DNA of 62,120 nucleotides. Source: a virus. The notes beneath the pieces are model-generated. The model did not search any database. It was not told the DNA's origin and saw only the letters and a program-made list of their open reading frames with translations. This document shows positions 1-62,120 of the stretch, in pieces. The position numbers and the translations under genes are program-made. The DNA is taken from positions 1-62,120 of the IMG/VR virus record IMGVR_UViG_3300021387_000156; one strand, 5' to 3'. How positions within the stretch are numbered: the first letter of the stretch is position 1; each line of letters starts with the position of its first letter.

Positions 1-97
1 CCGAAGATGCTTTCTCCCTCGTCGTTGAGGTCGAGGACTTCGCGCACAGGCTTCCATGGCTTAACCTCATCATCTTGGAAAAGACCGCCATTGTTAG
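1..97. repeat. Terminal overlap copy 1, identical to 62024-62120; circular or terminally redundant unit of 62,023 bp
   Basis: Direct comparison: the first 97 nt (ccgaagatgctttctccc...gccattgttag) recur exactly as the last 97 nt. Confidence 0.95.
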
Positions 98-728
98 TCG
101 TACACTTGGCATGAGTCTGCTCGGGGAACACAATTGGCAACCCTTTTTTGGCGAATTGTCCGAAGTATCGGCGACGTGAGGTGTAGGCTCCATAGTCGGC
201 CGCATTGAGTATGCGCCAGTCGAAGTCATAGCCATACTTGCAGACAGTGTTCACCCATCGCAGATAGCATCTTCCTTTGTCACGACTGACAGGGTGGCCA
301 TCCTCATCAAGATCGCCCCAGCACATGAACTCCTCTACATTCTCAATCTGAATGTAGTCAGGCTTGATTGCCTCGATGTATCTGAACAGATGTTCTGCCA
401 ATGTGCGGCTGTCTGCGTCCCGAGGTTGACCGCCTTTTGCTTTGCTGAAATTTGTACATTCCAGCGAAGCCCAAAGCACAACGCGTGTGCCTGGTCGTCG
501 CATCGCATTCACATGGCGGACCAGCGGAGTCAGCTCCAATGTGCGGATGTCCTCGGTGAAGTGGAGTGCGTCGGGGTGATTGGCAGCGTGTGAAGCAATG
601 GCATTTGCATCGTGATTTACGCAGGCTATAACTTTTGCACATTGCTCGCCATTGACACGTGCACTCTCCACGCCTGTAGAGGTGCCTCCAGCTCCACAAA
701 AGAGATCGATGTAGAGTAACTTTATCAT
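1..728 (-). CDS. DNA (cytosine-5)-methyltransferase, N-terminal part; the gene wraps the window junction and continues at 62023->61162
   Basis: Minus-strand translation from ATG at 728 gives MIKLLYIDLFCGAGGTSTGV (motif I), WASLECTNFSKAKGG and QIENVEE (ENV motif). The frame is continuous through the 97-nt overlap into ORF 61162..62070 (728+862 nt = 530 codons). GGAGG lies upstream. Confidence 0.85.
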   Translation of the reverse strand, partial: MIKLLYIDLFCGAGGTSTGVESARVNGEQCAKVIACVNHDANAIASHAANHPDALHFTEDIRTLELTPLVRHVNAMRRPGTRVVLWASLECTNFSKAKGGQPRDADSRTLAEHLFRYIEAIKPDYIQIENVEEFMCWGDLDEDGHPVSRDKGRCYLRWVNTVCKYGYDFDWRILNAADYGAYTSRRRYFGQFAKKGLPIVFPEQTHAKCTTNNGGLFQDDEVKPWKPVREVLDLNDEGESIF

Positions 729-922
729 CCCTCACCTCCTCTCTTCTGGTAGCTCTTATATGGATACCTGGCCACCTTCGGATATTTGTTCTCACGACGG
801 TATGCAGGAATTTTGTTCTCTATCATGCACCACTCTTCTGCACATTCTTTAGTCATGGGGCCTGATATGGCTTTCCTCACTCCGTTAACAGTGGCGACCA
901 CACAATACATTTGTTCACTCAT
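725..922 (-). CDS. hypothetical protein (65 aa)
   Basis: Track ORF; ATGA stop/start overlap with the methyltransferase start; AAAGGAGG 7 nt upstream of ATG. Confidence 0.6.
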   Translation of the reverse strand: MSEQMYCVVATVNGVRKAISGPMTKECAEEWCMIENKIPAYRRENKYPKVARYPYKSYQKRGGEG

Positions 923-1155
923 TGTTTGCCTCCTTTCTTCGGCACGATTTCGCCATTAACTATCTTTTCTACAATGTCAGACGGAATATCCTGCTCTGTT
1001 TTGCAATTATGCTCTATGGCATATTCCAATGCTGCCAGCACTTGATTGTGCGTCAATGACTTTCCATCAACGGTGAAGTAACCGTCAAGGCGTTTTCTTG
1101 GGTTGTTCCGATGCCAGCGCATAAGACCAGCCATGTTTGTTTTCATTGATGCCAT
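919..1155 (-). CDS. hypothetical protein (78 aa)
   Basis: Track ORF; overlapping stop/start with neighbours; GAAGGAGG upstream. Confidence 0.6.
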   Translation of the reverse strand: MASMKTNMAGLMRWHRNNPRKRLDGYFTVDGKSLTHNQVLAALEYAIEHNCKTEQDIPSDIVEKIVNGEIVPKKGGKQ

Positions 1156-1484
1156 TATAAACCTCCTTCCTGTTTGTGTGGATGTTTTCTCTTGTAGTTT
1201 GGGTTTATCTCTCGTCCTTTGATTTTGTCAACAGCCATCGCAAGAAGTTCATCTTGAGAGAGTCCGAGAATGCCTGCCATGTGGAATATGATCACATTGA
1301 CATCGGACAATTCGTCAACAAAGTCTCTGATGAAACTCACGCAATGTTCTAATGTCAACGTGCCTGGCACTTCTTCGACGGTCTCAAAAAGTTCATTGTG
1401 TTCTTCGGAGAGTTTTTCAAGACGCAAGTTGAGATTTGTGCCGTACTTCTCGTTGAGCATTTCCAGTATTTTCTGCTTATCCAT
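1155..1484 (-). CDS. MazG-like nucleotide pyrophosphohydrolase (small all-alpha NTP-PPase)
   Basis: LEKLSEEHNELFETVEE ... FVDELSDVNVIIFHMAGILGL matches the EExxE / ExxD acidic-helix pattern of MazG-type domains. Confidence 0.5.
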   Translation of the reverse strand: MDKQKILEMLNEKYGTNLNLRLEKLSEEHNELFETVEEVPGTLTLEHCVSFIRDFVDELSDVNVIIFHMAGILGLSQDELLAMAVDKIKGREINPNYKRKHPHKQEGGL

Positions 1485-1508
1485 GTTGTTCTCCTTTCTT
1501 GTGTTATA

Positions 1509-1769
1509 TCAAATCTCTTCAAGATTAAACAATTCGGCTTGGGTGTAACCCTCATGCCACTCACCAACAGTGCGCCAATTCTTCATGCGGTCATACTTTT
1601 CTTTGCTGACCTGCCATTGCTCCTCGGTGTACTGGAAAGCCCAATCTTGGCCGAAAGTCTCAAACATCTGGTCACGTGCGCTCTCTGCATCTTCGGCCTC
1701 GATGACGTGGTAGCAGTTGCGGTGCGGCTTGTCTAAGCCGACACCGAAAGTGAAATAGTAGCGTTCCAT
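1509..1769 (-). CDS. hypothetical protein (86 aa)
   Basis: Track ORF; start overlaps the upstream stop (TGATG). Confidence 0.6.
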   Translation of the reverse strand: MERYYFTFGVGLDKPHRNCYHVIEAEDAESARDQMFETFGQDWAFQYTEEQWQVSKEKYDRMKNWRTVGEWHEGYTQAELFNLEEI

Positions 1770-2041
1770 CAGTCCTGAAACCCTCCTTTCGGTTTTAGTT
1801 GATTGATTAACTCATCCGCATACAGAATGGCGGCCTTGCAGATGCTTTTCGGAACGATGAACCCACGACCATTCATCTCCTTTTTCTCATTCATTGCCAA
1901 TTCGAACATAGTAGGCAACATGGTTCTCGCAACCTCGTAGCGACGTTGCTCCCAGTTGATGCGGTCGCTGGTCAAATGGTCGGATATTTCGTTACAAGCA
2001 CGTTGAACTGCATAGGCAATGTCTTGCTCAAAAGGGTTCAT
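1769..2041 (-). CDS. hypothetical protein (90 aa)
   Basis: Track ORF; AAAGGAGGTGAGGAATG start context. Confidence 0.6.
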   Translation of the reverse strand: MNPFEQDIAYAVQRACNEISDHLTSDRINWEQRRYEVARTMLPTMFELAMNEKKEMNGRGFIVPKSICKAAILYADELINQLKPKGGFQD

Positions 2042-2406
2042 TCCTCACCTCCTTTCAGTTCTTCTTCAAACACAAGCCCTCCATTGATGACGTGGTCGAT
2101 TGTTGCAGGGGGCATCTTTAGCAACTGTTCTATTGTTGGCCTAACCCAATTCTTAACTTCCGAATAACGGTCAGGAACGCATGGGGGAGCGATGTGAGTT
2201 GTTATATTGTGCATCGCTGCACCTCCACATTTAGGGCATTTGATGATGAATGGTGTCACACCTTTGTCTTTGTAAAGTGTCACTGTGATATAACCACATT
2301 TTTCACAGGTGTAGCCGTTGTATTCACCACGTCCGTCATACATTCTTGTCTGCTCAATTTCCGACACGAGTTTGTTGTACTCGTTGATGATCTGTTTCGT
2401 TCTCAT
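2038..2406 (-). CDS. zinc-ribbon protein (122 aa)
   Basis: CEKCGY...CPKCGG paired CxxC motifs; AAAGGAGGTGAGGAATG start context identical to that of the next gene. Confidence 0.6.
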   Translation of the reverse strand: MRTKQIINEYNKLVSEIEQTRMYDGRGEYNGYTCEKCGYITVTLYKDKGVTPFIIKCPKCGGAAMHNITTHIAPPCVPDRYSEVKNWVRPTIEQLLKMPPATIDHVINGGLVFEEELKGGEE

Positions 2407-2786
2407 TCCTCACCTCCTTTCATTGCTTGTTTGAACGCTTTAAGCAAACTTTCTACTTCAACGTCACCTTGAGGGTAATCACTCTCGGGTAGAAACTTCA
2501 GTGACGCATATAGCCAGACATTTGCAGCCAACCACTCACAAGCATCATTTAAGTCTATCATTATGCGTCCATCGCATTGTGGTGTGGGATTGGGATTGTA
2601 CTCTTCCGCATCATTCACTTGTGCGGCTTTTAGCACTTTGTATGTTATCTCGTCAATCGGACGTGTTCTCGGATGACTTGATATGCCCCATGCCACAGCG
2701 CATTCAGCAATATCGTCAAAGGTGATGCCGGAGCCATGTTCGTTGGCTTCCCACAATCGCTTGAAATCTTCTTTTGTATAAACCAT
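2403..2786 (-). CDS. hypothetical protein (127 aa)
   Basis: Track ORF; preceded by a full promoter/leader cassette. Confidence 0.65.
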   Translation of the reverse strand: MVYTKEDFKRLWEANEHGSGITFDDIAECAVAWGISSHPRTRPIDEITYKVLKAAQVNDAEEYNPNPTPQCDGRIMIDLNDACEWLAANVWLYASLKFLPESDYPQGDVEVESLLKAFKQAMKGGEE

Positions 2787-2901
2787 AAATTTGAATTAAA
2801 ATGTTTGACTTATTTGCAATTTTTACACTATAAAGTTAGTCATTTTCAGCGAGATAGAGAAATTTTTGAGTCTCTATTATTTGCTTCCAACTCTATTTAA
2901 C
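2787..2901 (-). promoter_or_regulatory. Early-type promoter/leader cassette, copy a
   Basis: Minus strand reads GTTAAATAGAGTTGG (2901-2887), then TAACTTTA box (2838-2831), then AAGTCAAACATTTTAATTC (2811-2793), then ATG at 2786. Confidence 0.6.
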
Positions 2902-2912
2902 ATTTGCAGGTT

Positions 2913-3086
2913 CTACACCGGGCATGGCGGAAACCATTCAGTCAGTTCCCTTTCGTGATACCATTGCTCTCCGATTTTGTAGATGGGCAGCAAATTGATG
3001 TTTTTGCCAACCTGCGTAATCGTCACTTCCTTGTTGTTGAGGATGACTATATCGCCAACCTTGTACTTGTGGATTGTCGGTTTCAT
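2913..3086 (-). CDS. small hypothetical protein (57 aa; below the ORF-track cutoff)
   Basis: Manual translation gives MKPTIHKYKVGDIVILNNKEVTITQVGKNINLLPIYKIGEQWYHERELTEWFPPCPV; ATGA overlap with the stop of 3083..3313. Confidence 0.5.
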   Translation of the reverse strand: MKPTIHKYKVGDIVILNNKEVTITQVGKNINLLPIYKIGEQWYHERELTEWFPPCPV

Positions 3087-3313
3087 TGCTCTTTTTTGAC
3101 TAACACGACATCTCCACCTATGGCAAGCGCTTTCTCAAACATTTCCGCGCACCGCTTCGGCGGAGAGTCGTAGTAATTCTTTCGTTTGTCGAACAGGCTG
3201 CAGTAAGTCTTTCCGCCTGACTTTCTCATGTCGGAATTGATACCGCACTTGCAGGCACCGCAGTATGGTGGTGTCTCATAGAATGGGCCTTTACTATTTA
3301 TCGTCACTTTCAT
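3083..3313 (-). CDS. Cys-rich hypothetical protein (76 aa)
   Basis: Track ORF; CGACKCG...YCS cysteine cluster. Confidence 0.55.
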   Translation of the reverse strand: MKVTINSKGPFYETPPYCGACKCGINSDMRKSGGKTYCSLFDKRKNYYDSPPKRCAEMFEKALAIGGDVVLVKKEQ

Positions 3314-3495
3314 AGGTCGAATAAACTTGGCTGCAGTCGCTCCTGTTCAATTCTTTCACGCCTGGCTATCTCGGCATCAACTTTCTTCTCTGCCTCTTTG
3401 GCAAGACGCAGCTCTGTTGTGGACCTTGTGGCAAAGAACTGTGTTTGATGCTCTCTCATGTCCTTGACAAGCTGGGTAAATTCTTGCTCGTTCAT
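3310..3495 (-). CDS. hypothetical protein (61 aa)
   Basis: Internal ATG at 3495 forms an ATGA overlap with the stop of 3492..3728; the longer track start would overlap the upstream gene. Confidence 0.55.
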   Translation of the reverse strand: MNEQEFTQLVKDMREHQTQFFATRSTTELRLAKEAEKKVDAEIARRERIEQERLQPSLFDL

Positions 3496-3728
3496 GACTC
3501 GTCCTCCTCTGATTTGCGCTTGAACAAACGCTTCATGAATGAGACCAATAGATAAACAAAGGCATAGAGCCATGTGGCTAATGAAGCCAGTACAAAGAAC
3601 ATGATGACTGTCATGCGGACTTTCTCCAGTTGACGGTCTTCAACAAGATCGTCCCAAATGGACGCGGCCACGAAGGCGTTGATGAGAACGCCCACGGCAT
3701 AGATGATGAGGAATGTTGTAATGCTCAT
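3492..3728 (-). CDS. small membrane protein (2 predicted TM helices)
   Basis: Hydrophobic stretches ITTFLIIYAVGVLINAFVAA and VIMFFVLASLATWLYAFVYLLV. Confidence 0.6.
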   Translation of the reverse strand: MSITTFLIIYAVGVLINAFVAASIWDDLVEDRQLEKVRMTVIMFFVLASLATWLYAFVYLLVSFMKRLFKRKSEEDES

Positions 3729-3734
3729 ATCAGT

Positions 3735-3884
3735 TTAGTGATTATCCAGTAGATGAAATAAAATCAGTCCGGCCATGATGCCGGCGATCAGCAGCACGGC
3801 AAGGCAGCGGGCATGGGGTGCGTACTTCCCGAGGAAGTCCTGCTCTTGTGGTGTCTCGTCGTAGGTGTCAATTCGCTTTTCCAT
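3735..3884 (-). CDS. small membrane protein (49 aa)
   Basis: ATG at 3884 (the track start at 3932 is TTG); C-terminal hydrophobic helix CLAVLLIAGIMAGLILF. Confidence 0.45.
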   Translation of the reverse strand: MEKRIDTYDETPQEQDFLGKYAPHARCLAVLLIAGIMAGLILFHLLDNH

Positions 3885-4197
3885 CGCTATCGGGTTTGAC
3901 GGTTCGCAGTTCGTGAATAGTGGCGTCGGCAAGTTGACGTGCCTTGCGTGCCATCGCCGACACCGATGAGTTGAGTTTGCCGAGCACCACGCTACGGCGT
4001 TCCTGGGCGACGAGGTAGCGGGTCAACTCCCAGCGGCGTTGCTCCCACTTCTCCTCCTCGATTTCCTCTTTCGTCTTGATGGGGTAAATCTCCATGCTCG
4101 GTGAGTCAGCCACCTGCAAACTCTTCTCTCGGGCTGTCTCTTTCACACGCTCCACGGTCTCGGGACGCGGCTCGGTTTTCTTTTTCTTCAAAAACAT
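3868..4197 (-). CDS. hypothetical protein (109 aa)
   Basis: ATG at 4197, just downstream of the stop of 4208..4555; charged helical sequence. Confidence 0.5.
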   Translation of the reverse strand: MFLKKKKTEPRPETVERVKETAREKSLQVADSPSMEIYPIKTKEEIEEEKWEQRRWELTRYLVAQERRSVVLGKLNSSVSAMARKARQLADATIHELRTVKPDSDGKAN

Positions 4198-4207
4198 AGT
4201 TGTGCTG

Positions 4208-4555
4208 TTAGATGTTGTACTTGATGTATCGTTGCACCCTGAGGGCCAGTATGACTTCGTGTATGGACTCGGCCCTGCCCTCAAGGGAGTTGATTGTCTC
4301 GGTGATCTCTTCTGCGTTGGAGGCCACGAAATAGCCTTTGCTGTTCGATGCCAGGCAGGGGATGATGGCGTTGGTGCGGATGTGGTTCACGATGAGCCTG
4401 ATCTGTCGACGGTCACACACATGGCCATGCTTCCTCACCGCCGCGGCCAAAGCGTCGCTGGACACCACTCTGGTGCCAGACGACTGGAGGATACTGACAA
4501 CGAGAGGGACAAGTGTGCCCCTCTCGTAATCGTTGAGTCGCTCGCTCATGGTCAC
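4208..4555 (-). CDS. hypothetical protein (115 aa)
   Basis: Track ORF; 4-nt overlap with the stop of the upstream gene. Confidence 0.6.
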
Positions 4556-6555
4556 TCTATCTTTGTGCCGTCGGTCTTGTAGCCGAGGGCGGTTAGTTGC
4601 TCCTCTATCACTGCTTGTTTCTTCGCCAGTCGGGTGGTGCAGTCAGTGACCACTTGCTCAGATGCATCGCTTGCCCATTCCTTCAGCAGCATTCGTTGAC
4701 ACTCCTGTAGGTCGGTGTTGTATTCTACACCCGGAGTCGACAACGCATCTCGCAGGAAGTCCCGGCAGATGAGGTTCACCTCATCGGTGTGCTCTCTAAC
4801 ATAGTTCAGCACTTGCGGCTCTGCGCTGTAAGTGGAGTTGATTTTTAGTTTTTGTCTTAGTCCGTATGAGCACTGGCGCAGTATCAGCGTCATCAGCACC
4901 AGGCTCTCGGTGTTCGAGAGCGTCTCTGTCGGCAACTCTGTCGGCTCCATGTCTGCAAGAACGCTACGAAGTTTGGAGGCGATGCTGCTGACGTTCTTCC
5001 GCTCGTTCTCCTTGTACTCCTTGACCAGTTGCATGGCTTTTGCCTCATCGCCGTTCTCGGCGGCGACATTCTTTTTCCACTGGTAGTAGCGGACATCTAT
5101 TTCCGTGCCTCTGTAGCTTGTGCTGATTACCAGGCAGCGGTAAACCTCGTTGGCCTCCAGCTTGGCTTTCAGTCGCTCGTCATTTTCTCGGTAAGCCGAG
5201 AACCGCTCAAAGAGGTCATCGACCTCGGCGACCCTGAACCCCATGCCGGCAACCTTGTCAAGTAACGGCTGGAAATCCTCGCACCTATCCATGTAGTAAC
5301 TGGTGCACTCTTTCAGTACGATTGTCTTTCCCGCCTCAAGGTCTTCACCCTCCTTGACGAGGACATCGGCGTTGTCGGTTATCATCTGCAAGAGCCATGA
5401 GGCACGTTTGTTGTTCCACCGCTCTCGGTTGGTGCAGGTGGCATCGTGAGGCTTCATTTCGTAGAACAGACACCCAACGTTGGCGTCGTTGAATGGACAT
5501 TTCTCGCAAGTGCTGCCGCATGAGCCGGAGAAGTCGCGCTCCCAAATGGCGTTCTCAATGCGCATGAACAGGTCATTGGTGTAATCTATGGCATCCTGCT
5601 TGGTGATTGGATCGTTCTCCTGAACAGCTGTATCCTCCATGTATTCGAAGAACTGCTGTTGCTCGTCCTCGGTGAGCTTGCAGACGTGCATCGCCGCACC
5701 GATGGACATCCACTCTTTGGTGACCCATTGCTTGAGTTCGGGCAAAAGGTTGTCGAGTTTGATGCGTTCCTGGATAAACCGCTTGGACTTGCCGAAGCGC
5801 AAGGCGATTTCCTCAATGCTCTTTCCTGTCTTGACGAGCTGTCCGAAAGCGAAAGCCTCCTCAATCGGGTCAACGTCCTTGCGCTGGAGGTTCTCGGTTA
5901 TCATCGCGTCCAGTGCTTCCTCATCAGTCATCACCCTCACGATGCAGGGGATTGTATCTTCTTCAAGCATTGATACGGCACGGTAACGGCGTTCGCCGCA
6001 TACAATCTCAAATTCACCACCCAGAGGGTTGGTATCGTCCGCTTCAATGGGACGCACGGTAATTGGTTGGAGCAAGCCTTGCTGTTTGATGTTGTTGGAA
6101 AGGTCTTGCAGGTCTCCCTCATCGATAGTTTTTCTTGGATTGAGGGGGCTGGTGTGTATTCTTACCAGCGGAATGTTCTTTACTTCCATTGTTTTTGGCG
6201 AATTAAAATGTTTGACTTGTGGTGCTGATTGTTCAACACTTGATGTTGAGGACTGGTCCTCAGTGATACCCCGCTTGACGAGTTTCTTGGTCAGCTTGGG
6301 GTCTTCCAGTTGGTCGCACATGGCGACGCGCTTGCCTGCACGGACAAGTTTCGGCAGGTAGTTGTTAAGCGAATGGTGAGGGAAACCGGCCATCTTGGTG
6401 TTTCCCTTTTTCGTGAGAGTAATGCCAAGCTCTTTGGCGACGATTTCCGCATCTTCCTCATAGGACTCATAGAAGTCACCCACTCGGAAGAGCAGAACCG
6501 TGTCGGGATGCTTGGCTTTCATCTGCTCGAACTGCTTTTTTAATTTTTGGTTCAT
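4552..6555 (-). CDS. MutS domain I (mismatch-binding) fused to a ParB/Srx-like N-terminal domain, plus a Cys-rich C-terminal region
   Basis: The N-terminus ([71 protein letters not shown]) follows E. coli MutS residues ~15-115, including GDFYE. Then ParB-type LQPITVRP...[11 protein letters not shown]...ITENLQR. ATG at 6555 follows the leader cassette. Confidence 0.7.
6200..6218 (-). promoter_or_regulatory. Leader-motif copy inside the MutS-I/ParB ORF, 10 nt upstream of in-frame ATG 6189 (MEVKNIPL..., start of the ParB domain)
   Basis: Minus strand reads AAGTCAAACATTTTAATTC then GCCAAAAACA then ATG, the same arrangement as at bona fide gene starts. Confidence 0.5.
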
Positions 6556-6669
6556 ATTCAGTGAATTAAATGTTTGACTTGTAGCGTTTTGCATTGCAAA
6601 GTTAAGCATCGTTGGGCGTTAAGCGGTTCTGATTTTCGCCGTTTTTTCGTCCGACCAACTCTATTTAAC
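6556..6669 (-). promoter_or_regulatory. Early-type promoter/leader cassette, copy c
   Basis: Minus strand reads GTTAAATAGAGTTGG (6669-6655), AAAAAACGGCGAAAATCAGAACCG, TAACTTTG -7 box (6604-6597), AAGTCAAACATTTAATTC (6580-6563), then ATG at 6555. Confidence 0.65.
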
Positions 6670-6695
6670 TTTTTGTGGCGTAAGCACTTGGCTGT

Positions 6696-7379
6696 TTAAC
6701 GTAGGCTGTCACCCTCAAACTCGATGAAGTTGAACATTTCCTTGCAGCGGTCGGCCACATAGTCGCCGTAGCGCGGTTCGATGTCTTCGAGACTCATGTT
6801 CGTGGTGATGTGGGTGACGCTCGTGCGGCGGTGGTCGTAGCGCAGTTGTAGCACGAACTGCAACACGTTCATCTTGGTGCCGTAGTTGCTGGCCGGGTTC
6901 GGTTCTCGCCCAAACTCGTCGATTACCAGGTTGACGTCGCGGTCGGTGTACTGGATCAGCGCAGGCTGCCCCTCGGCGGCATAGATGTTGGCGAGTTCGC
7001 TGGCGGTCTTCCACCACGCTTTGAGCCGGTAGTCGCCTCTCATGTGCTCGTGTCGGGCGGCAACGCTGTTCATGTACTGTCTCATGGCGAGCAATGTCAT
7101 TGACTTTCCACGCCCGAGTGGGCCATAGAGGAAGAACCCTTTATCGTAGTCCAGGCCGAGCACGTTGATGTTGTCTCGTCTCCAAATCCACGCGAAAATG
7201 GAATTGAGAACCCGTCTGTCGGCTTTGGCGATGTCGAACTTCGGCTCTACCTTTAGCAGGCACGAGCGGAAGATTTGTGACTCGATGTTGAAGTCAACCA
7301 CCGGCCTTGATGACTTTGAACCCTGTGACGGTGTTTTTGGGATTGCTCCCAGTACTTGGTTGATTGTTTGTTCGTCCAT
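6696..7379 (-). CDS. DnaC/IstB-like AAA+ ATPase (helicase loader)
   Basis: Walker A GPLGRGKS and Walker B NLVIDEFG; position after the replication initiator. Confidence 0.7.
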   Translation of the reverse strand: MDEQTINQVLGAIPKTPSQGSKSSRPVVDFNIESQIFRSCLLKVEPKFDIAKADRRVLNSIFAWIWRRDNINVLGLDYDKGFFLYGPLGRGKSMTLLAMRQYMNSVAARHEHMRGDYRLKAWWKTASELANIYAAEGQPALIQYTDRDVNLVIDEFGREPNPASNYGTKMNVLQFVLQLRYDHRRTSVTHITTNMSLEDIEPRYGDYVADRCKEMFNFIEFEGDSLR

Positions 7380-8067
7380 TATTTTCTTTTAGCTCAAAAA
7401 GACCCGCCCAATTATTACCGATAGATTGCTCAACAATCGCCATCGCTATCTGCGGGTCTCCATGAGATAGCTTCACGAGCTTGTTGTAACAAATTTTGAG
7501 TGCTTTTTCACTTTTATAGGTTTGCCTTTTCTCGTGCTTATATTGCAACCACAATTCAAAGGCCTCAGCAAATGCCGGATCAACAACAAAATTTTGTTCT
7601 GACTGATTTCCCCCACGGGGGGTTTGGGGGGTATTTATTTTATTTCTTTTTTTCTTTATTTTTTTAATTGTGTCCAAAATGGTGTCCAATTCGGTGTCCG
7701 AAATGGTGTCCAATTCGGTGTCCGTTACTCGCCATGGCTCGTGCTGATATTTATCATAATTACAGATAGTTATGATAGCCTTTTTGCTGTCCACTACTTC
7801 ACGAATTATCATGTTATCATTTTCGAGCTTTTTTAGAAAACTTATCACAGTCTTTCGGTCGAGGGTTTTCCGGTTCAAAAGCCACCGCTTTGTCAAGAAC
7901 GCTACGCTGGCCTCAAGCTGCCCTCTCTTGATTGTAATGCCATCGCTCTCGGTGTCTTGATATTTAGCCATCCACAACATATCTACCCACCAATGGAAGT
8001 AGTCGTTGTTTTCGGCTATCCAATGGTTCTCAAGCTGGCGATGTAATCTAATGTAACCGCCCACCAT
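7294..8067 (-). CDS. Replication initiator / replisome organiser with an internal origin-like repeat
   Basis: N-terminal winged-helix-like region (ITIKRGQLEASVAFLTKRW...TVISFLKKLENDNMI); iterons and an AT-rich tract lie inside the gene; followed by the loader. Confidence 0.55.
   Translation of the reverse strand: MVGGYIRLHRQLENHWIAENNDYFHWWVDMLWMAKYQDTESDGITIKRGQLEASVAFLTKRWLLNRKTLDRKTVISFLKKLENDNMIIREVVDSKKAIITICNYDKYQHEPWRVTDTELDTISDTELDTILDTIKKIKKKRNKINTPQTPRGGNQSEQNFVVDPAFAEAFELWLQYKHEKRQTYKSEKALKICYNKLVKLSHGDPQIAMAIVEQSIGNNWAGLFELKENNGRTNNQPSTGSNPKNTVTGFKVIKAGG
7625..7730. repeat. Candidate origin of replication: AT-rich tract (7631-7668) plus five 12-bp-phased GGTGTCC iterons (7669-7728)
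   Basis: GTGTCC at 7670, 7682, 7694, 7706 and 7718 (exact 12-bp spacing), preceded by gtatttattttatttctttttttctttatttttttaatt. Confidence 0.55.
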
Positions 8068-8070
8068 AGT

Positions 8071-8646
8071 TCAAGTCTCTAAAATGCGGATGCCCCAGAC
8101 GTGCAGCATCAACTTGCGACGCAGCACATAATCGGCTTCCTTGCGGGTTATTTCACTCTTAACGTCCTCAACGACCTCGTTGCCGTCCTTGTCGCGGTAA
8201 ACGAAGTCGGCGGTATAAACGGCGTTCTGCTCGATGCATACATCCTTATACACCGGCTCGGTGTTGCGCATCTTGAAGGCAGCAGACAACTGGAGACCAT
8301 GTGCACGGCAGTAGGCCCATGCAGCCTTCTGCGTGGCGAAATGCACATTCTCCACTATCCAGTCGTTGATGACCTTGTCCTTGATGTAGGTGCGCTCGTA
8401 CTTGGCAGGTATCAACTCAAACTCCACCTGACGGCGAAGCTCACTAATTTCACCGGCTCGTTGCAGGATCTGCAACTCCAGCCATCGGTCGTACTCCTTC
8501 TTGGAGTCGTATTTCTCGACAGTCGCAAAGTCAATCCCATGCTCATCGCAGTAGAACTTCGCATCATGCTCGGTGCGGAAGCGGTGAGTCGTGCCGGGAA
8601 TGACGTACAACTTTTGGTTGCCGAACTTAAATCGTTTCCAACTCAT
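8071..8646 (-). CDS. DUF1064-like PD-(D/E)XK nuclease (putative junction resolvase)
   Basis: C-terminal YTADFVYRDKDGNEVVEDVKS matches the YTPDF...E.K core of DUF1064. Confidence 0.5.
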   Translation of the reverse strand: MSWKRFKFGNQKLYVIPGTTHRFRTEHDAKFYCDEHGIDFATVEKYDSKKEYDRWLELQILQRAGEISELRRQVEFELIPAKYERTYIKDKVINDWIVENVHFATQKAAWAYCRAHGLQLSAAFKMRNTEPVYKDVCIEQNAVYTADFVYRDKDGNEVVEDVKSEITRKEADYVLRRKLMLHVWGIRILET

Positions 8647-9851
8647 TTGGTTATCATTATGTTGGTTAATTGTTTTCCGTTACTCGTAATAATCCAGCCG
8701 CCACGCTCGTCGTGGTCCAGCCACAAGTCCTCGACCTTGCCGAACTTGGTGACCGACCCGCAGAGGTCAACCACCCAGCCGTTCTTGCCGGGGTAGGGTC
8801 TAATCGCTCTGCCCACCATCTGGTAGTAGAGGGCGAGCGACATCGTAGGTCTCGCCAAAATGATTGTGTCAAGCGCGGGGTGGTCGAAGCCGGTAGTGAG
8901 AACGCCCACATTGGCGACCACTTCCGTTTCGCCACTCTTGAACCGCTCAAGTATGGCCTCACGCTCTTTCTTTGGCGTGCTGCCACTCACTACCTCGCAG
9001 AAGCCCATCAAGTCGTCAGCGAGGCGTTCTGCGTCCTCGACGAAGCGCACGAACACGAGGATGCCGTGACGCACGCTGCCGTCCTTCGGGCGCATGACAC
9101 GTTTGACGATGTTGAGGGTGTACTCGTAGAAGCCCACACGCTGAAATTCTTTGAAAAGCGATAAATCATCGTAGTCCGCACCCGTGGAATTGAGTTTCAC
9201 GTTGTCCAGTTCCAGCGCGTTCATGTCAAAGTACCTCAAATTGGCCAAATAGCCGGCATCTAGCAGCGTCTTTATCTGGCAATGATAAAGTACTTGGTCG
9301 AAGATGCGAGGACGAGTCCTCGTCAAAAATTTGAGGATTGAGCCATATTTCTTCCACTTGCTGTTTATGGTCTTGGGGTCGATTGTCTGACTCAGCCTGT
9401 AAGGTGTGGCGGTTAGCCCAATCACCTGACGGCCATCGACACGCTCGATGAACTCCTTGTACTGACCCTCACGAGGATTGACCAGGTGACACTCGTCAAT
9501 GAGGATCTTGTGGAACTCGTCGAATTTGTCTATGTGGTTCATCAATGAGCCGATAGTTGCGAAAGTGATGCGGTTGATCTCCTTGCGGTTGAGGCTGGCC
9601 GAATAGATTGAGCAGTCCCATGCGCCGTAACTCACCAGCTTGGCAAAGTTCTGCTCAAGGATTTCTTTGCTCGGCTGCAGCACAATCAGTGGCTCGTCAA
9701 TCTTGCTGGCGATGTCGGCAATCACAAGCGACTTGCCGGCACCTGTCGGGAGAATGAGCAGCCCGTTGTGCTTTGCGGTTGTCTTGTCGCTGAAGAACTT
9801 GACGGCCGCGTCGCTTGCTTCTTGCTGATATGGTCTCAGTGTGTATTGCAT
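8643..9851 (-). CDS. SF2 DEAD/DEAH-box helicase
   Basis: LILPTGAGKS (motif I), LIDECH (motif II), GLTATP (motif III), VLTTGFDHP and MVGRAIR (motifs V/VI). Confidence 0.8.
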   Translation of the reverse strand: MQYTLRPYQQEASDAAVKFFSDKTTAKHNGLLILPTGAGKSLVIADIASKIDEPLIVLQPSKEILEQNFAKLVSYGAWDCSIYSASLNRKEINRITFATIGSLMNHIDKFDEFHKILIDECHLVNPREGQYKEFIERVDGRQVIGLTATPYRLSQTIDPKTINSKWKKYGSILKFLTRTRPRIFDQVLYHCQIKTLLDAGYLANLRYFDMNALELDNVKLNSTGADYDDLSLFKEFQRVGFYEYTLNIVKRVMRPKDGSVRHGILVFVRFVEDAERLADDLMGFCEVVSGSTPKKEREAILERFKSGETEVVANVGVLTTGFDHPALDTIILARPTMSLALYYQMVGRAIRPYPGKNGWVVDLCGSVTKFGKVEDLWLDHDERGGWIITSNGKQLTNIMITK

Positions 9852-9916
9852 AAGTGAAAACCACCGCCGCCAGCGAGAACGGCGGTGGAATATGAACGTC
9901 GAAAGTTACTATAAAA

Positions 9917-10489
9917 TCACTCGGCTTCGGCTCGCTCCTCGGCCTTTCTTATGGCTATCACTTTGCGAACTTCCTCATGCAGTGCGGCGTACTTCTTGGC
10001 AATGCCGATACGCGCCTGGCGGAACTCACGTTGCTTGGTCTCCAACTCGGTGTTACGCGCCTTGCGCCCGGCGTTATATTTGGCCTTGATGTCGTGCAGC
10101 GTAGTGTGGAACTTCTCGTTGAGGGTACGGCGCTGGCTGCGCAGCTCGGCTCGCTTGTCCATCGTGTCGGCAATCTGCTTACGCAGGTCTTCCAGTTCGT
10201 CGGGGCTGTCGCAGAACTTGCGCTTGTCCATCAGTGTGCCGATGAGCATACCGAACTTATTGTAGGCGTCTTCCAGCGCTTGGGTGTTGAGCTGGTATTC
10301 ATCGAGAAGTTTGTTACGCTGCAACTCGTAGTCACTCTCGGCGGCTTCGCTCTCGTTGTGGAACTTGGCTTGCAGGGCCAAATACTCGGTTCGCAATGCC
10401 TCTTGCTCGGTGAGGCGATCCGTGTCAAGCAGCGTGTTCTGTTTGCGCAACTCGGCAAGGGTCATACCCATTAAGTCTTTTTCTTGCAT
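9917..10489 (-). CDS. coiled-coil hypothetical protein (190 aa)
   Basis: ATG at 10489 follows the leader-variant motif; heptad-rich charged sequence. Confidence 0.55.
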   Translation of the reverse strand: MQEKDLMGMTLAELRKQNTLLDTDRLTEQEALRTEYLALQAKFHNESEAAESDYELQRNKLLDEYQLNTQALEDAYNKFGMLIGTLMDKRKFCDSPDELEDLRKQIADTMDKRAELRSQRRTLNEKFHTTLHDIKAKYNAGRKARNTELETKQREFRQARIGIAKKYAALHEEVRKVIAIRKAEERAEAE

Positions 10490-10507
10490 AGTGCTGTTGG
10501 TTTTGGT

Positions 10508-10525
10508 GAATAAAATATTTGACTT
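10508..10525 (-). promoter_or_regulatory. Leader-motif variant (AAGTCAAATATTTTATTC)
   Basis: Two mismatches to the consensus leader; 18 nt upstream of ATG 10489. Confidence 0.4.
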
Positions 10526-10540
10526 GAAGCCTTTCGGCAG

Positions 10541-10616
10541 TAGTCGGGGTTGGAGTCGAACCAACGATTTGCGGAATTAGGTTTCCGCAGCTCCTTACCC
10601 ACGGAGTTGCCCGACT
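10541..10616 (-). tRNA. tRNA-like element with non-canonical geometry; CUA (amber-type) triplet in an 8-nt anticodon loop
   Basis: By-eye fold: acceptor AGTCGGG/CCCGACT, D arm CTCC-GTGGGTAA-GGAG, anticodon stem GCGGA/TCCGC with loop AACCTAAT, T arm GTTGG-TTCGACT-CCAAC. There are 3 nt (not 2) between the acceptor and D stems. Confidence 0.45.
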
Positions 10617-10779
10617 TTATGCCCCTGGAGTGGACAGAGGCAACAACAATTAACTTAAAAGACGTGCAAAGAAACTTCAGCCAGTATCTACCACGGTGAC
10701 CAGTGTGGACGTACCCCGCTCGACTTGGCTCAAGCCATGAAAACACAATCTACAACCCTTTCATGCTGTTCTCTATGTG

Positions 10780-11226
10780 CTATGAGTATAGTTCTTTGAA
10801 ATCTTTGTACATTTCGTCGTCAGGCAACGGCACGGTGGCACCATGCTCGGTGGCCATGTACGACTGTATCTTGTTCATGAAGTCGGTCATCTGTCGCTTG
10901 GTGAGTTTCGAGGTCTCCACCCACTTGTCGATGACCTGACCATTGGGCAGCACGACCGGGTAGCGGAACATCTCGCAGAACAGGTCGTGCACGTTGTCTT
11001 TGTTCCATTGATCGTCGCCGTAGGTCTTGTTGAAGAAGTTTGCGATGTCGGCACACCACAGCCAAAATAACGCATTTTGGTTGACGGTGCGCGGTTGCTT
11101 CTTCTCCCACTGGGCTCTCGGCTCGATGGTGGCCACATAGTCGCCGTTCGGCAGGAACCCGCACACAGCATCGAGTGTGCGCTGGTCGGTGACGTGGCCG
11201 TTCTCTTTATGCAGGTGGACTATCAT
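10780..11226 (-). CDS. ninB: NinB/Orf-family recombination mediator
   Basis: RTVNQNALFWLWCADIANFF ... SKLTKRQMTDFMNKIQSYMATEHGATVPLP parallels lambda NinB RSLDQNRKLWACLGDVS ... STSRMRVGEFAELLELIQAFG. Confidence 0.55.
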   Translation of the reverse strand: MIVHLHKENGHVTDQRTLDAVCGFLPNGDYVATIEPRAQWEKKQPRTVNQNALFWLWCADIANFFNKTYGDDQWNKDNVHDLFCEMFRYPVVLPNGQVIDKWVETSKLTKRQMTDFMNKIQSYMATEHGATVPLPDDEMYKDFKELYS

Positions 11227-11229
11227 TGC

Positions 11230-11493
11230 TCATTTGATTACTTCCAAAAGCAGGCCGTAGTAGATATAGTTGCGCTGCTCGACTACGGCATCTTCGGGAT
11301 ACCACTTTCTATTTCTCTTGAAGTCCTCAAAACATTCTGGACACAGCCAGCGGTTGATGACCGCAATATAGAAGCCCGTCTCGGGTCGCTTCATGCACAT
11401 GTCGCATATACCAGGCGACCCGACGGCTTGCTTCATTTCTTTGGCTGACGCCTTGATGATTTTGAACTTGCCAAACTCAACAACCTTTGCCAT
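11230..11493 (-). CDS. zinc-ribbon hypothetical protein (87 aa)
   Basis: CDMC...CPEC; ATG at 11493, just after the SSB stop (the track start at 11499 is TTG). Confidence 0.55.
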   Translation of the reverse strand: MAKVVEFGKFKIIKASAKEMKQAVGSPGICDMCMKRPETGFYIAVINRWLCPECFEDFKRNRKWYPEDAVVEQRNYIYYGLLLEVIK

Positions 11494-11495
11494 AA

Positions 11496-11945
11496 TCAAT
11501 AAGGCATGTCATTTAGTTCTTGGGGCTCCATCGACGGCGGATAAGGATAACCGCCATGCCGTTGCTGATAGTTCTGCTGGTTAGCGAATGGCACGTTAGG
11601 GTTCTGCTCCTGTGGCTTGCCGCCGAGCAGTTCCAGGTTGTCGAGGTAAATCTCGGTGACGGTGCGCTCGGTGTTGTCGCGGGCGGTGTACTTGCGAGTC
11701 CTCAACTTGCCTTCGATGTAGAGTTTGGTGCCCTTGCGGACGTAACGCTCAATGACACCCACGATGCTGCCGTTGGCGACTATGCTGTGCCACTCGGTGC
11801 GCTCAGGCACTTGTGTGCCGTCACGCTTGGTGTAACCCTTGTCGGTTGTTGCGAGGCGGAAGGTGGCGAACTTGCCGCCGGCGCTCTCTCGGATTTCGGG
11901 GTCGCTGCCCACGTTGCCGAGCAAAATAACTTTGTTTACGCTCAT
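11496..11945 (-). CDS. ssb: single-stranded DNA-binding protein
   Basis: MSVNKVILLGNVGSDPE...TEWHSIV...KGTKLYIEGKLRTRKY (OB fold), Gln/Pro-rich linker, acidic tip LNDMPY. Confidence 0.85.
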   Translation of the reverse strand: MSVNKVILLGNVGSDPEIRESAGGKFATFRLATTDKGYTKRDGTQVPERTEWHSIVANGSIVGVIERYVRKGTKLYIEGKLRTRKYTARDNTERTVTEIYLDNLELLGGKPQEQNPNVPFANQQNYQQRHGGYPYPPSMEPQELNDMPY

Positions 11946-11947
11946 GA

Positions 11948-12979
11948 TTATTTCAGTTTTTGAGTGAATGAGCCCTTTCGGGTGGTTGTTTTAAGATATT
12001 GTTCGTAGAGGTCGGGATGGTCGGCTTGGAACGCCTTGGAGTCGAATGTGGTCGTTTCGCTCGGTTTCCCGATGGTGGCCGTGAACTCGGGGCACTCCCA
12101 CTTGGAGACACCAGCGGACTCCATGAGTTCACGCAATTTCTCTTTCATCGCTTTTGCGGCTTTCTCGGCCCGCAGCAGGGTGGTGATAGCGCTTACCACG
12201 TCCACAGGAACGGCGAGTGCGTCGGTAGTGGTCGCCACTGGCTTGACTTCCTCGACCTTTGCGGCGAACACCTGCATCTCGGGGTTGTAGTAGGTGAAGC
12301 CTCCCCATTCTTGCTTGATGATTTCGGTGGAGAGCAGTTTCTGCACCAACTCATTGGGTTTGCGCTCAATGCGCCACAGCTCGCCAGCACCTTTTCGCAT
12401 CCAGTTGCCGATAAGCCCCTTGACCTTCCAACTGGTCTGCCATTCAAACATGAAGGCGTAACAACTCAGTTGCCAGGAGAGGTACTCTTTCAACCCCTCT
12501 GCACCACCGGGATAGTAGTCGAGGTTGTTGGTCTTGTGGTCAACAAGGTAGATGCCACCTTCCTTATCGCACCAAATGCAGTCAATCTGCGAGGCGAAAT
12601 TGCCGTAACTCACGGTGAACTCGCTCGCAATGGTCTTGCAGGCACGAGGCTTCGCTTTGCGGTAGTAGGCGAGTTCGGCGCTCACATCCTGTGCGGGCAA
12701 TATGCCGGCGGTGGGATGCTCCTTCTCGGGGAACTGGGTCAACTCAATGCCCAACTCGTCCCATGCCTGTATCGCCTTGTGGACGCAGGTGCCGTAATAC
12801 CCGGCTTTTGGGATCTGCACCTTTTTCACATAATCGCTTGCGTCGGGATAGACACCGAGCAGCAGCACTGCGTGGATTAACCCTGTGATGCCCGAAAGTT
12901 CGGCATCGCCACGGAGGTAGCGGTGAGTCTCCTCGTTGAACACTACCTCCGACTGCGTTAAGTCAGCTCTTGTTATCAT
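11948..12979 (-). CDS. PD-(D/E)XK family exonuclease (recombination partner of the annealing protein)
   Basis: QIDCIWCDKEGGIYLVDHKT (D...D/ExK-like core); located between the annealing-protein gene and ssb. Confidence 0.5.
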   Translation of the reverse strand: MITRADLTQSEVVFNEETHRYLRGDAELSGITGLIHAVLLLGVYPDASDYVKKVQIPKAGYYGTCVHKAIQAWDELGIELTQFPEKEHPTAGILPAQDVSAELAYYRKAKPRACKTIASEFTVSYGNFASQIDCIWCDKEGGIYLVDHKTNNLDYYPGGAEGLKEYLSWQLSCYAFMFEWQTSWKVKGLIGNWMRKGAGELWRIERKPNELVQKLLSTEIIKQEWGGFTYYNPEMQVFAAKVEEVKPVATTTDALAVPVDVVSAITTLLRAEKAAKAMKEKLRELMESAGVSKWECPEFTATIGKPSETTTFDSKAFQADHPDLYEQYLKTTTRKGSFTQKLK

Positions 12980-12989
12980 GTCGTAAAAC

Positions 12990-13661
12990 TTATTGGGGTT
13001 TCGGGAACTGCTGTGCCATCTCTTGGAGGGCGTTCATGAACGCTGAACCTTGTTCGGTGGGTACGACCTTGCTCCAAGTGCGCCAGCACGCCTCCAGTTC
13101 CTCACGGCTCTTGACGGCCTTGATTTCGGCGACGGCTTGGTCAATCTTGGCTTGCAGTTCGTTCTTGGCTTGTGCAGCCTCCTCCTCGGGAAGGTCTTCG
13201 CCGGCGTAGATGTAGAGGCCGAGACCGAACATTGCGATGTTCTTGGCGAGGCAGCGCATGATTGCCTTGTTGACATCGAACATGGTCGCTGCCTCCACCT
13301 CTTTCTCGCCGTAGCGTGTCTTGTAGGAGTAGGGAGCGGATTTCATTGACTTGTTGCTGCTGTTCATCACAGGCAACCACATGGTGATCGTCTCGCCGCT
13401 GATAGTGACCGAAGTCTCGACCATGATGCCGAGTTGGTCATCGTTGAGGTAGGGCTTGTCGCCCCAGTGCCTCACCTCGTAACTTGCATCGGGAAAATGC
13501 TGCTTGACTTGGCCCCATGCCCATACCCATGAGAGGTAGGTCAGGAACTTTTCACTGCCGTCGGGGTTCTTCTCGCCGGTTTTCTTCTTTTCAACGTGCT
13601 CATTCACGTTGATTGCGTTGAGTATCTCGAAGACACTCTTCTTTACTTTGGTTTCTGCCAT
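12990..13661 (-). CDS. Sak/DUF1071-type (Rad52-like) single-strand annealing protein
   Basis: FLTYLSWVWAWGQVKQHFP...VMNSSNKSM...AIMRCLAKNIAMFGLGLYIYAGEDLP; ATG at 13661 follows the leader cassette. Confidence 0.55.
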   Translation of the reverse strand: MAETKVKKSVFEILNAINVNEHVEKKKTGEKNPDGSEKFLTYLSWVWAWGQVKQHFPDASYEVRHWGDKPYLNDDQLGIMVETSVTISGETITMWLPVMNSSNKSMKSAPYSYKTRYGEKEVEAATMFDVNKAIMRCLAKNIAMFGLGLYIYAGEDLPEEEAAQAKNELQAKIDQAVAEIKAVKSREELEACWRTWSKVVPTEQGSAFMNALQEMAQQFPKPQ

Positions 13662-13791
13662 AGTAGATGAAATTAAAAATGTTTGACTTATAGTTATTTG
13701 TAATTTTTGAATTACACTGTAAAGGTAGCGTTTTTTGGCAATAGACGCAAACAGATTAAGCTCTATTTTTGTCGCACCAACGCTATTTAAC
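13662..13791 (-). promoter_or_regulatory. Early-type promoter/leader cassette, copy e
   Basis: Minus strand reads GTTAAATAGCGTTGG (13791-13777), TACCTTTA box (13727-13720), AAGTCAAACATTTTTAATTTC (13689-13669), then ATG at 13661. Confidence 0.6.
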
Positions 13792-13820
13792 GAATTAGTC
13801 AAGGTGTGTCAAGGCAATAG

Positions 13821-13857
13821 AAAAAAGAGTGCCGCTGCCGTCACGGAAACGGCACTC
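13821..13857 (-). terminator. Rho-independent terminator
   Basis: Minus strand: GAGTGCCG-loop-CGGCACTC followed by TTTTTT. Confidence 0.65.
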
Positions 13858-14053
13858 ACAACTAATTAACCTTTCTAATACCATTAACAATAAACCTTAA
13901 AAACTAATACCATGAAGTAGATTGCGGCTCACCCCGGCGCGAACCGGGCAGGGACGTGAAAGTTTGCGGTCAGAGGCGGAACGCTTCACAGCGGCAAGCC
14001 CCTTGTGATAGATAAAAAACCGTCCCCGGCTCTCATGAGCGAGAGCCATACAT

Positions 14054-14236
14054 TCAGTTCTTCTCGTCCTCCTTGCGCCACTCCTCAAGCGTGTTCCAAA
14101 TGATGTTCACGATCCACAGGGCACCGGCACACCAAATGAACCAAAGGAAATAGGTTGAGAGGGGTGCGTCATCGGTCGGCGTGAAGAACACCGATAAAAA
14201 TAAGACGCTTGCCAAGATTGAAAGAAATGTTTTCAT
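14054..14236 (-). CDS. small membrane protein (60 aa)
   Basis: Two hydrophobic helices; preceded by the leader motif. Confidence 0.6.
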   Translation of the reverse strand: MKTFLSILASVLFLSVFFTPTDDAPLSTYFLWFIWCAGALWIVNIIWNTLEEWRKEDEKN

Positions 14237-14245
14237 TGCTTTGAT

Positions 14246-14263
14246 GAATTAAATGTTTGACTT
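14246..14263 (-). promoter_or_regulatory. Leader-motif copy (AAGTCAAACATTTAATTC)
   Basis: 9 nt upstream of ATG 14236; no recognisable -7 box upstream. Confidence 0.5.
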
Positions 14264-14269
14264 GTGTGA

Positions 14270-14497
14270 CTACCTTGCAGGCTTGCAATGCTGCAAGACC
14301 TGGGAGAGGTTGAACCTCCATTTTCCGTTCTGCGCATTCACCTTGCCGGCACATTCGATTGCACCTGACTGGTGAAGGCGCTCTAAAGTACGTTCACCGC
14401 CCACGATGCGGGCGGCCTTCGTTTTGCCTATCGTCATCGTCGAGGTCACTGCGAGGATGTTCCCGAGCAACCGATTTTCGATTGCCTGCCGTTCCAT
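14270..14497 (-). CDS. hypothetical protein (75 aa), possible small HTH
   Basis: ATG at 14497 shares one nt with the upstream stop (TGATG); TIGKTKAARIVGGERTLERL resembles an HTH. Confidence 0.45.
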   Translation of the reverse strand: MERQAIENRLLGNILAVTSTMTIGKTKAARIVGGERTLERLHQSGAIECAGKVNAQNGKWRFNLSQVLQHCKPAR

Positions 14498-14703
14498 CAC
14501 GCAATTCTCTTGACGATGACTGTACCTTCTTCTTTGTCGGTGAGAGTTGACCACCGACAGCCTGCTTTACGCTCTGGCATGAGGTGGTTATAGAGTGCCA
14601 CCCTAATGTAAGGCGTCTTCTCGATAGGGAACTGCACTTCGTCCCCGATGTTCATCTCACGGATAGTTCCGACGATGTTGTCATGTGCGATTGTTGTTGC
14701 CAT
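14497..14703 (-). CDS. hypothetical protein (68 aa)
   Basis: Track ORF with an ATG start. Confidence 0.55.
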   Translation of the reverse strand: MATTIAHDNIVGTIREMNIGDEVQFPIEKTPYIRVALYNHLMPERKAGCRWSTLTDKEEGTVIVKRIA

Positions 14704-14793
14704 TTATAATTATGTGTTGATGAATATTCGGTTTGCCGTGAGGCAGGGCATTGCCCCACGGCGGTTGAAGTCTTGTCGGTCGGAAATCTTTCG

Positions 14794-14801
14794 TAACTTT
14801 G
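14794..14801 (+). promoter_or_regulatory. Bacteroidota-type -7 box TAACTTTG for the plus-strand moron
   Basis: TAnnTTTG match 31 nt upstream of ATG 14832. Confidence 0.5.
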
Positions 14802-14831
14802 CAGTCGCTAACAAATCAAAATTGAAAAATC

Positions 14832-15170
14832 ATGGACTTAAAGACTTTCGTGAAGGAGACCCTCACGCAGATTGCGGAGGGCGTGAATGAGGCAAAACCT
14901 ATTGTTCAAAATGCTGGTTGCTATATCATTGATAGAGTCCCAAATTCTATTGGTTCCAACATACCCAATGCTAATGGACCTGACAACAAATTGCATCCAG
15001 TGAGCAAGATTGATTTCGATGTCGCAATCTGTATTGACGAGGAACAAGCAGCAAAAGGCGGTGCTTTTCTTGCAGTGGCTTCATTGGTAGGTGGTATGAA
15101 TAAAGAGAAAAAGAATAGTAATTCAGTGTTTAACCATGTCGTTTTCTCTATATATATGTCCGTGCAATGA
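14832..15170 (+). CDS. hypothetical protein (112 aa), plus-strand moron
   Basis: Track ORF with its own promoter box; opposite orientation to the flanking genes. Confidence 0.55.
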   Translation: MDLKTFVKETLTQIAEGVNEAKPIVQNAGCYIIDRVPNSIGSNIPNANGPDNKLHPVSKIDFDVAICIDEEQAAKGGAFLAVASLVGGMNKEKKNSNSVFNHVVFSIYMSVQ

Positions 15171-15342
15171 GAACTGCGTAATACTGGGACAATCGGTATC
15201 TCGGCACTCTTTGACTGGTATCTCGATTTTCCTGAAAAGTAGTATTCCGAGAAAATAAATTCGCTTTTCATAGATGCCGCTTTTGCTTCCAGCGCTATAG
15301 TATCGTATTACCTTTATCATAATTAAGTTGTCTTGGTAAGGG

Positions 15343-15432
15343 CGGAGGCGGCAGGATTCGAACCTGCGCGGCGATGTTAGTCGCCCTGGCGCGTTAGCAG
15401 TGCGCTCCCTTAACCAACTTGGGTACACCTCC
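15343..15432 (-). tRNA. tRNA-Ser (anticodon GCU), class II with a long variable arm
   Basis: By-eye cloverleaf: GGAGGTG/CGCCTCC acceptor, anticodon loop CTGCTAA, variable arm GGCGA-CTAACA-TCGCC, T arm GCAGG-TTCGAAT-CCTGC, discriminator G. Confidence 0.8.
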
Positions 15433-15897
15433 ATGTGTGGGCATTTTGTGTCAATGGGGCCCACGGACCATTTCTAAAAGCCATTACGCATTGCTGCGCA
15501 TTTGACAGATGGCGGACACATAAAATTATATGAGCAGTCTAAGCGGTTTGCGTCCTTTCCCGCCCACGCCTCCGTGGGGTCTTTATGCGGTACTCATCCG
15601 GTCGCATAGACATTTATCATTTCGTTAATCACTCGTGAGGTCTTGTCTGCAGCCTCATTTTCTGCACCCGGCTTGGCAGGCCGGGAATTTCGCTCGCATG
15701 ATTTGTCGCTGGCGCGGATGTCACTCTTATTGCCTTACTGCTCCCCTTTGCTCTGCATCACTGCGGCGGAAGGCTCTCGGCATGGCGTTACTCTCATGCT
15801 CGCTCATCGCTTGACTTGCCGGCGTGCTGCCGGTAGTATCAGCGGAAAATCAGTACGTCAAGGAACTCTGCTGCTACCCTTGCGGGTCTTGCTTTGG
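15433..15897 (-). ncRNA. ORF-poor, hairpin-rich ~465-nt region between two tRNA-type elements; candidate large structured RNA (strand inferred from the flanking tRNAs)
   Basis: No plausible CDS (the only ORFs have shadow-like composition). Multiple GC-rich stems, e.g. CCCAC/GTGGG 15563-15578, CCCGGC/GCCGGG 15667-15685, CCGGC/GCCGG 15819-15833. Confidence 0.35.
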
Positions 15898-15968
15898 TCC
15901 GCCGGTTGGATTTGCACCAACGGCCTCCGTGGAGCATCACGGCGCTCTCCTGTCTGAGCTACGGCGGA
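15898..15968 (-). tRNA. tRNA-like element with a 6-nt anticodon loop and atypical T loop
   Basis: By-eye fold: TCCGCCG/CGGCGGA acceptor, D arm GCTC-AGACAGGA-GAGC, stem CCGTG/CACGG with loop ATGCTC, T arm GTTGG-TGCAAAT-CCAAC; followed by CCA. Confidence 0.4.
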
Positions 15969-16001
15969 AATTGTGGTTTTGGCTGCTTCTGACTTTCCGT
16001 T

Positions 16002-16571
16002 TCACTCCTCGCCAGTGCGAGGCTTAAACATAAGGTCAGCCCATTCCTCGATGAATTGCATACCTGCGTAGGATGCGAGTTCACGAGTTCTGAAGGCAAG
16101 CCGAGAGCCGACGCTGGTGTGCGAGCTCGAAGCATCGTGATGCGCGTAGCAGTACACGAAGCCGTGGCTCGAGCTCGTGTAGCTGCCGGAGCGAAGAACA
16201 CAACGCCCTTTTTCCTCATCGTCTAACTCGTCGTACTGTTCCTTGGTGTAGAGATAGAACCAAGGATGGTAACGGCGTTCGCCTTTCTCGAACTTAGGTT
16301 CCCAGCCCTCATTGAGGGCAGCAACGATGATACGGAGTTTGAGGTAGGCATAGAGGTCGTCTAAAATAATATTGCCATCTGCTACTTTCAAGTATTCTTT
16401 TACAAGCGGATGCTCATCACCAAGTGCATTGCAAGCATCCGTAAACGTCTTGATACGTTCGGTTACTGGACGGTTATCTACTTTCTGCTCGTCAACGAGT
16501 GTAAGAACACCGTTAATCCACTCGGCACGTTTGCCGTCGGGAACAGAGATAGCTTGGAGAATTTTACTCAT
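16002..16571 (-). CDS. hypothetical protein (189 aa)
   Basis: Track ORF with an ATG start. Confidence 0.6.
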   Translation of the reverse strand: MSKILQAISVPDGKRAEWINGVLTLVDEQKVDNRPVTERIKTFTDACNALGDEHPLVKEYLKVADGNIILDDLYAYLKLRIIVAALNEGWEPKFEKGERRYHPWFYLYTKEQYDELDDEEKGRCVLRSGSYTSSSHGFVYCYAHHDASSSHTSVGSRLAFRTRELASYAGMQFIEEWADLMFKPRTGEE

Positions 16572-16607
16572 GATTACTGTGCTTTAGAGGATTGTGGTGG
16601 ACTGATG

Positions 16608-16934
16608 TTATAAATTCTCAACCATTGCGTCTAAGAGTTCTTTGGCGGAAATGTAACTGTTGATGGGAATGGAGCGGACGATTTTCTTCAAGGCGGTTAC
16701 CTTATCTTCCTCTTGTCTCCAGTAGTTGCGGAGTCGGGCGGCTCGCCCTATCTTCTCTTCCAACTCCTTCTCGAGAGTAGAAACCTTTTCCCTCAGCGAA
16801 TCACGCTCAGCGATTAGGTTGAGGTTGCTCTCTTGCAGGTCGTTCAACTCCTTTGCGGAGATTTCGACCATGTTCTCGTTCTCGGTGGCGGTCTTGTCGA
16901 TGACTTTTGCCTCGTTGTTGTTTTCGTTAGCCAT
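16608..16934 (-). CDS. coiled-coil hypothetical protein (108 aa), first gene leftward of the switch region
   Basis: Track ORF; divergent from the repressor gene. Confidence 0.6.
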   Translation of the reverse strand: MANENNNEAKVIDKTATENENMVEISAKELNDLQESNLNLIAERDSLREKVSTLEKELEEKIGRAARLRNYWRQEEDKVTALKKIVRSIPINSYISAKELLDAMVENL

Positions 16935-17131
16935 AGTTGTAAATCTTTTTAAGTTTTTGATTGAAAATAGTTTGCGGTATCAAAATTTTGTTGTAATTTT
17001 GCGTTGTGATAGATAGATAGTGCAAAGATATATCCATTTGGCTAAATTGCAAAACCAAATGGCTATTTTTGGCCGATATTTATGATTTATTAACATTTCA
17101 CCTGCTTTTAGGTGGCTAAAAAGTTTGCGGT
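16935..17131. promoter_or_regulatory. Divergent switch region between the leftward early operon and the repressor
   Basis: Minus-strand TATCTTTG box (complement of 17014-17021); duplicated AGTTTGCGGTAT at 16967-16978 and 17120-17131; inverted repeat CCATTTGG(13 nt)CCAAATGG at 17034-17062. Confidence 0.5.
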
Positions 17132-17452
17132 ATGATTGAACAAAGATTAAAAGCGGTCATCGCTTATAGTGGATTGAACGACTCGTCGTTCGCCAAGAAA
17201 ATTGGTGTGCAGCAGATGACGCTTTGGCGTCAAATCAACGGCGCACGCAAAATTAGCCTCGAAACAATTATGGCTGTGGCAAACGCCTTCCCCGAAATTG
17301 ATGCCAATTGGCTATTGCGTGGGATCGGCAGTATGTTAGCCGACAACGATGCACAGGAGAAACGTCTTGACAATCTCATTGACGTTATATCAATGCAGCA
17401 GGAAACCATCAAGAACCTCCAAGAGAAAATCAAATCACTTCAAAACTCATAA
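17132..17452 (+). CDS. CI-like HTH repressor with a C-terminal coiled coil
   Basis: SSFAKKIGVQQMTLWRQINGARKISLETIMAVANAFPEIDANWLLRG matches the phage CI-repressor-type HTH; on the plus strand with the integrase. Confidence 0.65.
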   Translation: MIEQRLKAVIAYSGLNDSSFAKKIGVQQMTLWRQINGARKISLETIMAVANAFPEIDANWLLRGIGSMLADNDAQEKRLDNLIDVISMQQETIKNLQEKIKSLQNS

Positions 17453-17455
17453 ATC

Positions 17456-18022
17456 ATGAAAGTATTAGCATTTATCATGGTGCTGCTGCCCATGCTGGCG
17501 GCAGCTCAAACATTCACTTTGACGCCACAAGGGTTCGTCAACGCTGATGAACAGACAAAGACTTATGTGGTGGTGGAAATGCCAGGAACGCAGGCAGAGC
17601 TCTACGCAAAGGCTAAGACAGCTGTCACATCCATGTGGAACTCACCAAAGGATGCAATGTCCTACAATGAGCCCGACATCATCGTAGTTAATGGATACTC
17701 AAAAAATGCGGCGCACTTCAAAAAATGGGGACGTGACAACATCTTCGGAATGGTATATAGACTGCAAATTCAGTTCAAGGACGGTCGCATAAGAATTGAC
17801 GCACCGGTAATAGGAAGTCTTGACTACGCAGGCGGACCAGGCACCATGCTCATTGAAGCCGGTGACAACTCCACTTCTCAACACATCACAAGAGCATTTG
17901 AGAAAAATGGTAAGGTGCGGTTCCCTGACTTCAACAAGAACGTGGAAGACTATTTTAACGGGCTCGTGGCCACACTCATCGACAAGATGAAGAACGGTGT
18001 TTCCAACGACGAGGACTGGTAA
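17456..18022 (+). CDS. secreted DUF4468-like protein (signal peptide)
   Basis: MKVLAFIMVLLPMLAAAQ signal peptide; co-oriented with the repressor (lysogeny-expressed candidate). Confidence 0.5.
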   Translation: MKVLAFIMVLLPMLAAAQTFTLTPQGFVNADEQTKTYVVVEMPGTQAELYAKAKTAVTSMWNSPKDAMSYNEPDIIVVNGYSKNAAHFKKWGRDNIFGMVYRLQIQFKDGRIRIDAPVIGSLDYAGGPGTMLIEAGDNSTSQHITRAFEKNGKVRFPDFNKNVEDYFNGLVATLIDKMKNGVSNDEDW

Positions 18023-18324
18023 AACCATCAAAAAATTGCCGAATTATTGTCGGGGAAGTTTTCGCAATCATCTCGCCCCGGCAATATTCGGCACGCTACC
18101 AGCAAGTTACACGGCTACCCCTTGCACATTACGCAAAATTGCACTAAGTAGAGTGATAAATATCGACTTATTTGCCTAAATACTTGTAAGTAGCGAACTT
18201 TTAGCGACTTAATCAGTAGATTAAATGGGAAACAACTCCAAATTTGGGGCTGAACTGATTGCCCAAAAATTGCCGATTTGGCGTTTTTGTTTCCCGATAA
18301 TTGTCGTAAAATTGTCGTAAAATT

Positions 18325-19512
18325 ATGGCTACACTTTCATTGACAGTAGTGCCCGGCAAGGCACTCAAGGACGGAAGACACAAAGTCCGTATCGCGGTGG
18401 CTCACCGCTCACAGACCCGCTACATCCTCACCGATGTCATCATCAACTCCACCAAAGAGTGGAAAAACGGCAAGATCGTCAAGCGTGACGATGCCACTTA
18501 CCTCAACACGAAGCTGCTCCAGCGTATGCAGGAGGTACAGCGCATCATCGACGAGACTCCATACACTGAGGGAATGACCTGCGCCGAGCTGGTTGCCACA
18601 ATCCTGCACACGCGGGCCAAGAAGACGCACACGCTGCGGTCGGCTTTCGAGGAGATGCTGGAGGTGTCAACAGCAAAGGACACCACCAAAGAACGCTACC
18701 GCACGCAGTTCAAGTCCATCACGTCGGTTATCCCCGAAACAACGTTCATGTCACATCTCACTCCACTCATGGTCCAACGCTTCATGAAGAAACGTGGAGC
18801 CGAGATTGCACCCATCACTCTGCAGACGCAGGTGACACTGTTCTCTCAGATCGTCAAGTTCTGCCAAATGAACGGTTACACCGATTTCCGCATACCGCCA
18901 ACACAGGGCTGCTACCAGCGAGTAGTTGCCGTGAGGCAGAACTGGCTTACTCCCGACCAGGTGAGGTTCATTCGCGACAACAAGACGAACCGCAGAGGCT
19001 ATAACAAGTTCCGTGACCTGTTCATGCTGTCCTACTACCTCGGCGGCATCAACCTCATAGACCTTGCTCACATCAACTTCAACGTGTGTGCAGATACGCT
19101 GCACTACGTCCGCACGAAGACAGAACGAAAGACAAAGGTCAATCCTTATGTAGAGTTTGAGATACCATCAGAGGCGAAGCCCATTATCGACAAGTACAAG
19201 GGGGAGGACGGCAAGTTGAAGATGTATAAGGCGGCAGACATACACCAGTGCCACTCAATGGTCCGCACGGTGCGTTCCTATCGTGATGACTATGGACTGC
19301 CGGGGCTTACGTTCTACTCGGCTCGCAAGTCTTTTGCACAGCACGCCTTTGCCCTGGGCGAGAGTGAGAGTGTGATTGACTATGTTCTTGGTCACTCACT
19401 GGGCGGTGGACACAACAAGATGCTGTTTGCCTACATCAAGGTCACGCCTGAAATGGCTACCGCATGCGTGAGAAAAGTGTGCGACTTTATCGCTTCAACG
19501 AGAAATTTTTAG
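18325..19512 (+). CDS. int: tyrosine integrase (Bacteroidota phage/CTn type)
   Basis: N-terminal arm-binding-like region; catalytic region RKSFAQHAF (HxxR-like), VLGHS and FAYIKV (Tyr). Confidence 0.75.
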   Translation: MATLSLTVVPGKALKDGRHKVRIAVAHRSQTRYILTDVIINSTKEWKNGKIVKRDDATYLNTKLLQRMQEVQRIIDETPYTEGMTCAELVATILHTRAKKTHTLRSAFEEMLEVSTAKDTTKERYRTQFKSITSVIPETTFMSHLTPLMVQRFMKKRGAEIAPITLQTQVTLFSQIVKFCQMNGYTDFRIPPTQGCYQRVVAVRQNWLTPDQVRFIRDNKTNRRGYNKFRDLFMLSYYLGGINLIDLAHINFNVCADTLHYVRTKTERKTKVNPYVEFEIPSEAKPIIDKYKGEDGKLKMYKAADIHQCHSMVRTVRSYRDDYGLPGLTFYSARKSFAQHAFALGESESVIDYVLGHSLGGGHNKMLFAYIKVTPEMATACVRKVCDFIASTRNF

Positions 19513-19547
19513 TACCTTTGCAGCGCATTTGGTTCATCTGCAAAGGT

Positions 19548-19566
19548 GAATTAAAATGTTTGACTT
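19548..19566 (-). promoter_or_regulatory. Leader-motif copy pointing antisense into the integrase 3' end
   Basis: Minus strand reads AAGTCAAACATTTTAATTC, followed only by a 16-codon ORF (ATG 19537) overlapping the int stop; flanked by a 9-bp hairpin CCTTTGCAG/CTGCAAAGG (19515-19546). Confidence 0.45.
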
Positions 19567-19568
19567 GT

Positions 19569-19608
19569 GTGACACCTGGCCGTGATGGTTCGGTGTCACT
19601 ATTTTTTA
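19569..19608 (+). terminator. Rho-independent terminator downstream of int
   Basis: GTGACACC-loop-GGTGTCAC followed by TATTTTTT. Confidence 0.65.
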
Positions 19609-19733
19609 ACAAGTTGCCGGCTATATGTTACCTTTTTACGAAAAAAGTAACACAAGGGCGAACCTTATGTTACTTTCTCGGTAATATTAGGTGTAACGCA
19701 AGAATACCTAAGTGCTGTTGAAAATGCGTTGCG

Positions 19734-19765
19734 CCCCTGCTTTTGCCCGGCAGGGGCTTTTTGTG
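19734..19765. terminator. Hairpin terminator between the convergent int and lysis transcription units
   Basis: CCCCTGC-ttttgcccg-GCAGGGG followed by CTTTTTGTG on the plus strand. Confidence 0.5.
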
Positions 19766-19850
19766 TGAAACTACCCCGACTTTCGCAAGCCAGGGCAGAG
19801 CGTTAACCTAAAAATTCATCTTATGAAAAAGATCTACACAGTGCTCATGA

Positions 19851-20405
19851 TTATATAAATCGCCTCACAAGGGCAAACAATGGTTTCCGGAATACTACTC
19901 CAACCCCAACGACAGACGCGCCCAGGAGCCACCAAAATGCGTCCAGACGGAATTTTTCCCATGGGGTGAGTTGCTTCTCAACAGGAACAGGCACTTTGAC
20001 CTCCCTGTTGCGGTAGATGACCTGTGTTTTGGTCTCCACTGGCTTCTCGAACGGTACCGGCACACTCTGCGGCTTGCTCTCCAGCTTGTGCGACAACGTG
20101 CCGTCTTTTTTGATGGCGACATGGCTGATTGCCCAGTCGTTCTCCAGCACGCTTGCACTGTCTTTCGTCACGATCTGCGCCGTCTGCACCGGCACATCGA
20201 AGTACAACGTGTCATGGACGAAGTGAATGCTGTCGTGAGTCTCGATGAGGGTGACTTCACGGACAATCTCTTTCGGTGACTTGCACCCCACCAGCAACAG
20301 GAATGCGCCGAGGAAGAGTGCAATAACGAGGGTAAAACAACCTCCGGCGAGGATGGCCTTCGCCTCTGCCCTCTCATCTGGCGTTAACTCTCTGCGCTCT
20401 TTCAT
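19851..20405 (-). CDS. unimolecular spanin (u-spanin) candidate
   Basis: Lipobox-like LLLVGC after an N-terminal helix, plus a C-terminal TM (WWLLGASVVGVGVVF); ATGA overlap with the endolysin stop. Confidence 0.5.
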   Translation of the reverse strand: MKERRELTPDERAEAKAILAGGCFTLVIALFLGAFLLLVGCKSPKEIVREVTLIETHDSIHFVHDTLYFDVPVQTAQIVTKDSASVLENDWAISHVAIKKDGTLSHKLESKPQSVPVPFEKPVETKTQVIYRNREVKVPVPVEKQLTPWEKFRLDAFWWLLGASVVGVGVVFRKPLFALVRRFI

Positions 20406-21187
20406 GACAGTCGCTTTTTGAAATCCTCCCACTTGTCGCTATTGTTGCGCTGGCTGGTTCTGCGCCCGTCGGTTGTGTAGATGAAGCCAGTGTTCCAGCC
20501 GATGATGCCGGGGCAGAGTTTGCCGGTTATGTTGAAGTGGCGCACCACTCGCTCAATGGGAATGTTGTACTTCCTCATCAGTATCTTTGCGAGGCGTGCG
20601 GCGTTGGCAAGCGCAGCCTCGGTGAATTCCCACCCCTCATGGTTGGGCACGGCTGCCGTGCCTTTCCTCAACGTGGAGCAAATCTCGATGGAGATTGTGT
20701 TGCGGTTGGTGGCGTCGGCGATGCAGGTAGCCCCTTTCTTGTCGCCTACCGCCCAGCAGTAGTAATTGTCCAAATCGGGATTGAACTGCACCATTTCGGC
20801 ATCGTCCACGGCGAAATCGGCACTCGCCTTGCGGTTCTCGAAGACGTGCTTGACGGCTCTCGCCCTGCCCGGTGCCGACGAGCTACCGGCGGTGTAGTGA
20901 ATGGCGAGGTACTTGATGGAGCGATCCGACAACTTACTCACATGGACGCTCAACGGCAGGTACACCACGCTCGGGTCAACGCATTTGGAATTTGCGGTTT
21001 TTGCAATTTCCAGCGCGTTCCACGTCTTGGCTCCCACGATGCCGTCGGCGACCAAACCTTTTCCTTTTTGGAAAGACCTCACCGCCGCCTCGGTCTTCGG
21101 GCCGAACACGCCATCGGCGGTAATGCCTAACGCTTTCTGCAAGGCAACGACATCGTCGCCCTTACTGCCTAACTTAACGGTCTTCAT
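20402..21187 (-). CDS. endolysin: PG_binding_1 domain plus N-acetylmuramoyl-L-alanine amidase (Amidase_2)
   Basis: GSKGDDVVALQKALGITADGVFGPKTEAAVRSFQ (PG-binding repeat); YLAIHYTAG ... VVRHFNITGKLCPG (amidase_2). Confidence 0.8.
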   Translation of the reverse strand: MKTVKLGSKGDDVVALQKALGITADGVFGPKTEAAVRSFQKGKGLVADGIVGAKTWNALEIAKTANSKCVDPSVVYLPLSVHVSKLSDRSIKYLAIHYTAGSSSAPGRARAVKHVFENRKASADFAVDDAEMVQFNPDLDNYYCWAVGDKKGATCIADATNRNTISIEICSTLRKGTAAVPNHEGWEFTEAALANAARLAKILMRKYNIPIERVVRHFNITGKLCPGIIGWNTGFIYTTDGRRTSQRNNSDKWEDFKKRLS

Positions 21188-21683
21188 TGTTCTCGTCTTT
21201 TAACTCGGTTAAATCAATATCGAAATGCCGGGCGGTCTTGTCAACCATGATTTTCTGCAACCACCGCCAAAACTTGCTGTCGGCTTCGTCTCGGCAACTG
21301 CTCTCGTTCTCCATGATTGACCATGCCTGCTCGAAGCATATCACACCTGTCACGATATACGATAAGGGTATCTCCACATGGATGAACACCCAATGCTCGA
21401 CAAGATAAGCCAGCAAGATGAGCATCAAGCGCTTCGGGATTGTCGTTGTGATGACTTTCCCGAATGCAAAGGATGTGAACTTGGCTTTCTCACGCGTTGT
21501 CTTCTCGGGGTACTTCTTTTTGACTCGCTTGTCAAGGCAATAGGCCGTGTAAGCGTCGTACACAATGAAGATGATCGCCACAATGATGAGAGGGAACGTC
21601 GGGTGGAACTCGCCCACAAGCCAGCCGAGCCAGCCGCCGATGGCGACGAATGCGGCCTTCCAAAAATTAACAAAGTCTGTCAT
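21174..21683 (-). CDS. holin (Phage_holin_4_1-like, multi-TM)
   Basis: Four hydrophobic segments and an AWSIMENES motif resembling the SILEN signature; immediately upstream of the endolysin. Confidence 0.65.
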   Translation of the reverse strand: MTDFVNFWKAAFVAIGGWLGWLVGEFHPTFPLIIVAIIFIVYDAYTAYCLDKRVKKKYPEKTTREKAKFTSFAFGKVITTTIPKRLMLILLAYLVEHWVFIHVEIPLSYIVTGVICFEQAWSIMENESSCRDEADSKFWRWLQKIMVDKTARHFDIDLTELKDENNEDR

Positions 21684-21722
21684 AGTCGTATAGTGTTAGT
21701 TGTTGTGTCGTTATTATTCCAA

Positions 21723-21730
21723 CAAAAGTA
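21723..21730 (-). promoter_or_regulatory. -7 box TACTTTTG upstream of the lysis cassette
   Basis: TAnnTTTG match on the minus strand, ~40 nt upstream of holin ATG 21683. Confidence 0.45.
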
Positions 21731-21847
21731 ATAACTATAATGGACAACTTTGGAGATGCCTGAATTCTTGAACAGGCTTTTTCGACGCAAAAACAACGAA
21801 AAGGGCTGAAATTGCGCTAATTGTGATTTTTATCAATCCACTTCTCG

Positions 21848-21855
21848 TATCTTTG
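21848..21855 (+). promoter_or_regulatory. -7 box TATCTTTG upstream of the shufflon recombinase
   Basis: TAnnTTTG match 10 nt upstream of ATG 21866 (very short or absent leader). Confidence 0.5.
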
Positions 21856-21865
21856 CGCCAAAAAA

Positions 21866-22855
21866 ATGGAACTCAACGAACTATTGAACGAGATTACGAA
21901 GAATCTGCAAGGTCATGTTGCAGTAGTGCAGATATTTGTGGACGGTGAGGTGCATGTGCGCCGTGTCGGTGATGCTAATAGGCTCATCGACAACCCGAGC
22001 CTCATACCACCGTCCTCTACCCTCTCATTTCTTGAATGGATGGCGAAACAGATTGACGAGGCGAACGTTACCAACGGAACAAAGTCTAATCATCGCAACT
22101 GCCTCAAGCACCTCGCTGCATTCCGTGAGGACATCACCTTTGCAGACCTTGATTATCGGCTCGTGTGCGCCTTCGACCGCTATCTGCGAGCGCTTAAACT
22201 TTCGGTCAACACCATTGCCAAACTCATGAAGGTGTGGCACCGGTACATCAACATCGCAATCAGCGAGGATTTGCTTATTGCAGACCCTTTTCGCAAGTAC
22301 ACGATCCATCGTGAGCAGACACACAAGAATACACTCAGCGAACGAGAACTCATGCGAGTGGAGAAGAATGTGGAAGCATTGCCCGTCAACGAGCGCAATG
22401 TGGTGCGAGCCTTCCTGTTCTCGTGCTATACTGGTTTGCGTTACTCCGACCTATGCCGAGTGAAAGGAAGCGATGTGAAATCGCTTGGAAAGCAGAAATG
22501 GCTCATCCTAAAGACGCAGAAGACCGGTGCCGAGGTTCATGTTCCTCTCTCGGTCTCCTTCGGTGGCAAAGGTGTAAGCATGGTCGAGAACCAGGGAGCG
22601 TTGTTTCATCTGCCGAATAATGCAAGGTGCAATGTGCTGCTCAAGCGAGCAATGAAACGGCTGCATGTGCGAAAACGGCTGTCGATGCACTGCGGTCGTG
22701 TCACTTGTGCAACCATCTGCCTATTGCGAGGTGTGCCGTTGTCCACCATTCAGCATGTGCTGGGGCACAAGTCTATCAATACGACTGCTTCGGTCTATGC
22801 TCAGGTCCTCGACAACACCATATCAAGGACGATGCGCCGTGCATGGAGGGCGTAA
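21866..22855 (+). CDS. tyrosine recombinase adjacent to the invertible tail-fibre cassettes (Rci-like role inferred)
   Basis: SAM-like N-domain (CLKHLAAFREDITFADLD); catalytic TGLRYSDL (Arg), HCGRVT (HxxR), VLGHKS and SVYAQV (Tyr). The stop codon at 22853-22855 abuts recombination site A. Confidence 0.8.
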   Translation: MELNELLNEITKNLQGHVAVVQIFVDGEVHVRRVGDANRLIDNPSLIPPSSTLSFLEWMAKQIDEANVTNGTKSNHRNCLKHLAAFREDITFADLDYRLVCAFDRYLRALKLSVNTIAKLMKVWHRYINIAISEDLLIADPFRKYTIHREQTHKNTLSERELMRVEKNVEALPVNERNVVRAFLFSCYTGLRYSDLCRVKGSDVKSLGKQKWLILKTQKTGAEVHVPLSVSFGGKGVSMVENQGALFHLPNNARCNVLLKRAMKRLHVRKRLSMHCGRVTCATICLLRGVPLSTIQHVLGHKSINTTASVYAQVLDNTISRTMRRAWRA

Positions 22856-22871
22856 TTCCCTCGGAACTAAG
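22856..22871 (+). repeat. Recombination site A (TTCCCTCGGAACTAAG)
   Basis: One of four copies of the core CCCTCGG(A/G)ACT, in the same codon register (S-L-G-T). Confidence 0.7.
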
Positions 22872-23282
22872 TTTAGGTACAATCGGGTCATAACAAAGGT
22901 AAAGGAATTGCATTACTTTACCGGATTGACATCTATAGCAGATTCTGCGTTCAGAGAGTGCTCAAACCTGTCTGAAGTAGATATCCCAGACTTTATAAAG
23001 TCCATTGAACGAATGGCATTCCAATCGAATAACTTGGCTAACGTGGTGCTTCCTGCATCAGTGGCATCTCTCGGTGACTCAAGTTTTAGGAGAAATGACA
23101 ATACCAGGGTAATCATGCAGACATGCACGTTGCTGAGGAACTCTGTAGTTACTATATTCGGAAATACATTTTCAGGTCAAACAACCACGCAATTTTACGT
23201 CCCGTCAGAATTGGTGGATTCTTACAAGGCAGCCACCAACTGGAGTAGTCTTGCCAGCAGAATACATGCCATTGAGGACTAG
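22857..23282 (+). other. Silent tail-fibre C-terminal cassette 1 (141 codons; no start codon or promoter of its own)
   Basis: SLGTKFRYNRVITKVKELHYFTGLTSIADSAFREC...FYVPSELVDSYKAATNWSSLASRIHAIED is homologous to the expressed fibre tip; BspA-type LRR units. Confidence 0.7.
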
Positions 23283-23794
23283 TCCGGGAGCTCGCTGATC
23301 GGGAAAATGTTGTTCACGGCAGTCGACCATCGGCTATCGGCTTTGTATGCGTCAACGAGGTCATCGGGCACATAGAAATAGTTGTTACCACCAGCGCTAT
23401 TGCCACTTCCGAAAGGCTGAACCTCAGGATAATCCAACACCCATGCAGGCTTGTTACTAGCCTTGAATGAACCGCAATTGGATGTTCCTGGTGCAAAAGT
23501 TATCATTTTGTGACGGATAATCCACCGACCTATGTAGCCTCCGGTCATAATACCGAAACTATATATTTTTGTGCAACTTGTCGGAACGACAATCGAATCC
23601 ATGTTTGGTTTGCAGCCGGTAAGGCCTCCATAATCTAGATTCTTCAGATTACCTGGGAACTGGAATTTCTTGATCGTGCTACCATTAAAGACTCCCTTGC
23701 CGTTCGATTGCTGTATAATGCTTGTGATGCCAGTGAATTTCTCCAGTTCATTAAATGCCGTAATCTGCGCACCTTGGAATGCAGTTCCGAGGGA
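23279..23794 (-). other. Silent tail-fibre C-terminal cassette 2 (171 codons)
   Basis: Manual translation from site B gives SLGTAFQGAQITAFNELEKFTGITS...FYVPDDLVDAYKADSRWSTAVNNIFPISELPD; TAG stop immediately 5' of the site; CTAG stop overlap with cassette 1. Confidence 0.7.
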
Positions 23795-23795
23795 A
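23781..23795 (-). repeat. Recombination site B (minus strand TTCCCTCGGAACTGC)
   Basis: Core repeat, back-to-back with site C. Confidence 0.7.
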
Positions 23796-23811
23796 TCCCC
23801 TCGGGACTAAT
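23796..23811 (+). repeat. Recombination site C (TCCCCTCGGGACTAAT)
   Basis: Core repeat in register P-L-G-T. Confidence 0.65.
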
Positions 23812-24354
23812 TTCAAGGGCAACACGCTAATCACGACTTTTAATGAGTTGCGATTCTTCACAGGATTAAAGACATGGGAATATCAGGCTCTTGGCAATTG
23901 CACCAAACTGACAAGTGCTCATCTACCCGCACACATGACATTCACACCCAACAGCATATTCCGCTCCGACACCAGACTCTCACAAGTTGTTCTGTCGCCA
24001 AATCTTCAGACTATCGGTCAATGGGGCTTCCACTCTTGCCCCATAACCGAGATAGACTTGCCTGTCACACTGACTAAAATCGAAACGGGCGCATTCTATT
24101 CAACGCGTTTAGTATCAGTAACAATCCCGCCAAATGTCACCTCAATAGCAAGTGCTGCTTTTGGTGTCAATACACTGACGGAGATTATCTTCCTCGGCAG
24201 CACACCGCCGACAGTTGGCGACGGTGGTCTTGCTGGTAATTTGTCATTTCCAATTTATGTGCCAGACGATGCAGTTGAGGCTTATAAAGCCGCACTCACG
24301 ACCAACAACTACGCCAACCGTGTGAAACCCATCAGCGAGAGGCCTACGGAATAG
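23797..24354 (+). other. Silent tail-fibre C-terminal cassette 3 (185 codons)
   Basis: PLGTNFKGNTLITTFNELRFFTGLKT...IYVPDDAVEAYKAALTTNNYANRVKPISERPTE; convergent 11-nt overlap with the expressed fibre 3' end. Confidence 0.7.
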
Positions 24355-27300
24355 CCTGTATATGGCTTGCGTGTGTACTCCACCTACTTGCAGCCTTGTA
24401 GGTTTCCAAGCTCTCTTGAGGTACGTATATGGAGCACGAAGCTGCGAGGGCGGCACCGTTCTCAAGTGTTGGCGGCGTGGCAGCTCTCACTGTCAGTGAC
24501 TGGATAGCACTACTACCGAAACACCAGTCACCGATGAAGGCTATCGTTGCTGGCAGGTCAAGAGAAACCAGTGATGCAGTAGATCGGAAGGCATTGCCTT
24601 CCAATCTTGTTATATTTTCGGGCACTACCATGCTTTGTATAGATGAAGATCGGAATCCATTAGATGGTATTCTTGTCAGGTTGCTGAAGTGACTGATTTC
24701 GTCAAATTTAGTAATCTGAGCACCCTGGAACTTAGTCCCGAGGGAACTAACAGCGGCAGCCTGGGCGGGTGTGATGCCGTCGGCGACTTTGTTGTATGCA
24801 CCCGCACCGGCGTTGGCCGTGGCCGTGATGTTGTATGCGCCCGTATTTGTCCTGTTCAGCACATAGTTGCCGTTCACAAGATCCCACTTGCCTGTGCCCG
24901 ACACTGGCGTGATGGTGAGGTCGTGCGAGCCTGTGCCGCCGGCAGGCTCCCAGTGATAGTCGCCCCAGTTGACGGCGCAGATGCGCATGACTTCGGGGTC
25001 CTCAAAGCGGATGTAGTAGGTGTCGCACACAATCGTGAGCGTGTTGCCGAAGTAGGCGCGGAGGGTGTTCAGCGTGTCCTCATACATCGGCGTTGTCACA
25101 TTGATGGTGCCTTGCAGTAGCGCAGGGGTATTCTCGTTTCTGACTCCTCCTTTTTCTGGGTCATAGATCACTCGACCGAATCCTGTGTTCTCGTCAGGAT
25201 CATACGGCACGGCCAATGTGGCAAGCAACTCCATCTCTGCACCCGTCATGTTGATAGCTCCCTCCCATATCAGCGAAACGAAATGAAGATGGTTGCCAGC
25301 AGTGTTGAGGATGCTGTTGAGAAGCGCGATGAAGTCAATCTGTGCACAATTGTTAACATACATACCGGAAATGCTTGCCTTGGCAGTCGCACTCAAAGTC
25401 ATGTGCTGATCATCAAGCATCGGCAGTGTATGCAAAAATAGGGTAATCAACTGGTCCGGGAACGACACCTCGCTGACCTTGCTGCCGATGGGCAGCAGCA
25501 TGTTTGGTGCTGATGATCCTGCAAACAGTGCCTTGCGCAGACGTGGGCATCCTGCCAACGACACGGTATTGTTCAGCGTGACCACATTGCGGCAGTCAAC
25601 CTCCTCGATGCAGTCACCGCTGATGTTGAGTGTGCCGGCGTTGAACAGCACATTGGAAGCGACGGCGTCGCCGACCTTGACCTTCTGCAAACGCTTGCCG
25701 CTGATGCTCATGGACGAACCAACCGATGCGTCACCGCCTCGGGTGGTCAGCGCAAGACCACTCAAGTCTCCCAGTTCGGTGTACCAGTCAACACCCTTGA
25801 GATAAAATGTGGTCGTACCATCGGAGGTCGCCGTGATGGGGCATGCAGTGCCAGCGGGTGTGCGGACACCTCTGATGATCGTACCGCCACCTCGGTTGCC
25901 AGTGGGGTACATCTCAACGGCAGGTTTGATGGCGAAGTTGAACGACTGGGCAGGCGTGAACTCAAGACGGCCCATGCCATCATCGCCAGAGCCTGTGAAG
26001 GCTGCGATGCTGTATTTCGAGAACAGTGACACAAGGTGCCACTCGACCCACTTGCGCTCAGCCTCCAACTGGGTGCCGTTTGCCTGACGCAAGGGCGGCA
26101 CATTGTTGTACACTGCCGTCGGGTCAAGTTCCCACACGTCAATGTACGACCAATCGGCATCGGCATTGTAGGCGGTCAAGGGGAAATAGTATGCGGAGTG
26201 GGCCCAGAAGTAGTACTGCATCATGTTCATCACACTCTCATGGATGCTGGGGCCGTTCACGTTGTACTGCGAGGCAAGGGAAACCAACGAGGTGACTATC
26301 GACTCTAGCATGTCCTTGACACCGCTCTGATAGCCGTCGGGATGGTTGATGATCTCCCAGAACGATGACGAGCAGCCCTGGTAAATGTCCACACCGTCGG
26401 TGGTCACGTCACCCACCTCGACGCTCGGCGACTTTGTCTGTTGCCCATTGTTGTCGGTCATGAGGATGGTGTCCATGTCATCCTGGCACCAAATCCATCG
26501 GCCTCCGTTGGCCAGTGTCTTCCACTTCATGGGATAGGAGTTCTTGGCGTGGTTGTCGCTGCAGGCAATCAACTCGCAGAATGCCTCATGATAACATGCG
26601 GCATTGATCGCCCAATATCGGCTCGACTCAGCCTTGAACTTGGCGATGCGGGCAGCACGCAGTTGTGCGGTCGTGGGCGATGTCGATGAGGTGATGGCCG
26701 TCAAGTAGGTGCCGAGGTAAGTCTTGATGTTGTGCGTGACCACCACTTCATAGTCGGAGTCATAGTCCTCGAGGTTGGCAAGCACCTCATACTTGCCCGT
26801 GCTGGTGCGGTAGTAGATGAGGTTGTAGTTGGCATCGTACAACTGCAGCACATCATTCTTCTTGTTGCCATAGATGTTGCGGCCTGCACGGAAGTTGTCA
26901 ATGTCGGCATTCAGTGCAGCCAGCGAGCTGTAGCCCGCCTCGCTCAGCGACGCGAGGTACGGTGAGCACAGGTAGGCGCTGTTGTAGGCTGGCTTCCACT
27001 CAGCCTCTAACAGCGCAAGCACATTGGCGGCATCGCTCGCCTTGTCGGTCGAGAATCGGCATGCACCGACATCCCAGCCTTCCTCACCACCGAAACACAG
27101 GGTCTCTTGCGTGTAGTCGTAGGTCACGTCAATCCAGGGGTGCAGGAACCGGGTGCCGAGAGGTGCGTGGTTCGGGCCCTCGAGCGAGAGCAATGACGGG
27201 TAAGTAGTCGTGTCATAGCCGCGCGTGCCGGCATCGTTCTTTGCGGGACCGACGGTGTACAGGCCTATGAACTTGTAAGAGCCGTCAGCATACTTCTGGA

Positions 27301-29692
27301 AACCGAGCATCGGGTATTGGTAGATGCTCACACGCACATCCTCGCTGGGCAGACCACTGCCGAGGCCGACAGCCTTGAACAACTCATCGAACATATTGCA
27401 GGCTCCCATCTTGTGCCCCTGCATGGACGATGCCACATTCTTCTTGGCCACGATGTCGTTGACCTTCGGGTGCAGACCCTTGCCGGCAATGTAGCCGCTC
27501 ACATTGTCGGTCGAGCCGTCGGCATAATGCCAAACGGCACTTGACTTCTTCAACTTGTTGCGCAGGTTCCAGCGGTAGTAGCGCATTGATGTGGTACCCT
27601 GACCGCTGATGGGGGCGTTGGTGATCTGCACATTCCAAGTGGGGTGGTCTGCATACTCCAGCCAGACAGTTGATGTGCCGCCAGTCGAATTGGTCAGCGA
27701 GGGGATGTCGTCATCGTTCTGCATCTGGATGACCATCGTATTGAAGCCGGCTGCCTTGCACAAGTCATACGAAATCTCACCACCGTCCATGATGTTGTTG
27801 TCGTGGCGCACACCGCTGCGGGTGTAGTCCATGCCGTCGATGATTGAGTTCAAGAAGTTCTGCTTCACACTCTCGCTCTCGAGCACCTGATTGTACACAC
27901 GCATGGTATAAAGGTATAGATCGGCACTTGCCTGGCCGAGACGCAGTGGGCCACTGCCGAACGAACCAGTGCCGTCGTACTCGAATACGCACTGCTGCAC
28001 ACCATTGATGTAGATACGGCAGAGGTTGCGACCGGTGGCCTTGTACAGGCGCTGCAGCACGACCACCACATGCAGGATCTTGTCCTCGCTCAGTTGCACA
28101 GTCTGCGGGGTTATCTGGCGGTCAGTTGAAGATACCACCAAAAGTCGGGTGGGGAACAGGATAATGCCGTTGGTGGTGGCTGCGTTGTAGGTCGGCGTGC
28201 TCATCATAGACAAGATGGGCGTGTCGTAGTCGCTGATGTTGCTGCATCTGTACTTAAACTCAATAGACACACTGCCCACCGATGCGCGGGTCAGCGGAGT
28301 GAGGTCTCCCACTTCGACCGTGCTGCCAGCCTTGATGACGAGGCACTTGTTGCTGTCGCTGTCCTGGTACCAGCCATCGGTAGACCATGACATGTTCGTC
28401 CACTCGGCATCATACGAAGCGACAGCGGCTCCTGTGGCTGCATTGATGATCTCGGCGCGGTCGGCAGATCCGTTGCTGCGGTTGGCGGCATTAAGATAGA
28501 ACATGGCGCCATCCACTGCGGTATACGACTGGGAGTTGTCGATGTCGGTGCGCATCATGGCGATCATGCCGTCCACCGCCACGGCGATGGTCAACTTGAA
28601 GTCATTGCCCTCGATGTCAACCTCAAGCGCCTTGGTGTAGTCCACCTTGGTCTGCGTCTGCACGCTGATGGCCTCGTGGTCCACCACCGTGATGGCCTCA
28701 CTGCCGTTCTGGGCGGTCAGCGACACCTCCACATGTGTGGCGTTGTAGGTGGCGAAGCGGAACAGGCGCTGCGTCTCGTAGTTCACGGCGGGATTGATGA
28801 TCTCGTTGATGCACACTAGCGCGACTTGGTTGATGTGCTGCTGCTGCACGCACATCACGTTGTATCTGTAGTGCTGTGTCTCCACACCATCACCGGCCAG
28901 CCAGATCTCCACTGTGTGGACACCTGTCTCACCGGGGAAGTAGTCCGTTATGATGAACTCATAAGGAGCGGTCGTGTAGTTCGTGCCTGACGGGAAGGTG
29001 CGTGTATAGGTCTGCTCGTCGTCATCGTCGATGCGGACATAGAGCGTCTTCTGCAAGTTACCGCTAAAGTAGAGCCCGTTGATGGCATACTCCTCGCCCT
29101 CGATCCAGGGATTGTTCCAGTTGTAGCGGGATGTCAGTGTCAACGAGGTGACCGAAGCCGTGAATGTCGTGGTCTTGGTCTGTCCCGAGTCCTTGCCCGT
29201 GACCGCCACTTTCACACGGTTGGTTCCCACCGAGAGGTAATTGCGCACATTCTGCGTGATGGTCGCTCCACTGAGGCAGTCACCGCTGGCCTTCTCGACG
29301 AAAGACCCGCCACCGTTGTCCACAAGCAGCGACCAACGGTAGTCCTCGGCAAAGGGTGTCATCTCGCCGCCGAGCGTTCCGCTCTTGGTCGACGGAGTGA
29401 CATTGATGTTTGCCACGGTGTCGTCCTTCAGCACATAGAACGAACTGGGCGTTGTCGTCGCCAGCGTGATGGCGTACACCGTACCGCTCAGTGGCACGAT
29501 GCCCAACTGAGTGCCGCCCTCGTAGTCATAGAACACAATGTTGCCGTTCTCGTAGGTGATATTGCCCACCTTCCCCTCGGTCGCAGCCTGCAGCGCGGCC
29601 AGCTGCGCCTTGATGAACTCCTCCACGCGGCTATTCTTGTAGCCCTCCCACGGGGTGCCAATGCCCGGTATTCTCTCGTCAATTCCTGCCAT
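24344..29692 (-). CDS. tail fibre / receptor-binding protein (1782 aa) with a LamG-like domain and a C-terminal BspA-type LRR tip
   Basis: Largest late ORF. GSFGSGPLRLGQASADLYLYTMRVYNQVL (concanavalin/LamG-like). The last 133 aa (SLGTKFQGAQITKFDEISHF...IYVPQESLETYKAASRWSTHASHIQAIP) are the swappable tip. Confidence 0.75.
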   Translation of the reverse strand: MAGIDERIPGIGTPWEGYKNSRVEEFIKAQLAALQAATEGKVGNITYENGNIVFYDYEGGTQLGIVPLSGTVYAITLATTTPSSFYVLKDDTVANINVTPSTKSGTLGGEMTPFAEDYRWSLLVDNGGGSFVEKASGDCLSGATITQNVRNYLSVGTNRVKVAVTGKDSGQTKTTTFTASVTSLTLTSRYNWNNPWIEGEEYAINGLYFSGNLQKTLYVRIDDDDEQTYTRTFPSGTNYTTAPYEFIITDYFPGETGVHTVEIWLAGDGVETQHYRYNVMCVQQQHINQVALVCINEIINPAVNYETQRLFRFATYNATHVEVSLTAQNGSEAITVVDHEAISVQTQTKVDYTKALEVDIEGNDFKLTIAVAVDGMIAMMRTDIDNSQSYTAVDGAMFYLNAANRSNGSADRAEIINAATGAAVASYDAEWTNMSWSTDGWYQDSDSNKCLVIKAGSTVEVGDLTPLTRASVGSVSIEFKYRCSNISDYDTPILSMMSTPTYNAATTNGIILFPTRLLVVSSTDRQITPQTVQLSEDKILHVVVVLQRLYKATGRNLCRIYINGVQQCVFEYDGTGSFGSGPLRLGQASADLYLYTMRVYNQVLESESVKQNFLNSIIDGMDYTRSGVRHDNNIMDGGEISYDLCKAAGFNTMVIQMQNDDDIPSLTNSTGGTSTVWLEYADHPTWNVQITNAPISGQGTTSMRYYRWNLRNKLKKSSAVWHYADGSTDNVSGYIAGKGLHPKVNDIVAKKNVASSMQGHKMGACNMFDELFKAVGLGSGLPSEDVRVSIYQYPMLGFQKYADGSYKFIGLYTVGPAKNDAGTRGYDTTTYPSLLSLEGPNHAPLGTRFLHPWIDVTYDYTQETLCFGGEEGWDVGACRFSTDKASDAANVLALLEAEWKPAYNSAYLCSPYLASLSEAGYSSLAALNADIDNFRAGRNIYGNKKNDVLQLYDANYNLIYYRTSTGKYEVLANLEDYDSDYEVVVTHNIKTYLGTYLTAITSSTSPTTAQLRAARIAKFKAESSRYWAINAACYHEAFCELIACSDNHAKNSYPMKWKTLANGGRWIWCQDDMDTILMTDNNGQQTKSPSVEVGDVTTDGVDIYQGCSSSFWEIINHPDGYQSGVKDMLESIVTSLVSLASQYNVNGPSIHESVMNMMQYYFWAHSAYYFPLTAYNADADWSYIDVWELDPTAVYNNVPPLRQANGTQLEAERKWVEWHLVSLFSKYSIAAFTGSGDDGMGRLEFTPAQSFNFAIKPAVEMYPTGNRGGGTIIRGVRTPAGTACPITATSDGTTTFYLKGVDWYTELGDLSGLALTTRGGDASVGSSMSISGKRLQKVKVGDAVASNVLFNAGTLNISGDCIEEVDCRNVVTLNNTVSLAGCPRLRKALFAGSSAPNMLLPIGSKVSEVSFPDQLITLFLHTLPMLDDQHMTLSATAKASISGMYVNNCAQIDFIALLNSILNTAGNHLHFVSLIWEGAINMTGAEMELLATLAVPYDPDENTGFGRVIYDPEKGGVRNENTPALLQGTINVTTPMYEDTLNTLRAYFGNTLTIVCDTYYIRFEDPEVMRICAVNWGDYHWEPAGGTGSHDLTITPVSGTGKWDLVNGNYVLNRTNTGAYNITATANAGAGAYNKVADGITPAQAAAVSSLGTKFQGAQITKFDEISHFSNLTRIPSNGFRSSSIQSMVVPENITRLEGNAFRSTASLVSLDLPATIAFIGDWCFGSSAIQSLTVRAATPPTLENGAALAASCSIYVPQESLETYKAASRWSTHASHIQAIP
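24731..24746 (-). repeat. Recombination site D inside the tail-fibre ORF (minus strand TTCCCTCGGGACTAAG)
   Basis: Core repeat encoding S-L-G-T, 133 codons before the stop. Confidence 0.7.
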
Positions 29693-29715
29693 ATTATTGA
29701 TGTGTTGTTTAGTCG

Positions 29716-29874
29716 TTAGTTATGCCATGTGTTGTCACTATGCCACACCAGCTCGCCCCGCCAGTATGAGGCCACCTTGCTCCACACCAGGCGTGTGCCC
29801 TTGTAGATGGCCATGATGGCGCGGCTGCCCTTCTGTACCAGCCCTATGCGGCGGTTGTTGCGGTAGATGCTCAT
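29716..29874 (-). CDS. small hypothetical protein (52 aa; below the track cutoff)
   Basis: Manual translation gives MSIYRNNRRIGLVQKGSRAIMAIYKGTRLVWSKVASYWRGELVWHSDNTWHN; ATGA overlap with the upstream stop. Confidence 0.45.
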   Translation of the reverse strand: MSIYRNNRRIGLVQKGSRAIMAIYKGTRLVWSKVASYWRGELVWHSDNTWHN

Positions 29875-30323
29875 GACTCGTAGATGTAATATTTTGTGTC
29901 CGCGTCAATCGTGCCGGCGTCCACCATAGCGTTATACTCCTCCTCTGTGCAGTACACCTCGGCCAAAGCCTCTAATTGTTCGGCCACAATCCTCAGGCTG
30001 CCCTGCATCAGGCCAAAGTCCGAGGCCAGCCTGTCCAGGCCGTCGCCATTGATGTCCACCTGGCGTTGAAGGCGTAACAAGTTACTGGATACGGTGTTTA
30101 TGCCGGTCCACATTTCAGCCTTGTATGCCTCGATGGCTGTCTCTGCAGCACTGTACAACTGGTCGTAGAGCACGGAGTACTCTACCCTTCGCCCACCATT
30201 GAGCTCGATGTTGTCACCGCTCGTCATCGTTGTGACTGGCGTCAGCTGCATGATGGTGCGGCCGTTGGTCTTCAAAGCGGCGATAACAGCCTGTACTATC
30301 TCTTGTTTTTCTTCGGGTGTCAT
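29871..30323 (-). CDS. hypothetical tail-associated protein (150 aa)
   Basis: Track ORF; translationally coupled within the tail module. Confidence 0.55.
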   Translation of the reverse strand: MTPEEKQEIVQAVIAALKTNGRTIMQLTPVTTMTSGDNIELNGGRRVEYSVLYDQLYSAAETAIEAYKAEMWTGINTVSSNLLRLQRQVDINGDGLDRLASDFGLMQGSLRIVAEQLEALAEVYCTEEEYNAMVDAGTIDADTKYYIYES

Positions 30324-31165
30324 ATCTCAAGAATTATTACGTTAGAGTTCTCGGTGCTGTCTATTCTGTCAAGGGTGTCGTTCACCCGGCGGATGGCAAC
30401 TTGGCTCTCATCCTCATAGTCAGCATCAATGCGTACGGTCTTGCGCAACTGCTGAGTGAACACAAAGGAGTCAAGGCCTTCTATTAAGATCTCTTTGTTT
30501 GGCACATTATTGCTCTCACGCACATAGCGCACGGCATTGACGTACACGAACTGGCAAGTGAGCAGTCTGTTAAGCAGAGCGCCGAACCACACAGGGACAC
30601 CGATAGAGTTGCCCATCGTGAAGGTCTTGATGATGTAGTCGCTGGCATACAGTTCAACGACATCCTGATACTGCGTAGTGAACTGCTCGTTCTCCACCCC
30701 GAGCTCCCACCCCGAATCCTTGAAACCGCCAGGGACACGGAAGTCGAAGAAATAATGTACTCCGTCTATGATGAACGCCACGTCATCACGCTGCTTGTTG
30801 TCCTTGTTGCTGTACTGCAACAGCGTGGTCTTAGACAAGATGCCCTCGTCGCTCGTGATGCGGAACACCTCACACGTCTTGTCTGCGATAGTCAGATAAT
30901 AGAAGCCGTCAGACAGACCGCAATATACGTGGAAGAACACTATCGTGTCGTCATTTATCTCCCATTCGTTCCATATGATGGTTCCGATGGCGGTATCGGT
31001 GCAGGCATCATAGAGCGTTGCCGTTGGAGCAGTCTCCTCGGCATCGGCAACGACCTGTATCATTATCTGGTCGGTTGGCGCAAACACTTGCGTGTAACGG
31101 CTGTGAAGACCGTCGGAGGCGTTGCTTTCAGCGAAATTCAGCGGTGTAAATGGACTTAACTTCAT
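30320..31165 (-). CDS. hypothetical distal tail/baseplate protein (281 aa)
   Basis: Track ORF; position between the large distal tail protein and the fibre. Confidence 0.55.
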   Translation of the reverse strand: MKLSPFTPLNFAESNASDGLHSRYTQVFAPTDQIMIQVVADAEETAPTATLYDACTDTAIGTIIWNEWEINDDTIVFFHVYCGLSDGFYYLTIADKTCEVFRITSDEGILSKTTLLQYSNKDNKQRDDVAFIIDGVHYFFDFRVPGGFKDSGWELGVENEQFTTQYQDVVELYASDYIIKTFTMGNSIGVPVWFGALLNRLLTCQFVYVNAVRYVRESNNVPNKEILIEGLDSFVFTQQLRKTVRIDADYEDESQVAIRRVNDTLDRIDSTENSNVIILEI

Positions 31166-33285
31166 ATCTCGGTGATTTCTTTAACTATTAGTGTATATTC
31201 CACTCCGTTGCGCTTGCCGAAACGGCACTCGGCCTCCTTGATGAAACCTTTGATGCGGAAGCCTTTGTAATCCAGCTGCACTAATGCGTTGATGTCACTC
31301 GGCATCTCCATGTCATCGGTGGTGAACTCCAACTCGGCGGCGGTGAACAGCGCGGTGCCGGCGGCAATCTCCACGCTGCCGAGTGCGTTGTTGCCGTCGC
31401 TGCTGGTCATCGTGAGCGTCACCGCTTTGCCGTTGCCGAACACGGCGATGAACGCCTTGTTGTTCTCCACGCACACGCTGGGGTTGTAGTCATCGTTGTT
31501 GCTCGGCTGGTAGGTGTTCACTCCTGTCGAGGCGTTCTCGGCGATACGGATGAAGAACACATCCTCATCGGCCTTGTCGTCCTTCGTCTCGCTCTCGCTC
31601 TTGCGTGCCGTGAACTCCAAGCCGTAACTGTCGGCGCGGTACTTGCTCTGCAAGGTGAGTTTCTTGTCGGTCAACGAGAAGCCCGTGGAGTAGTAATTGG
31701 TGAAGTTTTTCTCCAGTCGTCCGTCAATCTCGCCGTACTCCTTCTTGGAGTACCCGGCCTCGATGGTGGTGTAGATGAGATCGTCCACGATGCTCAACTT
31801 CACGTCACGGAAGTTGTCTATCGTCTTGGCTACCTCGTCCACGAACACTGCGGAGCGGTGGACGAATTGCAGCTCGTCACCCACGACGCGGTAGGTGTAG
31901 CCGAACACGGCCTCCATCCAGTCGGCGAAGTTGCCGAAGGTGCTATACACTTTCGCCGTGCTGATTTGTCGCAGTTCCTCGCCCGGCAGCAGGTAGGTCT
32001 TGGCGATAAGTCCGGCATCGTCCGCGGCGATAGACACGGCGGTCTCCTCGCCGGTGATGCTGCGCACAATTTTGGTGATGAGTTGCAGGGGTGAGATACA
32101 GCGACACGACAAGGTGTTGCGGATTGGGTCGGCCCAGTTTGCGATGAGTGTAGCATACTGGAACGTCATTTGCCCCTCACACCGCAACCGAACATGAGTG
32201 TCTTGCCATATATTGTCAGCAGGAACCGTGGCATACTCGTCCACTTGTCGGTCTTGGTAGTAGTTCTCGGGTGTCCCCTTGTTAATCCAATGGCCGTTCT
32301 GGAACTCATAGATTGTGTTGTTCTGCCAGTAGGACGCGGAGTTATAGTCGCTATACGAACCAACAACACCAAATATGCCGTTATAGTCGTTGCTGATTGA
32401 GCCATAACCACCGAAACGAGCCAATGCGGCGTCATTCAACTCGGTGACGTCGCGGAACACATTCTCCTTAATGCTATTGACGAGGATGTTCGTGCGCTGG
32501 CCGTGTATTCGCTTGTACTGCACAGCATCGTCAAAGTTGAAACTCGTAATCAGGCGAAAGTTCTCATCGTTCAACTGGTAATCTGCATAGACTGACAACT
32601 GAGACACCGCAATGTCGCTGCCATAAGCCGAACCGTCTTTGGTGTAGGGGCAGAAGAAGCAGCGGACTGTTCCCTGCGCCCTCAACGTCAGTGCCGCACC
32701 ATGAGTTTTGCAGTGAGCGAAGAACGAGTTGCTTGATGCTTGGTTGGACAACTCGATATACTCTTTCGAGATTATCTGCGACGCGTTCTCGTTTAGGTTT
32801 AGTTCCACAAGGCCGTTGAGCGAACTTCCGACAAAGCTGAATAAACCATAGTTGGCAATCTCAATGCGGCTCACGTTGACCCGTGTGGCGCTGAAATCGC
32901 TCACCGGGTACTCGTACTTCTGCGACTTCTTGCTCTTCAACAGCGAGGCAAGGGCGTTGTCCATCGCGTTAATCGACAACGAGCCGGACTCTATCTCAAT
33001 GGTCGAGAAGTCCAACGCCGCCGAATACTGCAACTCCCACTCATGGCGGTTGGTGATAGTGTACACGGCGACACTCGCCGAGGCGAGGAAACCTTTATCC
33101 AGGTACTCGGCAAACAAAAGGTCGTAAATCTCGCCCACGAAGACGAACTGCGTCGAATAGGACCGCATCACACCCGAGTAGTCGGTGCGCTTGAGCGAGA
33201 ACGAAATCTCGTCCCAATTCTTCAAGCACTCGTCCAGCAGTTCGTGCTCGGTGCCGGCGATTGTGAGTATGTACTTTGTCAGCAT
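31162..33285 (-). CDS. large distal tail protein (707 aa; Tal/Dit-position)
   Basis: ATG at 33285 (the track start at 33324 is TTG); size and position downstream of the tape measure. Confidence 0.55.
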   Translation of the reverse strand: MLTKYILTIAGTEHELLDECLKNWDEISFSLKRTDYSGVMRSYSTQFVFVGEIYDLLFAEYLDKGFLASASVAVYTITNRHEWELQYSAALDFSTIEIESGSLSINAMDNALASLLKSKKSQKYEYPVSDFSATRVNVSRIEIANYGLFSFVGSSLNGLVELNLNENASQIISKEYIELSNQASSNSFFAHCKTHGAALTLRAQGTVRCFFCPYTKDGSAYGSDIAVSQLSVYADYQLNDENFRLITSFNFDDAVQYKRIHGQRTNILVNSIKENVFRDVTELNDAALARFGGYGSISNDYNGIFGVVGSYSDYNSASYWQNNTIYEFQNGHWINKGTPENYYQDRQVDEYATVPADNIWQDTHVRLRCEGQMTFQYATLIANWADPIRNTLSCRCISPLQLITKIVRSITGEETAVSIAADDAGLIAKTYLLPGEELRQISTAKVYSTFGNFADWMEAVFGYTYRVVGDELQFVHRSAVFVDEVAKTIDNFRDVKLSIVDDLIYTTIEAGYSKKEYGEIDGRLEKNFTNYYSTGFSLTDKKLTLQSKYRADSYGLEFTARKSESETKDDKADEDVFFIRIAENASTGVNTYQPSNNDDYNPSVCVENNKAFIAVFGNGKAVTLTMTSSDGNNALGSVEIAAGTALFTAAELEFTTDDMEMPSDINALVQLDYKGFRIKGFIKEAECRFGKRNGVEYTLIVKEITEI

Positions 33286-33483
33286 AGCACGCAAAGTTAC
33301 CCACAAATAAAACCGCTTCGCCAAATCCCCGAAATCTTTGGGGTCGGCAAAGCGGTGTTATCTGCGATATTTTGTTAGCTTTCAGCGACTTTTGTGTGTG
33401 TTTTTTTCTTCCGTTCGTAATAAAAATCCCCACAAGTTGACAGCCTTGTGGGGACGATCCATTTGAAAGGAGGTGTAAATCAA

Positions 33484-33891
33484 TCAGACAAAATGGACTT
33501 GACTTAATTCATTTGCAAAAGAATGCAGTGCGGTTTCAATTCTTGCGGCGGTTTTCTTACTTGGACGGCGGTAACCGCTGATGTACTGCGAGAGTTGAGG
33601 TTGGGAGATTCCAGTCAACCCGTGCAGCCCAGTCAATGTTAGCAGGCTTTTGTAGTAGCCTAGAAACGATGGAACGTCAAAGGAGAACTCGAACTCAACT
33701 TCCTCGAAATTCTTACCTTGCTCAGTGTACAGTTCTTTCATACCTTGATAGACGGCCTTAAAGTCGGAGATGGCCTCTTCTGCGGTGTTGCCTTCACCAA
33801 TAAGACCATAATCTAATCCGTCATCATCGGGCATATAAGCGCTATAGCTTCCATCAGAGCCACGCTCAATAAATACCCTTACCTTCTTCAT
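33484..33891 (-). CDS. hicB: HicB-family antitoxin with a C-terminal HTH
   Basis: MKKVRVFIERGSDGSYSAYMPDDDGL..GEGNTAEEAISDFKAV (HicB/UPF0150 fold pattern); directly downstream of hicA. Confidence 0.65.
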   Translation of the reverse strand: MKKVRVFIERGSDGSYSAYMPDDDGLDYGLIGEGNTAEEAISDFKAVYQGMKELYTEQGKNFEEVEFEFSFDVPSFLGYYKSLLTLTGLHGLTGISQPQLSQYISGYRRPSKKTAARIETALHSFANELSQVHFV

Positions 33892-33959
33892 AGTTAATGT
33901 TGGTTTTAGTTGTTATTATTCTTTTTCATATCTTTGAGGTCAGAGAAAAAGCCAGCGGG

Positions 33960-34148
33960 TCATTTAAGACCCGACTGGCGCTTGATGGCCCTCAGTGTGC
34001 CAGGTTTGACTTCCTCGCTCAAGTGGTTGCTTGTCGTGAAAGTTATGCCTGTGATTGGGCTGAACCATGCGGGGTGACCCGCTATCTGTCTGCCCAATTC
34101 GTAGCATCCAATCTTTCTGAGAGCTCTGTGTAATTCATTATACTTCAT
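33960..34148 (-). CDS. hicA: HicA-family mRNA interferase toxin
   Basis: MKYNELHRALRKIGCYELGRQIAGH...EEVKPGTLRAIKRQSGL follows the HicA consensus. Confidence 0.7.
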   Translation of the reverse strand: MKYNELHRALRKIGCYELGRQIAGHPAWFSPITGITFTTSNHLSEEVKPGTLRAIKRQSGLK

Positions 34149-34174
34149 TTTGTCTGTATTTATGATTTACACTG

Positions 34175-34182
34175 CAAAGATA
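34175..34182 (-). promoter_or_regulatory. -7 box TATCTTTG upstream of hicA
   Basis: TAnnTTTG match on the minus strand, ~27 nt upstream of ATG 34148. Confidence 0.5.
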
Positions 34183-34242
34183 ATGCTAATTTTTTTATTA
34201 GCAAAATAATCCGAGACAAAAAATGAAATATTAAGGGTATTT

Positions 34243-34278
34243 AACAAAATATCCCCATAAGAGTAGTTTCTTATGGGG
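34243..34278 (-). terminator. Rho-independent terminator after the DUF2693-like gene
   Basis: Minus strand: CCCCATAAG-loop-CTTATGGGG followed by ATATTTTGTT. Confidence 0.6.
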
Positions 34279-34290
34279 ACTCTCCTTGTC

Positions 34291-34626
34291 TCATACGGCC
34301 ATGGCGATGAAGTTCTCAACTCGGAAGGAACGGAAGGCGTTCTTCTTGGTGTCCCAGTAGCACATTGTGCCGTAGTTGGGCGCTTTTTTGCTGCCCTTTC
34401 GGAAAGTGATGCCGGCAGGAAGGTTGCACAGGGTGCCGTAGGCGACGCGGGCACTGCCATCGACTTTCTCGTAGTAGAACTTTACCACTCCCTGGCGCAT
34501 CAGCTTGGCCAGTCGGTAAAGTTGCCATGCTTTCTTGAGGGCGTTGCTCCAAGTGGTGACGGTGGTCACAAAGATGTGGTGAGCATAGCTCATGACTCTC
34601 ACGCGGAAACTTGATGTCGTTTTCAT
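34291..34626 (-). CDS. DUF2693-like SH3-barrel protein
   Basis: VVKFYYEKVDGSARVAYGTLCNL pattern typical of the Bacteroidota DUF2693 family; driven by a full early-type cassette. Confidence 0.5.
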   Translation of the reverse strand: MKTTSSFRVRVMSYAHHIFVTTVTTWSNALKKAWQLYRLAKLMRQGVVKFYYEKVDGSARVAYGTLCNLPAGITFRKGSKKAPNYGTMCYWDTKKNAFRSFRVENFIAMAV

Positions 34627-34756
34627 AAAAAGATGAATTAAATGTTTGACTTTTAGTGAATTGTTTGTTTTCTTTTAGTATTGCAAAGTTAATACCAAAG
34701 TGCCTTTGGACGGTTCTCTTTTTTGCCGTTTTTTTCGTCATCGAACTTTATTTAAC
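34627..34756 (-). promoter_or_regulatory. Early-type promoter/leader cassette, copy h (inside the tail module)
   Basis: Minus strand reads GTTAAATAAAGTTCG (34756-34742), AAAAAAACGGCAAAAAAGAGAACCG, TAACTTTG (34691-34684), AAGTCAAACATTTAATTC (34652-34635), then ATG at 34626. Confidence 0.65.
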
Positions 34757-34778
34757 GTGATTGTTCTTAATGACTTAT

Positions 34779-35249
34779 CTACTTAACATTGACCAACTTT
34801 GCCAACATTCTGCGCCCGTCATGTACCCTGCGCTTGACCGTCCCGAGCGGTACGCCCCTGGCAGTGGCCACCTCTTGCAGGGTGTAGCCTTTCGCCACAT
34901 CCATCAGAGTCTCCACCGCCACGCTGACTCGGCATCGATCAATGGCTGATAGCACGTCGCCTACCATGACACGCTGGTCGGCTTCCTCTCCTCCTGGCTC
35001 ATCCCAATCGCCAAGTGGCTGGGTCTGGGTGACGGATAGTTTATGTTCGGTGTTCGTCCAAAGGTTTCGCATGATAACCCGGCACCATGCGAGCAACGGA
35101 CGGGTCTCGTCGTAGCGGTCGCGGGCTTCCAGCGCCCTCACCACTGTGTCGGCGGCAAGATCGTGCGCCCGGTCATCGTGATAGTAGTACCTACTCGCTA
35201 TCGCCAAGAGCGAGTAGTACGCCTCCACGATAGCTGCATCAAAGTTCAT
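34779..35249 (-). CDS. ECF-type sigma-70 family RNA polymerase sigma factor
   Basis: Region 2-like LLAWCRVIMRNLWTNTEHK; region 4 HTH GYTLQEVATARGVPLGTVKRRVHDGRRMLAKL. Confidence 0.65.
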   Translation of the reverse strand: MNFDAAIVEAYYSLLAIASRYYYHDDRAHDLAADTVVRALEARDRYDETRPLLAWCRVIMRNLWTNTEHKLSVTQTQPLGDWDEPGGEEADQRVMVGDVLSAIDRCRVSVAVETLMDVAKGYTLQEVATARGVPLGTVKRRVHDGRRMLAKLVNVK

Positions 35250-35409
35250 GGCTCATCAGAAGCATCTGCCGGGCCGCTTGCTTCATCTCATTGATAAGGT
35301 TGTCCATCCTTCTTTCTCTCTCAAGCATCGCCTTCATGTAGTCGATGTCTTTTCGCACCGCACGCACCTCGTTGCGCAGTCTGCGGATTTGTTGCTGTGT
35401 TCTTCCCAT
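35239..35409 (-). CDS. small coiled-coil protein (56 aa; below the track cutoff) overlapping the sigma-factor start
   Basis: Manual translation gives MGRTQQQIRRLRNEVRAVRKDIDYMKAMLERERRMDNLINEMKQAARQMLLMSHEL; 11-nt overlap with the sigma ATG. Confidence 0.4.
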   Translation of the reverse strand: MGRTQQQIRRLRNEVRAVRKDIDYMKAMLERERRMDNLINEMKQAARQMLLMSHEL

Positions 35410-35520
35410 TTTATTGTGTGTTTTTAGTTAGGCGTGCTGTTGTGGGTGCAAAGTAACTACATGAGTGTGCCACACTCTTACACACTTAATATAATTATTG
35501 TGAATTATTGTGATTTTACC

Positions 35521-35709
35521 GTTCTTTTGGCCACAAATTAGGGTGAAAATTGCCCTTTTAATGCCTTGAAAATGGGCGTTTTAGTGCCGAAAATTGAGTG
35601 AAATGGGAGAGAAAAATGAGCGAAATAGTGCCCTTTGAGGGCTATTTTAGGCCGATTTTGGACGGATTTTAGTCAGTTTTTGGGCGATTTTTGCGCAAAA
35701 AAGGGCGCG
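35521..35709. repeat. Array of ~17 helically phased (about 11 bp) A/T-tract + G/C-cluster units
   Basis: GAAAAT-type units (gtgaaaattgccc, ttgaaaatgggcg, cgaaaattgagtg, gaaaaatgagcg) switch to ATTTT-type units (ctattttaggcc, gattttggacgg, attttagtcag, tttttgggcg, atttttgcgc). G/C clusters are spaced 8-14 bp apart, mean ~11. Confidence 0.7.
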
Positions 35710-35762
35710 AGATATTCCGCACCCTCCAACAATCGCAGTATATAGGTAGGCAAACTGAATGA

Positions 35763-36368
35763 TTACAGGAACATTCCCATACTGGGAGGCATCTTCGCCA
35801 ACGCTTTGCTCCGCTCGCTGGCCGAGTGGACCAGGTTGGCGTAGATGGCGGCGTTGAGCGTGGCTGGGTCTATGCTCGTCTTCAACATCGACATCACGAA
35901 AGCAATCTCACTGTACCATGACTTACGGATGTCTTGCATCCTTGTCACTTTCTTGGTCACTTTCTCCTGACTAAGTTCCTCGTGACGCTTGATTTCGTAC
36001 ACTACCTCGTCGAGCATCGCCTTGCAGCGCGCCCTCACCTTGTCATCGGTATCTATGAGGTGGGCCGACACGTCAAGTTCGAGCAGAACGTCCCTCGCCA
36101 TGTCGGGGCGGTCTTGACTGCACAGAGCCATGCAGATGCGCAGACATTTCTCCTTCATGCGGAACTTGGTCATTTCCTCGGCTTCTATCATGTCCATCTT
36201 CGCCTGGTTCGGGGAAGCCATGCTCTTGTACTCGTCGAGGATTTTGCCGGCACGCTCCATGATGTCGGCCTCATCGGGTTTCTCGTCACCCACAAGCAGA
36301 ACCGACCTATCGCCACACGACAGGTCTATAAGGTTCTGCAATGTCAGTTGGTCAAGTCTCTCTATCAT
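35763..36368 (-). CDS. hypothetical tail protein (201 aa) following the tape measure
   Basis: Track ORF; ATGA-type overlap with the tape-measure stop. Confidence 0.55.
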   Translation of the reverse strand: MIERLDQLTLQNLIDLSCGDRSVLLVGDEKPDEADIMERAGKILDEYKSMASPNQAKMDMIEAEEMTKFRMKEKCLRICMALCSQDRPDMARDVLLELDVSAHLIDTDDKVRARCKAMLDEVVYEIKRHEELSQEKVTKKVTRMQDIRKSWYSEIAFVMSMLKTSIDPATLNAAIYANLVHSASERSKALAKMPPSMGMFL

Positions 36369-39300
36369 ATTCTACTGGCGATGTAAGCGTTGAACTTTTG
36401 ACGTTTCAGTTGACGCGCCATGTCAGTGCGGAAGTCTCGTAGTTCTCGGGTCACGGCTTTGGTGTTGCTCGCCACACGGCTCTCCAACGCCGAATAGTCG
36501 TTGATGATAATCGGCGCACCCGTCACTCGGTCGCGGGGGATGTTCGACACGGCACTCATGAGGGCGACACGCTCCGCATCGGGTAGCACTTCCGCACCTT
36601 TCGGCAGATCCACAAGCGTCGGGCTGTCGGGAGTGACCCACGCCTTGCAGTTAGACACCACCAACTCGGCTTTGTCACCGTCACCCACGAGAGCGAGACC
36701 ACCAGGGTGAGGCTTGCCCTGCGTACCCTCGGCATAAGCCTTGATGGGCTGCGCCAGCGCGGTGGCGATTTGCACGGCACCCATCGCGCCAACGAACACC
36801 GAAAGTGGAATGTTGGGCGGCCACATGGCGAGAGCCTGCATGATGCCGAGAGCGGTGGCGATGCCGATTTGAGCAATGCTGTTCGCTTTCTCCATGACGG
36901 CTTTCTTGTACTCCAGTTGCGCTTTGCGTTTCTCCAGTTGCTCTTGCTTGGCTGCGGTGGCGGCAGCGGCTTCACGTTTGCGGATTTCTGCCTCCTCACT
37001 GGTGATGGCACCACGCTCGGCGAGGTACTCGATGTGTTCCACCTCTTGGTCGTAACGCTGCTGCTCGGCCTCGAGCAATTCATCTATCTTGGCGATTTGG
37101 TTGTCGTACATGGCGGACATGAACTCGCCGATGCGCTGAATAGCCTCACCGGCCTTCTGCACCCAGTTCTGCAAGTTTTGGTTGCGCTGGTCGCGTGCTC
37201 GCTTGTCGGCCTCCACGGTGTCCTCGATGCTCTTCTTTTCCTGCTCGGCTTCCTGCTGGGCGAGTTGAGTGGTAGCCTCGGTGAGTTCACGACGGATGCG
37301 CTCGCGCTCTTCCTCGCTGAGGTCGGCGACTTCCAACTCTTTTTGCAGCGCGGCGATGTTCGCCTTGACGGTCTCGTTGGCGTACTGGTTATCGAGTTGC
37401 TCTTTCTTCTTGTTGTAGAGCTCGGTGACTTTGGTGGTATCCTCGCCCTTTTGGTGGGCGACTCTCAACGCCTCGGTGTACTCCTTGTAGAGGTTTGCGA
37501 CCTCGTTTTGGTACTGCTGGTTGCGAACCACCTGCTCGCCGGCTGCGGCATTGGCTATCTTCTCCACTTCCTGGTCGGCGATTTCCTGCTTGTGTTCAAG
37601 GACAGCATCGTCAATTTCTTTTTTCCGCTGCGCACGCTGCTTGTCGATGTTTTCCTCAATCTGGTCATGAGCAGTAATGATATTCAATCGCTCGGTCTCA
37701 TACTCCTCATCGGACATCTTCTTCGCTTTGTGCGATGCGTCAAGTTCTGCAAGCAACTTGTCACGGCGCTTGTCGTTGGCATCTTTGTCAACTTCGGCTT
37801 GCTTGTCGGCAGTCTCCTTGCTAATCTCAACCCACTTATCGGAGAACTCCTCAACGAGGTCTTCGCGACCTTTGAGCGCATCCAAAAGAACTTTGTTCAC
37901 CTCATCTTGGATGTCTTTGAACTCTTTTACCTGCTGTGCATTATTAGTACCGCCGCCACGATTGGTTTTATTGGTTGTCGTTGTGCCTGTACCGCCGCCA
38001 CGGAAGTTGGCGGCAGTAGTGACACCGCCGTTTTCAGCAAGCATTTTCTCAGCAGGTGTGCGCAATTTCTCGTACTTTTTCTGTACTTCTTCGATGTTTT
38101 TCTTGTTCTCCTCTCTTGCGCGTTTGATACGTTCCTGGTTCAAGGCCTCAACACCAGCATCGTTCAATGCCCAATAGCTTGACCAACCTGCATTATAGTT
38201 CGCGTAAGGATTTGAGCCATCCTTTTGGTGCTGTCTGATAAATGCCTGGTCTGCTTCTGGGAGATCGGAAACCTTTGTTCCCGATTTAGCAGGGGTGTAA
38301 TAGACAGTTGACAACTTCTCCAACTCGGCGAGCTCCATCTGCGTCAATTTAATGATTTCTTGGTAGGCTGCCATAGCCTTCGCACGCTTGATTATTGCGT
38401 CAGTAACGGCTTTCGTCGCCTTGTTGAGGAAGTCTTCGGCAGTATTGATACCGCCTATCTTACCACCTGCATAATCGGCCTCTTTGGCAAGATCGTTGAA
38501 GTCCTTTTGATTTTGTTTCAAAAACTCGGTTTTCTCCAAGTCTGTTTTCAGATTGTTCCAACCATCTTGCAACATCTTGTACTTGGCAAGCAAAGTACCG
38601 GCTTGCTGAGCCATCGTGTCCGCCATTTCCTCACGGACATCCTTTAGTGTCATGGCTTTCTCGGCTGCTTCCTCGTCAGCTTCAGTGGCTTCTTTGGTCG
38701 CAGCGGTATAACCGACAATCAAGCCTATAACGGCGAGAATGGCGGTCGCGAGCAACACATAGGGGTTGGCCTTAGCCACGGCATTGAACGCGGCCTGCGC
38801 TATCGTCTGAGCCTTTGTCGCGCCGGTAGCCGAAGTGGTGGCGGCAGCCTCAATCCTCGCGGCGGCGGCAGCAGCCTTGCTTTGAATGATAGCAATGCCT
38901 TTCATCAAGTTCGACTGTTTCTGCGTGGCGTTCTGTATCACCTGCAACGCCTGTACAGCCTGCATGGCCTGTTGTACCTTGAGCATACTCGCTTGCAGGC
39001 TCTCCTCGCTCGCGCCGAAGGCTTGCGCTGCCGTGGCACATAGACCGAACACGGAGGCCGTGACTTGCCCGGCCTCGTTCAGCGTGTCCCACGTCCTTGT
39101 GTCACTCGCCGAGTTGGAGATACTTTCCTTGACATCGCCGAGGACATCTTTCAGTTCTCCGGCCTTCTCGGTCATTTCCTGTATCTTTTGCTTCAACTCC
39201 TGCCCGGCGGCACTCTCTTTCTCGGCGGCAGTCATGTGCTCATACTCCAGCGTGCACGCGGCAATCTCCATCGTCATTTCCTTGAGGTCTTTACGAATGG

Positions 39301-40486
39301 ACTGCGGTGCGGCATCGGCAGCAACGGCATCTACCTGGCCCTTGAGCGCGGCAATCTTCTGCGTTAGGTCGGTCATCTTCTGCGACAACTCCTTGCCCCT
39401 CGCGCTCTCTTTCTCGGCATCGCTCATTCTTCCATACTCGTTGGCCATGGCCGTTAACTCAAAGGTTAACCGGGTTATCTGCTGACCTGCGGCGCTGTTC
39501 GCCACCGCTGCGTTCACCTCTTCCATCGCGGCACGGAACGTTGCGGCTTTCTCTGTGAGCGCATCAATCTGCTCTTTCAGCGCCTGACCCTCCTCGCTCT
39601 CTCGCTGGGCATCGTCCATTTCGCGGTACTGGATGGTCAGCCCCGTAAGCACCTCCTGCAACTCGCCGTAGGACTTCTTCAATCCGCCCTGGGCGATTGC
39701 GTAGTTACCGACATTGCGCTGAAACTCGCCCATGTCGGCGGCAAGGTCTTTCAGTCGCGCGTCAAGGTTCTGTATCTCGGCCTCCAACGCTTTGCCTTCC
39801 TCGCCCGCTTTCTCGTCCTCGTTGAGCCCTTTCTGCGCTTTCTTGAGCAATTCCAGCTGTTGCGACAGATGGACATACGACCCCTCGGCGGCGTTCATCT
39901 CTTTCGCCTGGACACGGACCACACTCGCCACCTCCTGCATGGCGGCTTTGAGTTTGTTCTGCTCGGCCATGAGGTTGCCACTGCGACGGATGGCCTCGGC
40001 ATCGGTTATCTGCCCGTTCTTGCGCATCTCATCAACTTTCTTCAGTTCGGCTTTGTTCCTCGCCAACTCGGCGGTGTACTTCGCCAACTGCCGGGTGTTC
40101 TCCTCGTAGGTGCCGACTATCTGCTCGGCAATGCGCAATGCCTCTTGGTTCTGCGTGAAGGCGGCTCGCTGGCTCTTGTTGAGCTTCTCCTGCTCCATCA
40201 ACTGCCGCGATATGGTGTTGGTGGTGTTGGCTATCACCTGCTGTTGCTGCTGCAACTGCTGGGTGTACTGCTGCGCGGCTTGACCGGCACGCTGCATGGT
40301 GGTGTTGGTCAACTCACGAAGCCTGTCAAGGTCGCCGGTGACCTCGACAGGTATCTTAATCCCTCGGGCAAGTTCCCTGGCGCAGTCCTGGAACTGCGTC
40401 AGCGTGCCCTCCATCTTGCGGTCCAACTCTTCCAGCTGGTCTAACGCCTGCTGCGACACAAGGTCGGTAATCAGTGTCTCGTTCAT
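36365..40486 (-). CDS. tape measure protein (1373 aa)
   Basis: Long coiled-coil sequence with a central hydrophobic segment (ANPYVLLATAILAVIGLIVGY) and four tandem ~65-aa repeats (..AEKESA.G.EL.QK...); canonical position. Confidence 0.8.
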   Translation of the reverse strand: MNETLITDLVSQQALDQLEELDRKMEGTLTQFQDCARELARGIKIPVEVTGDLDRLRELTNTTMQRAGQAAQQYTQQLQQQQQVIANTTNTISRQLMEQEKLNKSQRAAFTQNQEALRIAEQIVGTYEENTRQLAKYTAELARNKAELKKVDEMRKNGQITDAEAIRRSGNLMAEQNKLKAAMQEVASVVRVQAKEMNAAEGSYVHLSQQLELLKKAQKGLNEDEKAGEEGKALEAEIQNLDARLKDLAADMGEFQRNVGNYAIAQGGLKKSYGELQEVLTGLTIQYREMDDAQRESEEGQALKEQIDALTEKAATFRAAMEEVNAAVANSAAGQQITRLTFELTAMANEYGRMSDAEKESARGKELSQKMTDLTQKIAALKGQVDAVAADAAPQSIRKDLKEMTMEIAACTLEYEHMTAAEKESAAGQELKQKIQEMTEKAGELKDVLGDVKESISNSASDTRTWDTLNEAGQVTASVFGLCATAAQAFGASEESLQASMLKVQQAMQAVQALQVIQNATQKQSNLMKGIAIIQSKAAAAAARIEAAATTSATGATKAQTIAQAAFNAVAKANPYVLLATAILAVIGLIVGYTAATKEATEADEEAAEKAMTLKDVREEMADTMAQQAGTLLAKYKMLQDGWNNLKTDLEKTEFLKQNQKDFNDLAKEADYAGGKIGGINTAEDFLNKATKAVTDAIIKRAKAMAAYQEIIKLTQMELAELEKLSTVYYTPAKSGTKVSDLPEADQAFIRQHQKDGSNPYANYNAGWSSYWALNDAGVEALNQERIKRAREENKKNIEEVQKKYEKLRTPAEKMLAENGGVTTAANFRGGGTGTTTTNKTNRGGGTNNAQQVKEFKDIQDEVNKVLLDALKGREDLVEEFSDKWVEISKETADKQAEVDKDANDKRRDKLLAELDASHKAKKMSDEEYETERLNIITAHDQIEENIDKQRAQRKKEIDDAVLEHKQEIADQEVEKIANAAAGEQVVRNQQYQNEVANLYKEYTEALRVAHQKGEDTTKVTELYNKKKEQLDNQYANETVKANIAALQKELEVADLSEEERERIRRELTEATTQLAQQEAEQEKKSIEDTVEADKRARDQRNQNLQNWVQKAGEAIQRIGEFMSAMYDNQIAKIDELLEAEQQRYDQEVEHIEYLAERGAITSEEAEIRKREAAAATAAKQEQLEKRKAQLEYKKAVMEKANSIAQIGIATALGIMQALAMWPPNIPLSVFVGAMGAVQIATALAQPIKAYAEGTQGKPHPGGLALVGDGDKAELVVSNCKAWVTPDSPTLVDLPKGAEVLPDAERVALMSAVSNIPRDRVTGAPIIINDYSALESRVASNTKAVTRELRDFRTDMARQLKRQKFNAYIASRI

Positions 40487-40487
40487 C

Positions 40488-40676
40488 TCAATACTGCGTT
40501 ATGATTTCTTCAAATGTTCCGTTATAAGCCTCGCCCTCGGTGACGAAGCGGAAGAACCCCTCTGGGGTCTTGTAGAGGACTTGCGCCTTGCCCTCGAGCA
40601 GTGCGGTCTTCTTGGCGAGGTCGCGCTGCTTGGCCCTGTCCCTCTGCCATTGCTCATGAATGCACCTGCAACTCAT
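40488..40676 (-). CDS. small tail-assembly-position protein (62 aa)
   Basis: ATG at 40676 forms an ATGA overlap with the upstream stop; immediately upstream of the tape measure. Confidence 0.45.
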   Translation of the reverse strand: MSCRCIHEQWQRDRAKQRDLAKKTALLEGKAQVLYKTPEGFFRFVTEGEAYNGTFEEIITQY

Positions 40677-41218
40677 ACCCTCGAATACCATTGCCGTAAC
40701 CACGGCCATAGAAAATGTTCGTTGAAATGTCCCACCGAGGGCTCGGCAAGGCCAAAGATCTGCGAGCCGTACTTGCGCTCCACGGCGGGGCCCTCGTCCC
40801 AGCCAAAAGTGAAGATTTCGACACCCTGCGGGGTGGCTTTGGAGTCGATAGAACCATGGAATGTGCCGACGATGAACAGGTTCGGCGTGTCGCTCGACCT
40901 CGCCGGAAGTCCCAGACGCTGGCTCGCCGACGGCGGCGTGATGCGCTGCTTCCAGGCGATGTAACGCTCGGGGTGCATGAAGCACGACACCCAGTGGTCG
41001 GCATCCTCGTCAAAGAACCCTGCACGCGGGTCACGGAAGTATGGGTCTTGGCTGTAAGACGGCGAGAGCGGTGCGCCACGGCCATCAATACCCGACCACA
41101 GCTGCTCGCGCACGGACACAACCATTTCGTGCTTGTTGTCGCCCATGCACTGCACTATCTGCGGCTTGATGCCGTCCTTTGTGCGCCGTATCTTTTCGCG
41201 CATTTCTTTGATGTTCAT
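40673..41218 (-). CDS. hypothetical protein (181 aa) in the tail-assembly-chaperone position
   Basis: ATG at 41218; between the major tail and tape-measure genes. Confidence 0.5.
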   Translation of the reverse strand: MNIKEMREKIRRTKDGIKPQIVQCMGDNKHEMVVSVREQLWSGIDGRGAPLSPSYSQDPYFRDPRAGFFDEDADHWVSCFMHPERYIAWKQRITPPSASQRLGLPARSSDTPNLFIVGTFHGSIDSKATPQGVEIFTFGWDEGPAVERKYGSQIFGLAEPSVGHFNEHFLWPWLRQWYSRV

Positions 41219-41286
41219 AGTCGGTTTGAAAAAAGGGTGCACGTCACACTCGGCGGCGCGCACCCTGTCGGGAGTTAATGGGGGAA

Positions 41287-41460
41287 TTAGGCTTTCTTTT
41301 CCTTACCGGCGATGCGCTCATAGACGTCCGCCAACATCTTTTTGCGCGTCTCTTTGTCACGGTCAAGCCAGAAGTTGTCAATGTGGAGTTTGATGAACAC
41401 CTCCTTCGACATCGCTTTGACCGCTTCCGTGACAAAGGTTACACCCTCATACTTGTACAT
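41287..41460 (-). CDS. small hypothetical protein (57 aa; below the track cutoff)
   Basis: Manual translation gives MYKYEGVTFVTEAVKAMSKEVFIKLHIDNFWLDRDKETRKKMLADVYERIAGKEKKA; TGATG overlap with the major tail stop. Confidence 0.45.
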   Translation of the reverse strand: MYKYEGVTFVTEAVKAMSKEVFIKLHIDNFWLDRDKETRKKMLADVYERIAGKEKKA

Positions 41461-42308
41461 CAGCCTACGAATGGCTCAATGCCGTAGATGCCGTTAGTCG
41501 CGAGAACGCTCGCCAGTTTCAGCGTGGGAGTGGTCGTGCCACTGGCCAGCGTGATGGTGAGGTATTTGTTCGCGGCGTCGTAGGTGGCGGCGGTAGCACC
41601 AGTGAGGACATTCGAGGCATTGTCGGCGATGAGTTCGCCATACTTGGCGGTGGCGTCGCCCTTTCCGTAGAACTCAACCAACTTGTAGTTGTTGCCGGTG
41701 GTACCGACTTTCTCCAGCGTCACAGGCATCAAGCCATAGACAGCCGATCCGGCCGAGAACTCGAGATGCACAACGTCAAGCTTAATCATGTACTCCTCAA
41801 CGTCGATGTACGACACGTTCACGGCGAGCGAAGCCTTGTCGCTTGCGCCCGGGTGGTCGTTGCCGCTCGGATAGATGGTCACAGGAATACCGGCGAGGGT
41901 CTCCGTGCCGTCGTTGAGGCCGTAGAGGTTGTTCTTCGCGTCGATAAGGTACATGTCGAACTCCTCGTCAACGTTCTTGAGGATTTCGGCACGCAGATAG
42001 TGACGGTACTTGTCGATAGTGAACGCATCGGTGCGTGCGCTTACACCGTTGTACACGTTGGGGCCGTAACCCACCTGTGAGGTCTGCACCTCGCCGCCGT
42101 TGGGCTCCCAGTTGATGATTTGGGGGAAGCCGTAGGCGCGGTTAGGCAGGTCAGCATGACACATAGCACGCAGATTGTCGAGCGTGTCATACTCCAGTTT
42201 CACTCCGTGCTTGGTCAGCAGGAGGTACTTGATTTTGTCGTAGTTGATTTCGCAAACCGACTTGCCAGTAGAGAAGCTGTTGCTGGCACAGGAACGAATT
42301 TTTGACAT
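41460..42308 (-). CDS. major tail protein (by position)
   Basis: 282-aa ORF between the head-tail joining genes and the chaperone/tape-measure genes. Confidence 0.5.
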   Translation of the reverse strand: MSKIRSCASNSFSTGKSVCEINYDKIKYLLLTKHGVKLEYDTLDNLRAMCHADLPNRAYGFPQIINWEPNGGEVQTSQVGYGPNVYNGVSARTDAFTIDKYRHYLRAEILKNVDEEFDMYLIDAKNNLYGLNDGTETLAGIPVTIYPSGNDHPGASDKASLAVNVSYIDVEEYMIKLDVVHLEFSAGSAVYGLMPVTLEKVGTTGNNYKLVEFYGKGDATAKYGELIADNASNVLTGATAATYDAANKYLTITLASGTTTPTLKLASVLATNGIYGIEPFVG

Positions 42309-42310
42309 AG

Positions 42311-42877
42311 TTATCTGCAGGTTTGATTGTTTACTTTGATTTCCAAAGAGCGGATGTCGATTGCGTCAATCGGCTCGCTCACTTCCTGACCACTCGGTGT
42401 CACCGCACCGTAACGGCCATAGTCGAAGTTCTTGCTCATCGTATGGGGGACGAACTCGGTCTCGCCATAACCCCAGTCGAAACGGGGGTCAGCCAACAAT
42501 ACTTCTATCAACTTTTCGTAGATAGGCAACAATATGCGTTTGAACGAGGTCTCCATACGTTTCTCATTAGACCAGTCTTTCTTAGACGAACAGGCGATGA
42601 TGAGGTTGATTTTCGTCTTGTACTGGTAATCGGCACTGTCAACGGTAATCACGTTCGGTGTCTGCAAAGCAATCAATGGGAACTTCACCGGCATGGCATT
42701 AGCACCCTTCGAACGCTCGTCGAGCATGTCCTTGATATACTGCGCAGAGCCGAAAATATAGTTCACGTCAACAGGCGACACCTCGTCGGTGGTGCCGTCA
42801 GGCTTGGTCTTGATGATGGTCACTGCCTGACCAACAGCATCGACTACACTCTTGAAAATTTCCTCTATCTGGTCCAT
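42311..42877 (-). CDS. tail completion / terminator-position protein
   Basis: ATG at 42877 (the track start at 42880 is GTG); position. Confidence 0.45.
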   Translation of the reverse strand: MDQIEEIFKSVVDAVGQAVTIIKTKPDGTTDEVSPVDVNYIFGSAQYIKDMLDERSKGANAMPVKFPLIALQTPNVITVDSADYQYKTKINLIIACSSKKDWSNEKRMETSFKRILLPIYEKLIEVLLADPRFDWGYGETEFVPHTMSKNFDYGRYGAVTPSGQEVSEPIDAIDIRSLEIKVNNQTCR

Positions 42878-43377
42878 CACAAGTTGAACTGGTTAATGGG
42901 AGTTACCATATCGACATAATAGAACACATCATAGTCGCTCTCCTCCGCCCATGCAACGAATTGCTTGTTCAACTCCACCATGTCATTCCACACCTTCACC
43001 ATGCGCTGGCGAGGTGCCTGGTTGTCGTTGGCAGACTTCAACTTCATCAAGCCGGTAATGGTCATGGTTTGGTTGACGTCTCCAACGAGTTTGAAATAGA
43101 CATAGTGCGCGAACGAGGGTCGCAGTTTCTCGCACAACTCCTCCATCGCCTCGTCGGTGTAGTTCTCGTCCTCACCCCGTTCTTTGAGATAGACGGTCAC
43201 ATCGGCGGACAATTCCTTGCCGACCATCTTCAACAGGAACTCGCCCTGGTACCGCTCAATGTAACCGGTGATGGTCTCTTGAACGGCAATAGCGTTGTTG
43301 TCGAGGTCGTCAATGGGATGTGCGTTCATGATCTGCAGCGGCCCGACGTAGAAATATGAGCAATCTATGAGGTTCAT
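42877..43377 (-). CDS. head-tail adaptor-position protein
   Basis: Track ORF; position downstream of the capsid genes. Confidence 0.45.
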   Translation of the reverse strand: MNLIDCSYFYVGPLQIMNAHPIDDLDNNAIAVQETITGYIERYQGEFLLKMVGKELSADVTVYLKERGEDENYTDEAMEELCEKLRPSFAHYVYFKLVGDVNQTMTITGLMKLKSANDNQAPRQRMVKVWNDMVELNKQFVAWAEESDYDVFYYVDMVTPINQFNL

Positions 43378-43386
43378 GGTTCGATA

Positions 43387-43752
43387 TTACTTTTTGCCTT
43401 TCTTGGCGGGTTTCTTCTCATCAGCAGGGGCAACGTCCTTGGTGTCGTACACCTCGGTCTCTGGCTCTGCCTTCTCGACCTCAGCGGGCACTTCCTTGGT
43501 GTCCTCTATGGAAACCTCTTTTGTGTCCTCTACAGGCTCTTCGGGAGCTTCCTCTGCAGCGGTCTCATCAGCGGGCTGTCCCTCAGCGGGCACTTCGGTT
43601 GTGTCCTCTTCGGATTCATCCACTGGAGCCTCCTCTACAGGTTCCTCCACCTCATCAGCAACGGGGGTGATTTTCACCATCCCCATTGCGATGCGGTAGC
43701 GGTTCTCCTGAAGCACCACGTCAGCCTGCGGACCTTCCAGGATATACTTCAT
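43387..43752 (-). CDS. acidic Glu/Pro/Thr-rich protein (121 aa), head-associated by position
   Basis: Low-complexity EEPVEEAPVDESEEDTTEVPAEGQPADETAAEEAPEEPVED tail; directly after the capsid gene. Confidence 0.45.
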   Translation of the reverse strand: MKYILEGPQADVVLQENRYRIAMGMVKITPVADEVEEPVEEAPVDESEEDTTEVPAEGQPADETAAEEAPEEPVEDTKEVSIEDTKEVPAEVEKAEPETEVYDTKDVAPADEKKPAKKGKK

Positions 43753-43754
43753 GG

Positions 43755-45353
43755 TTAGGCGGGTTTGGTGATGGCGGTCTTCAAAGCGGCAAGGCTGCCG
43801 TAAGCGAAGGCCCAGGGGTTGTAAATCGGGAAGATGATCTCTTCCTGGGCGATGAGATGAACAGAGTTGGTCAGCTTGTCCTCCACGTCCTCAGCCCACT
43901 CAAGGTTGAGGTTCGTGTAGTCCACGATGGAGCAACCGTTCACGGAGAAGTCACCAATCAGGTACATGCCGACGGGAACACCGTCGTACTCCACGATGGG
44001 ACGGCCAGCGATGGTCTTCACACCGCCGTTCATCTGCACAAGACCCAGGTTGCGGCCAGTGGTGTCCTTCTCGCACTCGATGGCGTTAACCGTAAGCGGG
44101 TTGAGCACGATGGCGTTGGGGGCATACTGGGCGTAAGTCATCACGGCGAAAGCGGTCTTGATGACGTCGAGGCTGTTGGGCAGGGTCACGCTCTGGTAAG
44201 CGGCACTCTTGACGGTGAAGGTGATGGCACCGCAGTGGGCGGCGGTCTCGGTCGTCACGGCGGTGGTGGCACCGATACCACGCACGATGATCTGACGGTC
44301 GTTGACCTTGATGACATCGTGGGTGCCGTTCAGCGAAGCGTTGTCGGTTGCACCGGCAAACGTGATCTTCATTCCGTCCAGGATGAGGGGCTGGGCATTG
44401 GTGAACTCTACCAGCGCGTCAACACCACCGTTGTAGGGCTCGCAGCTCTTCACGGCACCAGCGGCACCAGTGACGATGGGACCATTGACGATGGTCTCAA
44501 CGGGAACGACGCCGTTCTTGTTGGCGATACCGTCCAGGTTCTCGCCATTACCGTCACCGAACAAGATGCCGGCATCCTCAGCACGGAGGACTGCATCGGG
44601 CAGGGTGGCCAGGATGTAGCTGCGTACATAGACGCGGCTTTTGAGCATGCGCTTGGAGATGTGGACGAAAGTACCAAGGCGCTTGGTGCTTACGCTGTTC
44701 TCCTTCACCTGGAACGAGCTCTCGGCGAGACGGCCGTTCTCAGTGTGGTAGCGTGCATTGCGGTCGAGATTGGTGATCTCTGCGAACGTCAACTGGGGGA
44801 AGTTGGGATCGCCGGTGAGCACCGTAATCACATCACGCATGTGCAGACGGCGGTTGTTGTAGGGAGAAACGACGTTGGGCAGCTGGCGGCTGATGAGGAT
44901 GTCGCCAGTGTAGTCGTCGGTCATCGAAACGATGTCCTTCATCTTGAAACCACCGAATACACCGCTCTTGCGGGTATGGCCCTCGGCGAACTCCTTGAAC
45001 TTCTCGCTGTCGAACATCTCGTTCAACATCTCGTCAAACTTGTTGACGCGGTCCATGGCACCGTTCTCCTTGGCCTTCTGGATGCTCTCCATGGCATCCT
45101 TGAGCATGTCGCGCAACTCCTCGTTGTCCTTAACTACTTGAGCGAACTTTTCGGCATTGTAGCCCTTCAGCTGCTCGTTGATACTCTCAAACTGAGCTTT
45201 CATGTCCTCGGCGGTGATGGCACCCTCCATTGCCTTGTTGACAACATCGCACATCGCCCCAAGAATATTCTCCATGAAACTCTTCTGCTCGGCGTCCTTG
45301 ATGTTCTCAAGGTTGTAGCCGAAGTCCGATTTGGTTACCTTCTTAAAGGCCAT
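43755..45353 (-). CDS. major capsid protein (HK97-fold by context)
   Basis: 532-aa ORF immediately downstream of the prohead protease. Confidence 0.65.
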   Translation of the reverse strand: MAFKKVTKSDFGYNLENIKDAEQKSFMENILGAMCDVVNKAMEGAITAEDMKAQFESINEQLKGYNAEKFAQVVKDNEELRDMLKDAMESIQKAKENGAMDRVNKFDEMLNEMFDSEKFKEFAEGHTRKSGVFGGFKMKDIVSMTDDYTGDILISRQLPNVVSPYNNRRLHMRDVITVLTGDPNFPQLTFAEITNLDRNARYHTENGRLAESSFQVKENSVSTKRLGTFVHISKRMLKSRVYVRSYILATLPDAVLRAEDAGILFGDGNGENLDGIANKNGVVPVETIVNGPIVTGAAGAVKSCEPYNGGVDALVEFTNAQPLILDGMKITFAGATDNASLNGTHDVIKVNDRQIIVRGIGATTAVTTETAAHCGAITFTVKSAAYQSVTLPNSLDVIKTAFAVMTYAQYAPNAIVLNPLTVNAIECEKDTTGRNLGLVQMNGGVKTIAGRPIVEYDGVPVGMYLIGDFSVNGCSIVDYTNLNLEWAEDVEDKLTNSVHLIAQEEIIFPIYNPWAFAYGSLAALKTAITKPA

Positions 45354-45373
45354 AACAGTTAAAATTTAAGTTG

Positions 45374-46426
45374 TTAATGTTTCTCGATAGCAGCGTTGAG
45401 GCTTCCGAAGAAAGTGCCGGCGGCGGCTTTCTCCTTCTGCTCCTCGTCCTCGTCACGAGTGTCTTCTGACGGCTCGTCCTCGGTCTTCTCGGCAACAGAA
45501 GTTTCCTGCCCAAGCGTGACGCTCGAATTGTAAACTCTCGAATAGCAATTAGGACAGTAGGCGAACTCGGCGAGGTCCTCAAGGGACTTCTGCACCATCT
45601 GCTCGTCAATCTTTCCGTCCATCTTGCTCAACACAGGGTCGAGAATGGCAAGCACGGCAGCACGAATTTCGGGCTTCAGCTTGTTCATCTCCTCACGGAC
45701 GATGCCGTCGGTAATCCAGCGCACGTAATCGCCGGCACAATCCAACACTTGCTGCGACAAGGTGTGACGTTCGGCCTCGTCCCACACAAACTCTTGCCCA
45801 CAATGGGGGCAAGTCACTACGACTGCGCCCTCAAGCGCTTTGGTAAGCATGTCAAGTCTCATCTCGTATTGTTTTAGTCGTTCATCGGTGTAGCGCATCT
45901 GCAACGCGCGACGGATGAACTCGATGTTTTCCCGAACGGTTGTCGGGTCGTCCTGCTTAATACCTACGAGGAACGTCTGCGGGTTGCTGCCCCATGAGGT
46001 CAGCGTCGAGTATTCCCACATCTTCCACTCGAGAACCTTTCGCTTGTCTTCGGGGTCGCGCTTGATGGCCTGAACACCTATCGAGTGCTCCAGTGTGCGA
46101 CCGGCGGCGGCATACAGCTTGTAGTCTTCCAGCGTGTCGCGCCCAATCTGCTTGGCGAGATTGAGTTGACCCACCATAACGAGGTTCCCGTCACGCTCCT
46201 CACCCTCAAGGGGCACACCGAGCAACTGTGTCGTGTCGTGGTTTAAGAACCACTTCATGCGTGCTATGTTCTCCTTGAGCGTCTTGTTGAACGAGCCCGG
46301 CATTGAGATGTCATTTTGGGAGTCAACAATGCCGATGCCGTTGACGGCCACCGTGACGATGCCTTTCGCCTCGTCCAAATCATTCGCCTTCGTCTTGTAC
46401 AGGAGGCGTTGATAAATCTCCTTCAT
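45374..46426 (-). CDS. HK97-family prohead protease with a C-terminal Cys-rich/scaffold-like extension
   Basis: VNGIGIVDSQNDISMPGSFNKTL...WFLNHD matches the S78 protease N-terminal signature; CPHCG...CPNC motifs. Confidence 0.65.
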   Translation of the reverse strand: MKEIYQRLLYKTKANDLDEAKGIVTVAVNGIGIVDSQNDISMPGSFNKTLKENIARMKWFLNHDTTQLLGVPLEGEERDGNLVMVGQLNLAKQIGRDTLEDYKLYAAAGRTLEHSIGVQAIKRDPEDKRKVLEWKMWEYSTLTSWGSNPQTFLVGIKQDDPTTVRENIEFIRRALQMRYTDERLKQYEMRLDMLTKALEGAVVVTCPHCGQEFVWDEAERHTLSQQVLDCAGDYVRWITDGIVREEMNKLKPEIRAAVLAILDPVLSKMDGKIDEQMVQKSLEDLAEFAYCPNCYSRVYNSSVTLGQETSVAEKTEDEPSEDTRDEDEEQKEKAAAGTFFGSLNAAIEKH

Positions 46427-47801
46427 CTTCTTGTTGGGGTTTGGGGTTGGTAAATAATTTCACTCTCTCTATGTCTTCGGGCGTCATCTCACTCACGAGT
46501 TTGTCGTAGAGTGGGTCTTCCACCCGTTCGTATCCTTGTTGGGCCCGCCAGTCGTTGAGCGTGATCAACGCACTCTCGAACTCAATCTTACAGCGGTCGC
46601 TGATGAAGCGGTTCACTTCCTGTTCCTCTTTCTTGCCAGTTTGCAGGCAGTCCACATCGCTGAAATCAGCGTCAATGTACAAGCCGTCTTGGTCAAGACC
46701 GAGGAAATGGGTAAACTCCTGACAGAACCGCTGGACCAGCGGAATGATTACCGACGAGTACACCGCTTTCTCAGCGTTCGCCTGGTTAGCATACGTTGAC
46801 TGGTCTTTGCGAGGGATCAACACGGGCGGAATGCCGTATATGCCGGCGATTATCACCGCGTCGGCAAGCGTTTCATCGAACGGCTGGAGGTCGGTAATCG
46901 AAAGGTTGGTGCGGATGAACGACATCTTCACGTCACTGATGCCGTAAGGGTACTTCCCCTCGCCGAAACCGTACATCTTGTCGGCCTCTTCGAGTACCTG
47001 TTTCTTCTCTTCCTTTGTCAAGGCACGAGAACCCATATCGTCGCTCATCTCACTCACCAGCCAACCGAGACCGCCCTGCTTGACGTAGATGACGTTCCTC
47101 GCCTCATACACGGCGATGAGGTTGCTGATTGCTTTAAGCACCGCCATGAGGCGGCTCTTGGCTTTCAGCGGGTCGCCGTTGTAGAACCCGAACGTGTCGT
47201 CCACATCGTGAAACACGCACTGAGGAGCGATAGGACGGTGAACGGACAGGCCGTAGTCGTGGTAATAGCACTGCACCACGTCCTCGACATCGCTCACACC
47301 GTAGATGTCGCCCATCTGCCGCTTGTACTCAATCGTCACATACGGCTCCTCCAGCGTCACATAGCGGTCGCACCACTTGTAGAGCGTCTTGGCTCCGACA
47401 AACGCATCGCTCATGGCGGCCTTGATGAATGAGTTGCCCGTGACGAGCTTGTAGGCGAAATGCTTCCACAACGTGCGATACCAACTCTCGAAAGCGTTGG
47501 GCTTGACGAGAAGGCGGTTAATCGTGTCGTTGTTCCACACCACGGTATCGTCCTTGAACTTCTTCAACACATACTTCGCCCCTGCCGCACGGCTGGCGAT
47601 GTAGTTCACCGGCCATGCCACCTCGGGAACTGTGTTGAACAGCGTGATGAAGTTAGCATTCGCCACATAGGGGGTGGCGACAATCTCACGCATCAGCTGC
47701 GCTCGCCGTGAGGTGATGTCGCTGCTGGCGTTAACCGTTTGCCCGCCCTCTACCGGGGTCGCGCTCTTGGTGATGAAACCTAATGTCTTGAGCAATCCCA
47801 T
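46380..47801 (-). CDS. portal protein
   Basis: 473-aa ORF between the terminase and the protease; acidic C-terminus. Confidence 0.65.
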   Translation of the reverse strand: MGLLKTLGFITKSATPVEGGQTVNASSDITSRRAQLMREIVATPYVANANFITLFNTVPEVAWPVNYIASRAAGAKYVLKKFKDDTVVWNNDTINRLLVKPNAFESWYRTLWKHFAYKLVTGNSFIKAAMSDAFVGAKTLYKWCDRYVTLEEPYVTIEYKRQMGDIYGVSDVEDVVQCYYHDYGLSVHRPIAPQCVFHDVDDTFGFYNGDPLKAKSRLMAVLKAISNLIAVYEARNVIYVKQGGLGWLVSEMSDDMGSRALTKEEKKQVLEEADKMYGFGEGKYPYGISDVKMSFIRTNLSITDLQPFDETLADAVIIAGIYGIPPVLIPRKDQSTYANQANAEKAVYSSVIIPLVQRFCQEFTHFLGLDQDGLYIDADFSDVDCLQTGKKEEQEVNRFISDRCKIEFESALITLNDWRAQQGYERVEDPLYDKLVSEMTPEDIERVKLFTNPKPQQEDEGDLSTPPVQDEGE

Positions 47802-47986
47802 GTGCTATTTCGTGTTGAACAAGGCAAAAGTACCTACAAAAAAGGCCGCTTTCCCAGAACCCGAAATTCTTGAAAAGCGACCCGAGGCGATTTTTCGCCC
47901 TTTGGATTTACTTTGCTATTTGCAAAGTACTGATTTACACCATTATAGCAGTTGTTTGGAATTGCAAAGAAAAAATCACTCTCGCA

Positions 47987-48574
47987 TTATACGTCCTTTT
48001 GCAGGTTGTAATCACCCTTGCCAACGATTGCCAGCGCGGCGGTGGTGGCATGGAGAATGCACTTGAAATTCACTTTGAGCGGATACTTGTCGAGACGGCG
48101 GCAGCATACGTGGACACCCAGGCGGTTGTCGGTGTAGAGGTAAATCATCTTTTTCCATACACCCCAACGTCGGTTGTCCTTGACCACAACTTCATCGCCG
48201 TGGTGGATTTGCATGCCCTTGCTTTTCGTGCCGTAAACCTTGAATTGCTCCCAAAAGTACTTGAAGTTGAATTGGTCGGTCATCTCGACTTCCTCCTCAA
48301 GGTCATCATCGTCGTAGTAGATGACAACATCGTCAATATCGTAAAGTTCACTGGCCTCAAAATGGTGGCCTTCCTCCACCCCGAATTCGTGGCTGAAACT
48401 GTCATCAACATATTCGAGTTCAAAGGTGGCGTTCAAGGATACAGAGAACTTGCCAATCTCAATCTCCATCTCGCAGGTGGTGTCGTCCTCATCCTCGGGT
48501 TCAAACCCGTAGCCCATAATCTCGTTGTAGAGTTGCTCGTAGAAGTCAGCCGGAAATTTGATGCTCGTTTTCAT
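47987..48574 (-). CDS. highly acidic hypothetical protein (195 aa), moron between terL and portal
   Basis: N-terminal half is rich in D/E (EPEDEDDTTCEMEIE...YDIDDVVIYYDDDDLEEEVEM); has its own early-type cassette. Confidence 0.55.
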   Translation of the reverse strand: MKTSIKFPADFYEQLYNEIMGYGFEPEDEDDTTCEMEIEIGKFSVSLNATFELEYVDDSFSHEFGVEEGHHFEASELYDIDDVVIYYDDDDLEEEVEMTDQFNFKYFWEQFKVYGTKSKGMQIHHGDEVVVKDNRRWGVWKKMIYLYTDNRLGVHVCCRRLDKYPLKVNFKCILHATTAALAIVGKGDYNLQKDV

Positions 48575-48690
48575 ATTGCAGATGAATTAAATGTTTGACT
48601 TATAGTGTTTTAATTTATATATGCAAAGATAATACCAAAAGAACAAAGTCGGTTCATTTTCTCGCCGTTTTTTAACGCCTTAACCTTTGC
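48575..48690 (-). promoter_or_regulatory. Early-type promoter/leader cassette, copy i (inside the late region)
   Basis: Minus strand reads GTTAAAAAACGGCGAGAAAATGAACCG, TATCTTTG (48631-48624), AAGTCAAACATTTAATTC (48601-48584), then ATG at 48574. Confidence 0.6.
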
Positions 48691-48714
48691 TAACTCATTG
48701 AAAATCATCCGTGC

Positions 48715-51696
48715 TTACACACCACGAATGATGATGCGAGCCAAACCCGAAAGCACCGCCGAGGCTGCCATTTGCTCTGCCGGCGACTGTTCGTTGTAGT
48801 CAAGCACGTCGCCCATGAACGCGGCATACTCAGGCTCACTCATCTTCTCGGGGTCGAGGTGGACATGGGCACGCACCCAGTCGCTCATCGCCGAGATACG
48901 CACGCGGTGGTCGCTGCCGAGTTTCAGCACATTCACCTGTGGCAGGTCCTTGCGCAGGTCGCGCACCATCGGGAAGTAGGCTTGCTGGCACTCCACGACA
49001 TACATCGTGGCGGTGAACGAGCGTATCCACCCCGCCATTTCGTCGTTGCCCTTTACAGGACGCAGGCGCACATCGGTGAGGTGCCATCGGTCGGCGATGC
49101 GTGCGAGACGTGCCAGGGCGAAACGGCCACCGAACGACGGCAGCACATACACGATTGCCTGCTCGTAGTCGTACTCGGTGGCAGGGTTAAAGAACTTGAA
49201 CTCGCCCTCGCTGTAGATTGACCGCTTGCGCCCCATGCTGAACTCCGTGTACTGGGCACGCAACAAGTCGTGCACGGCGTAACGCAGCGTATCGCTGCAG
49301 TTATGAACTAACACTCCATCAGCAAAGAATTCGGCATCATCCACCGAGATATCATACACATCTGCTTTGCCAGCTATGCTTGCAGGCACATGACCGGCTA
49401 CAACACTTCTGTTTAGAGTAATGATTGACAGTAAATTTAGTGCCACATACTGGACAAATACGTTCTTCATTGTCGAAACCCTGCTGTCTGCGCCACTTTG
49501 ATTTGCAATTATTCCCGCAGAACTTGCCACCTTGTATTGCACGGCTTTGAAACTCTTTGCCACAACAAATACAGGTGTAAGTTTTGAACTTACGCTTCTC
49601 CATTTGCTTTTTAGCGTTTTGAGAATGCCACTCAGACCCTTCTTGTGATGCGTGCCAAGCTGCGGCCTTTTCTCTGTTGTCATTAAGTGTCTTCGTGCGA
49701 AATTCCTTAATCTCGTCCGAAGCGTTCTCACTATGCAAAGACTCATGTTCGTGAGCCAACAACAGAGCAAGGTTGCTGATTGTATTGTTATCGACATCCC
49801 CATCAATGTGGTGAACATGATAACCTTTAGGAATTTCTCCACGCTCGACAATCCAAATGTAGCGGTGGAGTGTGATTTTTCTCCATTCGCCATTAACCTC
49901 AGCCCAGCCTTTAAAGTATCTCCTATCGCTCTCACATTTTGCTTGAGGATAGCGATGGAACTTGTAACCGTTGTACGTTGCAGTTTCTCGTTGCATTGTT
50001 TTCCGTTTTTAATTGTTACTATTTCGTCTCCCACTTTCAACTGATAAGCAGGGATAAAACCTCGACTCGTATATATCGGGTGGTCGTATGTACAACGCAG
50101 TGTTTTATCACACAAAGTTACGAAAAAATATCGAGTATTCCTACTGGTACACAAGGAATTATATACCTCTGAAAACCCAAATCTTGTTAAAACTTTGTCC
50201 CCGATTTTAACGTTCATTATAGGCACTAAGCCATTGTCAGTAATCACCATTGTATCACCAGCAAAACAATGACCATGTGCCTCGTACTTCTGCTTAGTGA
50301 TAGGGTTAGTCACTTTCTGCTTGGCGATTGCTCCATTCTCGTCCTTCTGCACGGCTTGGTAGTCGTCAATAGACGTGGTGCAGTCGTTGTCTATGCGGAT
50401 AGCCACACCCGGCACACGACCATCCCACACGGCATTGATGAACTCGCCAGTAGTTGCCACGGCAGGGTTCTTGTTTCCGATACAGTCCTCCACTTCAAAG
50501 CCCTCATGCTCCAATTCGTCAATCACGAGGTCGAAGAACGAGCGGTTGTTCTCATCAATGGTGTTCGCCGCCTTGCCTGACGCGTCGCCATGCAGATAGA
50601 CCTTGCCAGTGTAGTTGTATTCCCGAAGTTTCGCGGCTATCACCTTTGCGGCCTTGCGTGCCGAGTTGTTCGGGCTCTCTATCGGCAGCTCATCAAACTG
50701 CGTAACTTGCTGAACATCGTCGGGCTTATACTCTTTTTGGAAGAACGTGGCGGTGACATACGGCAGCACGTTGGAGTCCATGCTGATGTGAATGGGCAAC
50801 TCGGGGTTGAAAGGGAACTTGCCGCACACCACACCACGGTTGAACGAGGGGAAGAACTCCGCACCTGTGCGGATGTGTCCCCATTCGCCAAGTGCATAGA
50901 CCTGGAAATAGTCGGGGTCGTTCACCCTGTCTCTCTCGAAGTTGGCGATAGCCTGGTAATCGTAGTAGCCGTACTTCCCATCAGGGCTGCCCACTACCCA
51001 AAAGTTGTTCAAGTAGGTTGAATGGATGATGACGGTGTCGGGGGCGTGTTCCTCGAACTCTCCCGTGCGGTGGTTGAGTATCATTTTCGGGGAGTTCATC
51101 AGCACGGCCTTCACCCTGCACAACTCAGGCGGCAGCTTCTCGCCGCCGATGGTCAGTTCCATGGGCACCTCATGCCATTCCTCAAGATCAAACCAGTGCT
51201 TCTTGATCCAGTGCTCCTCGCTGATGGGGTTGAAGGCGGCAAGTATCTGCTGGCCTTCCATACCACGGAGACGGAGGCGTATCTGCTTGAGGTCGCTTTC
51301 CTCGTACTCGGACAACTCGTCGAGGAAGACACGCTTGTACTGGGAAATACCCTTGATTTTCTCGCTGTCGTCAAGACCGGTGAAGTCAATCTTCGCCCCA
51401 TTGTCGAACACGATGGAGTTCTGCTTGAAGCGGCAGTGCTCGGCCAGGCCTTCGATGCCGTTGATGGCGGTCTTGAAGTCGGTGTAGATGGTCTTCTCGA
51501 TTGATGCGCCCACCTTTCGCATGACGAGGTGGTTTGAGCACTCCCAATAGGTGAGTATCGACAGGAACTGGGCCACCGAGTAGGACTTCGACGACGACGA
51601 GCCACCCATGAGCACGATGTTACGCACGCTCGGGTCGAGTGTGTAACGCCATACCCAAAAGGCATTCGGTGAAAACAGTTCTCTTTCGATGATCAT
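48715..51696 (-). CDS. terL: terminase large subunit interrupted by an intein
   Basis: Walker A-like LMGGSSSSKSYS. Nuclease-domain motif split as ...YEAHGH | intein | CSDTLRYAVHDL. A single 993-codon open frame. Confidence 0.85.
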   Translation of the reverse strand: MIIERELFSPNAFWVWRYTLDPSVRNIVLMGGSSSSKSYSVAQFLSILTYWECSNHLVMRKVGASIEKTIYTDFKTAINGIEGLAEHCRFKQNSIVFDNGAKIDFTGLDDSEKIKGISQYKRVFLDELSEYEESDLKQIRLRLRGMEGQQILAAFNPISEEHWIKKHWFDLEEWHEVPMELTIGGEKLPPELCRVKAVLMNSPKMILNHRTGEFEEHAPDTVIIHSTYLNNFWVVGSPDGKYGYYDYQAIANFERDRVNDPDYFQVYALGEWGHIRTGAEFFPSFNRGVVCGKFPFNPELPIHISMDSNVLPYVTATFFQKEYKPDDVQQVTQFDELPIESPNNSARKAAKVIAAKLREYNYTGKVYLHGDASGKAANTIDENNRSFFDLVIDELEHEGFEVEDCIGNKNPAVATTGEFINAVWDGRVPGVAIRIDNDCTTSIDDYQAVQKDENGAIAKQKVTNPITKQKYEAHGHCFAGDTMVITDNGLVPIMNVKIGDKVLTRFGFSEVYNSLCTSRNTRYFFVTLCDKTLRCTYDHPIYTSRGFIPAYQLKVGDEIVTIKNGKQCNEKLQRTTVTSSIAILKQNVRAIGDTLKAGLRLMANGEKSHSTATFGLSSVEKFLKVIMFTTLMGMSITIQSATLLCCWLTNMSLCIVRTLRTRLRNFARRHLMTTEKRPQLGTHHKKGLSGILKTLKSKWRSVSSKLTPVFVVAKSFKAVQYKVASSAGIIANQSGADSRVSTMKNVFVQYVALNLLSIITLNRSVVAGHVPASIAGKADVYDISVDDAEFFADGVLVHNCSDTLRYAVHDLLRAQYTEFSMGRKRSIYSEGEFKFFNPATEYDYEQAIVYVLPSFGGRFALARLARIADRWHLTDVRLRPVKGNDEMAGWIRSFTATMYVVECQQAYFPMVRDLRKDLPQVNVLKLGSDHRVRISAMSDWVRAHVHLDPEKMSEPEYAAFMGDVLDYNEQSPAEQMAASAVLSGLARIIIRGV
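49300..50268 (-). mobile_element. Hint-type intein (323 codons) in terL
   Basis: N-terminal CFAGDTMV (block A) and CTYDHPIYT (block B); C-terminal VYDISVDDAEFFADGVLVHN followed by Cys+1 (blocks F/G). Confidence 0.8.
49352..49996 (-). CDS. HNH homing endonuclease encoded inside the intein in a different reading frame from terL
   Basis: LHRYIWIVERGEIPKGYHVHHIDGDVDNNTISNLALLLAHEHESLH (HNH), plus CICCG..CGNNC and CPVCG..CCSRSC zinc-finger pairs. (51696-49996) mod 3 = 2. Confidence 0.8.
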   Translation of the reverse strand: MQRETATYNGYKFHRYPQAKCESDRRYFKGWAEVNGEWRKITLHRYIWIVERGEIPKGYHVHHIDGDVDNNTISNLALLLAHEHESLHSENASDEIKEFRTKTLNDNREKAAAWHASQEGSEWHSQNAKKQMEKRKFKTYTCICCGKEFQSRAIQGGKFCGNNCKSKWRRQQGFDNEERICPVCGTKFTVNHYSKQKCCSRSCACKHSWQSRCV

Positions 51697-52217
51697 CAGT
51701 CTTTCTTCTTTGGAGCGAGCAATAACTCTCCTTTTCCTGTCAAATTTACCGTTGTCGGAGCTTCCCAGCCATTCATTTTGGCCAGCAGTGCAGCCGCCTC
51801 GGTTTTGCCATTAAACTCGTAGGTTATCTCGCCGAACTTGTTCTTGATTTTCTTGAGAGCCTTACGCACCCGTGTCGGCATCTGATTGGGCGATTTGAGC
51901 CTGACTTTGCCAGTTTCCTCGTCAACATAATACATCTCGGCTGGGTCAAGGTCAACGATGCCCATTAGCACCTCTTCAACCCTTTTCCTGTCAACTTTTG
52001 TTTCCTCGGCACGCTTGGCCATAAGTTCCTCGACCCTATGGGCGACCTTTGGGTTTGCGAGCAGCTTACAGGCGCAGTCCCAGACGGTGCTCTGCTTCAT
52101 GTTGGCACAGTTGTATGAAAGGCGATAGGCCTCACTTGCGTTGCCTATATCAACGTAATGCTGGCAGAACATCTCTTGTTTTGGTGTCAGTCTGTCTTTG
52201 TTGTTGTCTTGTGCCAT
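51696..52217 (-). CDS. terS: terminase small subunit (Terminase_2-like)
   Basis: LTPKQEMFCQHYVDIGNASEAYRLSY...ACKLLANPKVAHRVEEL; stop overlaps the terL start. Confidence 0.8.
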   Translation of the reverse strand: MAQDNNKDRLTPKQEMFCQHYVDIGNASEAYRLSYNCANMKQSTVWDCACKLLANPKVAHRVEELMAKRAEETKVDRKRVEEVLMGIVDLDPAEMYYVDEETGKVRLKSPNQMPTRVRKALKKIKNKFGEITYEFNGKTEAAALLAKMNGWEAPTTVNLTGKGELLLAPKKKD

Positions 52218-52230
52218 ATCGTTGTCGAAT

Positions 52231-52277
52231 TAAGAAAAGACCGCCGGCTCCACGATGTCACGCAGACACCGGCGGTC
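52231..52277 (-). terminator. Rho-independent terminator between the epimerase gene and terS
   Basis: Minus strand: GACCGCCGG-(21-nt loop)-CCGGCGGTC followed by TTTTCTT. Confidence 0.6.
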
Positions 52278-52278
52278 A

Positions 52279-52290
52279 AAGTCAAACATT
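52279..52290 (+). repeat. Inverted (plus-strand) copy of the leader core AAGTCAAACATT
   Basis: Exact 12-mer in the opposite orientation to all other copies, abutting the terminator stem. Confidence 0.5.
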
Positions 52291-52296
52291 CAAGTA

Positions 52297-53070
52297 TCAT
52301 CGTGAAGATGACATTGCCGAAAACACCTGTGACAAGCCTTGCTCGATGTTTCGGTACGGCAAAGGTACGGTGAAAATCGTCTCGTTTACCGATTGCTCGA
52401 AATTGTCGAGGGGCCGCAACTCGTCCGTGTAGTCAAGGTTGAGGGGCTTGTACTTGGCCACCTCGTCGCAAAAATCACGCACCGTGTTGCCCACAGGGTT
52501 CACCGCATTCACCAGTTGTCGGTTGCAGGCGTAGGCGTAGATTAACGCCTCTACCGCGTCACCGATGTAGGTGAAGTGGCGCACGTTGCGTCCGCCGTTG
52601 TAAATCGTGCAGGTCTCTTGGGTAAGCAAGTTGTACAGCAGAGTTCCCTCTCGTGGTTCGGGACCATACACGTTGTGGAGACGGACGCCGGTTGCTCTCG
52701 GGCAGTAGGCTTTCGCGAACTGCTCGTCAAAATACTTCGTCATGCCGTACATCGAGGTCGTGTTGCAGGCGTTGGCGGTGCTGCTGGACGCATAGACCAG
52801 TTTCACCCCGTAGCGGCGGCAAGCGGTGGCCACCACCATGAACGCGTGCACGTTCTCTCGCTCGATGTCGTCGAGGCGGTCGTTGAACACGCTCGTCTCG
52901 GCGGCAAGATGAAATACCACGTCAATGCCGCCGTCAGCCAACAGGGGCTCGATGCGGGCGGCATCACCGCCAATCTTCGTGTCGATGCGGACGACCTCGA
53001 AGTGCGGTGCCAGTCGGCGGCAGAGGACTTTACCGATGAAGCCCTCGCTGCCGGTTACTATTGCTCTCAT
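52297..53070 (-). CDS. NAD-dependent epimerase/dehydratase (SDR family)
   Basis: VTGSEGFIG (GxxGxxG) and YGMTK (YxxxK); ATG at 53070 (the upstream track extension has junk-like composition). Confidence 0.7.
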   Translation of the reverse strand: MRAIVTGSEGFIGKVLCRRLAPHFEVVRIDTKIGGDAARIEPLLADGGIDVVFHLAAETSVFNDRLDDIERENVHAFMVVATACRRYGVKLVYASSSTANACNTTSMYGMTKYFDEQFAKAYCPRATGVRLHNVYGPEPREGTLLYNLLTQETCTIYNGGRNVRHFTYIGDAVEALIYAYACNRQLVNAVNPVGNTVRDFCDEVAKYKPLNLDYTDELRPLDNFEQSVNETIFTVPLPYRNIEQGLSQVFSAMSSSR

Positions 53071-53101
53071 TTTGATAGTGTGCTGCAGTCTAAGTGACAC
53101 G

Positions 53102-53653
53102 TCAAGGCACAAGATTGTCGAACAGCCCGGGAAGCCTCGGTTGCAGGGCTTCGTGTTCCTCGTGGAAGAACTGGGCTTTCGTCTTGCCCATCTTGCGGCC
53201 TTTCTTGGTGTGGATGTCGAAGGTGTATTCCGGCACCTCCAGCGGTTGTCGGCGCGCATCGTCCAGGGCGGCGATGATCTGCGGGTCGGTGAGCGCGAGT
53301 TTGTCCACCGCAAGGTTGTTGAGGTGATCGGCGTCGCGGCTCTTATAGCACTCGCAAAGCAGGATTATCGCCTTGCCGATGAAGATGCGTCCCTTTGGTT
53401 CCTTGCTTCCCTTGTTCACCAGCTCGTAGCCGTTGTGCAAGGCGTCAATCTCGTGGGTGATGAGTCCCCAGCAGTCCTCGGCGCTTATGGTGTAGAGTCG
53501 TTTCCACACATAGTTGCCATAGCCCGACTGCCACAACTCGACCCCGAAGAAAGCCGCCACCACCACATCGTTGCGGCGGATGCTCTTCTGCAATGCGCTG
53601 GCACACTCAAGGAAGTCATATCCGTTTTTGGTTTTCAGTACGAAATGTCCCAT
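53102..53653 (-). CDS. stand-alone MgsA/RarA C-terminal-domain-like protein
   Basis: ASALQKSIRRNDVVVAAFFGVELWQSG...WKRLYTISAEDCWGL...AIILLCECYKS parallels RarA ISAFQKSIRGSD.DAALYYLARM..GEDP..IARRL..IASEDIGLA. Confidence 0.45.
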   Translation of the reverse strand: MGHFVLKTKNGYDFLECASALQKSIRRNDVVVAAFFGVELWQSGYGNYVWKRLYTISAEDCWGLITHEIDALHNGYELVNKGSKEPKGRIFIGKAIILLCECYKSRDADHLNNLAVDKLALTDPQIIAALDDARRQPLEVPEYTFDIHTKKGRKMGKTKAQFFHEEHEALQPRLPGLFDNLVP

Positions 53654-53732
53654 ATTTTTCTGTAAAGTTAGTCAAAATTTTCGATATATAGGCTGAAATT
53701 CAGCGCCTTAACATTTGCAAAATTTTGTCAAG

Positions 53733-54485
53733 TCAATAGGGGAAACTCGCACTGATGTTGTACTGCACCAGCGACTTAGTTTTGTCCTTGCCGTTGTTGC
53801 CCTGGCCCTTCAGGCGAATAGCCTCGCCGAAGTATTTCCGTATGAGCAGGATTGACCGCTGCTCCTCTTCCTGGTTGCGGATGGCCGACAAGCCGCCGGC
53901 GTTCACGAAGGTTGACTTCTGCTCGAAGTTGTAGCGCAGGTCGGTGAGAACCTTCCGCTCGGTGTACTTCATGTAGCACGAGATCCAAAAATCCTCCTTG
54001 AGTTTCAACTCCTCGTTCCACCACACGTTCTTGTTGTAGCGCACGCCGTAAGAGCAGCCCGTTATCATCTTGTCGAGGGAGAGGTACTCCGTCTCGTCAT
54101 ACATGACCGGCGAGATACGGCTGGTGAAGCCGAACACATGGACATCGAGCATGCAGGCGATATCATACAGGTTCTCGATGATCTGCGTTATCTCGTTGCG
54201 GTCGCGGATGCGTGCCGTCTCGCCCTTTTCCGAATAGAGTCGCTTGCAGGCATCCACATCATCGTCGAGCATGAACAGTTCACGGAAATGCTTCGCCATC
54301 CAGTTACGTTTCGGGATTAGCCCGATGATATCGTCGGGGTGCGTCACTATCTCGCAGTCGGGGTTGAACTCTCTGTAGAGATCGGCCTGCGACTTCGCCA
54401 CGCAGATGATAGGGTCGTTGACCAGGTACTTCGCGAACACTCGGTCGTGCCGCTTGTGAGAGGGGATTACGATACGCAGGCTCAT
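53733..54485 (-). CDS. possible GT-A-like glycosyltransferase (weak call)
   Basis: N-terminal IVIPSHKR and an acidic LDDDVD motif reminiscent of GT-A NDP-sugar transferases. No stronger evidence. Confidence 0.3.
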   Translation of the reverse strand: MSLRIVIPSHKRHDRVFAKYLVNDPIICVAKSQADLYREFNPDCEIVTHPDDIIGLIPKRNWMAKHFRELFMLDDDVDACKRLYSEKGETARIRDRNEITQIIENLYDIACMLDVHVFGFTSRISPVMYDETEYLSLDKMITGCSYGVRYNKNVWWNEELKLKEDFWISCYMKYTERKVLTDLRYNFEQKSTFVNAGGLSAIRNQEEEQRSILLIRKYFGEAIRLKGQGNNGKDKTKSLVQYNISASFPY

Positions 54486-55153
54486 TGCTCCGCTCCTTTC
54501 TGACCACGCGTGATGGCCTCACGGAAGTCCTGTATGCTGATGACGTTGCTCTTGCTCACCTTGCCGGTCTTATACGACCTCATGTGCTGCATATCGAGTA
54601 CCTCACGCAGCCAGTTGCTGTCAACCTCGTTAGAGCTTTGAATGATGAACAATTCGTGCTTCTCGTCGTACTTCGGTATTAGTGGGTAGACTGCGGAGTC
54701 GTTGTCCATCGCCTCAAATCTCTCCCGGAACTTGTCTTTCGGCTTCGGCTGCTCGAACTCCATTCCCCAGTCGGCGAGCTCGCTCTGGAACTCCGCCCAC
54801 TCGTTGGCGATGATGTCCTTGTCGTCCTCGCCGTAGTTGATGTTGTCTTTGGCGGCATACTCACGCAGTTTCTTCGGTGGGGTGTCGCCCGGCAGCACCT
54901 TGCACGGCACAGTCTTGTAGCCAAGTTCCTTGCAGGCGCGAAGTCTCAAGTTGCCGCACACGACGACATAGTGGCCGTCCATGTACTCAACAACAATCAG
55001 TTCGCGAAGCTCCAGCATCTCGGGGCTCTCCTCTATGCTGCGCTTGGTCGCTTCATAGCGTTCTTTCCTTACCAGGCGCGGGTTGCGAGGCAGTCCCGGG
55101 ACTTGTCCCTTGTTCGCGGTGATGAGGGACACGTCAATTTCTTTTCTTTCCAT
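54482..55153 (-). CDS. ParB/Srx-like N-terminal domain protein
   Basis: LIVVEYMDGHYVVVCGNLRLRACKELGYKTVPCKVL resembles the ParB N-domain core (GxxR box); ATG at 55153. Confidence 0.55.
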   Translation of the reverse strand: MERKEIDVSLITANKGQVPGLPRNPRLVRKERYEATKRSIEESPEMLELRELIVVEYMDGHYVVVCGNLRLRACKELGYKTVPCKVLPGDTPPKKLREYAAKDNINYGEDDKDIIANEWAEFQSELADWGMEFEQPKPKDKFRERFEAMDNDSAVYPLIPKYDEKHELFIIQSSNEVDSNWLREVLDMQHMRSYKTGKVSKSNVISIQDFREAITRGQKGAEQ

Positions 55154-55205
55154 TGCTTTCGGGATTTCAACAATAAAACTTACAACAATTCTCACGAAAG
55201 CAACA

Positions 55206-55556
55206 TCAATCCTTGTGCCTCAACCTCCAAGCGATGCGGTCTTTGATGACCTGCTCGATGTTCTTGCAGCCGAGTTGGCGCAAGGCCAGGGCTGTGTCGA
55301 TGATGATGTCGGCGGCGAGTTCCTCACGCTCGCTGAACTCATGCTCGTAGGTCGGGCAGGCGTCATCGGCGTGCTGCTCGTCCACGAAATCTTGCGTCAG
55401 GTGCAGCGGCGGTCGGCTCCAGTGGCAAGCGTCCATCCGGCGCCAGTCTCGGGAAATCCTTATCGACATGGCGCGAGGGGAAGTCTGCTCGTTGATTTCG
55501 TCCCGCCTCATCATCTCATCATGCAGCTCTTTGGTCAATTTGTTAAGCGTAATCAT
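55206..55556 (-). CDS. possible MazG-like NTP pyrophosphohydrolase domain protein
   Basis: C-terminal REELAADIIIDTALALRQLGCKNIEQVIKDRIAWRLR resembles the MazG helix pair. Confidence 0.35.
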   Translation of the reverse strand: MITLNKLTKELHDEMMRRDEINEQTSPRAMSIRISRDWRRMDACHWSRPPLHLTQDFVDEQHADDACPTYEHEFSEREELAADIIIDTALALRQLGCKNIEQVIKDRIAWRLRHKD

Positions 55557-55644
55557 GAAACTGAACGGATTTAATGTTGCTAATTGGTTGATTTTTGCCT
55601 TACGGCGGTCTGATAGTTGTCATAATGGTGATACTTATGGTGAA

Positions 55645-55851
55645 TTACGTCTCCAGTACGTTGTGAATGGCCTCGATGAGGTGGCCGACCATCGGCAGGG
55701 GGATGCTGATGCGGTAGCGCCTGTTCCCCTTGTTATGCTCGGTGATCATCAAGTAATCGGGCTTGTCGCCCTTGCCATCGTGCAGGTCAACTGAATACTT
55801 CTTGCCCGGGGTGTTGACCCACACCTGCTTTCTGATTTTTAATGCGTCCAT
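55645..55851 (-). CDS. hypothetical protein (68 aa)
   Basis: Track ORF with an ATG start. Confidence 0.55.
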   Translation of the reverse strand: MDALKIRKQVWVNTPGKKYSVDLHDGKGDKPDYLMITEHNKGNRRYRISIPLPMVGHLIEAIHNVLET

Positions 55852-55875
55852 AGTGCTGTTGAGTTTTTGGTGACG

Positions 55876-56313
55876 TTAATCGGGGGCGTTTTCTTCCGTG
55901 CCGACGAACACATCAAGGATTTTAGTCTCCTTAATAGCTACTATCTCGTAGTCCGTGACGCAACCTCTCATGTGTTCTCTTGCGTGCTCTTTCGCCTTGT
56001 CAATGCTCTCCTCCTGGAACAGGACATGGAATGGGGAGCGCTTCTCCTTCATGGTCTTCTCGTCGAGAGTGACAAAGTTGTACTTGACCAAGAAGAATAG
56101 GTCACCGCCGTTGAATACAACCTCGTTGTACTGGGCAATCTTCTCGCCCACAACTTCAAACTCTCCAGTGATGTAGGGTCCCATCTCTCTTGTTATCCTC
56201 GCCTCGGCCTCTGTGAAGGTCATTGCATCGAGGGCGTAGGTCTCGCTGACCGTCTTTGTGGTGCCGTCAGTAAGCACCTTGTCAAGTTTGACTTTTACTT
56301 CAAAAAATCTCAT
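55876..56313 (-). CDS. DUF4494-like protein
   Basis: MRFFEVKVKLDKVLTDGTTKTVSETYALDAMTFTEAEARITREM matches the characteristic DUF4494 N-terminus (Bacteroidota). Confidence 0.5.
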   Translation of the reverse strand: MRFFEVKVKLDKVLTDGTTKTVSETYALDAMTFTEAEARITREMGPYITGEFEVVGEKIAQYNEVVFNGGDLFFLVKYNFVTLDEKTMKEKRSPFHVLFQEESIDKAKEHAREHMRGCVTDYEIVAIKETKILDVFVGTEENAPD

Positions 56314-56345
56314 TTTTCTGTTAATAAATTAGTGTTTTCGTCATT

Positions 56346-56591
56346 TTATTGACGTAATCGTAAATCCATTGTCGCTAAAAGTCGCTCTATCACGTCCACG
56401 TTGGCCGACCCGAGGAAACGGATGCCCAACAGGTCGGCTCGGGAACGCGAGCAGAGGTCTTTGAGGGTGGTTATCCCTTGCCCTTTGAGTATTCGCAACA
56501 CATTGGGAGAGAAACCGAGTTCGTTCAGTCTCGCACGCAGCACCTGCGCCATGTGCAGCTCATTCTGGTTCAGCAGTTCGTTGATGTTCAT
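56346..56591 (-). CDS. stand-alone RNA polymerase alpha C-terminal-domain-like (helix-hairpin-helix) protein
   Basis: FSPNVLRILKGQGITTLKDLCSRSRADLLGIRFLGSANVDVIERLLATMDLRL parallels alpha-CTD LSVRSANCLK...I.YIGDL.......LL...NLGKKSL.EI...L...GL.L. Confidence 0.45.
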   Translation of the reverse strand: MNINELLNQNELHMAQVLRARLNELGFSPNVLRILKGQGITTLKDLCSRSRADLLGIRFLGSANVDVIERLLATMDLRLRQ

Positions 56592-56907
56592 CGAGCTCTT
56601 CCAGTTTTTTGAGCACTTTCAAAGCAAGACGACGCAAAGCAGAGTCCATGAGTTCCTGGACAGTGCGCCTCATTGCGCTACTTAACTTGCTTGTCTTATC
56701 CTTCACTCGTGAATACTCCGCCATGATATAGCTGGGTCTCAGCAGTTGCTTATCATACAGACGCAGTAATGGGGACTTTTTCAATTTGCTGCGCCCACCA
56801 GCCGAGGTGATAGCACGGTCAATCTCATTGCAGATTTTCTGCAGTTCCTCTCTCACGTCTTCATTTGTGGGAGTGACAATTTTGTTTTTTTTGTTTTCTT
56901 CGTCCAT
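56560..56907 (-). CDS. hypothetical protein (115 aa)
   Basis: Track ORF; 32-nt overlap with the downstream gene. Confidence 0.55.
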   Translation of the reverse strand: MDEENKKNKIVTPTNEDVREELQKICNEIDRAITSAGGRSKLKKSPLLRLYDKQLLRPSYIMAEYSRVKDKTSKLSSAMRRTVQELMDSALRRLALKVLKKLEELDEHQRTAEPE

Positions 56908-56918
56908 TTTGTCATTTA

Positions 56919-57695
56919 CTAAAAGTTAAACAAACTCATTTGCTTGACTGCTGGTTGTTCGACAGGCTTTATGGCATCAACTTCTTGAGCCGGCTCGACC
57001 TGTTGTTTCGCTTTACTTCGCACAGCAAGTTCATTTCGGCGGTGCCAATATTCTTCTTCAGAGATTTTCCTGATACTGCAACACGGCGTGGGAATGGGCC
57101 ACTTAATCTCATTGACTTCGTATGCCCCGAGGAAGTCCTGCATCAATGCGTCGTGATGAACAACCTGGCCAAGCATTCCGTGTATCATGAAATTAAGAGC
57201 GCACATTTTCACGCAGATAGGGTCAAGATCTTCGGCATAGTAATAATAAAACTTTGTCTTGTCGCTCTTCATGAAGTGAGCAAGCAAGGTTCGTCCGCTA
57301 CCACATGCACAGTCATTGACGGTTTTCATTTCGGGTGAGTAGGTAAGTTCCGCCATCACTTGACACAGCTCCAACGGAGTGAAAAACTGCCCCATTGCAG
57401 ATGACTTAAACTTGCCTTTGACAGCTTCCTCATACATCGTGCCGAAGAAGTCATAGGCACCATTCTTGTTGATGCCATGTGTAGCAAGTTTCAACCACCT
57501 AACGAGCAATTCAAACATATCGGGATTGTCCTGCTTTCGTTCAGCCAACAATGCAGGGTAGTTACACTTGTGACGCATTACCCTGTCTATGTCGAATGTC
57601 TCGATGAAAAAGTCCAGCATCTCCTCAAAGGCGATGGAAAAGTCCTTGCCGGTCTTGTAAGCGTATGCGCCCAATTTATCTATAGCCAGTTTCAT
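56919..57695 (-). CDS. truncated N6-adenine methylase (HsdM-like) SAM-binding domain lacking the (N/D)PP(F/Y) catalytic motif
   Basis: GQFFTPLELCQVMAEL, NDCACGSGRTLL (motif I), YYAEDLD and CALNFMIHGM are present. No NPPF/NPPY anywhere in the remaining 75 aa. ATG at 57695 shares one nt with the recombinase stop. Confidence 0.55.
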   Translation of the reverse strand: MKLAIDKLGAYAYKTGKDFSIAFEEMLDFFIETFDIDRVMRHKCNYPALLAERKQDNPDMFELLVRWLKLATHGINKNGAYDFFGTMYEEAVKGKFKSSAMGQFFTPLELCQVMAELTYSPEMKTVNDCACGSGRTLLAHFMKSDKTKFYYYYAEDLDPICVKMCALNFMIHGMLGQVVHHDALMQDFLGAYEVNEIKWPIPTPCCSIRKISEEEYWHRRNELAVRSKAKQQVEPAQEVDAIKPVEQPAVKQMSLFNF

Positions 57696-58822
57696 CACCA
57701 GTCCACATTTTTGTTAAACATTCGCTTCTGTTCTTCTTGACTTCGCTTGATGTAAATCATGGTCGTGTCAAGTCCGCTATGACCTAACAGGTCGGCAAGT
57801 TCTGTCACGTCCTTAGTCTTGCTCCGCTTGAGGTACATCTTGGCAAAGAAATGTCGAAACGCATGAGGATGACACTTTTTGGCGTCAACTCCAGCACGGT
57901 TGGCCATGGTGTGTAATAGTTGGGCGACACCACGAGTTGAGCACAACCCACCAGTTCTGTTGACGGCAATGGTTCCTTGCAATTTATTCCTTTCGGCATA
58001 TTCGGCACACTCCTGCTGTACTTTCGCAGAGAAGAAAAATCGTCTCACCTTGCTTCCTTTGCCCTTGAGATCCACATGACCGTCGGCCACCATCTCGTAG
58101 GTGAACATCACAAACTCGTGGACTCGTGCCCCTGTGGTAGAGAGAAGTCTTATCCAAATGTAGGCCTTCTCATTGTGAGCCTTGCAATAGGCAAGTAATT
58201 TTTCAACCTCTTTCTCTGTAGGCACGTTTTCAAGGCTCAATGTACGAGGTATCTTCGTATGCTTGATTTCTATGTGCTTGCCGAGATATTTTGCAAGTGC
58301 CGCGACAGCGTTGAGTCTGTTATTGACTGTTCTGGGCAATTTCCCTTGCTCTTCCATGGCAGCCTTATAGCCTTTTGCAACCTCGGTGGTAATTGAGGTT
58401 GAATAGCATAGGAAATCTTTTGCCCCAGATATATAGCCTCTCACCGTGTTCTGGCTGTATGCGTTCTCTTTGACAAGCCATTCCGAAAAGCCGTTCAAAA
58501 TCTGCTGAGCCTTTTCGTCAAGCCTTGACCGCTTCTCTAACGCCTTCGCCCGCACTCGCTTTTTAACTCCACCTATTTGCACTCCACACCATGAGAGGAA
58601 GTCGCCGATGGCTTTTTGCTGCTTTTGACTTAGGTGAAACTCGGCGGCGTGAGATTTGCGATACTTGGTATATCCCCGCTTGCTCACCTCATCGACTTCG
58701 GTCAGGAAGTCATAGACATATCCGAGGTGATGGTCGGGAGAACCGGCACCTTTGGCGGTAACATGTGCCGTATATGAGCAAAACAATTCTTGCTTATCGG
58801 GTGATAATTTAGTCCTCTTCAT
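57695..58822 (-). CDS. tyrosine recombinase (XerC/D-like), third in the genome
   Basis: TGARVHE (Arg), HPHAFRHFFA (HxxR), LLGHSG and TMIYIKRS (Tyr). Confidence 0.75.
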   Translation of the reverse strand: MKRTKLSPDKQELFCSYTAHVTAKGAGSPDHHLGYVYDFLTEVDEVSKRGYTKYRKSHAAEFHLSQKQQKAIGDFLSWCGVQIGGVKKRVRAKALEKRSRLDEKAQQILNGFSEWLVKENAYSQNTVRGYISGAKDFLCYSTSITTEVAKGYKAAMEEQGKLPRTVNNRLNAVAALAKYLGKHIEIKHTKIPRTLSLENVPTEKEVEKLLAYCKAHNEKAYIWIRLLSTTGARVHEFVMFTYEMVADGHVDLKGKGSKVRRFFFSAKVQQECAEYAERNKLQGTIAVNRTGGLCSTRGVAQLLHTMANRAGVDAKKCHPHAFRHFFAKMYLKRSKTKDVTELADLLGHSGLDTTMIYIKRSQEEQKRMFNKNVDW

Positions 58823-59523
58823 TTTCCTACACGTTTAACAAGCCTCGTCAATGGCTGCAGCCCCCAGCGGAGGCGAACCTTGTCAGCTCGGATTCTTGCG
58901 TTCCTGCTTTCCTGTATCTTTGCCCTGCACGCAGCCTTGCGTTCTTCTGGCAAAGCATCATAGTTTTTTCGCAGTTGGGCACCGCGGCTTATGATGTACA
59001 GGTTGTCCAAATCACAGTTGGTGGTGTCTTTGTCCTTGAACATGACACACCATCCTTTAGGTATCGGGCCGTGAGCCTGTTCCCAGACAAAGCGATGTTT
59101 TGGTACCATTCGCTTACCGTTTGATGGTTTTATCCACCAGTATGACCGCCCTTTTTCTGTTCTGAGGCATTCATAGCCGGGCTTGCGGTTTTGCGGATTG
59201 TCTTGACGGCACTCGCCTTTACGGAAGCGTGTGCGTGATGAGTTGGCGACGCCCTCAGCGGTCATGTACGTCTCTTGTTTGCGTCCGGCATTGAACGGCT
59301 TATGACCCTTTCGGAACTGACCGACCTTACTACGCTCTGCCTTAAATTCCTTTGACTTGCGCAAGCCGAGGACAAAGGCTTTCATTTGCACGCTGCGAGG
59401 TGAGTGGTGAACCCATTCTGCTATGTCTGCACAGGTTCTTGTTGCATAGTGCTTGATGAGGTATTCAACCTCCCACTGCGTCCATCGCTTCACTTTTGGT
59501 GGTATTGGTATCATCTGTTTCAT
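58819..59523 (-). CDS. HNH-like (degenerate) DNA-binding protein with an N-terminal Myb/SANT-like HTH
   Basis: WTQWEVEYLIKHY...; KHRFVWEQAHGPIPKGWCVMFKDKDTTNCDLDNLYIIS resembles the HNH_3 core, but the first His positions are substituted. Confidence 0.45.
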   Translation of the reverse strand: MKQMIPIPPKVKRWTQWEVEYLIKHYATRTCADIAEWVHHSPRSVQMKAFVLGLRKSKEFKAERSKVGQFRKGHKPFNAGRKQETYMTAEGVANSSRTRFRKGECRQDNPQNRKPGYECLRTEKGRSYWWIKPSNGKRMVPKHRFVWEQAHGPIPKGWCVMFKDKDTTNCDLDNLYIISRGAQLRKNYDALPEERKAACRAKIQESRNARIRADKVRLRWGLQPLTRLVKRVGK

Positions 59524-59836
59524 TTGGTTTGATGTTTGACTTGTTGAAATATTTGTCCTCTATGGACTTGATGATATTGAGGTCAACGGCATACATCGTT
59601 GGCCATCGGAACATGCTCTCTACTTTTCTCACTGAGTGAAGTACAGTAGCATGGTTACGGGACATCATCGTGCCAATATATGTAGAGCTCATGTTTAGAC
59701 GTCGTGTGAGCAGATAGCACGCTACCGCTCGTGCATCGGCAAGACGAGCCATGCGGTTCCGTGAGCGGAGGTCGTCGAGTGTCACTCCGTAGGCTTCGGC
59801 CACTGCCTCCATGATTTCAAGTGCTGTTGGTCTCAT
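59465..59836 (-). CDS. DnaA domain IV-like HTH protein
   Basis: VTLDDLRSRNRMARLADARAVACYLLTRRLNMSSTYIGTMMSRNHATVLHSVRKVE matches the DnaA C-terminal DNA-binding domain; ATGA overlap at 59836. Confidence 0.6.
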   Translation of the reverse strand: MRPTALEIMEAVAEAYGVTLDDLRSRNRMARLADARAVACYLLTRRLNMSSTYIGTMMSRNHATVLHSVRKVESMFRWPTMYAVDLNIIKSIEDKYFNKSNIKPNETDDTNTTKSEAMDAVGG

Positions 59837-60042
59837 ATATTGTAGCTTATATAGTCCCTCCACAGCGGAGGCACGATGGCCAGCCAATCCCTTCCTGGGT
59901 GGATTGCTCTCCAGTAACGGACGCTCTCAAGCATCTTTTCGGCAATCATCTCGGGAGTCATGCCCCTGCGTTTGATGCTCGGTATCGCTAGCAAATCGGA
60001 GCAGTCGGGGATCGGCGGCACATCGGGGAACAAACTCATCAT
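59833..60042 (-). CDS. hypothetical protein (69 aa)
   Basis: Track ORF; coupled starts and stops. Confidence 0.55.
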   Translation of the reverse strand: MMSLFPDVPPIPDCSDLLAIPSIKRRGMTPEMIAEKMLESVRYWRAIHPGRDWLAIVPPLWRDYISYNI

Positions 60043-60260
60043 ATTTTGATATTCCAGTTTTTTTTGATAAACTCCATCACGTTCAATCCTGAGTCATTGT
60101 AGAACCAGCGCTTGTACAGATACACCGTTTTGGTCAGCGTCTGTTCCGAAGGATGTTCTTCTGCCCACTCTGCGCTCTTGATGAAGTGTGACATGGCTCG
60201 GCACTCGTTTCCGTACTCGGCGAGTGCGCCGGCCTCAATGTGCTGTTGTCGGTTAGTCAT
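60039..60260 (-). CDS. hypothetical protein (73 aa)
   Basis: ATG at 60260 is preceded by AAAGGAGGAAAACA and forms an ATGA overlap with the upstream stop. Confidence 0.55.
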   Translation of the reverse strand: MTNRQQHIEAGALAEYGNECRAMSHFIKSAEWAEEHPSEQTLTKTVYLYKRWFYNDSGLNVMEFIKKNWNIKI

Positions 60261-60682
60261 TGTTTTCCTCCTTTCTTTGGCGGCTCTGGCAGCGGCATCC
60301 AGTGGGTGACGTCTTCTTTGCAATACGAGCCATCGGTTTCAAGCGCATGCCACATCCCAGAATCATAGTCAAAGCACCCTTTGCTGATGAATTGTATTCC
60401 ATCAAGTTCAACAACAAACAAGACGTGCACACTTTCGCCATAAGGGTCGTTCTTGTAGATTAATGGAGGCAACTCATCCTTAGTGTAATCTTTCACGCTT
60501 ATCCAGCGAGGATGAGAGTCAGCCCATACGGCACCATCTATAAATCCGACTTGATAGGCGCACATGACTTTATGTGTCTTATGTACGAGTTCGCTATATT
60601 GCGGTGGCTTCCGATACGTCCATTCATCAGAGGCTTGGATAATCTGTTCTTCTCGTGTCGTAATCAAATTTCGTTGTTCCAT
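60257..60682 (-). CDS. DUF551-like protein
   Basis: C-terminal VTHWMPLPEPP signature. Confidence 0.55.
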   Translation of the reverse strand: MEQRNLITTREEQIIQASDEWTYRKPPQYSELVHKTHKVMCAYQVGFIDGAVWADSHPRWISVKDYTKDELPPLIYKNDPYGESVHVLFVVELDGIQFISKGCFDYDSGMWHALETDGSYCKEDVTHWMPLPEPPKKGGKQ

Positions 60683-60700
60683 GTTAGTTTTACTTTCATT

Positions 60701-61165
60701 TTAGTATCTCCTTTTTGTGAAGTTAATAATTGCAAGTGGCTTGGTTCGGTCGTAGTCTTTGAACCATTCAAGCCAGTCGTCTATTGAAAGTCCATCGTTA
60801 AACGCTAAGCTACTTAAGCCAACATCATAGCCATCAACGATATACATATCACATCCATCAATGTGGACGATTTCGAGACATTGAATACTTATGCCGTCCT
60901 CGCGGGTAAGACGAGCAAGTTCTTCTTGCTTGCTGCGATAAGGAGCACCAGTCCATTGACGGACTGAGAGACAAGCCTCACCTGCGGCAATTTTCTGAAA
61001 ACGTTTCGCCCATAGGTCATAATTGGCTCTGATGGTGTGCAACTTTTTTGACACCATACCCTTGCTGTCAGGATAATACAATTTATCCCGAAAATATGTC
61101 GGCTCCCCATGGCGCTTGTGCGTTGCTGGGAACGTCTTTGAAAGTGTGATTACATAGGTTTTCAT
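60701..61165 (-). CDS. ASCH/PUA-like domain protein
   Basis: Size, HTIRANYDLWAKRF pattern, and position directly downstream of the methyltransferase. Confidence 0.4.
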   Translation of the reverse strand: MKTYVITLSKTFPATHKRHGEPTYFRDKLYYPDSKGMVSKKLHTIRANYDLWAKRFQKIAAGEACLSVRQWTGAPYRSKQEELARLTREDGISIQCLEIVHIDGCDMYIVDGYDVGLSSLAFNDGLSIDDWLEWFKDYDRTKPLAIINFTKRRY

Positions 61166-62120
61166 AAATCATTTAAAGTTTTACACAACGCCTCGCAGAG
61201 AACACGAGCCATGTTGACTTCGACGGCGTTGCCGATGAATTTCTTTTGCTCTGCCTGAGTGCCGATGAGGGTGTAGTCGCTTGGGAAGCCCATAATGCGC
61301 TTGAGTTCCTTGATGCGGAGCATACGCATACGAATGTCGGCGATGCAGTAAAGGGCCATAAACTCTTTTATGCGCCTGGTCATTGGGCTGTCAGTCTCGT
61401 ACACCTCAATGGCAAGCCCCTCGTTTGTGCTGACGAGGTAAGGCGGCATTTTGTCCATGCGGGCTATCAATGTGAAGCAGGGATTGTCGATGCTGCCACC
61501 AGGACTGGCAAACTGCGGGTTCATCAGATATTGGCATGACACGACTTTCTGCTTTGGTTTCGTAAGGACAGCAGGACATGGCGCATCCACGCTTGACAAT
61601 TGTCCACCGGCGCTATATTCACTGGCAATAAAGCGGCTTGTAACAAGTCCGAGTCTGTCCTTTGTGGTGAGTGTTGGTGCTGGTGCGTCAACGGAAGTAT
61701 TGAACCCTTTGCCATAGTGTGCAGAAACAAATGCGTGGTGGTCACGGCAAGTTACAGTTCCTGCCGGTTCATCAACACTGATATTCTTTCCGCTTGGGTC
61801 TCCTCCGTACTGCTTGGAGAGGAAATGCACCTTTGCCATACCGAGGCGGTTCTGGCAAGCAACGGTTGGGCAAGGCTCGTCGATGCTTGGCGGTACATAC
61901 TTGCCTGTCTTTCCGTTGACGCTATTCCACTTCACGATGAAAGCCTCCTTGCCGCCAGCAACAAACTTTATCAGCCCAGCATAGATACGCTCCAGTGTTT
62001 TCTCGACGAGTGGTTTCTTGCGCCCGAAGATGCTTTCTCCCTCGTCGTTGAGGTCGAGGACTTCGCGCACAGGCTTCCATGGCTTAACCTCATCATCTTG
62101 GAAAAGACCGCCATTGTTAG
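61162..62120 (-). CDS. DNA (cytosine-5)-methyltransferase, C-terminal part (N-terminal part is at 1..728; 62024-62120 duplicates 1-97)
   Basis: Open frame continues off the right edge and is identical to the left-edge frame; C-terminal FIGNAVEVNMARVL resembles motif X (GNAV). Confidence 0.85.
   Translation of the reverse strand, partial: NNGGLFQDDEVKPWKPVREVLDLNDEGESIFGRKKPLVEKTLERIYAGLIKFVAGGKEAFIVKWNSVNGKTGKYVPPSIDEPCPTVACQNRLGMAKVHFLSKQYGGDPSGKNISVDEPAGTVTCRDHHAFVSAHYGKGFNTSVDAPAPTLTTKDRLGLVTSRFIASEYSAGGQLSSVDAPCPAVLTKPKQKVVSCQYLMNPQFASPGGSIDNPCFTLIARMDKMPPYLVSTNEGLAIEVYETDSPMTRRIKEFMALYCIADIRMRMLRIKELKRIMGFPSDYTLIGTQAEQKKFIGNAVEVNMARVLCEALCKTLNDL
62024..62120. repeat. Terminal overlap copy 2 (identical to 1-97)
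   Basis: Exact 97-nt identity. Confidence 0.95.

Follow-up and report, generated by a model that had tools for sequence, protein, structure and literature searches.

Results

The window analyzed here, the 62,120 nt of IMG/VR record IMGVR_UViG_3300021387_000156, comes from a temperate phage with genes for an integrase, a repressor, Sak, a RecE-like exonuclease, and SSB. Its early leftward operon diverges from a CI-like repressor gene and contains, upstream of the recombination and replication genes, a 625-nt unit that is not catalogued in Rfam and that consists of a nondecoding tRNA-like head (TLE1), a core of ∼260 nt, a variable linker, and a second tRNA or tRNA-like element (Table 1). Wherever a locus extends far enough upstream, a gene-free gap of 580 to 640 nt that precedes a phrog_21219-like gene is taken up by the unit, and the gaps that separate it from the flanking early genes measure only 8 to 33 nt. 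In the window and in locus L212 an opposite-strand moron follows the unit, so the downstream neighbor varies.

Only one TAnnTTTG motif on the - strand lies upstream of the unit without falling inside the repressor gene, and from its match to the Bacteroidetes-type -7 promoter motif it is likely the start of the unit-bearing transcript. A second copy, at 17248-17255, is part of the divergent repressor gene, and the - strand has none from 17023 down to 14400, hence none inside the unit, which would be cotranscribed with its early neighbors. Scans for sigma-70 promoters and terminators, which are ill-suited to Bacteroidetes, gave counts within shuffle expectation.

Table 1. Features of the unit and of its presumed transcription start in the window
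Feature	Position	Strand	Basis
tRNA-Ser(GCU), canonical class II (TLE2 position)	15343-15432	-	ARAGORN; Rfam tRNA, 52.6 bits
Variable linker	15433-15635	-	unalignable outside close relatives
Conserved structured core, ∼261 nt	15636-15896	-	∼83% identity to relatives (IMG/VR and metagenome loci); covariation
Final core hairpin, helix 20	15636-15657	-	compensatory changes in 5/8 pairs
Hairpin CCCGGCC-UGCCAA-GCCGGG, helix 19	15667-15685	-	compensatory changes in 4/6 pairs
Internal domain	15696-15799	-	closed by long-range helix 15794-15799 with 15696-15701 (GCAUGA/UCAUGC)
Long hairpin, helices 10-11 of alignment A7, includes stem 15819-15833	15808-15845	-	covariation
TLE1, class I tRNA-like element	15897-15968	-	Rfam tRNA, 46.7 bits; cloverleaf MFE fold; stem covariation
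TLE1 anticodon arm, hypervariable cassette	15927-15942	-	comparison of window and L064; arm variants
Candidate Bacteroidetes-type -7 promoter motif (TAnnTTTG) of the early leftward operon	17023-17030	-	motif match

The unit ends in a tRNA-Ser(GCU), called by ARAGORN at 15340-15433(-), with a class II cloverleaf, a long variable arm, and a 7-nt loop carrying the anticodon GCU, both by ARAGORN and in the Rfam alignment. TLE1, at the opposite end, combines an acceptor stem of 7 bp and an anticodon stem of 5 bp with a D arm and the T loop UGCAAAU, and it is followed by CCAAAG; its MFE fold is a cloverleaf (z = -2.4), and its match to the Rfam tRNA model (E = 1.3e-8) is well above the gathering score of 29. 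A decoding tRNA has a 7-nt anticodon loop with U33 and a 3-nt anticodon, whereas the loop of TLE1 is the 6-nt AUGCUC. The T loop has G at position 55 rather than the canonical U54-U55-C56, but the same variant is common among phage tRNAs with normal anticodon loops, so the T loop alone does not exclude that TLE1 is functional. A reading of the window from sequence only had proposed the canonical class II tRNA-Ser(GCU) and a cloverleaf-like element with a 6-nt loop and a TGCAAAT T loop; both are borne out, although its description of the latter as a bracket around the interval understates TLE1, which belongs to the conserved unit itself.

Standard annotation overlooks such elements. Default ARAGORN makes no call at TLE1 and elsewhere returns a 2-nt "anticodon" or nothing for elements of this type, and the Rfam match of TLE1 appears only if the searched stretch is at most about 1 kb, with scans of the whole 62-kb window losing it to speed filters.

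Searches that included nhmmer profiles recovered TLE1 together with the core from about 40 contigs of phage, prophage, or metagenome origin in IMG/VR, MAG, metagenome, Logan, and NCBI data. One of these is a prophage of the cultured bacterium Sodaliphilus pleomorphus (GCA_009696565.1, contig VULT01000001.1), where the unit is internal to the prophage and occupies 3426 to about 3975 of locus L213. All members share one layout, in which TLE1 adjoins the core on its 5' side and is followed by the core, a variable linker, and either tRNA-Ser(GCU) or a Ser-derived tRNA-like element. Several members are near-identical; L155, L190, L212, and L225 have divergent cores, and the same helices persist in the most distant lineages (nhmmer scores 66 to 170), with compensatory changes and across indels. 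The unit is kept even where the flanking protein is only about 30 to 40% identical, and the flanking-gene lineages that carry it are found in hundreds of assembly blocks. The related-locus search recovered only the known relative with a single 68-aa protein query and succeeded with an alignment-based query. So far the family is confined to Bacteroidales phages; blastn against 50,697 GenBank phage records gave no match, and neither an exact 42-mer of TLE1 in IMG/VR nor a core 23-mer in GTDB genomes was found. One candidate from the metagenome scan, L069, was set aside: its contig is unrelated and high in GC, and the match of 23 nt is due to chance.

Comparison of these sequences reveals a conserved secondary structure in the core, with helices linked by the conserved purine-rich strands CAGCAGAGUUCCUUGA, GGCAAGUCAAGCGAUGAGCGAGC, GGCAAUAAG, and GCGAGCGAAAU. 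The upper stem of the long hairpin takes the forms CCGGC/GCCGG, CCGAUG/CGUCGG, CCGCCG/CGGCGG, and CCAUCG/CGGUGG in different lineages, and its helix 11 has compensatory changes in 8 of 12 pairs. Within the internal domain lie the GGCAAUAAG strand and a hairpin (about 15745-15774) that covaries; compensatory changes occur in 4 of the 6 pairs of helix 13 (GCAUGA/UCAUGC, GCCUC/GAGGU, GCACC/GGUGC) and in half of the 10 pairs of helix 16. Helix 20 is found as GAGG/CCUC, GACGG/CCGUC, and GUGGCGG/CCGUCAC. G.U pairs are frequent, indicating that the - strand of the window is the RNA strand.

In an alignment of 23 sequences (A7), 92.7% of cells are paired and double changes occur at 47 of 92 pairs, compared with 28.6±2.5 in shuffled alignments (0 of 500 reach 47) and 5 to 17 in slid controls, and in an alignment of the core alone (A4) they occur at 16 pairs, compared with 7.3±1.6 when shuffled and 0 to 3 when slid; the structures tested came from the same alignments and are somewhat favored by this. 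Folding energy, on the other hand, is no better than that of shuffled sequences (z = +0.47 for 15433-15896(-), +0.89 for its + strand, and +0.13 for the core). Since the covariation is strong, we do not count these values against the structure, the case for which rests on covariation and not on stability. Two further readings of the core were rejected: an alternative pairing CUUGAC/GUCAAG, in that changes in GUCAAG are compensated inside the long hairpin instead, and a hammerhead-like reading of GAUGAG...CGAAA, which by eye lacks U4, leaves stem III unclosed, and has no Rfam match.

The sequence-only reading had described a hairpin-dense interval of ∼465 nt, cited stems at 15563-15578, 15667-15685, and 15819-15833, named a new structured RNA as one option, and proposed covariation among homologs as a check. 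All three stems exist, and the last two are conserved helices with compensatory changes; covariation is present, and TLE1 and the 261-nt core are kept with it across many Bacteroidales phage lineages, in agreement with a new structured RNA. The density of hairpins does not exceed chance by folding energy, and only the part of the interval at 15636-15896 is conserved, the remainder at 15433-15635 being variable.

This variable linker contains an insert of about 85 nt that is confined to the lineage of the window and holds the hairpin at 15563-15578, and in L190 it is nearly missing. Immediately 5' of tRNA-Ser, at 15437-15471, lies a putative H-type pseudoknot, which we read by eye in the window by analogy with other lineages, where its second stem has four covarying forms (also read by eye).

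At the TLE2 position, occupied in the window by tRNA-Ser, other lineages carry a Ser-derived tRNA-like element with a 6- to 7-bp stem and a kept 8-nt loop, CGRCCAUR (type II), that is conserved above fully covarying stems, and still others carry a compact tRNA-like element. The acceptor and T arms of both TLE1 and TLE2 are retained and covary, whereas their anticodon arms are degenerate (a GAGA tetraloop or loops of 5, 6, or 8 nt). In the 23-sequence alignment the anticodon stem of TLE1 covaries as do its acceptor and T stems, and in most lineages a CCA or CAA triplet follows the acceptor stem.

The anticodon arm of TLE1 is swapped wholesale between near-identical phages. The window and L064 show 18 differences over 15343-15970, of which 14 lie within 15923-15942, and 15380-15922 is identical. 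Among lineages we found at least 10 arm variants, including AUGCUC, UGAAAGAU, and CAGAGU, with loops of 4, 5, 6, or 8 nt or a bipartite extension; a 7-nt loop was never seen among them, and in one lineage the arm is only a GNRA tetraloop. A short-pattern fuzzy search returned noise, except that the alternative arm of L064 also occurs in the independent contig L061.

The earlier judgment that the interval holds no credible coding sequence is upheld by the homologs. Its longest open reading frame, 15643-15957(+) with 104 codons, lies on the pyrimidine-rich strand where two frames are open simultaneously, and between tRNA-Ser and TLE1 no frame is conserved among homologs, the frames shifting between lineages. 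Small open reading frames on the RNA strand (e.g., AUGAGCGAGCAU...) were likewise rejected, as their stop positions differ between lineages.

A cmscan of 15200-16200 against Rfam 15 at E≤10 returned only tRNA and four chance-level matches at E of 2 to 7 (Plastid-psbl-rps4, CRISPR-DR10, IRE_I, and sR16), all far below their gathering scores, and no match to group I or group II introns, HEARO, raiA, C4 antisense RNA, or Y RNA. At E≤0.5, the window and nine homologous loci matched no Rfam 15 model besides tRNA (with tRNA-Sec below threshold), and tmRNA was absent both from the Rfam matches and from the ARAGORN tRNA/tmRNA scan. No family except tRNA matches, so that by Rfam the unit is not GOLLD, ROOL, tmRNA, or an intron; membership in GOLLD or ROOL, which the sequence-only reading had considered, finds no support in the E≤10 scan or in the homologs.

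Discussion

In this study, we characterized a family of noncoding, structured RNA units that lie in the early operons of Bacteroidales phages and carry tRNA-like elements at both ends. The reading that we favor, at roughly even confidence, is that the unit is a new tRNA-flanked structured RNA released by processing of the RNase P and RNase Z type. Judged from its anatomy, a processed tRNA-linked transcript, which the sequence-only reading had also offered, is a plausible mechanism and the one that we prefer, because tRNA-like elements stand at both ends, the gaps to neighboring genes are short, and the unit has no Bacteroidetes-type promoter motif of its own. The unit would be transcribed within a polycistronic early RNA and excised by the host tRNA-maturation machinery, with RNase P expected to cleave at the 5' sides of both tRNA-like elements and RNase Z or exonucleases to trim their 3' sides. 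The product would be a stable folded RNA, possibly with TLE1 retained as a 5' cap, and its core may act in trans. Excision would also detach the downstream mRNA from the first early gene(s), and some lineages would obtain a usable tRNA-Ser by it. Since RNase P and RNase Z are indifferent to anticodon arms, these arms would be free for swapping. Two features speak against the tRNA-like elements being pure processing handles, which need neither the kept 8-nt loop of type II TLE2 nor the always-tidy anticodon hairpin of TLE1, and the tightly conserved junction between TLE1 and the core suggests that both may act as one molecule rather than being separated.

A distinctly less probable alternative, though the strongest of the rivals, is that the unit acts in cis as an element of the early transcript. 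Its folded core would influence either RNA polymerase during transcription, in the manner of put and nut antitermination sites, or the fate of the mRNA, as a stability element, with the tRNA-like elements only punctuating the operon and no role for a free RNA. The lack of a promoter motif of its own would fit such an element, as would its constant position after the first early gene(s), where the repressor and the divergent promoter region lie next to it and the recombination and replication genes follow downstream; lambdoid nut and put sites occupy a comparable position. However, known put and nut sites are far smaller and have no tRNA-like parts, the neighbor downstream of the unit varies (the moron of the window and L212), and the terminator scan found none that needed to be overridden.

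The swapping of TLE1 arms as cassettes in otherwise identical units raises the possibility that the tRNA-like elements are themselves the active parts, as decoys, substrates, or specificity modules directed against host tRNA-targeting defenses or competing phages, with the arm decisive and the core a scaffold or regulator. The recurrence of one alternative arm in the independent contigs L061 and L064, the absence of a 7-nt loop among at least 10 variants, which points to TLE1 elements being kept out of decoding, and the conserved CGRCCAUR loop above fully covarying stems all favor this idea, and attack on anticodon arms by defense nucleases is documented (PMC12445682). Yet the arm variants share no common motif and look unlike real 7-nt anticodon loops, which a decoy would be expected to imitate; in one lineage there is nothing but a GNRA tetraloop, and our search found no covarying partner sequence. 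Shared D-arm and T-arm sequences are common in phage tRNAs, and recombination between tRNA genes of this kind could also swap the arms neutrally; we regard active tRNA-like elements as improbable. Of similarly low probability is a programmable RNA, in which the exchangeable arm of the tRNA-shaped head would set specificity, for example for a host or rival-phage factor that may be bound, evaded, or titrated, and the ornate core would do the work. If true, this would be an RNA-based immunity or anti-defense device of gut prophages without a described counterpart.

It is quite unlikely that the locus is simply a tRNA-Ser gene and a decaying tRNA pseudogene with a neutral spacer between them, with conservation that reflects only close kinship. 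Chance-level folding energy, a truly variable 15433-15635, and several near-identical members would agree with this, but the lineages at nhmmer scores of 66 to 170 retain helices through compensatory changes and indels, in every lineage the four arms of TLE1 are all kept and covary, and the unit persists beside strongly diverged flanking proteins.

Integration into tRNA genes is frequent among temperate phages, and the window encodes a tyrosine integrase (18325-19512), which together with the 104-codon open frame on the + strand could suggest that the region is attP or encodes a protein. We consider this highly improbable: the tRNA-Ser is full length and inside the early operon, about 2.9 kb and three genes away from the integrase gene, many lineages hold a non-tRNA look-alike in its place, the unit is internal to the S. 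pleomorphus prophage, and the + strand frame is unconserved and one of two open at once. The least probable explanation, with a negligible chance in our view, is a divergent GOLLD, ROOL, HEARO, raiA, tmRNA, group I or II intron, or C4/CI-type antisense RNA, for which a phage location beside a tRNA, typical of GOLLD and ROOL (PMC5737381), is outweighed by the Rfam and ARAGORN results for the window and its nine homologous loci.

Comparison with these and other RNAs nonetheless places the unit in context. GOLLD and ROOL are structured noncoding RNAs of unknown function found near tRNA genes in phages and prophages (PMC5737381). The unit is likewise noncoding and structured and lies beside tRNA-Ser in a temperate phage, but GOLLD and ROOL are about 580 to 800 nt long, compared with about 260 nt for the multihelix core and 625 nt for the whole unit. 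They have many multistem junctions and pseudoknots and form a homo-oligomeric cage. In the family described here, unlike GOLLD and ROOL, tRNA-like elements are fixed and integral at both ends.

The CI RNA of phage P4 is released by host RNase P from an immunity-region transcript. Bacterial RNase P also processes other non-tRNA substrates, among them the precursor of the C4 antisense RNA of phages P1 and P7 and polycistronic operon mRNAs (PMC11143913). As predicted for the unit, C4 and CI form part of a temperate phage transcript from the early or immunity region; they differ in being about 70 to 80 nt long, in pairing as antisense RNAs within the same transcript, and in having no full cloverleaf. 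We searched the transcripts that bear the unit for sites complementary to it and found nothing consistent across lineages, and thus no antisense target. Species 1 and 2, stable RNAs of the phage T4 tRNA cluster, and functional spacers of bacterial tRNA operons such as 3'ETS-leuZ are non-tRNA RNAs that are cotranscribed with tRNAs and excised by tRNA-processing enzymes; they are shorter than the unit and are not known to have a flanking nondecoding tRNA mimic. In tmRNA and the bacterial Y RNA YrlA, as here, a tRNA-like domain is joined to another functional domain, but their tRNA-like domain is built from the 5' and 3' ends or has no anticodon arm, and the unit has neither the tag reading frame of tmRNA nor the Ro-binding stem of Y RNA.

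In mitochondrial transcripts, the TMERs of MHV68, and MALAT1-mascRNA, tRNA-shaped handles, which need not decode, lie within a longer transcript and recruit RNase P and RNase Z, so that the ends of adjacent RNAs are set. Background on the TMERs is given in PMC12239594. These systems are eukaryotic or organellar, whereas the unit belongs to a phage and its processing is predicted from its architecture. We know of no described bacteriophage tRNA-like processing handle with a dedicated structured cargo, and the unit would be a bacteriophage case in which a cargo RNA has tRNA-like elements built in as modules for its processing or capping.

Large structured RNAs whose function is unknown are uncommon, and new classes have tended to bring new biochemistry. 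The unit is compact enough for study, well backed by covariation, and widespread in gut Bacteroidales prophages, and its presence in cultured S. pleomorphus makes it directly testable. The cassette-like swapping of arms hints at selection on a nondecoding part of a tRNA mimic. In related phages without the core, other unusual tRNA-like elements stand between the early genes.

Conserved structure of the tRNA-linked RNA

Homologous regions from other phages, prophages, and metagenomes show the covariation that the sequence-only reading had proposed to look for, and we rate the unit as a phage-encoded, tRNA-linked structured RNA. All members share one order: a tRNA-like element (TLE1), a core of ~260 nt, a variable linker, and a second such element (TLE2). 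Structures were obtained with RNAalifold from successive alignments of these units, and base-pair counts were then scored against shuffled and slid controls. In alignment A7 (23 sequences), 92.7% of cells are paired and 47 of 92 pairs show double changes, against 28.6 ± 2.5 after shuffling (0 of 500 shuffles reached 47) and 5 to 17 in slid controls; the covariation score is 0.308, versus 0.131 in shuffles. The corresponding values were 93.6%, 33 of 96, 15.8 ± 2.4, and 4 to 11 for A6 (17 sequences) and 98.0%, 16 of 51, 7.3 ± 1.6, and 0 to 3 for A4 (core only). Scoring each structure on the alignment that produced it favors it somewhat; the slid controls, together with the number of independent pair types, speak for a genuine signal. 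G·U pairs are frequent in the A7 structure and would be A·C mismatches on the other strand, identifying the minus strand of the window as the RNA strand.

Coordinates of the RNA unit, its best-supported helices, and neighboring features in the window
Feature	Position	Strand	Remark
Tyrosine integrase	18325-19512		
CI-like HTH protein	17132-17452		
Bacteroidetes-type -7 motif TAnnTTTG	17030-17023	-	
189-aa gene (phrog_11581)	16002-16571	-	
Block common to homologues	15664-15971		~83% identity
TLE1	15897-15968	-	Rfam tRNA, 46.7 bits
TLE1 acceptor, anticodon, and T stems		-	covariation
Core	15636-15896	-	
Long hairpin	15808-15845	-	covariation
Long-range helix	15794-15799 with 15696-15701	-	covariation
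Hairpin	~15745-15774	-	covariation
Hairpin	15667-15685	-	covariation
Hairpin	15636-15657	-	covariation
TLE2, tRNA-Ser(GCU), Rfam tRNA model	15343-15432	-	52.6 bits
TLE2, tRNA-Ser(GCU), ARAGORN	15340-15433	-	sole ARAGORN tRNA in the window
112-aa ORF	14832-15170	+	antisense to early operon
TAnnTTTG of the 112-aa ORF	14794		promoter-like

The interval between the two elements had been described as free of credible coding sequence and hairpin-dense. The first part holds, as the longest ORF on the RNA strand has at most 46 codons, and the pyrimidine-rich opposite strand has two frames open simultaneously, with no frame preserved among homologues. All three stems named in that description are present, but folding energy is ordinary, with no excess on the minus strand (z = +0.47), the plus strand (z = +0.89), or in the conserved core (z = +0.13).

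Two tRNA-like ends

ARAGORN and the Rfam tRNA model both recover the canonical tRNA-Ser(GCU) recognized by eye. The cloverleaf-like element with a 6-nt anticodon loop is likewise confirmed as TLE1, which matched the Rfam tRNA model in a 1-kb search (E = 1.3e-8; gathering score, 29), aligning with a shortened anticodon loop and a UGCAAAU T loop; its minimum-energy fold is a cloverleaf (z = -2.4) in which a 5-bp anticodon stem closes the loop AUGCUC. Rfam cmscan of the whole 62-kb window missed TLE1 at both gathering and E-value thresholds because of its speed filters, which hide noncanonical tRNA-like elements.

TLE2 takes three forms. The first is a canonical tRNA-Ser(GCU) (window, L003, L062, L064, L067, L070, and L228; L233 ends within TLE2); in L003 (5046-5138), position 33 is C rather than U (loop CCGCUAA). 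The second is a Ser-derived class II tRNA-like element (L055/L071, L056-59, L063, L066, and L190) whose "anticodon" stem of 6 to 7 bp covaries completely around a conserved 8-nt loop, CGRCCAUR, and which scores just 25 to 33 bits against Rfam tRNA-Sec (gathering score, 47). The third, seen in L155 and L212, is compact; its acceptor stem has 8 bp and its T arm is canonical. The linker has an extra ~85 nt in the window and is nearly missing in L190; several lineages have a small H-type pseudoknot adjoining TLE2 whose second stem, as read by eye, occurs in four covarying forms.

At least 10 variants of the TLE1 anticodon arm were found, none with a 7-nt loop. They include 6-nt loops (AUGCUC, AUGCCC, CAGAGU, CAAAGU, and CAAGGG), 5-nt loops (AAGAG, GACAG, and AACAG), 8-nt loops (UGAAAGAU and UAAUAUCG), a bipartite extended arm (L228), and a 4-bp stem with a GAGA tetraloop (L225). 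Between the window and L064, 14 of the 18 differences across 15343-15970 fall within the arm at 15923-15942, and 15380-15922 is identical; L061 carries the same alternative arm as L064. Three of the five differences from L062 lie in TLE1 loops.

The G55 T loop is not peculiar to this family, since tRNAs with GGUGCAANUCC occur in at least 120 IMG/VR contigs, mostly with normal anticodon loops. Given how widespread such tRNAs are in phage contigs, recombination between tRNA genes is a plausible route for arm exchange. In the IMG/VR scan, the UGCAANU T loop (G for U at position 55) is common among phage tRNAs (at least 120 contigs), and the D loops that go with it are usually of types such as AGNCAGNA. 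In many contigs (L077, L084, L086, L092, L098, L100, L110, L120, and others; IMG/VR gut phages, 65 to 135 kb), the anticodon loop of one conserved phage tRNA with this T loop measures 8 nt (CUUGGUAA, AUUGGUAA, or CUAUGCAA), and near relatives have the 7-nt loop UUUGUAA; these may be natural expanded-loop tRNAs.

Relation to known RNAs

GOLLD and ROOL, to which the sequence-only reading had compared the region, resemble the unit in phage setting and tRNA neighborhood (PMC5737381). A search of the window and homologous loci against Rfam 15 returned no family besides tRNA, and membership in GOLLD, ROOL, HEARO, raiA, tmRNA, intron, or C4 families was rejected on that ground. The motifs in published catalogues of candidate structured RNAs from viruses span only 29 to 151 nt (PMC10690425), and fragments of the unit may lie unnamed among them. 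The unit is unusual in having tRNA-like elements built into both of its ends, one of which bears a cassette-like arm.

Distribution and genomic context

Loci gathered through the neighboring 189-aa gene mostly lacked the region, with L003 the one carrier. Scanning IMG/VR, GTDB genomes, and JGI metagenomes for sequence patterns yielded L055-L068, L070, and L071, including a Bacteroidales MAG (L062) and a Porphyromonadaceae MAG (L063); the block common to homologues comprises TLE1 and its immediate 3' flank rather than the entire spacer. Divergent members (L155, L177, L190, and L212) came from profile searches and from a gapped pattern. A further search used aligned products of the small downstream gene (phrog_21219-like) as the query against a large protein collection, and the encoding contigs were retrieved; in every such locus with enough upstream DNA, the unit fills a gene-free gap of 580 to 640 nt. 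Among these loci are a prophage (L213) of Sodaliphilus pleomorphus, a cultured species of the Muribaculaceae, lineages that occur in 228 and 89 blocks of that collection, and very divergent forms (L225/L226). No match was found among 50,697 GenBank phage records. One metagenome member (L068, 1459-1759) has lost the central domain of the core through a ~90-nt internal deletion, either a natural variant or an assembly artifact.

The window is a temperate phage, with an integrase and a CI-like protein. In its leftward operon, genes for a coiled-coil protein (108 aa) and a 189-aa protein are followed by the RNA unit and by genes for small proteins, then by those for Sak, a RecE-like exonuclease, SSB, and NinB, and last by those for a helicase and loaders, a resolvase, and a ParB-like protein. 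An interval of 33 nt (8 to 26 nt elsewhere) separates the upstream stop codon from the unit, the next start codon follows ~24 to 30 nt after the end of the unit, and no TAnnTTTG motif occurs on the minus strand between 17023 and 14400; the unit is therefore most likely part of a polycistronic early RNA. Only in the window and L003 does the phrog_11581 gene separate the coiled-coil gene from the unit; it is missing in other carriers (e.g., L059, L062, and L064), which shows mosaic insertion beside the unit. Directly after the unit, the 112-aa ORF looks like a moron because it has its own Bacteroidetes-type motif; a homologue is found in L212 (~1570-1860, minus strand), and it is missing in L062 and most other lineages.

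Proposed processing

RNase P and RNase Z recognize the acceptor and T arms of tRNA. Members keep both of these arms, and it is the anticodon arms that drift or undergo swapping. Substrates of RNase P beyond tRNA include the precursor of the phage C4 antisense RNA and operon mRNAs (PMC11143913). Based on the kept arms and this precedent, we propose that the unit is processed by host tRNA maturation enzymes, which would excise it from the transcript, free a folded RNA, and part the upstream from the downstream mRNA. TLE1 might stay attached to the freed RNA, given the conserved junction and a CCA-like triplet after its acceptor stem. No consistent antisense target of the core was found.

Phages that have the small downstream gene and lack the core (L200-L211, related gut phages) carry four other tRNA-like genes between early genes, with 14- to 78-nt anticodon-loop insertions. 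In L200 these are tRNA-model matches of 87 to 154 nt and 31 to 51 bits (1145-1246, 1685-1771, 2592-2704, and 2807-2960), called by ARAGORN in intron mode only, and the same four are present in L198. The inserts measure 31 nt in Asn(ATT), 14 nt in Gln(CTG), 42 nt in Thr(TGT), and 78 nt in Lys(CTT), too short for group I introns, which usually have 200 nt or more. Such insertion-bearing genes in core-less phages fit a wider habit of tRNA-shaped operon punctuation.

Follow-up and report, generated by a model that had tools for sequence, protein, structure and literature searches.

Evidence for a shufflon that exchanges leucine-rich-repeat tips on a giant tail-fibre gene in a temperate phage of rumen Bacteroidales

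A viral contig of 62,120 nt (IMGVR_UViG_3300021387_000156; this whole stretch is called the window below), from a temperate, siphovirus-like phage of rumen Bacteroidales, very probably carries a multiple-inversion system, or shufflon (probability about 0.88). The data support a small invertible region through which four alternative leucine-rich-repeat (LRR) tips are swapped onto one giant tail-fibre gene (Table 1). The switch appears to be real because the predicted flipped junctions occur in public assemblies. The anatomy given in a preliminary description of the same DNA is confirmed, and sequence data from beyond the window support reading it as a shufflon. The logic of such systems is already known from Mu Gin, p15B Min, R64 Rci, Rin (2018), and a BV01-like phage (2026 preprint); what is new, and well supported, is a shufflon with LRR tips in Bacteroidales phages.

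Table 1. Features of the invertible region and its surroundings (window coordinates)
Feature	Position	Strand	Basis
Separate phage integrase with arm-type DNA-binding domain (context)	18325..19512	+	Pfam Arm-DNA-bind_5; PHROG_1 integrase
Bacteroidota-type -7 promoter-like box, TATCTTTG	21848..21855	+	Pattern match, 10 nt 5' of recombinase ATG
Putative shufflon-associated tyrosine recombinase, 329 aa	21866..22855	+	Pfam; PHROG integrase families; XerA alignment
Site A, recombinase-proximal outer site	13-bp dyad 22855..22867; core 22858-22864; pattern 22858-22868	+	Dyad ATT-CCCTCGG-AAC
Silent cassette 1, 141 codons	22857..23282	+	Translation; Pfam LRR_5 8.4e-16
Silent cassette 2, 171 codons, tail-to-tail with cassette 1	23279..23794	-	Translation; weak LRR_5, 0.002
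Internal sites B and C, back-to-back, 4-nt spacer	23783..23808	.	Pattern matches
Site B	pattern 23783-23793; core 23787-23793	-	
Site C	pattern 23798-23808; core 23798-23804	+	
Silent cassette 3, 185 codons	23797..24354	+	Translation; Pfam LRR_5 3.8e-20
Currently expressed tip (fibre C-terminus), 133 codons	24344..24745	-	Translation; LRR_5
Site D, within fibre gene	13-bp dyad 24735..24747; core 24738-24744; pattern 24734-24744	-	Dyad GTT-CCCTCGG-GAC
Constant body (aa 1-1649) of the 1782-aa tail fibre or distal tail protein	24746..29692	-	Position; PHROG

A pattern search of the whole window for CCCTCGGRACT gave exactly four copies, in the orientations claimed earlier, and no extra copy when one mismatch was allowed; the mean expectation in shuffled sequence was 0.04, and 0 of 100 shuffles reached four. 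By a shufflon we mean an array of at least three sites in alternating orientation, the segments of which provide interchangeable 3' ends of a single gene, each in frame across the site, and which occurs in alternative arrangements in natural populations. The order of sites here is +, -, +, -, and relatives have two to eight. The 13-bp sites fit the consensus R-T-N-CC(C/A)TCGG-N-A-Y, in which T at position -2 is invariant across 47 unique sites regardless of the left-hand sequence, and breakpoints fall between positions -1 and +7. Inside each of the 20 fetched loci with sites (15 distinct contigs including the window), all sites share one 7-bp core, whereas between genomes it is either CCCTCGG or CCATCGG, even with recombinases 95-97% identical to that of the window. 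A core that is uniform within each genome and differs between genomes is what one would expect of a tyrosine-recombinase overlap region, and its length agrees with the identical overlap of 6-8 bp expected of partner sites for these enzymes. With only 13 bp, the conserved site is shorter than the core sites of classical tyrosine recombinases, so that additional determinants or factors from the host may be required.

Translation from each of the four sites gives the common codon register, encoding (S/P)-L-G-T, that had been noted before, and the fourth site does lie inside the 1782-aa frame (24344-29692, minus strand), 133 codons ahead of its stop. The open frames reported after the other three sites were recovered, and intact frames follow all 47 unique sites. 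The segments supply alternative 3' ends for the fibre gene, all in the same frame where the site is crossed, and they are packed, as described, in convergent pairs with overlapping stops (CTAG at 23279-23282; 11 nt at 24344-24354). The four tips are homologous yet diverged and share motifs, as had been proposed: their pairwise identity in the alignment is 32-38%, with L2, G3, T4, F6, I11, T12, E16, F20, and Y-V-P...Y-K-A invariant. All four match Pfam LRR_5, three of them (expressed tip, 39.4 bits; cassette 1, 58.5 bits; cassette 3, 72.5 bits) above the gathering score of 27.7 bits, while cassette 2, with 18.5 bits, is below it. The top Foldseek matches of an AlphaFold model of the expressed tip (pLDDT 81.6) are 4fdw and 4fd0, BspA-type LRR surface proteins of Bacteroides. 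Thus, LRR_5 scores and solenoid fold agree with the BspA-type LRR units of the preliminary description, cassette 2 being sub-threshold. Two of its details have to be corrected. The absence of a start codon does not hold for cassette 3, which has an in-frame ATG six codons 5' of its site (ORF 23779-24354) and is reported by gene callers as a 191-aa gene. A stop just 5' of the site was said to close the frames; that of cassette 1 extends without a stop 67 codons upstream into the recombinase gene (ATG at 22665) and is therefore not closed just 5' of its site.

The fibre gene closes the tail module, of which it is the largest gene, and follows the tape-measure and distal tail genes. Its body matches PHROG 24896 and 14959, both of unknown function, Pfam gives no match in the fibre outside the tip, and in relatives carrying different tips the body is 68-95% identical at the nucleotide level. 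Because the body has no annotated function, the term receptor-binding is based on gene position and the LRR fold, which suggest that the tips may bind receptors and that switching may alter host range.

The gene adjacent to site A encodes a member of the tyrosine recombinase superfamily. It matches Phage_int_SAM_5 (5.7e-20) and Phage_integrase (5.2e-16; 59 bits against PF00589, cut-off 27), and alignment to XerA (5hxy) puts R192, H275-x-x-R278, H302, and Y311 in place, in line with the Arg / HxxR / Tyr residues listed earlier. The protein is without an arm-type DNA-binding domain. No resolvase/invertase domain was matched in Pfam or NCBIfam, and the NCBIfam search gave only sub-threshold Xer or integron-integrase matches, with none at E<=0.001 to Tsr0667 or PsrA, the named Bacteroidales tyrosine invertase families. 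That the gene ends beside site A is correct, but not the gap of one nucleotide: the stop (22853-22855) abuts the site as first delimited and is 2 nt from the 7-bp core. The TAnnTTTG box ascribed to the gene is present as well (TATCTTTG), and it is no more than a putative promoter because the motif is weakly enriched across the window (36 matches vs 23 expected).

Alternative junctions were sought in assembled contigs. All three inversion routes proposed earlier (C/D, A/D, and A/B then A/D) are in frame on paper, and the first two have counterparts in public data. When compared with the window inverted in silico between C and D, contig L049 (ENA ERZ28612970) has 0 mismatches over 876 nt and contig L048 (ERZ12302812) has 1 over 1114 nt, as against 135 and 136 mismatches to the window as given; in both, the B/C junction is joined to the expressed tip, not to cassette 3. 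The A/D inversion is indicated by SRR873601, which holds an identical phage and the Logan k-mer assembly of which breaks exactly at the cores of A and D. There, the A-to-D segment is a separate unitig of 1891 nt, running from TT+core to core+AA and 100% identical to the window, and the left-flank contig L041 stops precisely at 22864, which is the final core base of site A. Contig L040, which has the window state, runs to 24792 (24738+54, as for a 55-mer that begins with the final core base of D), and L047 ends at 24746 (site D). The region has no exact repeat longer than 14 nt that could cause unitig breaks. L040 has the same BioSample label as L049, and these two, possibly with SRR873601, may share one study or biosample and are thus not fully independent. 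No contig was recovered in which the fibre body continues into cassette 3 or 1 at 100% identity to the window, as in the reciprocal junctions.

The 14 distinct relatives carry two to eight cassettes each, and the same sites occur among them in other arrangements, a comparison that the preliminary description had suggested. Prophage L038, 92-96% identical along its length, has the same cassettes permuted: recombinase, cassette 3, the expressed tip of the window in silent form, cassette 1, and then a new tip fused to the fibre, with BLAST breakpoints falling at cores. In L001, cassette 1 of the window is the expressed fibre tip (98.6% aa identity), and a 69%-identical homologue of cassette 2 is in the same position. 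Cassette 3 adjoins the recombinase in both L038 and L001. Inverted pairs distinguish L003 from L004 and L018, and L019 from L020. The permuted relatives, along with L048, L049, and the unitig breaks, show at the level of assembled sequence that alternative junctions occur in natural populations, with breakpoints confined to the core. Cassettes are also exchanged between otherwise diverged phages, as cassette 3 is 97.8% identical in L001, the recombinase gene of which has 68.5% nucleotide identity to that of the window.

In this layout, one fibre gene ends in a BspA-type LRR tip, with three more tips lying downstream without expression signals of their own, packed as two convergent pairs and bounded by four 13-bp sites of alternating orientation. 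In the proposed mechanism, the recombinase would bring together two sites of opposite orientation and exchange strands inside the asymmetric 7-bp core CCCTCGG, which would invert the DNA between them. Since every core is in the same codon register (Ser-Leu-Gly), each inversion at site D would join another tip in frame. Eight arrangements and four fibre proteins would be possible, and a lysogen or phage population would yield virions with different receptor-binding tips, a variety that would be bet-hedging against variable host surfaces.

Based on its adjacency to the cassettes and its co-conservation with them, the neighbouring recombinase is probably the catalyst of the inversions. Alternatively, the inversions may be real and catalyzed by the phage integrase, a host invertase, or RecA acting on short inverted repeats, with another role for the adjacent gene. 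A second tyrosine recombinase is indeed encoded in the window, and Bacteroidales genomes encode many tyrosine and serine invertases. However, a homologue of the adjacent recombinase (44-97% identity) directly adjoins the cassettes in every related locus extending that far, and in all close relatives its stop and the outer core are 2 nt apart; in L038, the homologue of the separate integrase lies beside host genes, close to the end of the prophage. The exact match between sites spans 11-14 nt, which is too short for efficient homologous recombination, and breakpoints are confined to the 7-bp core, which makes another catalyst quite improbable. Even less credible is a static array of paralogous tip fragments arisen by duplication, in which the alternative states would be assembly chimeras or products of rare illegitimate recombination between phages. 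It would fit with alternative states being known from assemblies, some probably of one study, and with cassettes crossing diverged phages, as in L001. Yet sites C and D share an exact match of 13 nt at most, which is shorter than assembler k-mers, and two assemblies nevertheless give the predicted junction to the base; moreover, the unitig breaks are symmetrical and exactly at cores, the frames after all unique sites are intact, and the cores change in concert within genomes.

The switch may also be real while the LRR tips serve mucus, feed-particle, or cell attachment, immune evasion, or superinfection exclusion rather than host range. Although the fibre body is without a characterised homologue and gut bacteria use BspA-type LRR domains as general adhesion modules, we consider this unlikely in view of the terminal position and size of the gene in the tail module and of the tips being the most variable part of otherwise conserved fibres. 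Furthermore, all the well-studied phage inversion switches (Mu, P1, p15B, and Rin) act on receptor-binding tips (PMC6109161).

The arrangement had been thought to be uncharacterised, but two systems precede it. Rin is a phage-encoded tyrosine-recombinase shufflon acting on the receptor-binding protein in Bifidobacterium breve/longum prophages (Mavrich et al. 2018, PMC6109161, where Tsr15 is also discussed), and its arrangements differ between prophages and virions (PMC6109161). As in the window, the enzyme is a tyrosine recombinase that lacks an arm-binding domain, and it flanks several C-terminal cassettes, without promoters, of a receptor-binding protein; a short asymmetric crossover site (11 bp in Rin) precedes each cassette. 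The sites here are not rix sites: they read TTCCCTCGG(A/G)ACT, and TTCCCTCGG and the Rin site TTCCCTAACCC coincide only in the first six bases, TTCCCT. Unlike Rin, which is from Actinobacteria, the present system is from Bacteroidales, has unrelated fibre and tip folds (LRR_5 here), more similar tips (32-38% identity vs 6-30% for Rv tips), up to eight cassettes, and cores that covary between lineages. No Bifidobacterium phage record was among the 77 tblastn matches of the recombinase.

The second precedent is the tail-fibre shufflon of a BV01-like Phocaeicola vulgatus phage, described in a 2026 preprint (PMC13596623). This too is a temperate phage of Bacteroidota, and its invertible region, with several cassettes, lies between a recombinase gene and the distal end of the fibre gene. 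According to the preprint, all configurations were detected in reads (PMC13596623), and the three cassettes are non-homologous, giving six variants through different stop positions. The directional 10-bp inter-cassette motif given there, TGGGAGAACT, has 0 matches in the window, and BV01 was not among the eight Bacteroides or Phocaeicola phage records matched by the recombinase in tblastn.

The R64 / IncI1 shufflon resembles the window in having a tyrosine recombinase (Rci), several short asymmetric sites, a recombinase gene adjoining the array, and segments carrying convergent alternative C-termini of a single adhesin gene (pilV). Its sfx sites have a 7-bp crossover core. However, R64 is a plasmid and its target is a conjugative pilus adhesin, whereas the target here is a phage fibre; the sites differ in sequence from sfx as described, and with NCBIfam matches restricted to sub-threshold Xer or integron-integrase families, the recombinase was not assigned to the Rci/pilV system. 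Mu Gin, P1 Cin, and p15B Min are, like the present system, carried by phages, and their inversions swap the C-terminal portion of a tail fibre, which binds the receptor; p15B has multiple segments. Gin, Cin, and Min are serine invertases with a Fis-dependent enhancer, and the Phage_integrase-type enzyme of the window, with no resolvase match, does not belong to the Gin/Cin/Min/Pin class. The Mu, P1, and p15B segments include co-inverted chaperone genes, whereas those of the window hold no chaperone gene.

It is conceivable, though we rather doubt it at present, that the recombinase represents a previously undescribed phage invertase family, widespread among phages of rumen and gut Bacteroidales and related to Rin and Rci only at the level of the superfamily. 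If so, recognition by the enzyme would be limited to the short dyad arms (RTNCC/GGNAY), with CCCTCGG and CCATCGG both accepted as the overlap, and near-identical enzymes would run naturally orthogonal site sets. In L001-type phages, the invertible DNA would also carry lysis genes and the recombinase gene, and tip choice would be coupled to the orientation of these genes.

The preliminary description proposed that four copies of a core lie at the tail-fibre locus, and CCCTCGGRACT is indeed present at four places and at no others in the 62 kb (see table). A shuffled sequence holds a mean of 0.04 copies, and no further copy was found in the 62-kb window at one mismatch. Each site translates to (S/P)LGT followed by an open frame, of 141, 171 and 185 codons for silent cassettes 1, 2 and 3 and of 133 codons for the expressed tip, so that the proposed common register is retained, and the 133-codon frame is, as claimed, the end of the 1782-aa ORF. 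The homology claimed for the four tips is also borne out, with 32-38% identity among them and two invariant motifs, L-G-T-x-F close to the start and YVP...YKA close to the end, and their assignment to BspA-type LRR agrees with Pfam LRR_5 matches in all four, that of cassette 2 below threshold only. Modelled with AlphaFold (pLDDT 81.6), the expressed tip resembles the Bacteroides BspA-type LRR surface proteins 4fdw and 4fd0, and also LRR proteins from gut siphoviruses.

Features of the window at and around the fibre locus
Feature	Position	Strand	Remarks
MutS/ParB-like protein	4552-6609	-	685 aa; N-terminal MutS domain I, ParB N-terminal and HTH domains; unusual fusion
Second tyrosine recombinase (integrase)	18325-19512	+	arm-type DNA-binding domain
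Genes past the shufflon			recombinase, 169-aa ORF, amidase endolysin, second tyrosine recombinase
Tyrosine recombinase	21866-22855	+	SAM_5 and Phage_integrase domains
Frame of the proximal cassette	22665-23282	+	open over the recombinase 3' end
Site A core	22858	+	recombinase-proximal
Site B core	23783	-
Site C core	23798	+
Site D core	24734	-	inside the fibre gene
Fibre ORF	24344-29692	-	1782 aa; last gene after the distal tail genes
Tail-module ORF	34779-35249	-	156 aa; PHROG RNA polymerase sigma-factor match (6.6e-13)
Tape-measure protein		-	1373 aa
Large terminase	48715-51696	-	993 aa; probable intein
Portal, protease, major capsid protein		-	on the minus strand, like the large terminase

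The cassettes were also described as having no start codon and as being closed by a stop just 5' of the site, and neither statement can be kept in full: an in-frame ATG lies six codons 5' of the cassette 3 site, and the cassette 1 frame extends, without a stop, 67 codons upstream into the recombinase gene. For these two reasons gene callers list cassettes as small LRR genes, which is one practical effect of such loci. The upstream-open proximal frame is also present in the related loci L001, L003, L009 and L038, where it extends over 51-106 codons across lineages, and in L038 gene callers emit from it an overlapping LRR ORF of 205 aa (P0001). No TAnnTTTG, the Bacteroidota -7 box, placed to drive the silent cassettes was found in a scan of the window, which is weak evidence because the motif is frequent (36 in the window).

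The inversion mechanism proposed for this locus is supported by natural alternative junctions. On paper, site pairing puts all four tips in frame as had been claimed: C/D inversion would place cassette 3 on the fibre, A/D inversion cassette 1, and A/B followed by A/D inversion cassette 2. Contigs of the window's own lineage were found by lookup of exact window proteins, and two of them are the most direct evidence for inversion. L049 (ENA ERZ28612970) and L048 (ERZ12302812) match the window inverted in silico between the C and D cores with 0 mismatches in 876 nt and 1 mismatch in 1114 nt, respectively, versus ~135 mismatches each for the window as given. Their junction, ...AACTTAGTCCCGAGGG-GATT-CCCTCGGAACTGCATTCC..., sets the expressed tip back-to-back with cassette 2, a state that puts cassette 3 onto the fibre. 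This evidence consists of assembled contigs, some of the assemblies probably having a common source, and L049 has the same BioSample label as L040 (ENA ERZ28612940), a contig with 100% identity to window 15866-24792. No contig with 100% identity was recovered for the reciprocal junction, fibre body joined to cassette 3 or 1. L048 and L049, which are from different assemblies, both end at window 23619, inside cassette 2, where a further branch point or variant is possible.

The way in which contigs end points to polymorphism at the outer sites as well. L040 ends 48 nt beyond the site D core, and its final 55 nt start exactly at the last base of that core, which fits a k=55 branch vertex. Two contigs from Logan SRR873601 behave similarly: L041, 100% identical to the window, stops at 22864, where the core of site A ends, and L047 equals window 22856-24746 exactly, from TT+core to core+AA. 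Since the longest exact inverted repeat at the locus is only 14 nt, breaks of the k-mer graph at A and D mean that the reads hold more than one junction. Breaks at A and D with none at B or C are the pattern that A/D inversion polymorphism would give. In practice, such loci split short-read assemblies exactly at the cores.

The common (S/P)LGT register raises the question of whether the repeats are mere protein conservation of an SLGT motif. This reading was rejected because synonymous codon positions are invariant, because T at -2 is invariant even beside non-coding left flank, and because rearrangement breakpoints map to the core. The consensus drawn from 47 unique sites is R-T-N-CC-(C/A)-TC-GG-N-A-Y, with the T at -2 invariant in all of them under a search pattern that did not include this base and in left contexts as varied as recombinase end, fibre body and internal spacer. 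From its bases, the sequence can be read as a dyad of 13 bp (RTNCC / GGNAY) whose asymmetric centre gives the site direction. Sites that recombine through a tyrosine recombinase must match their partners in the overlap region, which predicts uniformity within and variability between genomes. Among the fetched loci, the 20 that contain sites represent 15 distinct contigs, window included, and each uses one core, CCCTCGG in nine contigs and CCATCGG in six, with no mixed contig. CCATCGG, which changes the encoded SLGT to SIGT, occupies every site in L003, L004 and L015-L018, whose recombinases are 95-97% identical to that of the window (97% in L015 and 95% in L003). This covariation, together with the flanks described below, places strand exchange inside the 7-bp core. 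Covariation of a core base between near-identical enzymes deserves follow-up, and a 13-bp site whose overlap base differs between such enzymes is useful for studying the partner choice of tyrosine invertases and possibly for engineering phages of switchable specificity.

Relatives carrying the same sites in other arrangements had been suggested as a check, and permuted loci were found in L001, L038, L003/L004/L018 and L019/L020. In L001, whose fibre body has 89.5% nucleotide identity to that of the window, the fibre ORF continues from SLGT into a tip with 98.6% identity to silent cassette 1 of the window, and window cassette 3 adjoins the recombinase. L038, a prophage within a 224.7-kb bacterial contig with 92-96% identity to the window along its length, has the order recombinase, cassette 3, the window's expressed tip (silent there), cassette 1 and a different fibre-fused tip. 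Its BLAST blocks stop at the cores (8058-9010 = window 23794-24746; 9009-9535 = window 22854-23380), and at the junctions identity covers the left flanks as far as the core and the right flanks from about +7 onward. Base -1 stays with the left flank, since cassette 3 opens with CCC (Pro) in the window but with TCC (Ser) in L038. Past the core, the outermost window sites (22866-22873 and 24729-24736) have ACTAAGTT in common and the L038 sites at 9008 and 9921 have ACTGTGTT, so that one and the same tip starts with SLGTK in the former and with SLGTV in the latter; tracts of exchange or conversion may at times reach about 6-13 nt beyond the core.

Near-identical phages also differ by inverted pairs (L003 versus L004 and L018; L019 versus L020), and the number of cassettes per locus lies between 2, in L009, whose fibre is the closest to that of the window, and 8, in L015. 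With ~40 types in the fetched loci and 2 to 8 per phage, the LRR tips form a natural library of interchangeable parts, and the size of this pool deserves follow-up. L004 (8993-10876) holds four of the six cassettes of L003 (8993-11668), and its first pair is the L003 cassette at 10881 (98.7% identical) joined to that at 8993. This pattern fits a deletion between paralogous cassettes (~75% identical) after several inversions, and suggests that cassette number can fall by homologous recombination. More distant phages, with recombinases 44% identical, have a two-tip switch with a 38-nt inverted repeat adjoining the recombinase. In L007, this repeat (6855-6892 / 7920-7957, 92%) surrounds two convergent tips of a 1998-aa fibre and the recombinase starts beside the outer copy; this version is simpler, has two states and uses a different site.

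The gene next to site A has the domains of a tyrosine recombinase, as had been claimed, and its R192, H275xxR278, H302 and Y311 align to XerA. It does adjoin site A; the gap had been given as 1 nt, and the stop codon is 2 nt from the first core. The TAnnTTTG box ascribed to it, a putative signal for its expression, was found 10 nt 5' of the ATG. The adjacent enzyme is presumably the catalyst of the inversions. No named invertase family in NCBIfam matched it, and tblastn against phage records gave 36% identity at most; the best annotated match, Bacteroides phage BS-TP2, has an ordinary integrase with no adjoining fibre. Since a separate arm-domain recombinase sits near the prophage end in L038, where its homologue lies beside host genes, the shufflon-adjacent enzyme is not the integrase. 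Homology to L038 and L009 begins abruptly at window ~18136, just upstream of the integrase gene, and L038 has host genes left of the matching point; 18136 probably marks attP or the end of the prophage, and the phage assembly in the window may be circular or permuted.

The window is a temperate tailed phage. Its terminase probably carries an intein, because Hint, PT-HINT and intein-splicing matches lie mid-ORF. The relatives were drawn from MAGs of Bacteroidales and Muribaculaceae and from JGI metagenomes, and the sample label may point to sheep rumen as the source. Host-range determinants of Bacteroidales phages are poorly known, and the surfaces of their hosts are themselves varied by inversion. 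The 1782-aa protein presumably functions as a fibre whose tips set host range, and the locus offers a sequence-defined, naturally active case of programmed tail-fibre variation in these phages.

The fibre switches of Mu (Gin), P1 (Cin) and p15B (Min) follow similar logic but use serine invertases, for which reason the present system, with its tyrosine recombinase, does not belong to that group. R64 Rci/pilV is a tyrosine-recombinase shufflon of like logic, but its element is a plasmid and its target a pilus adhesin. Among described systems, the Rin shufflon of Bifidobacterium prophages comes closest; there, a phage-encoded tyrosine invertase without arm domain acts on 11-bp rix sites and promoterless cassettes for a receptor-binding protein (PMC6109161). 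The rix site TTCCCTAACCC (PMC6109161) and TTCCCTCGG at window 22856-22864 are alike in the first six bases; the likeness may be accidental or may point to related recognition of DNA. A tail-fibre shufflon with read-level proof has also just been reported for BV01-like Phocaeicola phages; its cassettes are described as non-homologous (PMC13596623), and its motif, TGGGAGAACT, has no match in the window. The preliminary description knew of no earlier characterisation of the arrangement; the Rin and BV01-like reports provide one (PMC6109161, PMC13596623). The finding is real. It is not categorically new but adds a new member to the phage tyrosine-recombinase shufflons, one that belongs to phages of rumen Bacteroidales and carries BspA-type LRR tips. 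No match to window 21500-26500 came up in a megablast against 50,697 phage records. A tblastn with the fibre end gave weak matches only, the final 150 aa of the constant part of the fibre nothing at E<=1e-20 in a 5.8-billion-protein collection, and the expressed tip nothing among viral contigs. The cassette 3 search returned three short ORFs only, one of which led to L038.

Relatives with lysis and recombinase genes between the sites also deserve follow-up. In L001 (5283-10674), cassettes flank on both sides a 2.5-kb block of three lysis-like genes and the recombinase, in the order integrase, site, two pairs, site, lysis genes (-), recombinase (+), site, one pair, site, fibre. T02, which is window cassette 1, is joined to the fibre body in L001, to the lysis-side flank in the related contig L025 and to the integrase-side flank in another, L045 (3846-5572), so that large inversions must flip the lysis-recombinase block. 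Over its last 86 nt, L001 repeats the end of the fibre body and the core in inverted orientation with one mismatch, which looks like a fold-back via an alternative junction.

Follow-up and report, generated by a model that had tools for sequence, protein, structure and literature searches.

A putative mobile intein in a phage large terminase gene with a predicted HNH homing endonuclease gene nested in the -1 frame

The window analysed here, the 62,120-nt viral record IMGVR_UViG_3300021387_000156, belongs to a temperate phage, probably with a gut or rumen Bacteroidales host. All features described below lie on its minus strand. The gene for the large terminase subunit, terL (48715..51696), is a single ORF of 993 codons with its sole stop at the end, and its product matches the Pfam family Terminase_3 at 8.8e-32. 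This precursor gene consists of an N-extein (50269..51696; TerL residues 1–476, with the C-terminal end ...YEAHGH), an intein (49300..50268; residues 477–799; 323 codons, 969 nt), and a C-extein (48715..49299; 194 codons plus stop) that begins with CSDTLRYAV, the last conserved nuclease-domain motif. The N-extein was aligned to 670-aa intein-less alleles, to which it is 99% identical, and the intein is a clean block that is missing in closely related phages. GC content drops from 55–62% to 36–45% across the insert.

The N-terminal Hint blocks (49987..50268) start with CFAGDTMV, whose first residue is Cys1 (C477), and include block B, CTYDHPIYT, with its T-Y-D-H signature. On TerL, the Pfam profiles Hint_2 (30.4 bits, cut-off 28.4) and PT-HINT (28.8 bits, cut-off 27.7) both pass their thresholds, the Intein_splicing profile reaches 21.3 bits only, under its cut-off of 35.8, and a seed HMM matches the N-terminal blocks at 2.6e-41. 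The C-terminal blocks F/G (49300..49371; VYDISVDD...VLVHN; seed HMM match 1.5e-17) close the intein, which ends in VYDISVDDAEFFADGVLVHN and is followed by the +1 Cys codon (TGC, 49297..49299); intein-less alleles have Val (GTG) at the same place. Cys1 of block A, the TxxH of block B, the His-Asn of blocks F/G, and the +1 Cys are invariant across 22 relatives. When relatives are spliced in silico, the full Terminase_3C (RNase H-like) match is regained and ends at the C-extein motif, in agreement with an earlier, sequence-only reading in which the intein split a conserved nuclease-domain motif. A PDB sequence search with spliced TerL (P0105) returned no match, so the placement of the insertion site in a nuclease motif is based on these Terminase_3C matches and on motif similarity. 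Taken together, an in-frame insertion missing from collinear homologues (993 versus 670 aa; a clean 969-nt indel), a block A nucleophile with TxxH, and a His-Asn pair followed by one of the +1 residues Cys, Ser, or Thr confirm, at the level of sequence, that a class-1 Hint intein interrupts the large terminase at its last nuclease-domain motif.

Nested in the intein DNA is a second ORF (49352..49996), 214 codons long without its stop, which reads at offset +2 (equivalent to the -1 frame) relative to terL. It begins with an ATG (49996–49994) 12 nt past the preceding TAA of its frame and stops just ahead of the C-terminal Hint block. The sole Pfam family that it matches is HNH_3 (PF13392; 6.8e-13, 48.5 bits, cut-off 24.8). 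The predicted protein, with the N-terminus Met-Gln-Arg-Glu, has an HNH catalytic core (49748..49870; residues 43–83, the stretch matched by Pfam; ...HVHHIDGDVDNN...H...H) and two CxxC...C...C zinc-ribbon modules (49388..49573; residues 142–203), which are presumed to bind DNA and have weak YacG-like structural matches. Across 35 HNH sequences, H62, H63, N71, N75, H84, and H88 are invariant, as are the zinc cysteines C142, C145, C160, C164, C181, C184, and C199; C203 is nearly so. An AF2 model of the protein has a pLDDT of 93.2, and its best Foldseek match in the PDB is I-HmuI (1U3E; probability 1.0, E = 1.9e-3, 14% identity), with low TM-scores of 0.22–0.26. The HNH (beta-beta-alpha-metal) catalytic motif that characterises HNH_3, I-HmuI-like nucleases is present. 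The shifted ORF is a separate gene whose product is predicted to be an HNH_3, I-HmuI-like homing endonuclease. This arrangement departs from the canonical bifunctional intein, in which the endonuclease is in frame with the splicing domain, since the HNH lies at offset +2 and the in-frame linker has no domain match. An exhaustive profile search retrieved 1,367 HNH clusters (50% identity) at E<=1e-30, and all but one of the best 150 matches are 165–408 aa long; neither these 150 nor 69 close homologues (125–328 aa) include an in-frame HNH-intein or HNH-TerL fusion. The sequence-only reading had already described a one-ORF, 993-codon terL with Hint blocks and a Cys+1 in residues 477–799 and, at 49352–49996 in another frame, a 214-codon ORF with an HNH core, zinc-finger pairs, and its own ATG in an A-rich context after the N-terminal Hint blocks. 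Coordinates and sequence agree with this description, and the profile searches that it had proposed returned Hint_2 and PT-HINT on terL and HNH_3 on the shifted ORF.

A megablast search of terL against GenBank phages found no near-identical DNA, so relatives were sought at the protein level. The classification covered 165 homologous loci, drawn from phage isolates in culture, from contigs of viral origin, and from the genomes of bacteria and archaea. The HNH ORF is nested at offset +2 in 109 of them and at offset +1 in two. Another 38 have a fractured terL, in which the N-half of a split intein, the HNH gene, and the C-half follow one another, and in the remaining 16 the HNH gene is free-standing, mostly right after an intact terL. 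Nearly all loci nested at offset +2 have N-Hint just 5′ of the HNH ORF and C-Hint with HN|C/S just 3′. This offset is found in the cultured phages Highwayman, TJE1, and phiCDHM19, and the fractured arrangement in terL of the cultured Lactobacillus phage CL2, where the region encoding the C-terminal terL half (2591–2733) carries no annotation. The window locus is therefore not unique but belongs to a large family found in archaea and in at least 10 phyla of bacteria. Median HNH identity across the 109 nested loci is 38% (range 23–70%), and some members have shortened HNH ORFs of 169–186 aa. One locus (L154) was considered as an in-frame case and dropped: it is rearranged, with an unrelated upstream ORF running into the HNH and the C-Hint in another frame.

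The 109 loci nested at offset +2 contain no host-frame stop in 19,987 codons. The same frame in non-nested (fractured and free-standing) homologues has 3.9 stops per 100 codons, a rate that predicts about 780 stops in the nested codons, and the other alternative frame has 11–12 per 100. The -1 frame is thus the one that could realistically be kept open, being the sole alternative frame with few stops in non-nested homologues. These counts show that the terL frame is held stop-free by selection, as the sequence-only reading had supposed, and because it is so held we take terL to be translated through the whole insert. That reading also judged an open frame unlikely to arise by chance, which stands, and put the odds at 1e-4 to 1e-5, which was too extreme: synonymous resampling of the HNH ORF leaves the terL frame open with P = 0.002–0.006, or 0.048 when codons are drawn from the biased set of the ORF itself.

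The two frames evolve differently. Nucleotide differences from 76%-identical relatives number 51/27/74 on HNH codon positions 1/2/3 and pile up at codon position 2 of the terL-frame linker (49372..49986, about 205 codons); identity to these relatives is 72% in the HNH frame and 58% in the terL frame. Among 35 relatives, mean identity is 65% in the linker versus 85% in the N-terminal and 89% in the C-terminal Hint blocks, making the linker the most variable and fastest-evolving segment of the whole terL gene. In line with the sequence-only reading, which recognised no domain there, the linker (216 in-frame residues) has no Pfam match at a threshold as loose as E<=1. When the intein is modelled with AF2 as read in the terL frame, on a shallow 22-sequence alignment, mean pLDDT is 42, with 25–40 in the linker and the C-terminal blocks undocked; this model served solely to contrast linker with HNH. 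These patterns show that the HNH frame encodes a conserved protein under purifying selection and that the terL-frame linker is a spacer without protein-level conservation, constrained only to avoid stops.

Features around the start of the HNH ORF were compared across the nested loci. The ORF starts with ATG in 103 of the 109, an own-frame stop precedes the start by a median of 12 nt, and a Shine-Dalgarno-like motif precedes it in 51% of loci versus 17% at control positions. The window ATG at 49996 has no Shine-Dalgarno motif upstream and an A-rich leader alone, which, as a start signal, plausibly fits a Bacteroidales host. A scan of the locus for sigma-70-like promoters gave matches no better than chance, and these were left unused.

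Presence of the intein varies among close relatives. The terL homologues include 35 clusters of about 993 aa and many intein-less ones of 670 aa (993 - 670 = 323), with extein identity of up to 99%; the intein-less relatives have no HNH gene adjoining terL. Alignment with intein-less terL, another check proposed in the sequence-only reading, gave a clean result: against one intein-less contig (L169), blastn delimits a 969-nt insertion with flanks 96% and 93% identical, and 1390 of 1428 nt of the N-extein are shared. Silent changes between the two cluster at -4, -7, +9, and +24, and GTG (Val) is replaced by TGC (Cys) at +1. Among relatives, N-Hint is 96–99% identical to that of the window and the exteins are 72–85% identical, a mosaic pattern.

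Several alternative accounts of this architecture were weighed. Phage group I introns often carry HNH ORFs, and a group I or II intron in place of an intein would be expected to have a detectable ribozyme core and to interrupt the host frame; here Rfam returned no match at E<=1 over 48500–51900, the host frame is open, and Hint blocks with HN|C stand at the boundaries, which leaves an intron with a negligible probability. Just as negligible is a sequencing or assembly artefact, in which two compensating indels would mask an ordinary in-frame HNH intein. Such HNH_3 inteins exist, for example in the dCTP deaminase of cyanophage CL131 (PMC6293099), this was the simplest expectation before comparison, and the sequence-only reading had named such indels as the result that would overturn it. 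The comparative data exclude them: offset +2 recurs in 109 independent and strongly diverged loci from different laboratories, platforms, and phyla, cultured phages included; both frames remain open in close relatives despite about 150 substitutions; and the HNH ORF has its own ATG shortly after a stop, with no long in-frame homologue found in the searches above. A programmed -1 frameshift by ribosomes reading terL, yielding a TerL-N/Hint-N/HNH fusion, would suit the -1 position of the HNH frame and the sequence ATT AAA AAC just upstream of the window ATG. This candidate was dropped as highly improbable, given that the upstream stops leave a frameshift site hardly any room, that a canonical slippery heptamer (X_XXY_YYZ) occurs within the permitted interval in 5 of the 109 nested loci only, and that ATG starts are nearly universal and Shine-Dalgarno-like motifs 3-fold enriched. 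It is scarcely more credible that the in-frame linker forms a domain with a function of its own, which would give the overlap a true dual function. Its frame does stay open over deep evolutionary time, but its rapid change, mostly at the second codon position, its low predicted confidence, and its empty family search argue against a domain, as does the stop-ridden state of this frame in the 38 fractured loci, of which at least one is a cultured isolate (phage CL2).

Two further alternatives accept the architecture and concern what the nuclease does; both are unlikely, if less so than the foregoing. The nested HNH could be a decaying relic in an intein that still splices, is inherited vertically, and has lost homing. 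Homing-cycle theory expects nuclease decay after fixation, and the truncated ORFs of some family members fit that expectation; the window's clade, however, retains a full-length ORF with every catalytic and zinc residue and purifying selection in the HNH frame, and intein-plus and intein-less alleles occur side by side in 93–99% identical phages, with Hint segments mosaic over diverged exteins. Marginally less doubtful is a terminase-associated packaging nuclease of the HK97 gp74 type, acting instead of or besides homing. HNH proteins adjoining terminase genes are known packaging factors (PMC3592412), and the free-standing homologues nearly always lie directly downstream of terL, where packaging-accessory HNH proteins are also found. 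Adjoining the target gene is equally typical of free-standing homing endonuclease genes, though; the protein is predicted to be HNH_3, I-HmuI-like, and equipped with zinc-ribbon DNA-binding modules, and closely related phages manage with a 670-aa terL and no HNH gene beside it.

We consider it highly probable (roughly 0.85) that the locus is a mobile class-1 intein in terL, that a gene of its own, nested in the -1 frame, encodes the homing endonuclease, and that the intein splices in cis and homes into intein-less alleles. The precursor would splice through a Cys1 acyl shift, attack by Cys+1, and cyclisation of the terminal Asn, releasing the 670-aa TerL and discarding the Hint domain with its spacer of roughly 205 residues. 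Ribosomes would start independently at the internal ATG (49996) to make the 214-aa I-HmuI-like HNH nuclease with its two zinc ribbons. This nuclease may then cut or nick the intein-less terL of a phage or prophage that shares the cell, near ...CATGGTCAT|GTGAGCGAC..., and recombinational repair would copy intein and nuclease together, with co-conversion of the flanks, by which Val at +1 becomes Cys. Given that intein-less alleles have Val at +1, homing must carry in the Cys codon too. We infer protein splicing of the precursor because terL is essential, the insert interrupts an active-site motif, and the splicing blocks are conserved. Homing by the HNH is inferred in turn from the presence/absence polymorphism in near-identical phages, the clustering of flank differences at the junctions, and the mosaic Hint segments. 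The free-standing and split-intein homologues fit the origin suggested in the sequence-only reading, in which a free-standing homing endonuclease gene invaded a mini-intein or evolved together with it.

Out-of-frame nucleases of Endonuclease VII-like and LAGLIDADG types have already been published in inteins, in preprints of 2025–26 (bioRxiv 10.1101/2025.01.02.630785 and 10.64898/2026.09.14.751524), and the first description of the general design, with another nuclease than HNH_3, dates from 2025. The inteins of the former study (Gosselin et al., 2025) resemble the window in being contiguous Hint inteins, often in terL, with a same-strand nuclease ORF between the splicing blocks and an open host frame. 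Their in-frame linker is unstructured too, and those authors likewise propose invasion by a free-standing nuclease gene; re-derived from sequence, the offset in their Keitabear intein is +2, so that their 'frame 3' is the window's offset. Their nuclease, in contrast, is PF02945 Endonuclease_7 (IPR004211) and about 130 aa long, as opposed to PF13392 HNH_3 with two zinc ribbons and 214 aa. Pfam assigns the Keitabear ORF to Endonuclease_7, the window ORF does not qualify as Endonuclease VII-like, and BLASTP found no significant similarity between the window HNH and the Keitabear nuclease; a common family was dropped on the grounds of the different Pfam assignments and this BLASTP result. Moreover, Gosselin et al. 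call the design rare and limited to actinophages, in contrast to the 109 nested loci and wide host range of the HNH_3 family, and the HNH inteins in their study carry the nuclease in frame, as a small enzyme of the classical HNH type. The cyanobacterial dnaX intein (Phillips et al., bioRxiv 10.64898/2026.09.14.751524) also has its nuclease in an overlapping frame within the intein, with purifying selection on the nuclease frame, relaxation in the extein-frame overlap, and coexisting intein-plus and intein-less alleles, but the nuclease is a LAGLIDADG enzyme in a cellular gene, neither HNH nor in a phage terminase; the out-of-frame dnaX endonuclease is attributed by citation to Gorbalenya (1998).

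Other known systems share some parts of the design. Fractured genes (Dassa et al., 2009; PMC2677866) show the same succession of N-Hint, nuclease gene, and C-Hint, and 38 homologues of the window HNH, phage CL2 among them, show this arrangement in terL; the window's host frame, by contrast, is one unbroken ORF for which cis-splicing is proposed, so that it is not itself a fractured gene. Dassa et al. (2009) described GIY-YIG and Vsr-like nucleases and stated that HNH 'could' fracture genes, with none reported with inteins (PMC2677866). The CL131 dCTP deaminase intein likewise combines a Hint splicing domain with HNH_3 in a phage gene, but there the HNH lies inside the intein polypeptide, whereas that of the window is a separate product of another frame. 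ShiLan-type 'hidden' insertions in phage methylases, which are actively spreading, also keep the host frame open across an insert that encodes HNH in another frame (Arsenault et al., 2025; PMC11855218); they lack Hint blocks and the insert is thought to be retained in the protein, unlike the window nuclease with its canonical flanking splicing blocks. I-HmuI of Bacillus phage SPO1, of the same Pfam family, is intron-encoded and has NUMOD and helix-turn-helix DNA-binding modules instead of two zinc ribbons. In the literature searched, the HNH_3 out-of-frame intein family appears to be undescribed.

The locus is a clean and, statistically, overwhelmingly supported case of a long-kept overlapping frame in phages, in which the overprinted frame is selected only against stops. 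It widens the "non-canonical intein" design from a rarity of actinophages to a widespread family with another nuclease. Gene callers report a single one of the two overlapping genes, terL or HNH, and overlook the C-terminal part where terL is fractured. For biotechnology, the fractured loci supply candidates for new split inteins of natural origin. Since one nuclease gene is found at a single terminase site in three settings (on its own, inside a split intein, or nested in a contiguous one), with some of the examples in cultured phages (CL2, TJE1, Highwayman, phiCDHM19), both of the long-debated routes, "splicing domain first, nuclease later" and "contiguous to split intein", become directly testable. 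Nested and fractured states were compared by nearest neighbours and clustering. We lean towards an ancient, apparently undescribed family of HNH_3/zinc-ribbon nuclease and terL intein across bacterial and archaeal hosts, with three interconvertible states (free-standing after intact terL, between split-intein halves, and nested at -1), of which the nested one would be the commonest, most diverse, and selectively held stop-free state and no fleeting intermediate. If this is true, the family is a natural and experimentally accessible series that may reveal how inteins gain nucleases and how split inteins arise.

The window carries terL as one minus-strand ORF of 993 codons (48715-51696). Residues 477-799 form an intein (49300-50268, minus strand) that begins with Cys (CFAGDTMV), carries block B as CTYDHPIYT, and ends in VYDISVDDAEFFADGVLVHN, followed by Cys+1. 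Relative to terL, the HNH ORF of 214 codons (49352-49996, minus strand) is read in the -1 frame (offset +2). Its ATG is positioned 12 nt past a TAA of the HNH frame, and its stop falls immediately ahead of the C-terminal Hint blocks. Re-examination of the ORFs, Hint blocks, and Pfam matches showed that the coordinates and motifs of the sequence-only reading were all correct. In Pfam, terL exceeded the cut-offs for Terminase_3, Hint_2, and PT-HINT, with Intein_splicing under its cut-off, and the HNH ORF matched HNH_3 (6.8e-13). The linker, comprising the ~205 in-frame codons between the Hint blocks, had no Pfam match even at E<=1. GC content is 36-45% in the insert versus 55-62% outside. A search of 48500-51900 against Rfam matched no family and therefore gave no intron ribozyme match. 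The predicted TerL junction after splicing is ...QKYEAHGH-CSDTLRYAVHDLLR, and the N-terminal peptide expected from an HNH start at 49996 is MQRETATYNGYK.

Elsewhere in the window, a second HNH_3-like ORF (58819-59523, minus strand; 234 aa; family HMM match 6.5e-15) is probably inactive because its catalytic His-His is substituted (...GWCVMFKDKD...). A tyrosine-recombinase/integrase-like ORF (57695-58822, minus strand) abuts it. A conserved 195-aa ORF of unassigned function (47987-48574, minus strand) separates terL from the portal gene; the related contigs L169 (8154-8741) and L171 (6113-6703) carry it too, and there it has no Pfam match.

In a tblastn search of GenBank phages, the HNH turned up within the terL gene of Acinetobacter phage Highwayman, Tetrasphaera phage TJE1, and Clostridium phage phiCDHM19. 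Each of these cultured phages has the HNH at offset +2 and an annotated terL that continues across the insert. Using an alignment of 35 HNH proteins (A1) as the query, we scanned IMG/VR viral contigs and one genome per GTDB species and classified 165 loci, counting the window. Nesting at offset +2 was found in 109 loci and at offset +1 in two; 38 loci have a fractured terL, with the HNH gene between split intein halves, and 16 have a free-standing HNH. Nearly all nested loci have an N-Hint match immediately 5' of the HNH and a C-Hint match immediately 3', ending HN/C (or S/T; slashes mark splice or insertion points), after which the terminase motif D-A-L-R-Y usually comes next. A sequencing or assembly artefact is ruled out by the recurrence of offset +2 in 109 of 165 loci and by the three cultured phages in which terL is open across the insert, so the dual-frame arrangement is genuine. 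Hosts named in the records are bacterial (Bacteroidota, Actinomycetota, Bacillota, Chloroflexota, Pseudomonadota, Acidobacteriota, Omnitrophota, Chlamydiota, CPR) and archaeal (Thermoplasmatales, Methanomethylophilaceae, Thorarchaeota, Woesearchaeota); the nearest relatives of the window are Prevotellaceae and Sodaliphilus MAGs. In the two IMG/VR contigs at offset +1 (L047, L057), that host frame contains 0 stops and the HNH is shortened to 169-171 aa, indicating that the relative frame of HNH and terL has changed at least once. The nearest relative from the genome collection (L089, Prevotellaceae RUG548 MAG, 3424-4782; HNH 73% identical) has a terL frame broken just 5' of the N-Hint block end; the gene may be a pseudogene or on its way to a fracture, or the assembly may be in error.

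Could the terL frame be open by chance? For each locus class, stops were tallied in the frame displaced two bases upstream from that of the HNH. The nested +2 loci had 0 stops in 19,987 codons, versus 265 in 6,830 codons (3.88 per 100) for fractured loci and 113 in 2,903 codons (3.89 per 100) for free-standing loci; ~780 would be expected in the nested loci at the non-nested rate. The HNH proteins of nested loci are a median of 38% identical, and 23% at the least, which makes these loci effectively independent trials for stop avoidance. The counts indicate that the terL frame in nested loci is kept open by selection. When the HNH ORF of the window alone was resampled synonymously, P(open) came to 0.002-0.006, and to 0.048 when the resampling drew on the codons of the ORF itself. 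The earlier argument that chance openness is unlikely holds, but its estimate of 1e-4 to 1e-5 was too extreme. The third frame has 9-12 stops per 100 codons, which explains why nesting is almost always at offset +2.

Comparison with three metagenomic relatives (L085-L087; DNA ~76% identical to the window, both frames open) points to the HNH frame as the one encoding the conserved protein. Differences from the window at HNH codon positions 1/2/3 number 51/27/74 (L085, L086) and 45/34/76 (L087), a pattern that reads as a coding signature of the HNH frame. In the terL frame, the second codon position is the most changed, and identity is 58% versus 72% in the HNH frame. Among 35 intein-bearing terL relatives, mean identity is lowest in the linker (65%), compared with 74-83% in the exteins, 85% in N-Hint, and 89% in C-Hint. 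In A1, little or no variation is seen at the HNH catalytic His and Asn or at the eight zinc-ribbon cysteines. An AlphaFold2 model of the HNH protein had a pLDDT of 93.2, and its best PDB match was the homing endonuclease I-HmuI, next I-PpoI, and then YacG-type zinc ribbons. In the model of the terL-frame intein, linker pLDDT was 25-40; with so shallow an alignment, the model as a whole is poor.

An HNH protein in the -1 frame might be made by programmed frameshifting or by independent internal initiation. ATG opens the conserved HNH N-terminus in 103 of the 109 nested +2 loci, and the median distance back to the preceding stop in the HNH frame is 12 nt (<=15 nt in 62/109). Shine-Dalgarno-like tetramers occur at -17..-4 in 51% of these loci versus 17% at control positions, and a canonical slippery heptamer falls within the sole permissible interval in only 5/109. 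These counts support internal initiation and argue against frameshifting. The window HNH leader is A-rich without a Shine-Dalgarno motif, which is plausible for a Bacteroidales host. In 11/109 nested loci (L010, L030, L031, L033, L044, L052, L060, L067, L082, L106, L152), versus 0.9% in the control, the 22 nt before the HNH start contain an extended -10-like element (TGnTAnAnT, often TGATATAAT) whose 3' end is exactly 6 nt ahead of the start codon. This element would fit a leaderless HNH transcript; the motif is partly forced by a conserved Gly-Asp-Ile in the Hint frame, and it is absent 5' of the window HNH start.

TerL of Highwayman and of the homologous locus L008, spliced in silico, each gave a complete match to Terminase_3C, the RNase H-like nuclease (profile positions 1-154 of 155), with the junction within its last motif (...H.IDA/CRYA...). 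Window TerL had no Terminase_3C match, being too diverged for the Pfam model, and a PDB sequence search gave nothing; we therefore infer that ...HGH/(V or C)SDTLRY is the same motif. A terL with two inteins occurs in a Clostridium sp. MAG (L159; host ORF 1134 aa). Its HNH-nested intein lies in the ATPase Walker-B region (...SSIYGFS/C...HN/CSFVDELDE), not the nuclease motif, and the second intein is downstream. L082 uses a different terL site, near the nuclease domain start. These two loci indicate that the element has switched terL insertion sites.

In the 38 fractured loci, the upstream terL ORF ends right past N-Hint, the HNH gene follows ~50-150 nt on, and a short ORF with the C-Hint blocks and last terL motif begins near the HNH stop. 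In 22 of 34 complete loci, the C-half ORF and the N-half do not share a frame. Cultured Lactobacillus phage CL2 (L004, KR905067.1) has a fractured terL at 455-2771, and its unannotated C-half ORF (2487-2771) overlaps both the 3' end of the HNH gene and the beginning of the portal gene; other examples include L016, L019, L020, L025, L029, L099, L119, and L121. This organization implies a putative natural split intein and terminase trans-splicing, both in cultured phages and among prophages of Staphylococcus, Leuconostoc, and Aerococcus. At the 16 free-standing loci, the search found no Hint half; in most of them, the HNH lies 3' of an intact, intein-less terL. Because 33/38 fractured loci fall in a single 50%-identity cluster and nested loci are far more diverse, clustering, rather than a rooted tree, hints that nesting is the older state.

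The layout of the fractured loci is the one that Dassa et al. 2009 (PMC2677866) described as fractured genes, there with GIY-YIG and Vsr-like nucleases, not with HNH. Gosselin et al. (2025 preprint, bioRxiv 10.1101/2025.01.02.630785) described Endonuclease VII-like nucleases encoded out of frame inside inteins. We translated their Keitabear intein and found its nuclease at the same offset as the window HNH, although that nuclease (PF02945 Endonuclease_7) has no similarity to the window HNH. HNH inteins in the same preprint belong to the small classical type, and their HNH is in frame. An out-of-frame LAGLIDADG is known from a cyanobacterial dnaX intein (2026 preprint, bioRxiv 10.64898/2026.09.14.751524), and out-of-frame HNH insertions without Hint blocks from Arsenault et al. 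2025 (PMC11855218). Full-text searches of openly accessible papers found neither a terL intein with an HNH_3 nuclease out of frame nor an HNH-fractured terL. The design principle is already known, though it was described only lately. What appears to be new is which nuclease family is involved, how broad and how old the family is, and that it occurs alongside split-intein and free-standing forms.

The TerL protein search returned 35 clusters of ~993 aa and many proteins of exactly 670 aa (993 - 323), some with exteins 99% identical. In the alignment, intein-less alleles read ...YEAHGH/VSDTLRY where the window has ...YEAHGH(intein)CSDTLRY. The intein-less contig L169 equals the window minus exactly 969 nt, with 96% identity over 6.3 kb upstream and 93% over 4.2 kb downstream, and its site reads ...GAGGCACACGGCCAT/GTGAGCGACACGCTG... 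At 49297-49299, the window has TGC (the essential +1 Cys) versus GTG (Val) in L169; further silent differences beside the junction are at -4, -7, +9, and +24. Given Val at +1 in intein-less alleles, the element presumably must supply the +1 nucleophile itself through co-conversion. The silent differences that cluster within 10 nt of the junction might confer cleavage resistance. Several relatives have N-Hint 96-99% identical to that of the window and exteins only 72-85% identical. In the mosaic intein of TerL homologue P0071 (L171), the C-terminal ~120 residues are identical to the window's and the N-terminal part is ~76% identical, which points to recombination inside the intein/HNH. An integrase and a separate I-HmuI/NUMOD-type HNH gene lie upstream of the terminase genes in L171.

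A terL intein with an out-of-frame HNH ORF is thus confirmed, and its interpretation as a spliced intein with a separately encoded HNH and a selected open frame is supported. Splicing, separate translation, cleavage specificity, and homing are still inferred. The indel, junction, and mosaic patterns are as would be expected for an element that is still moving and recombining.
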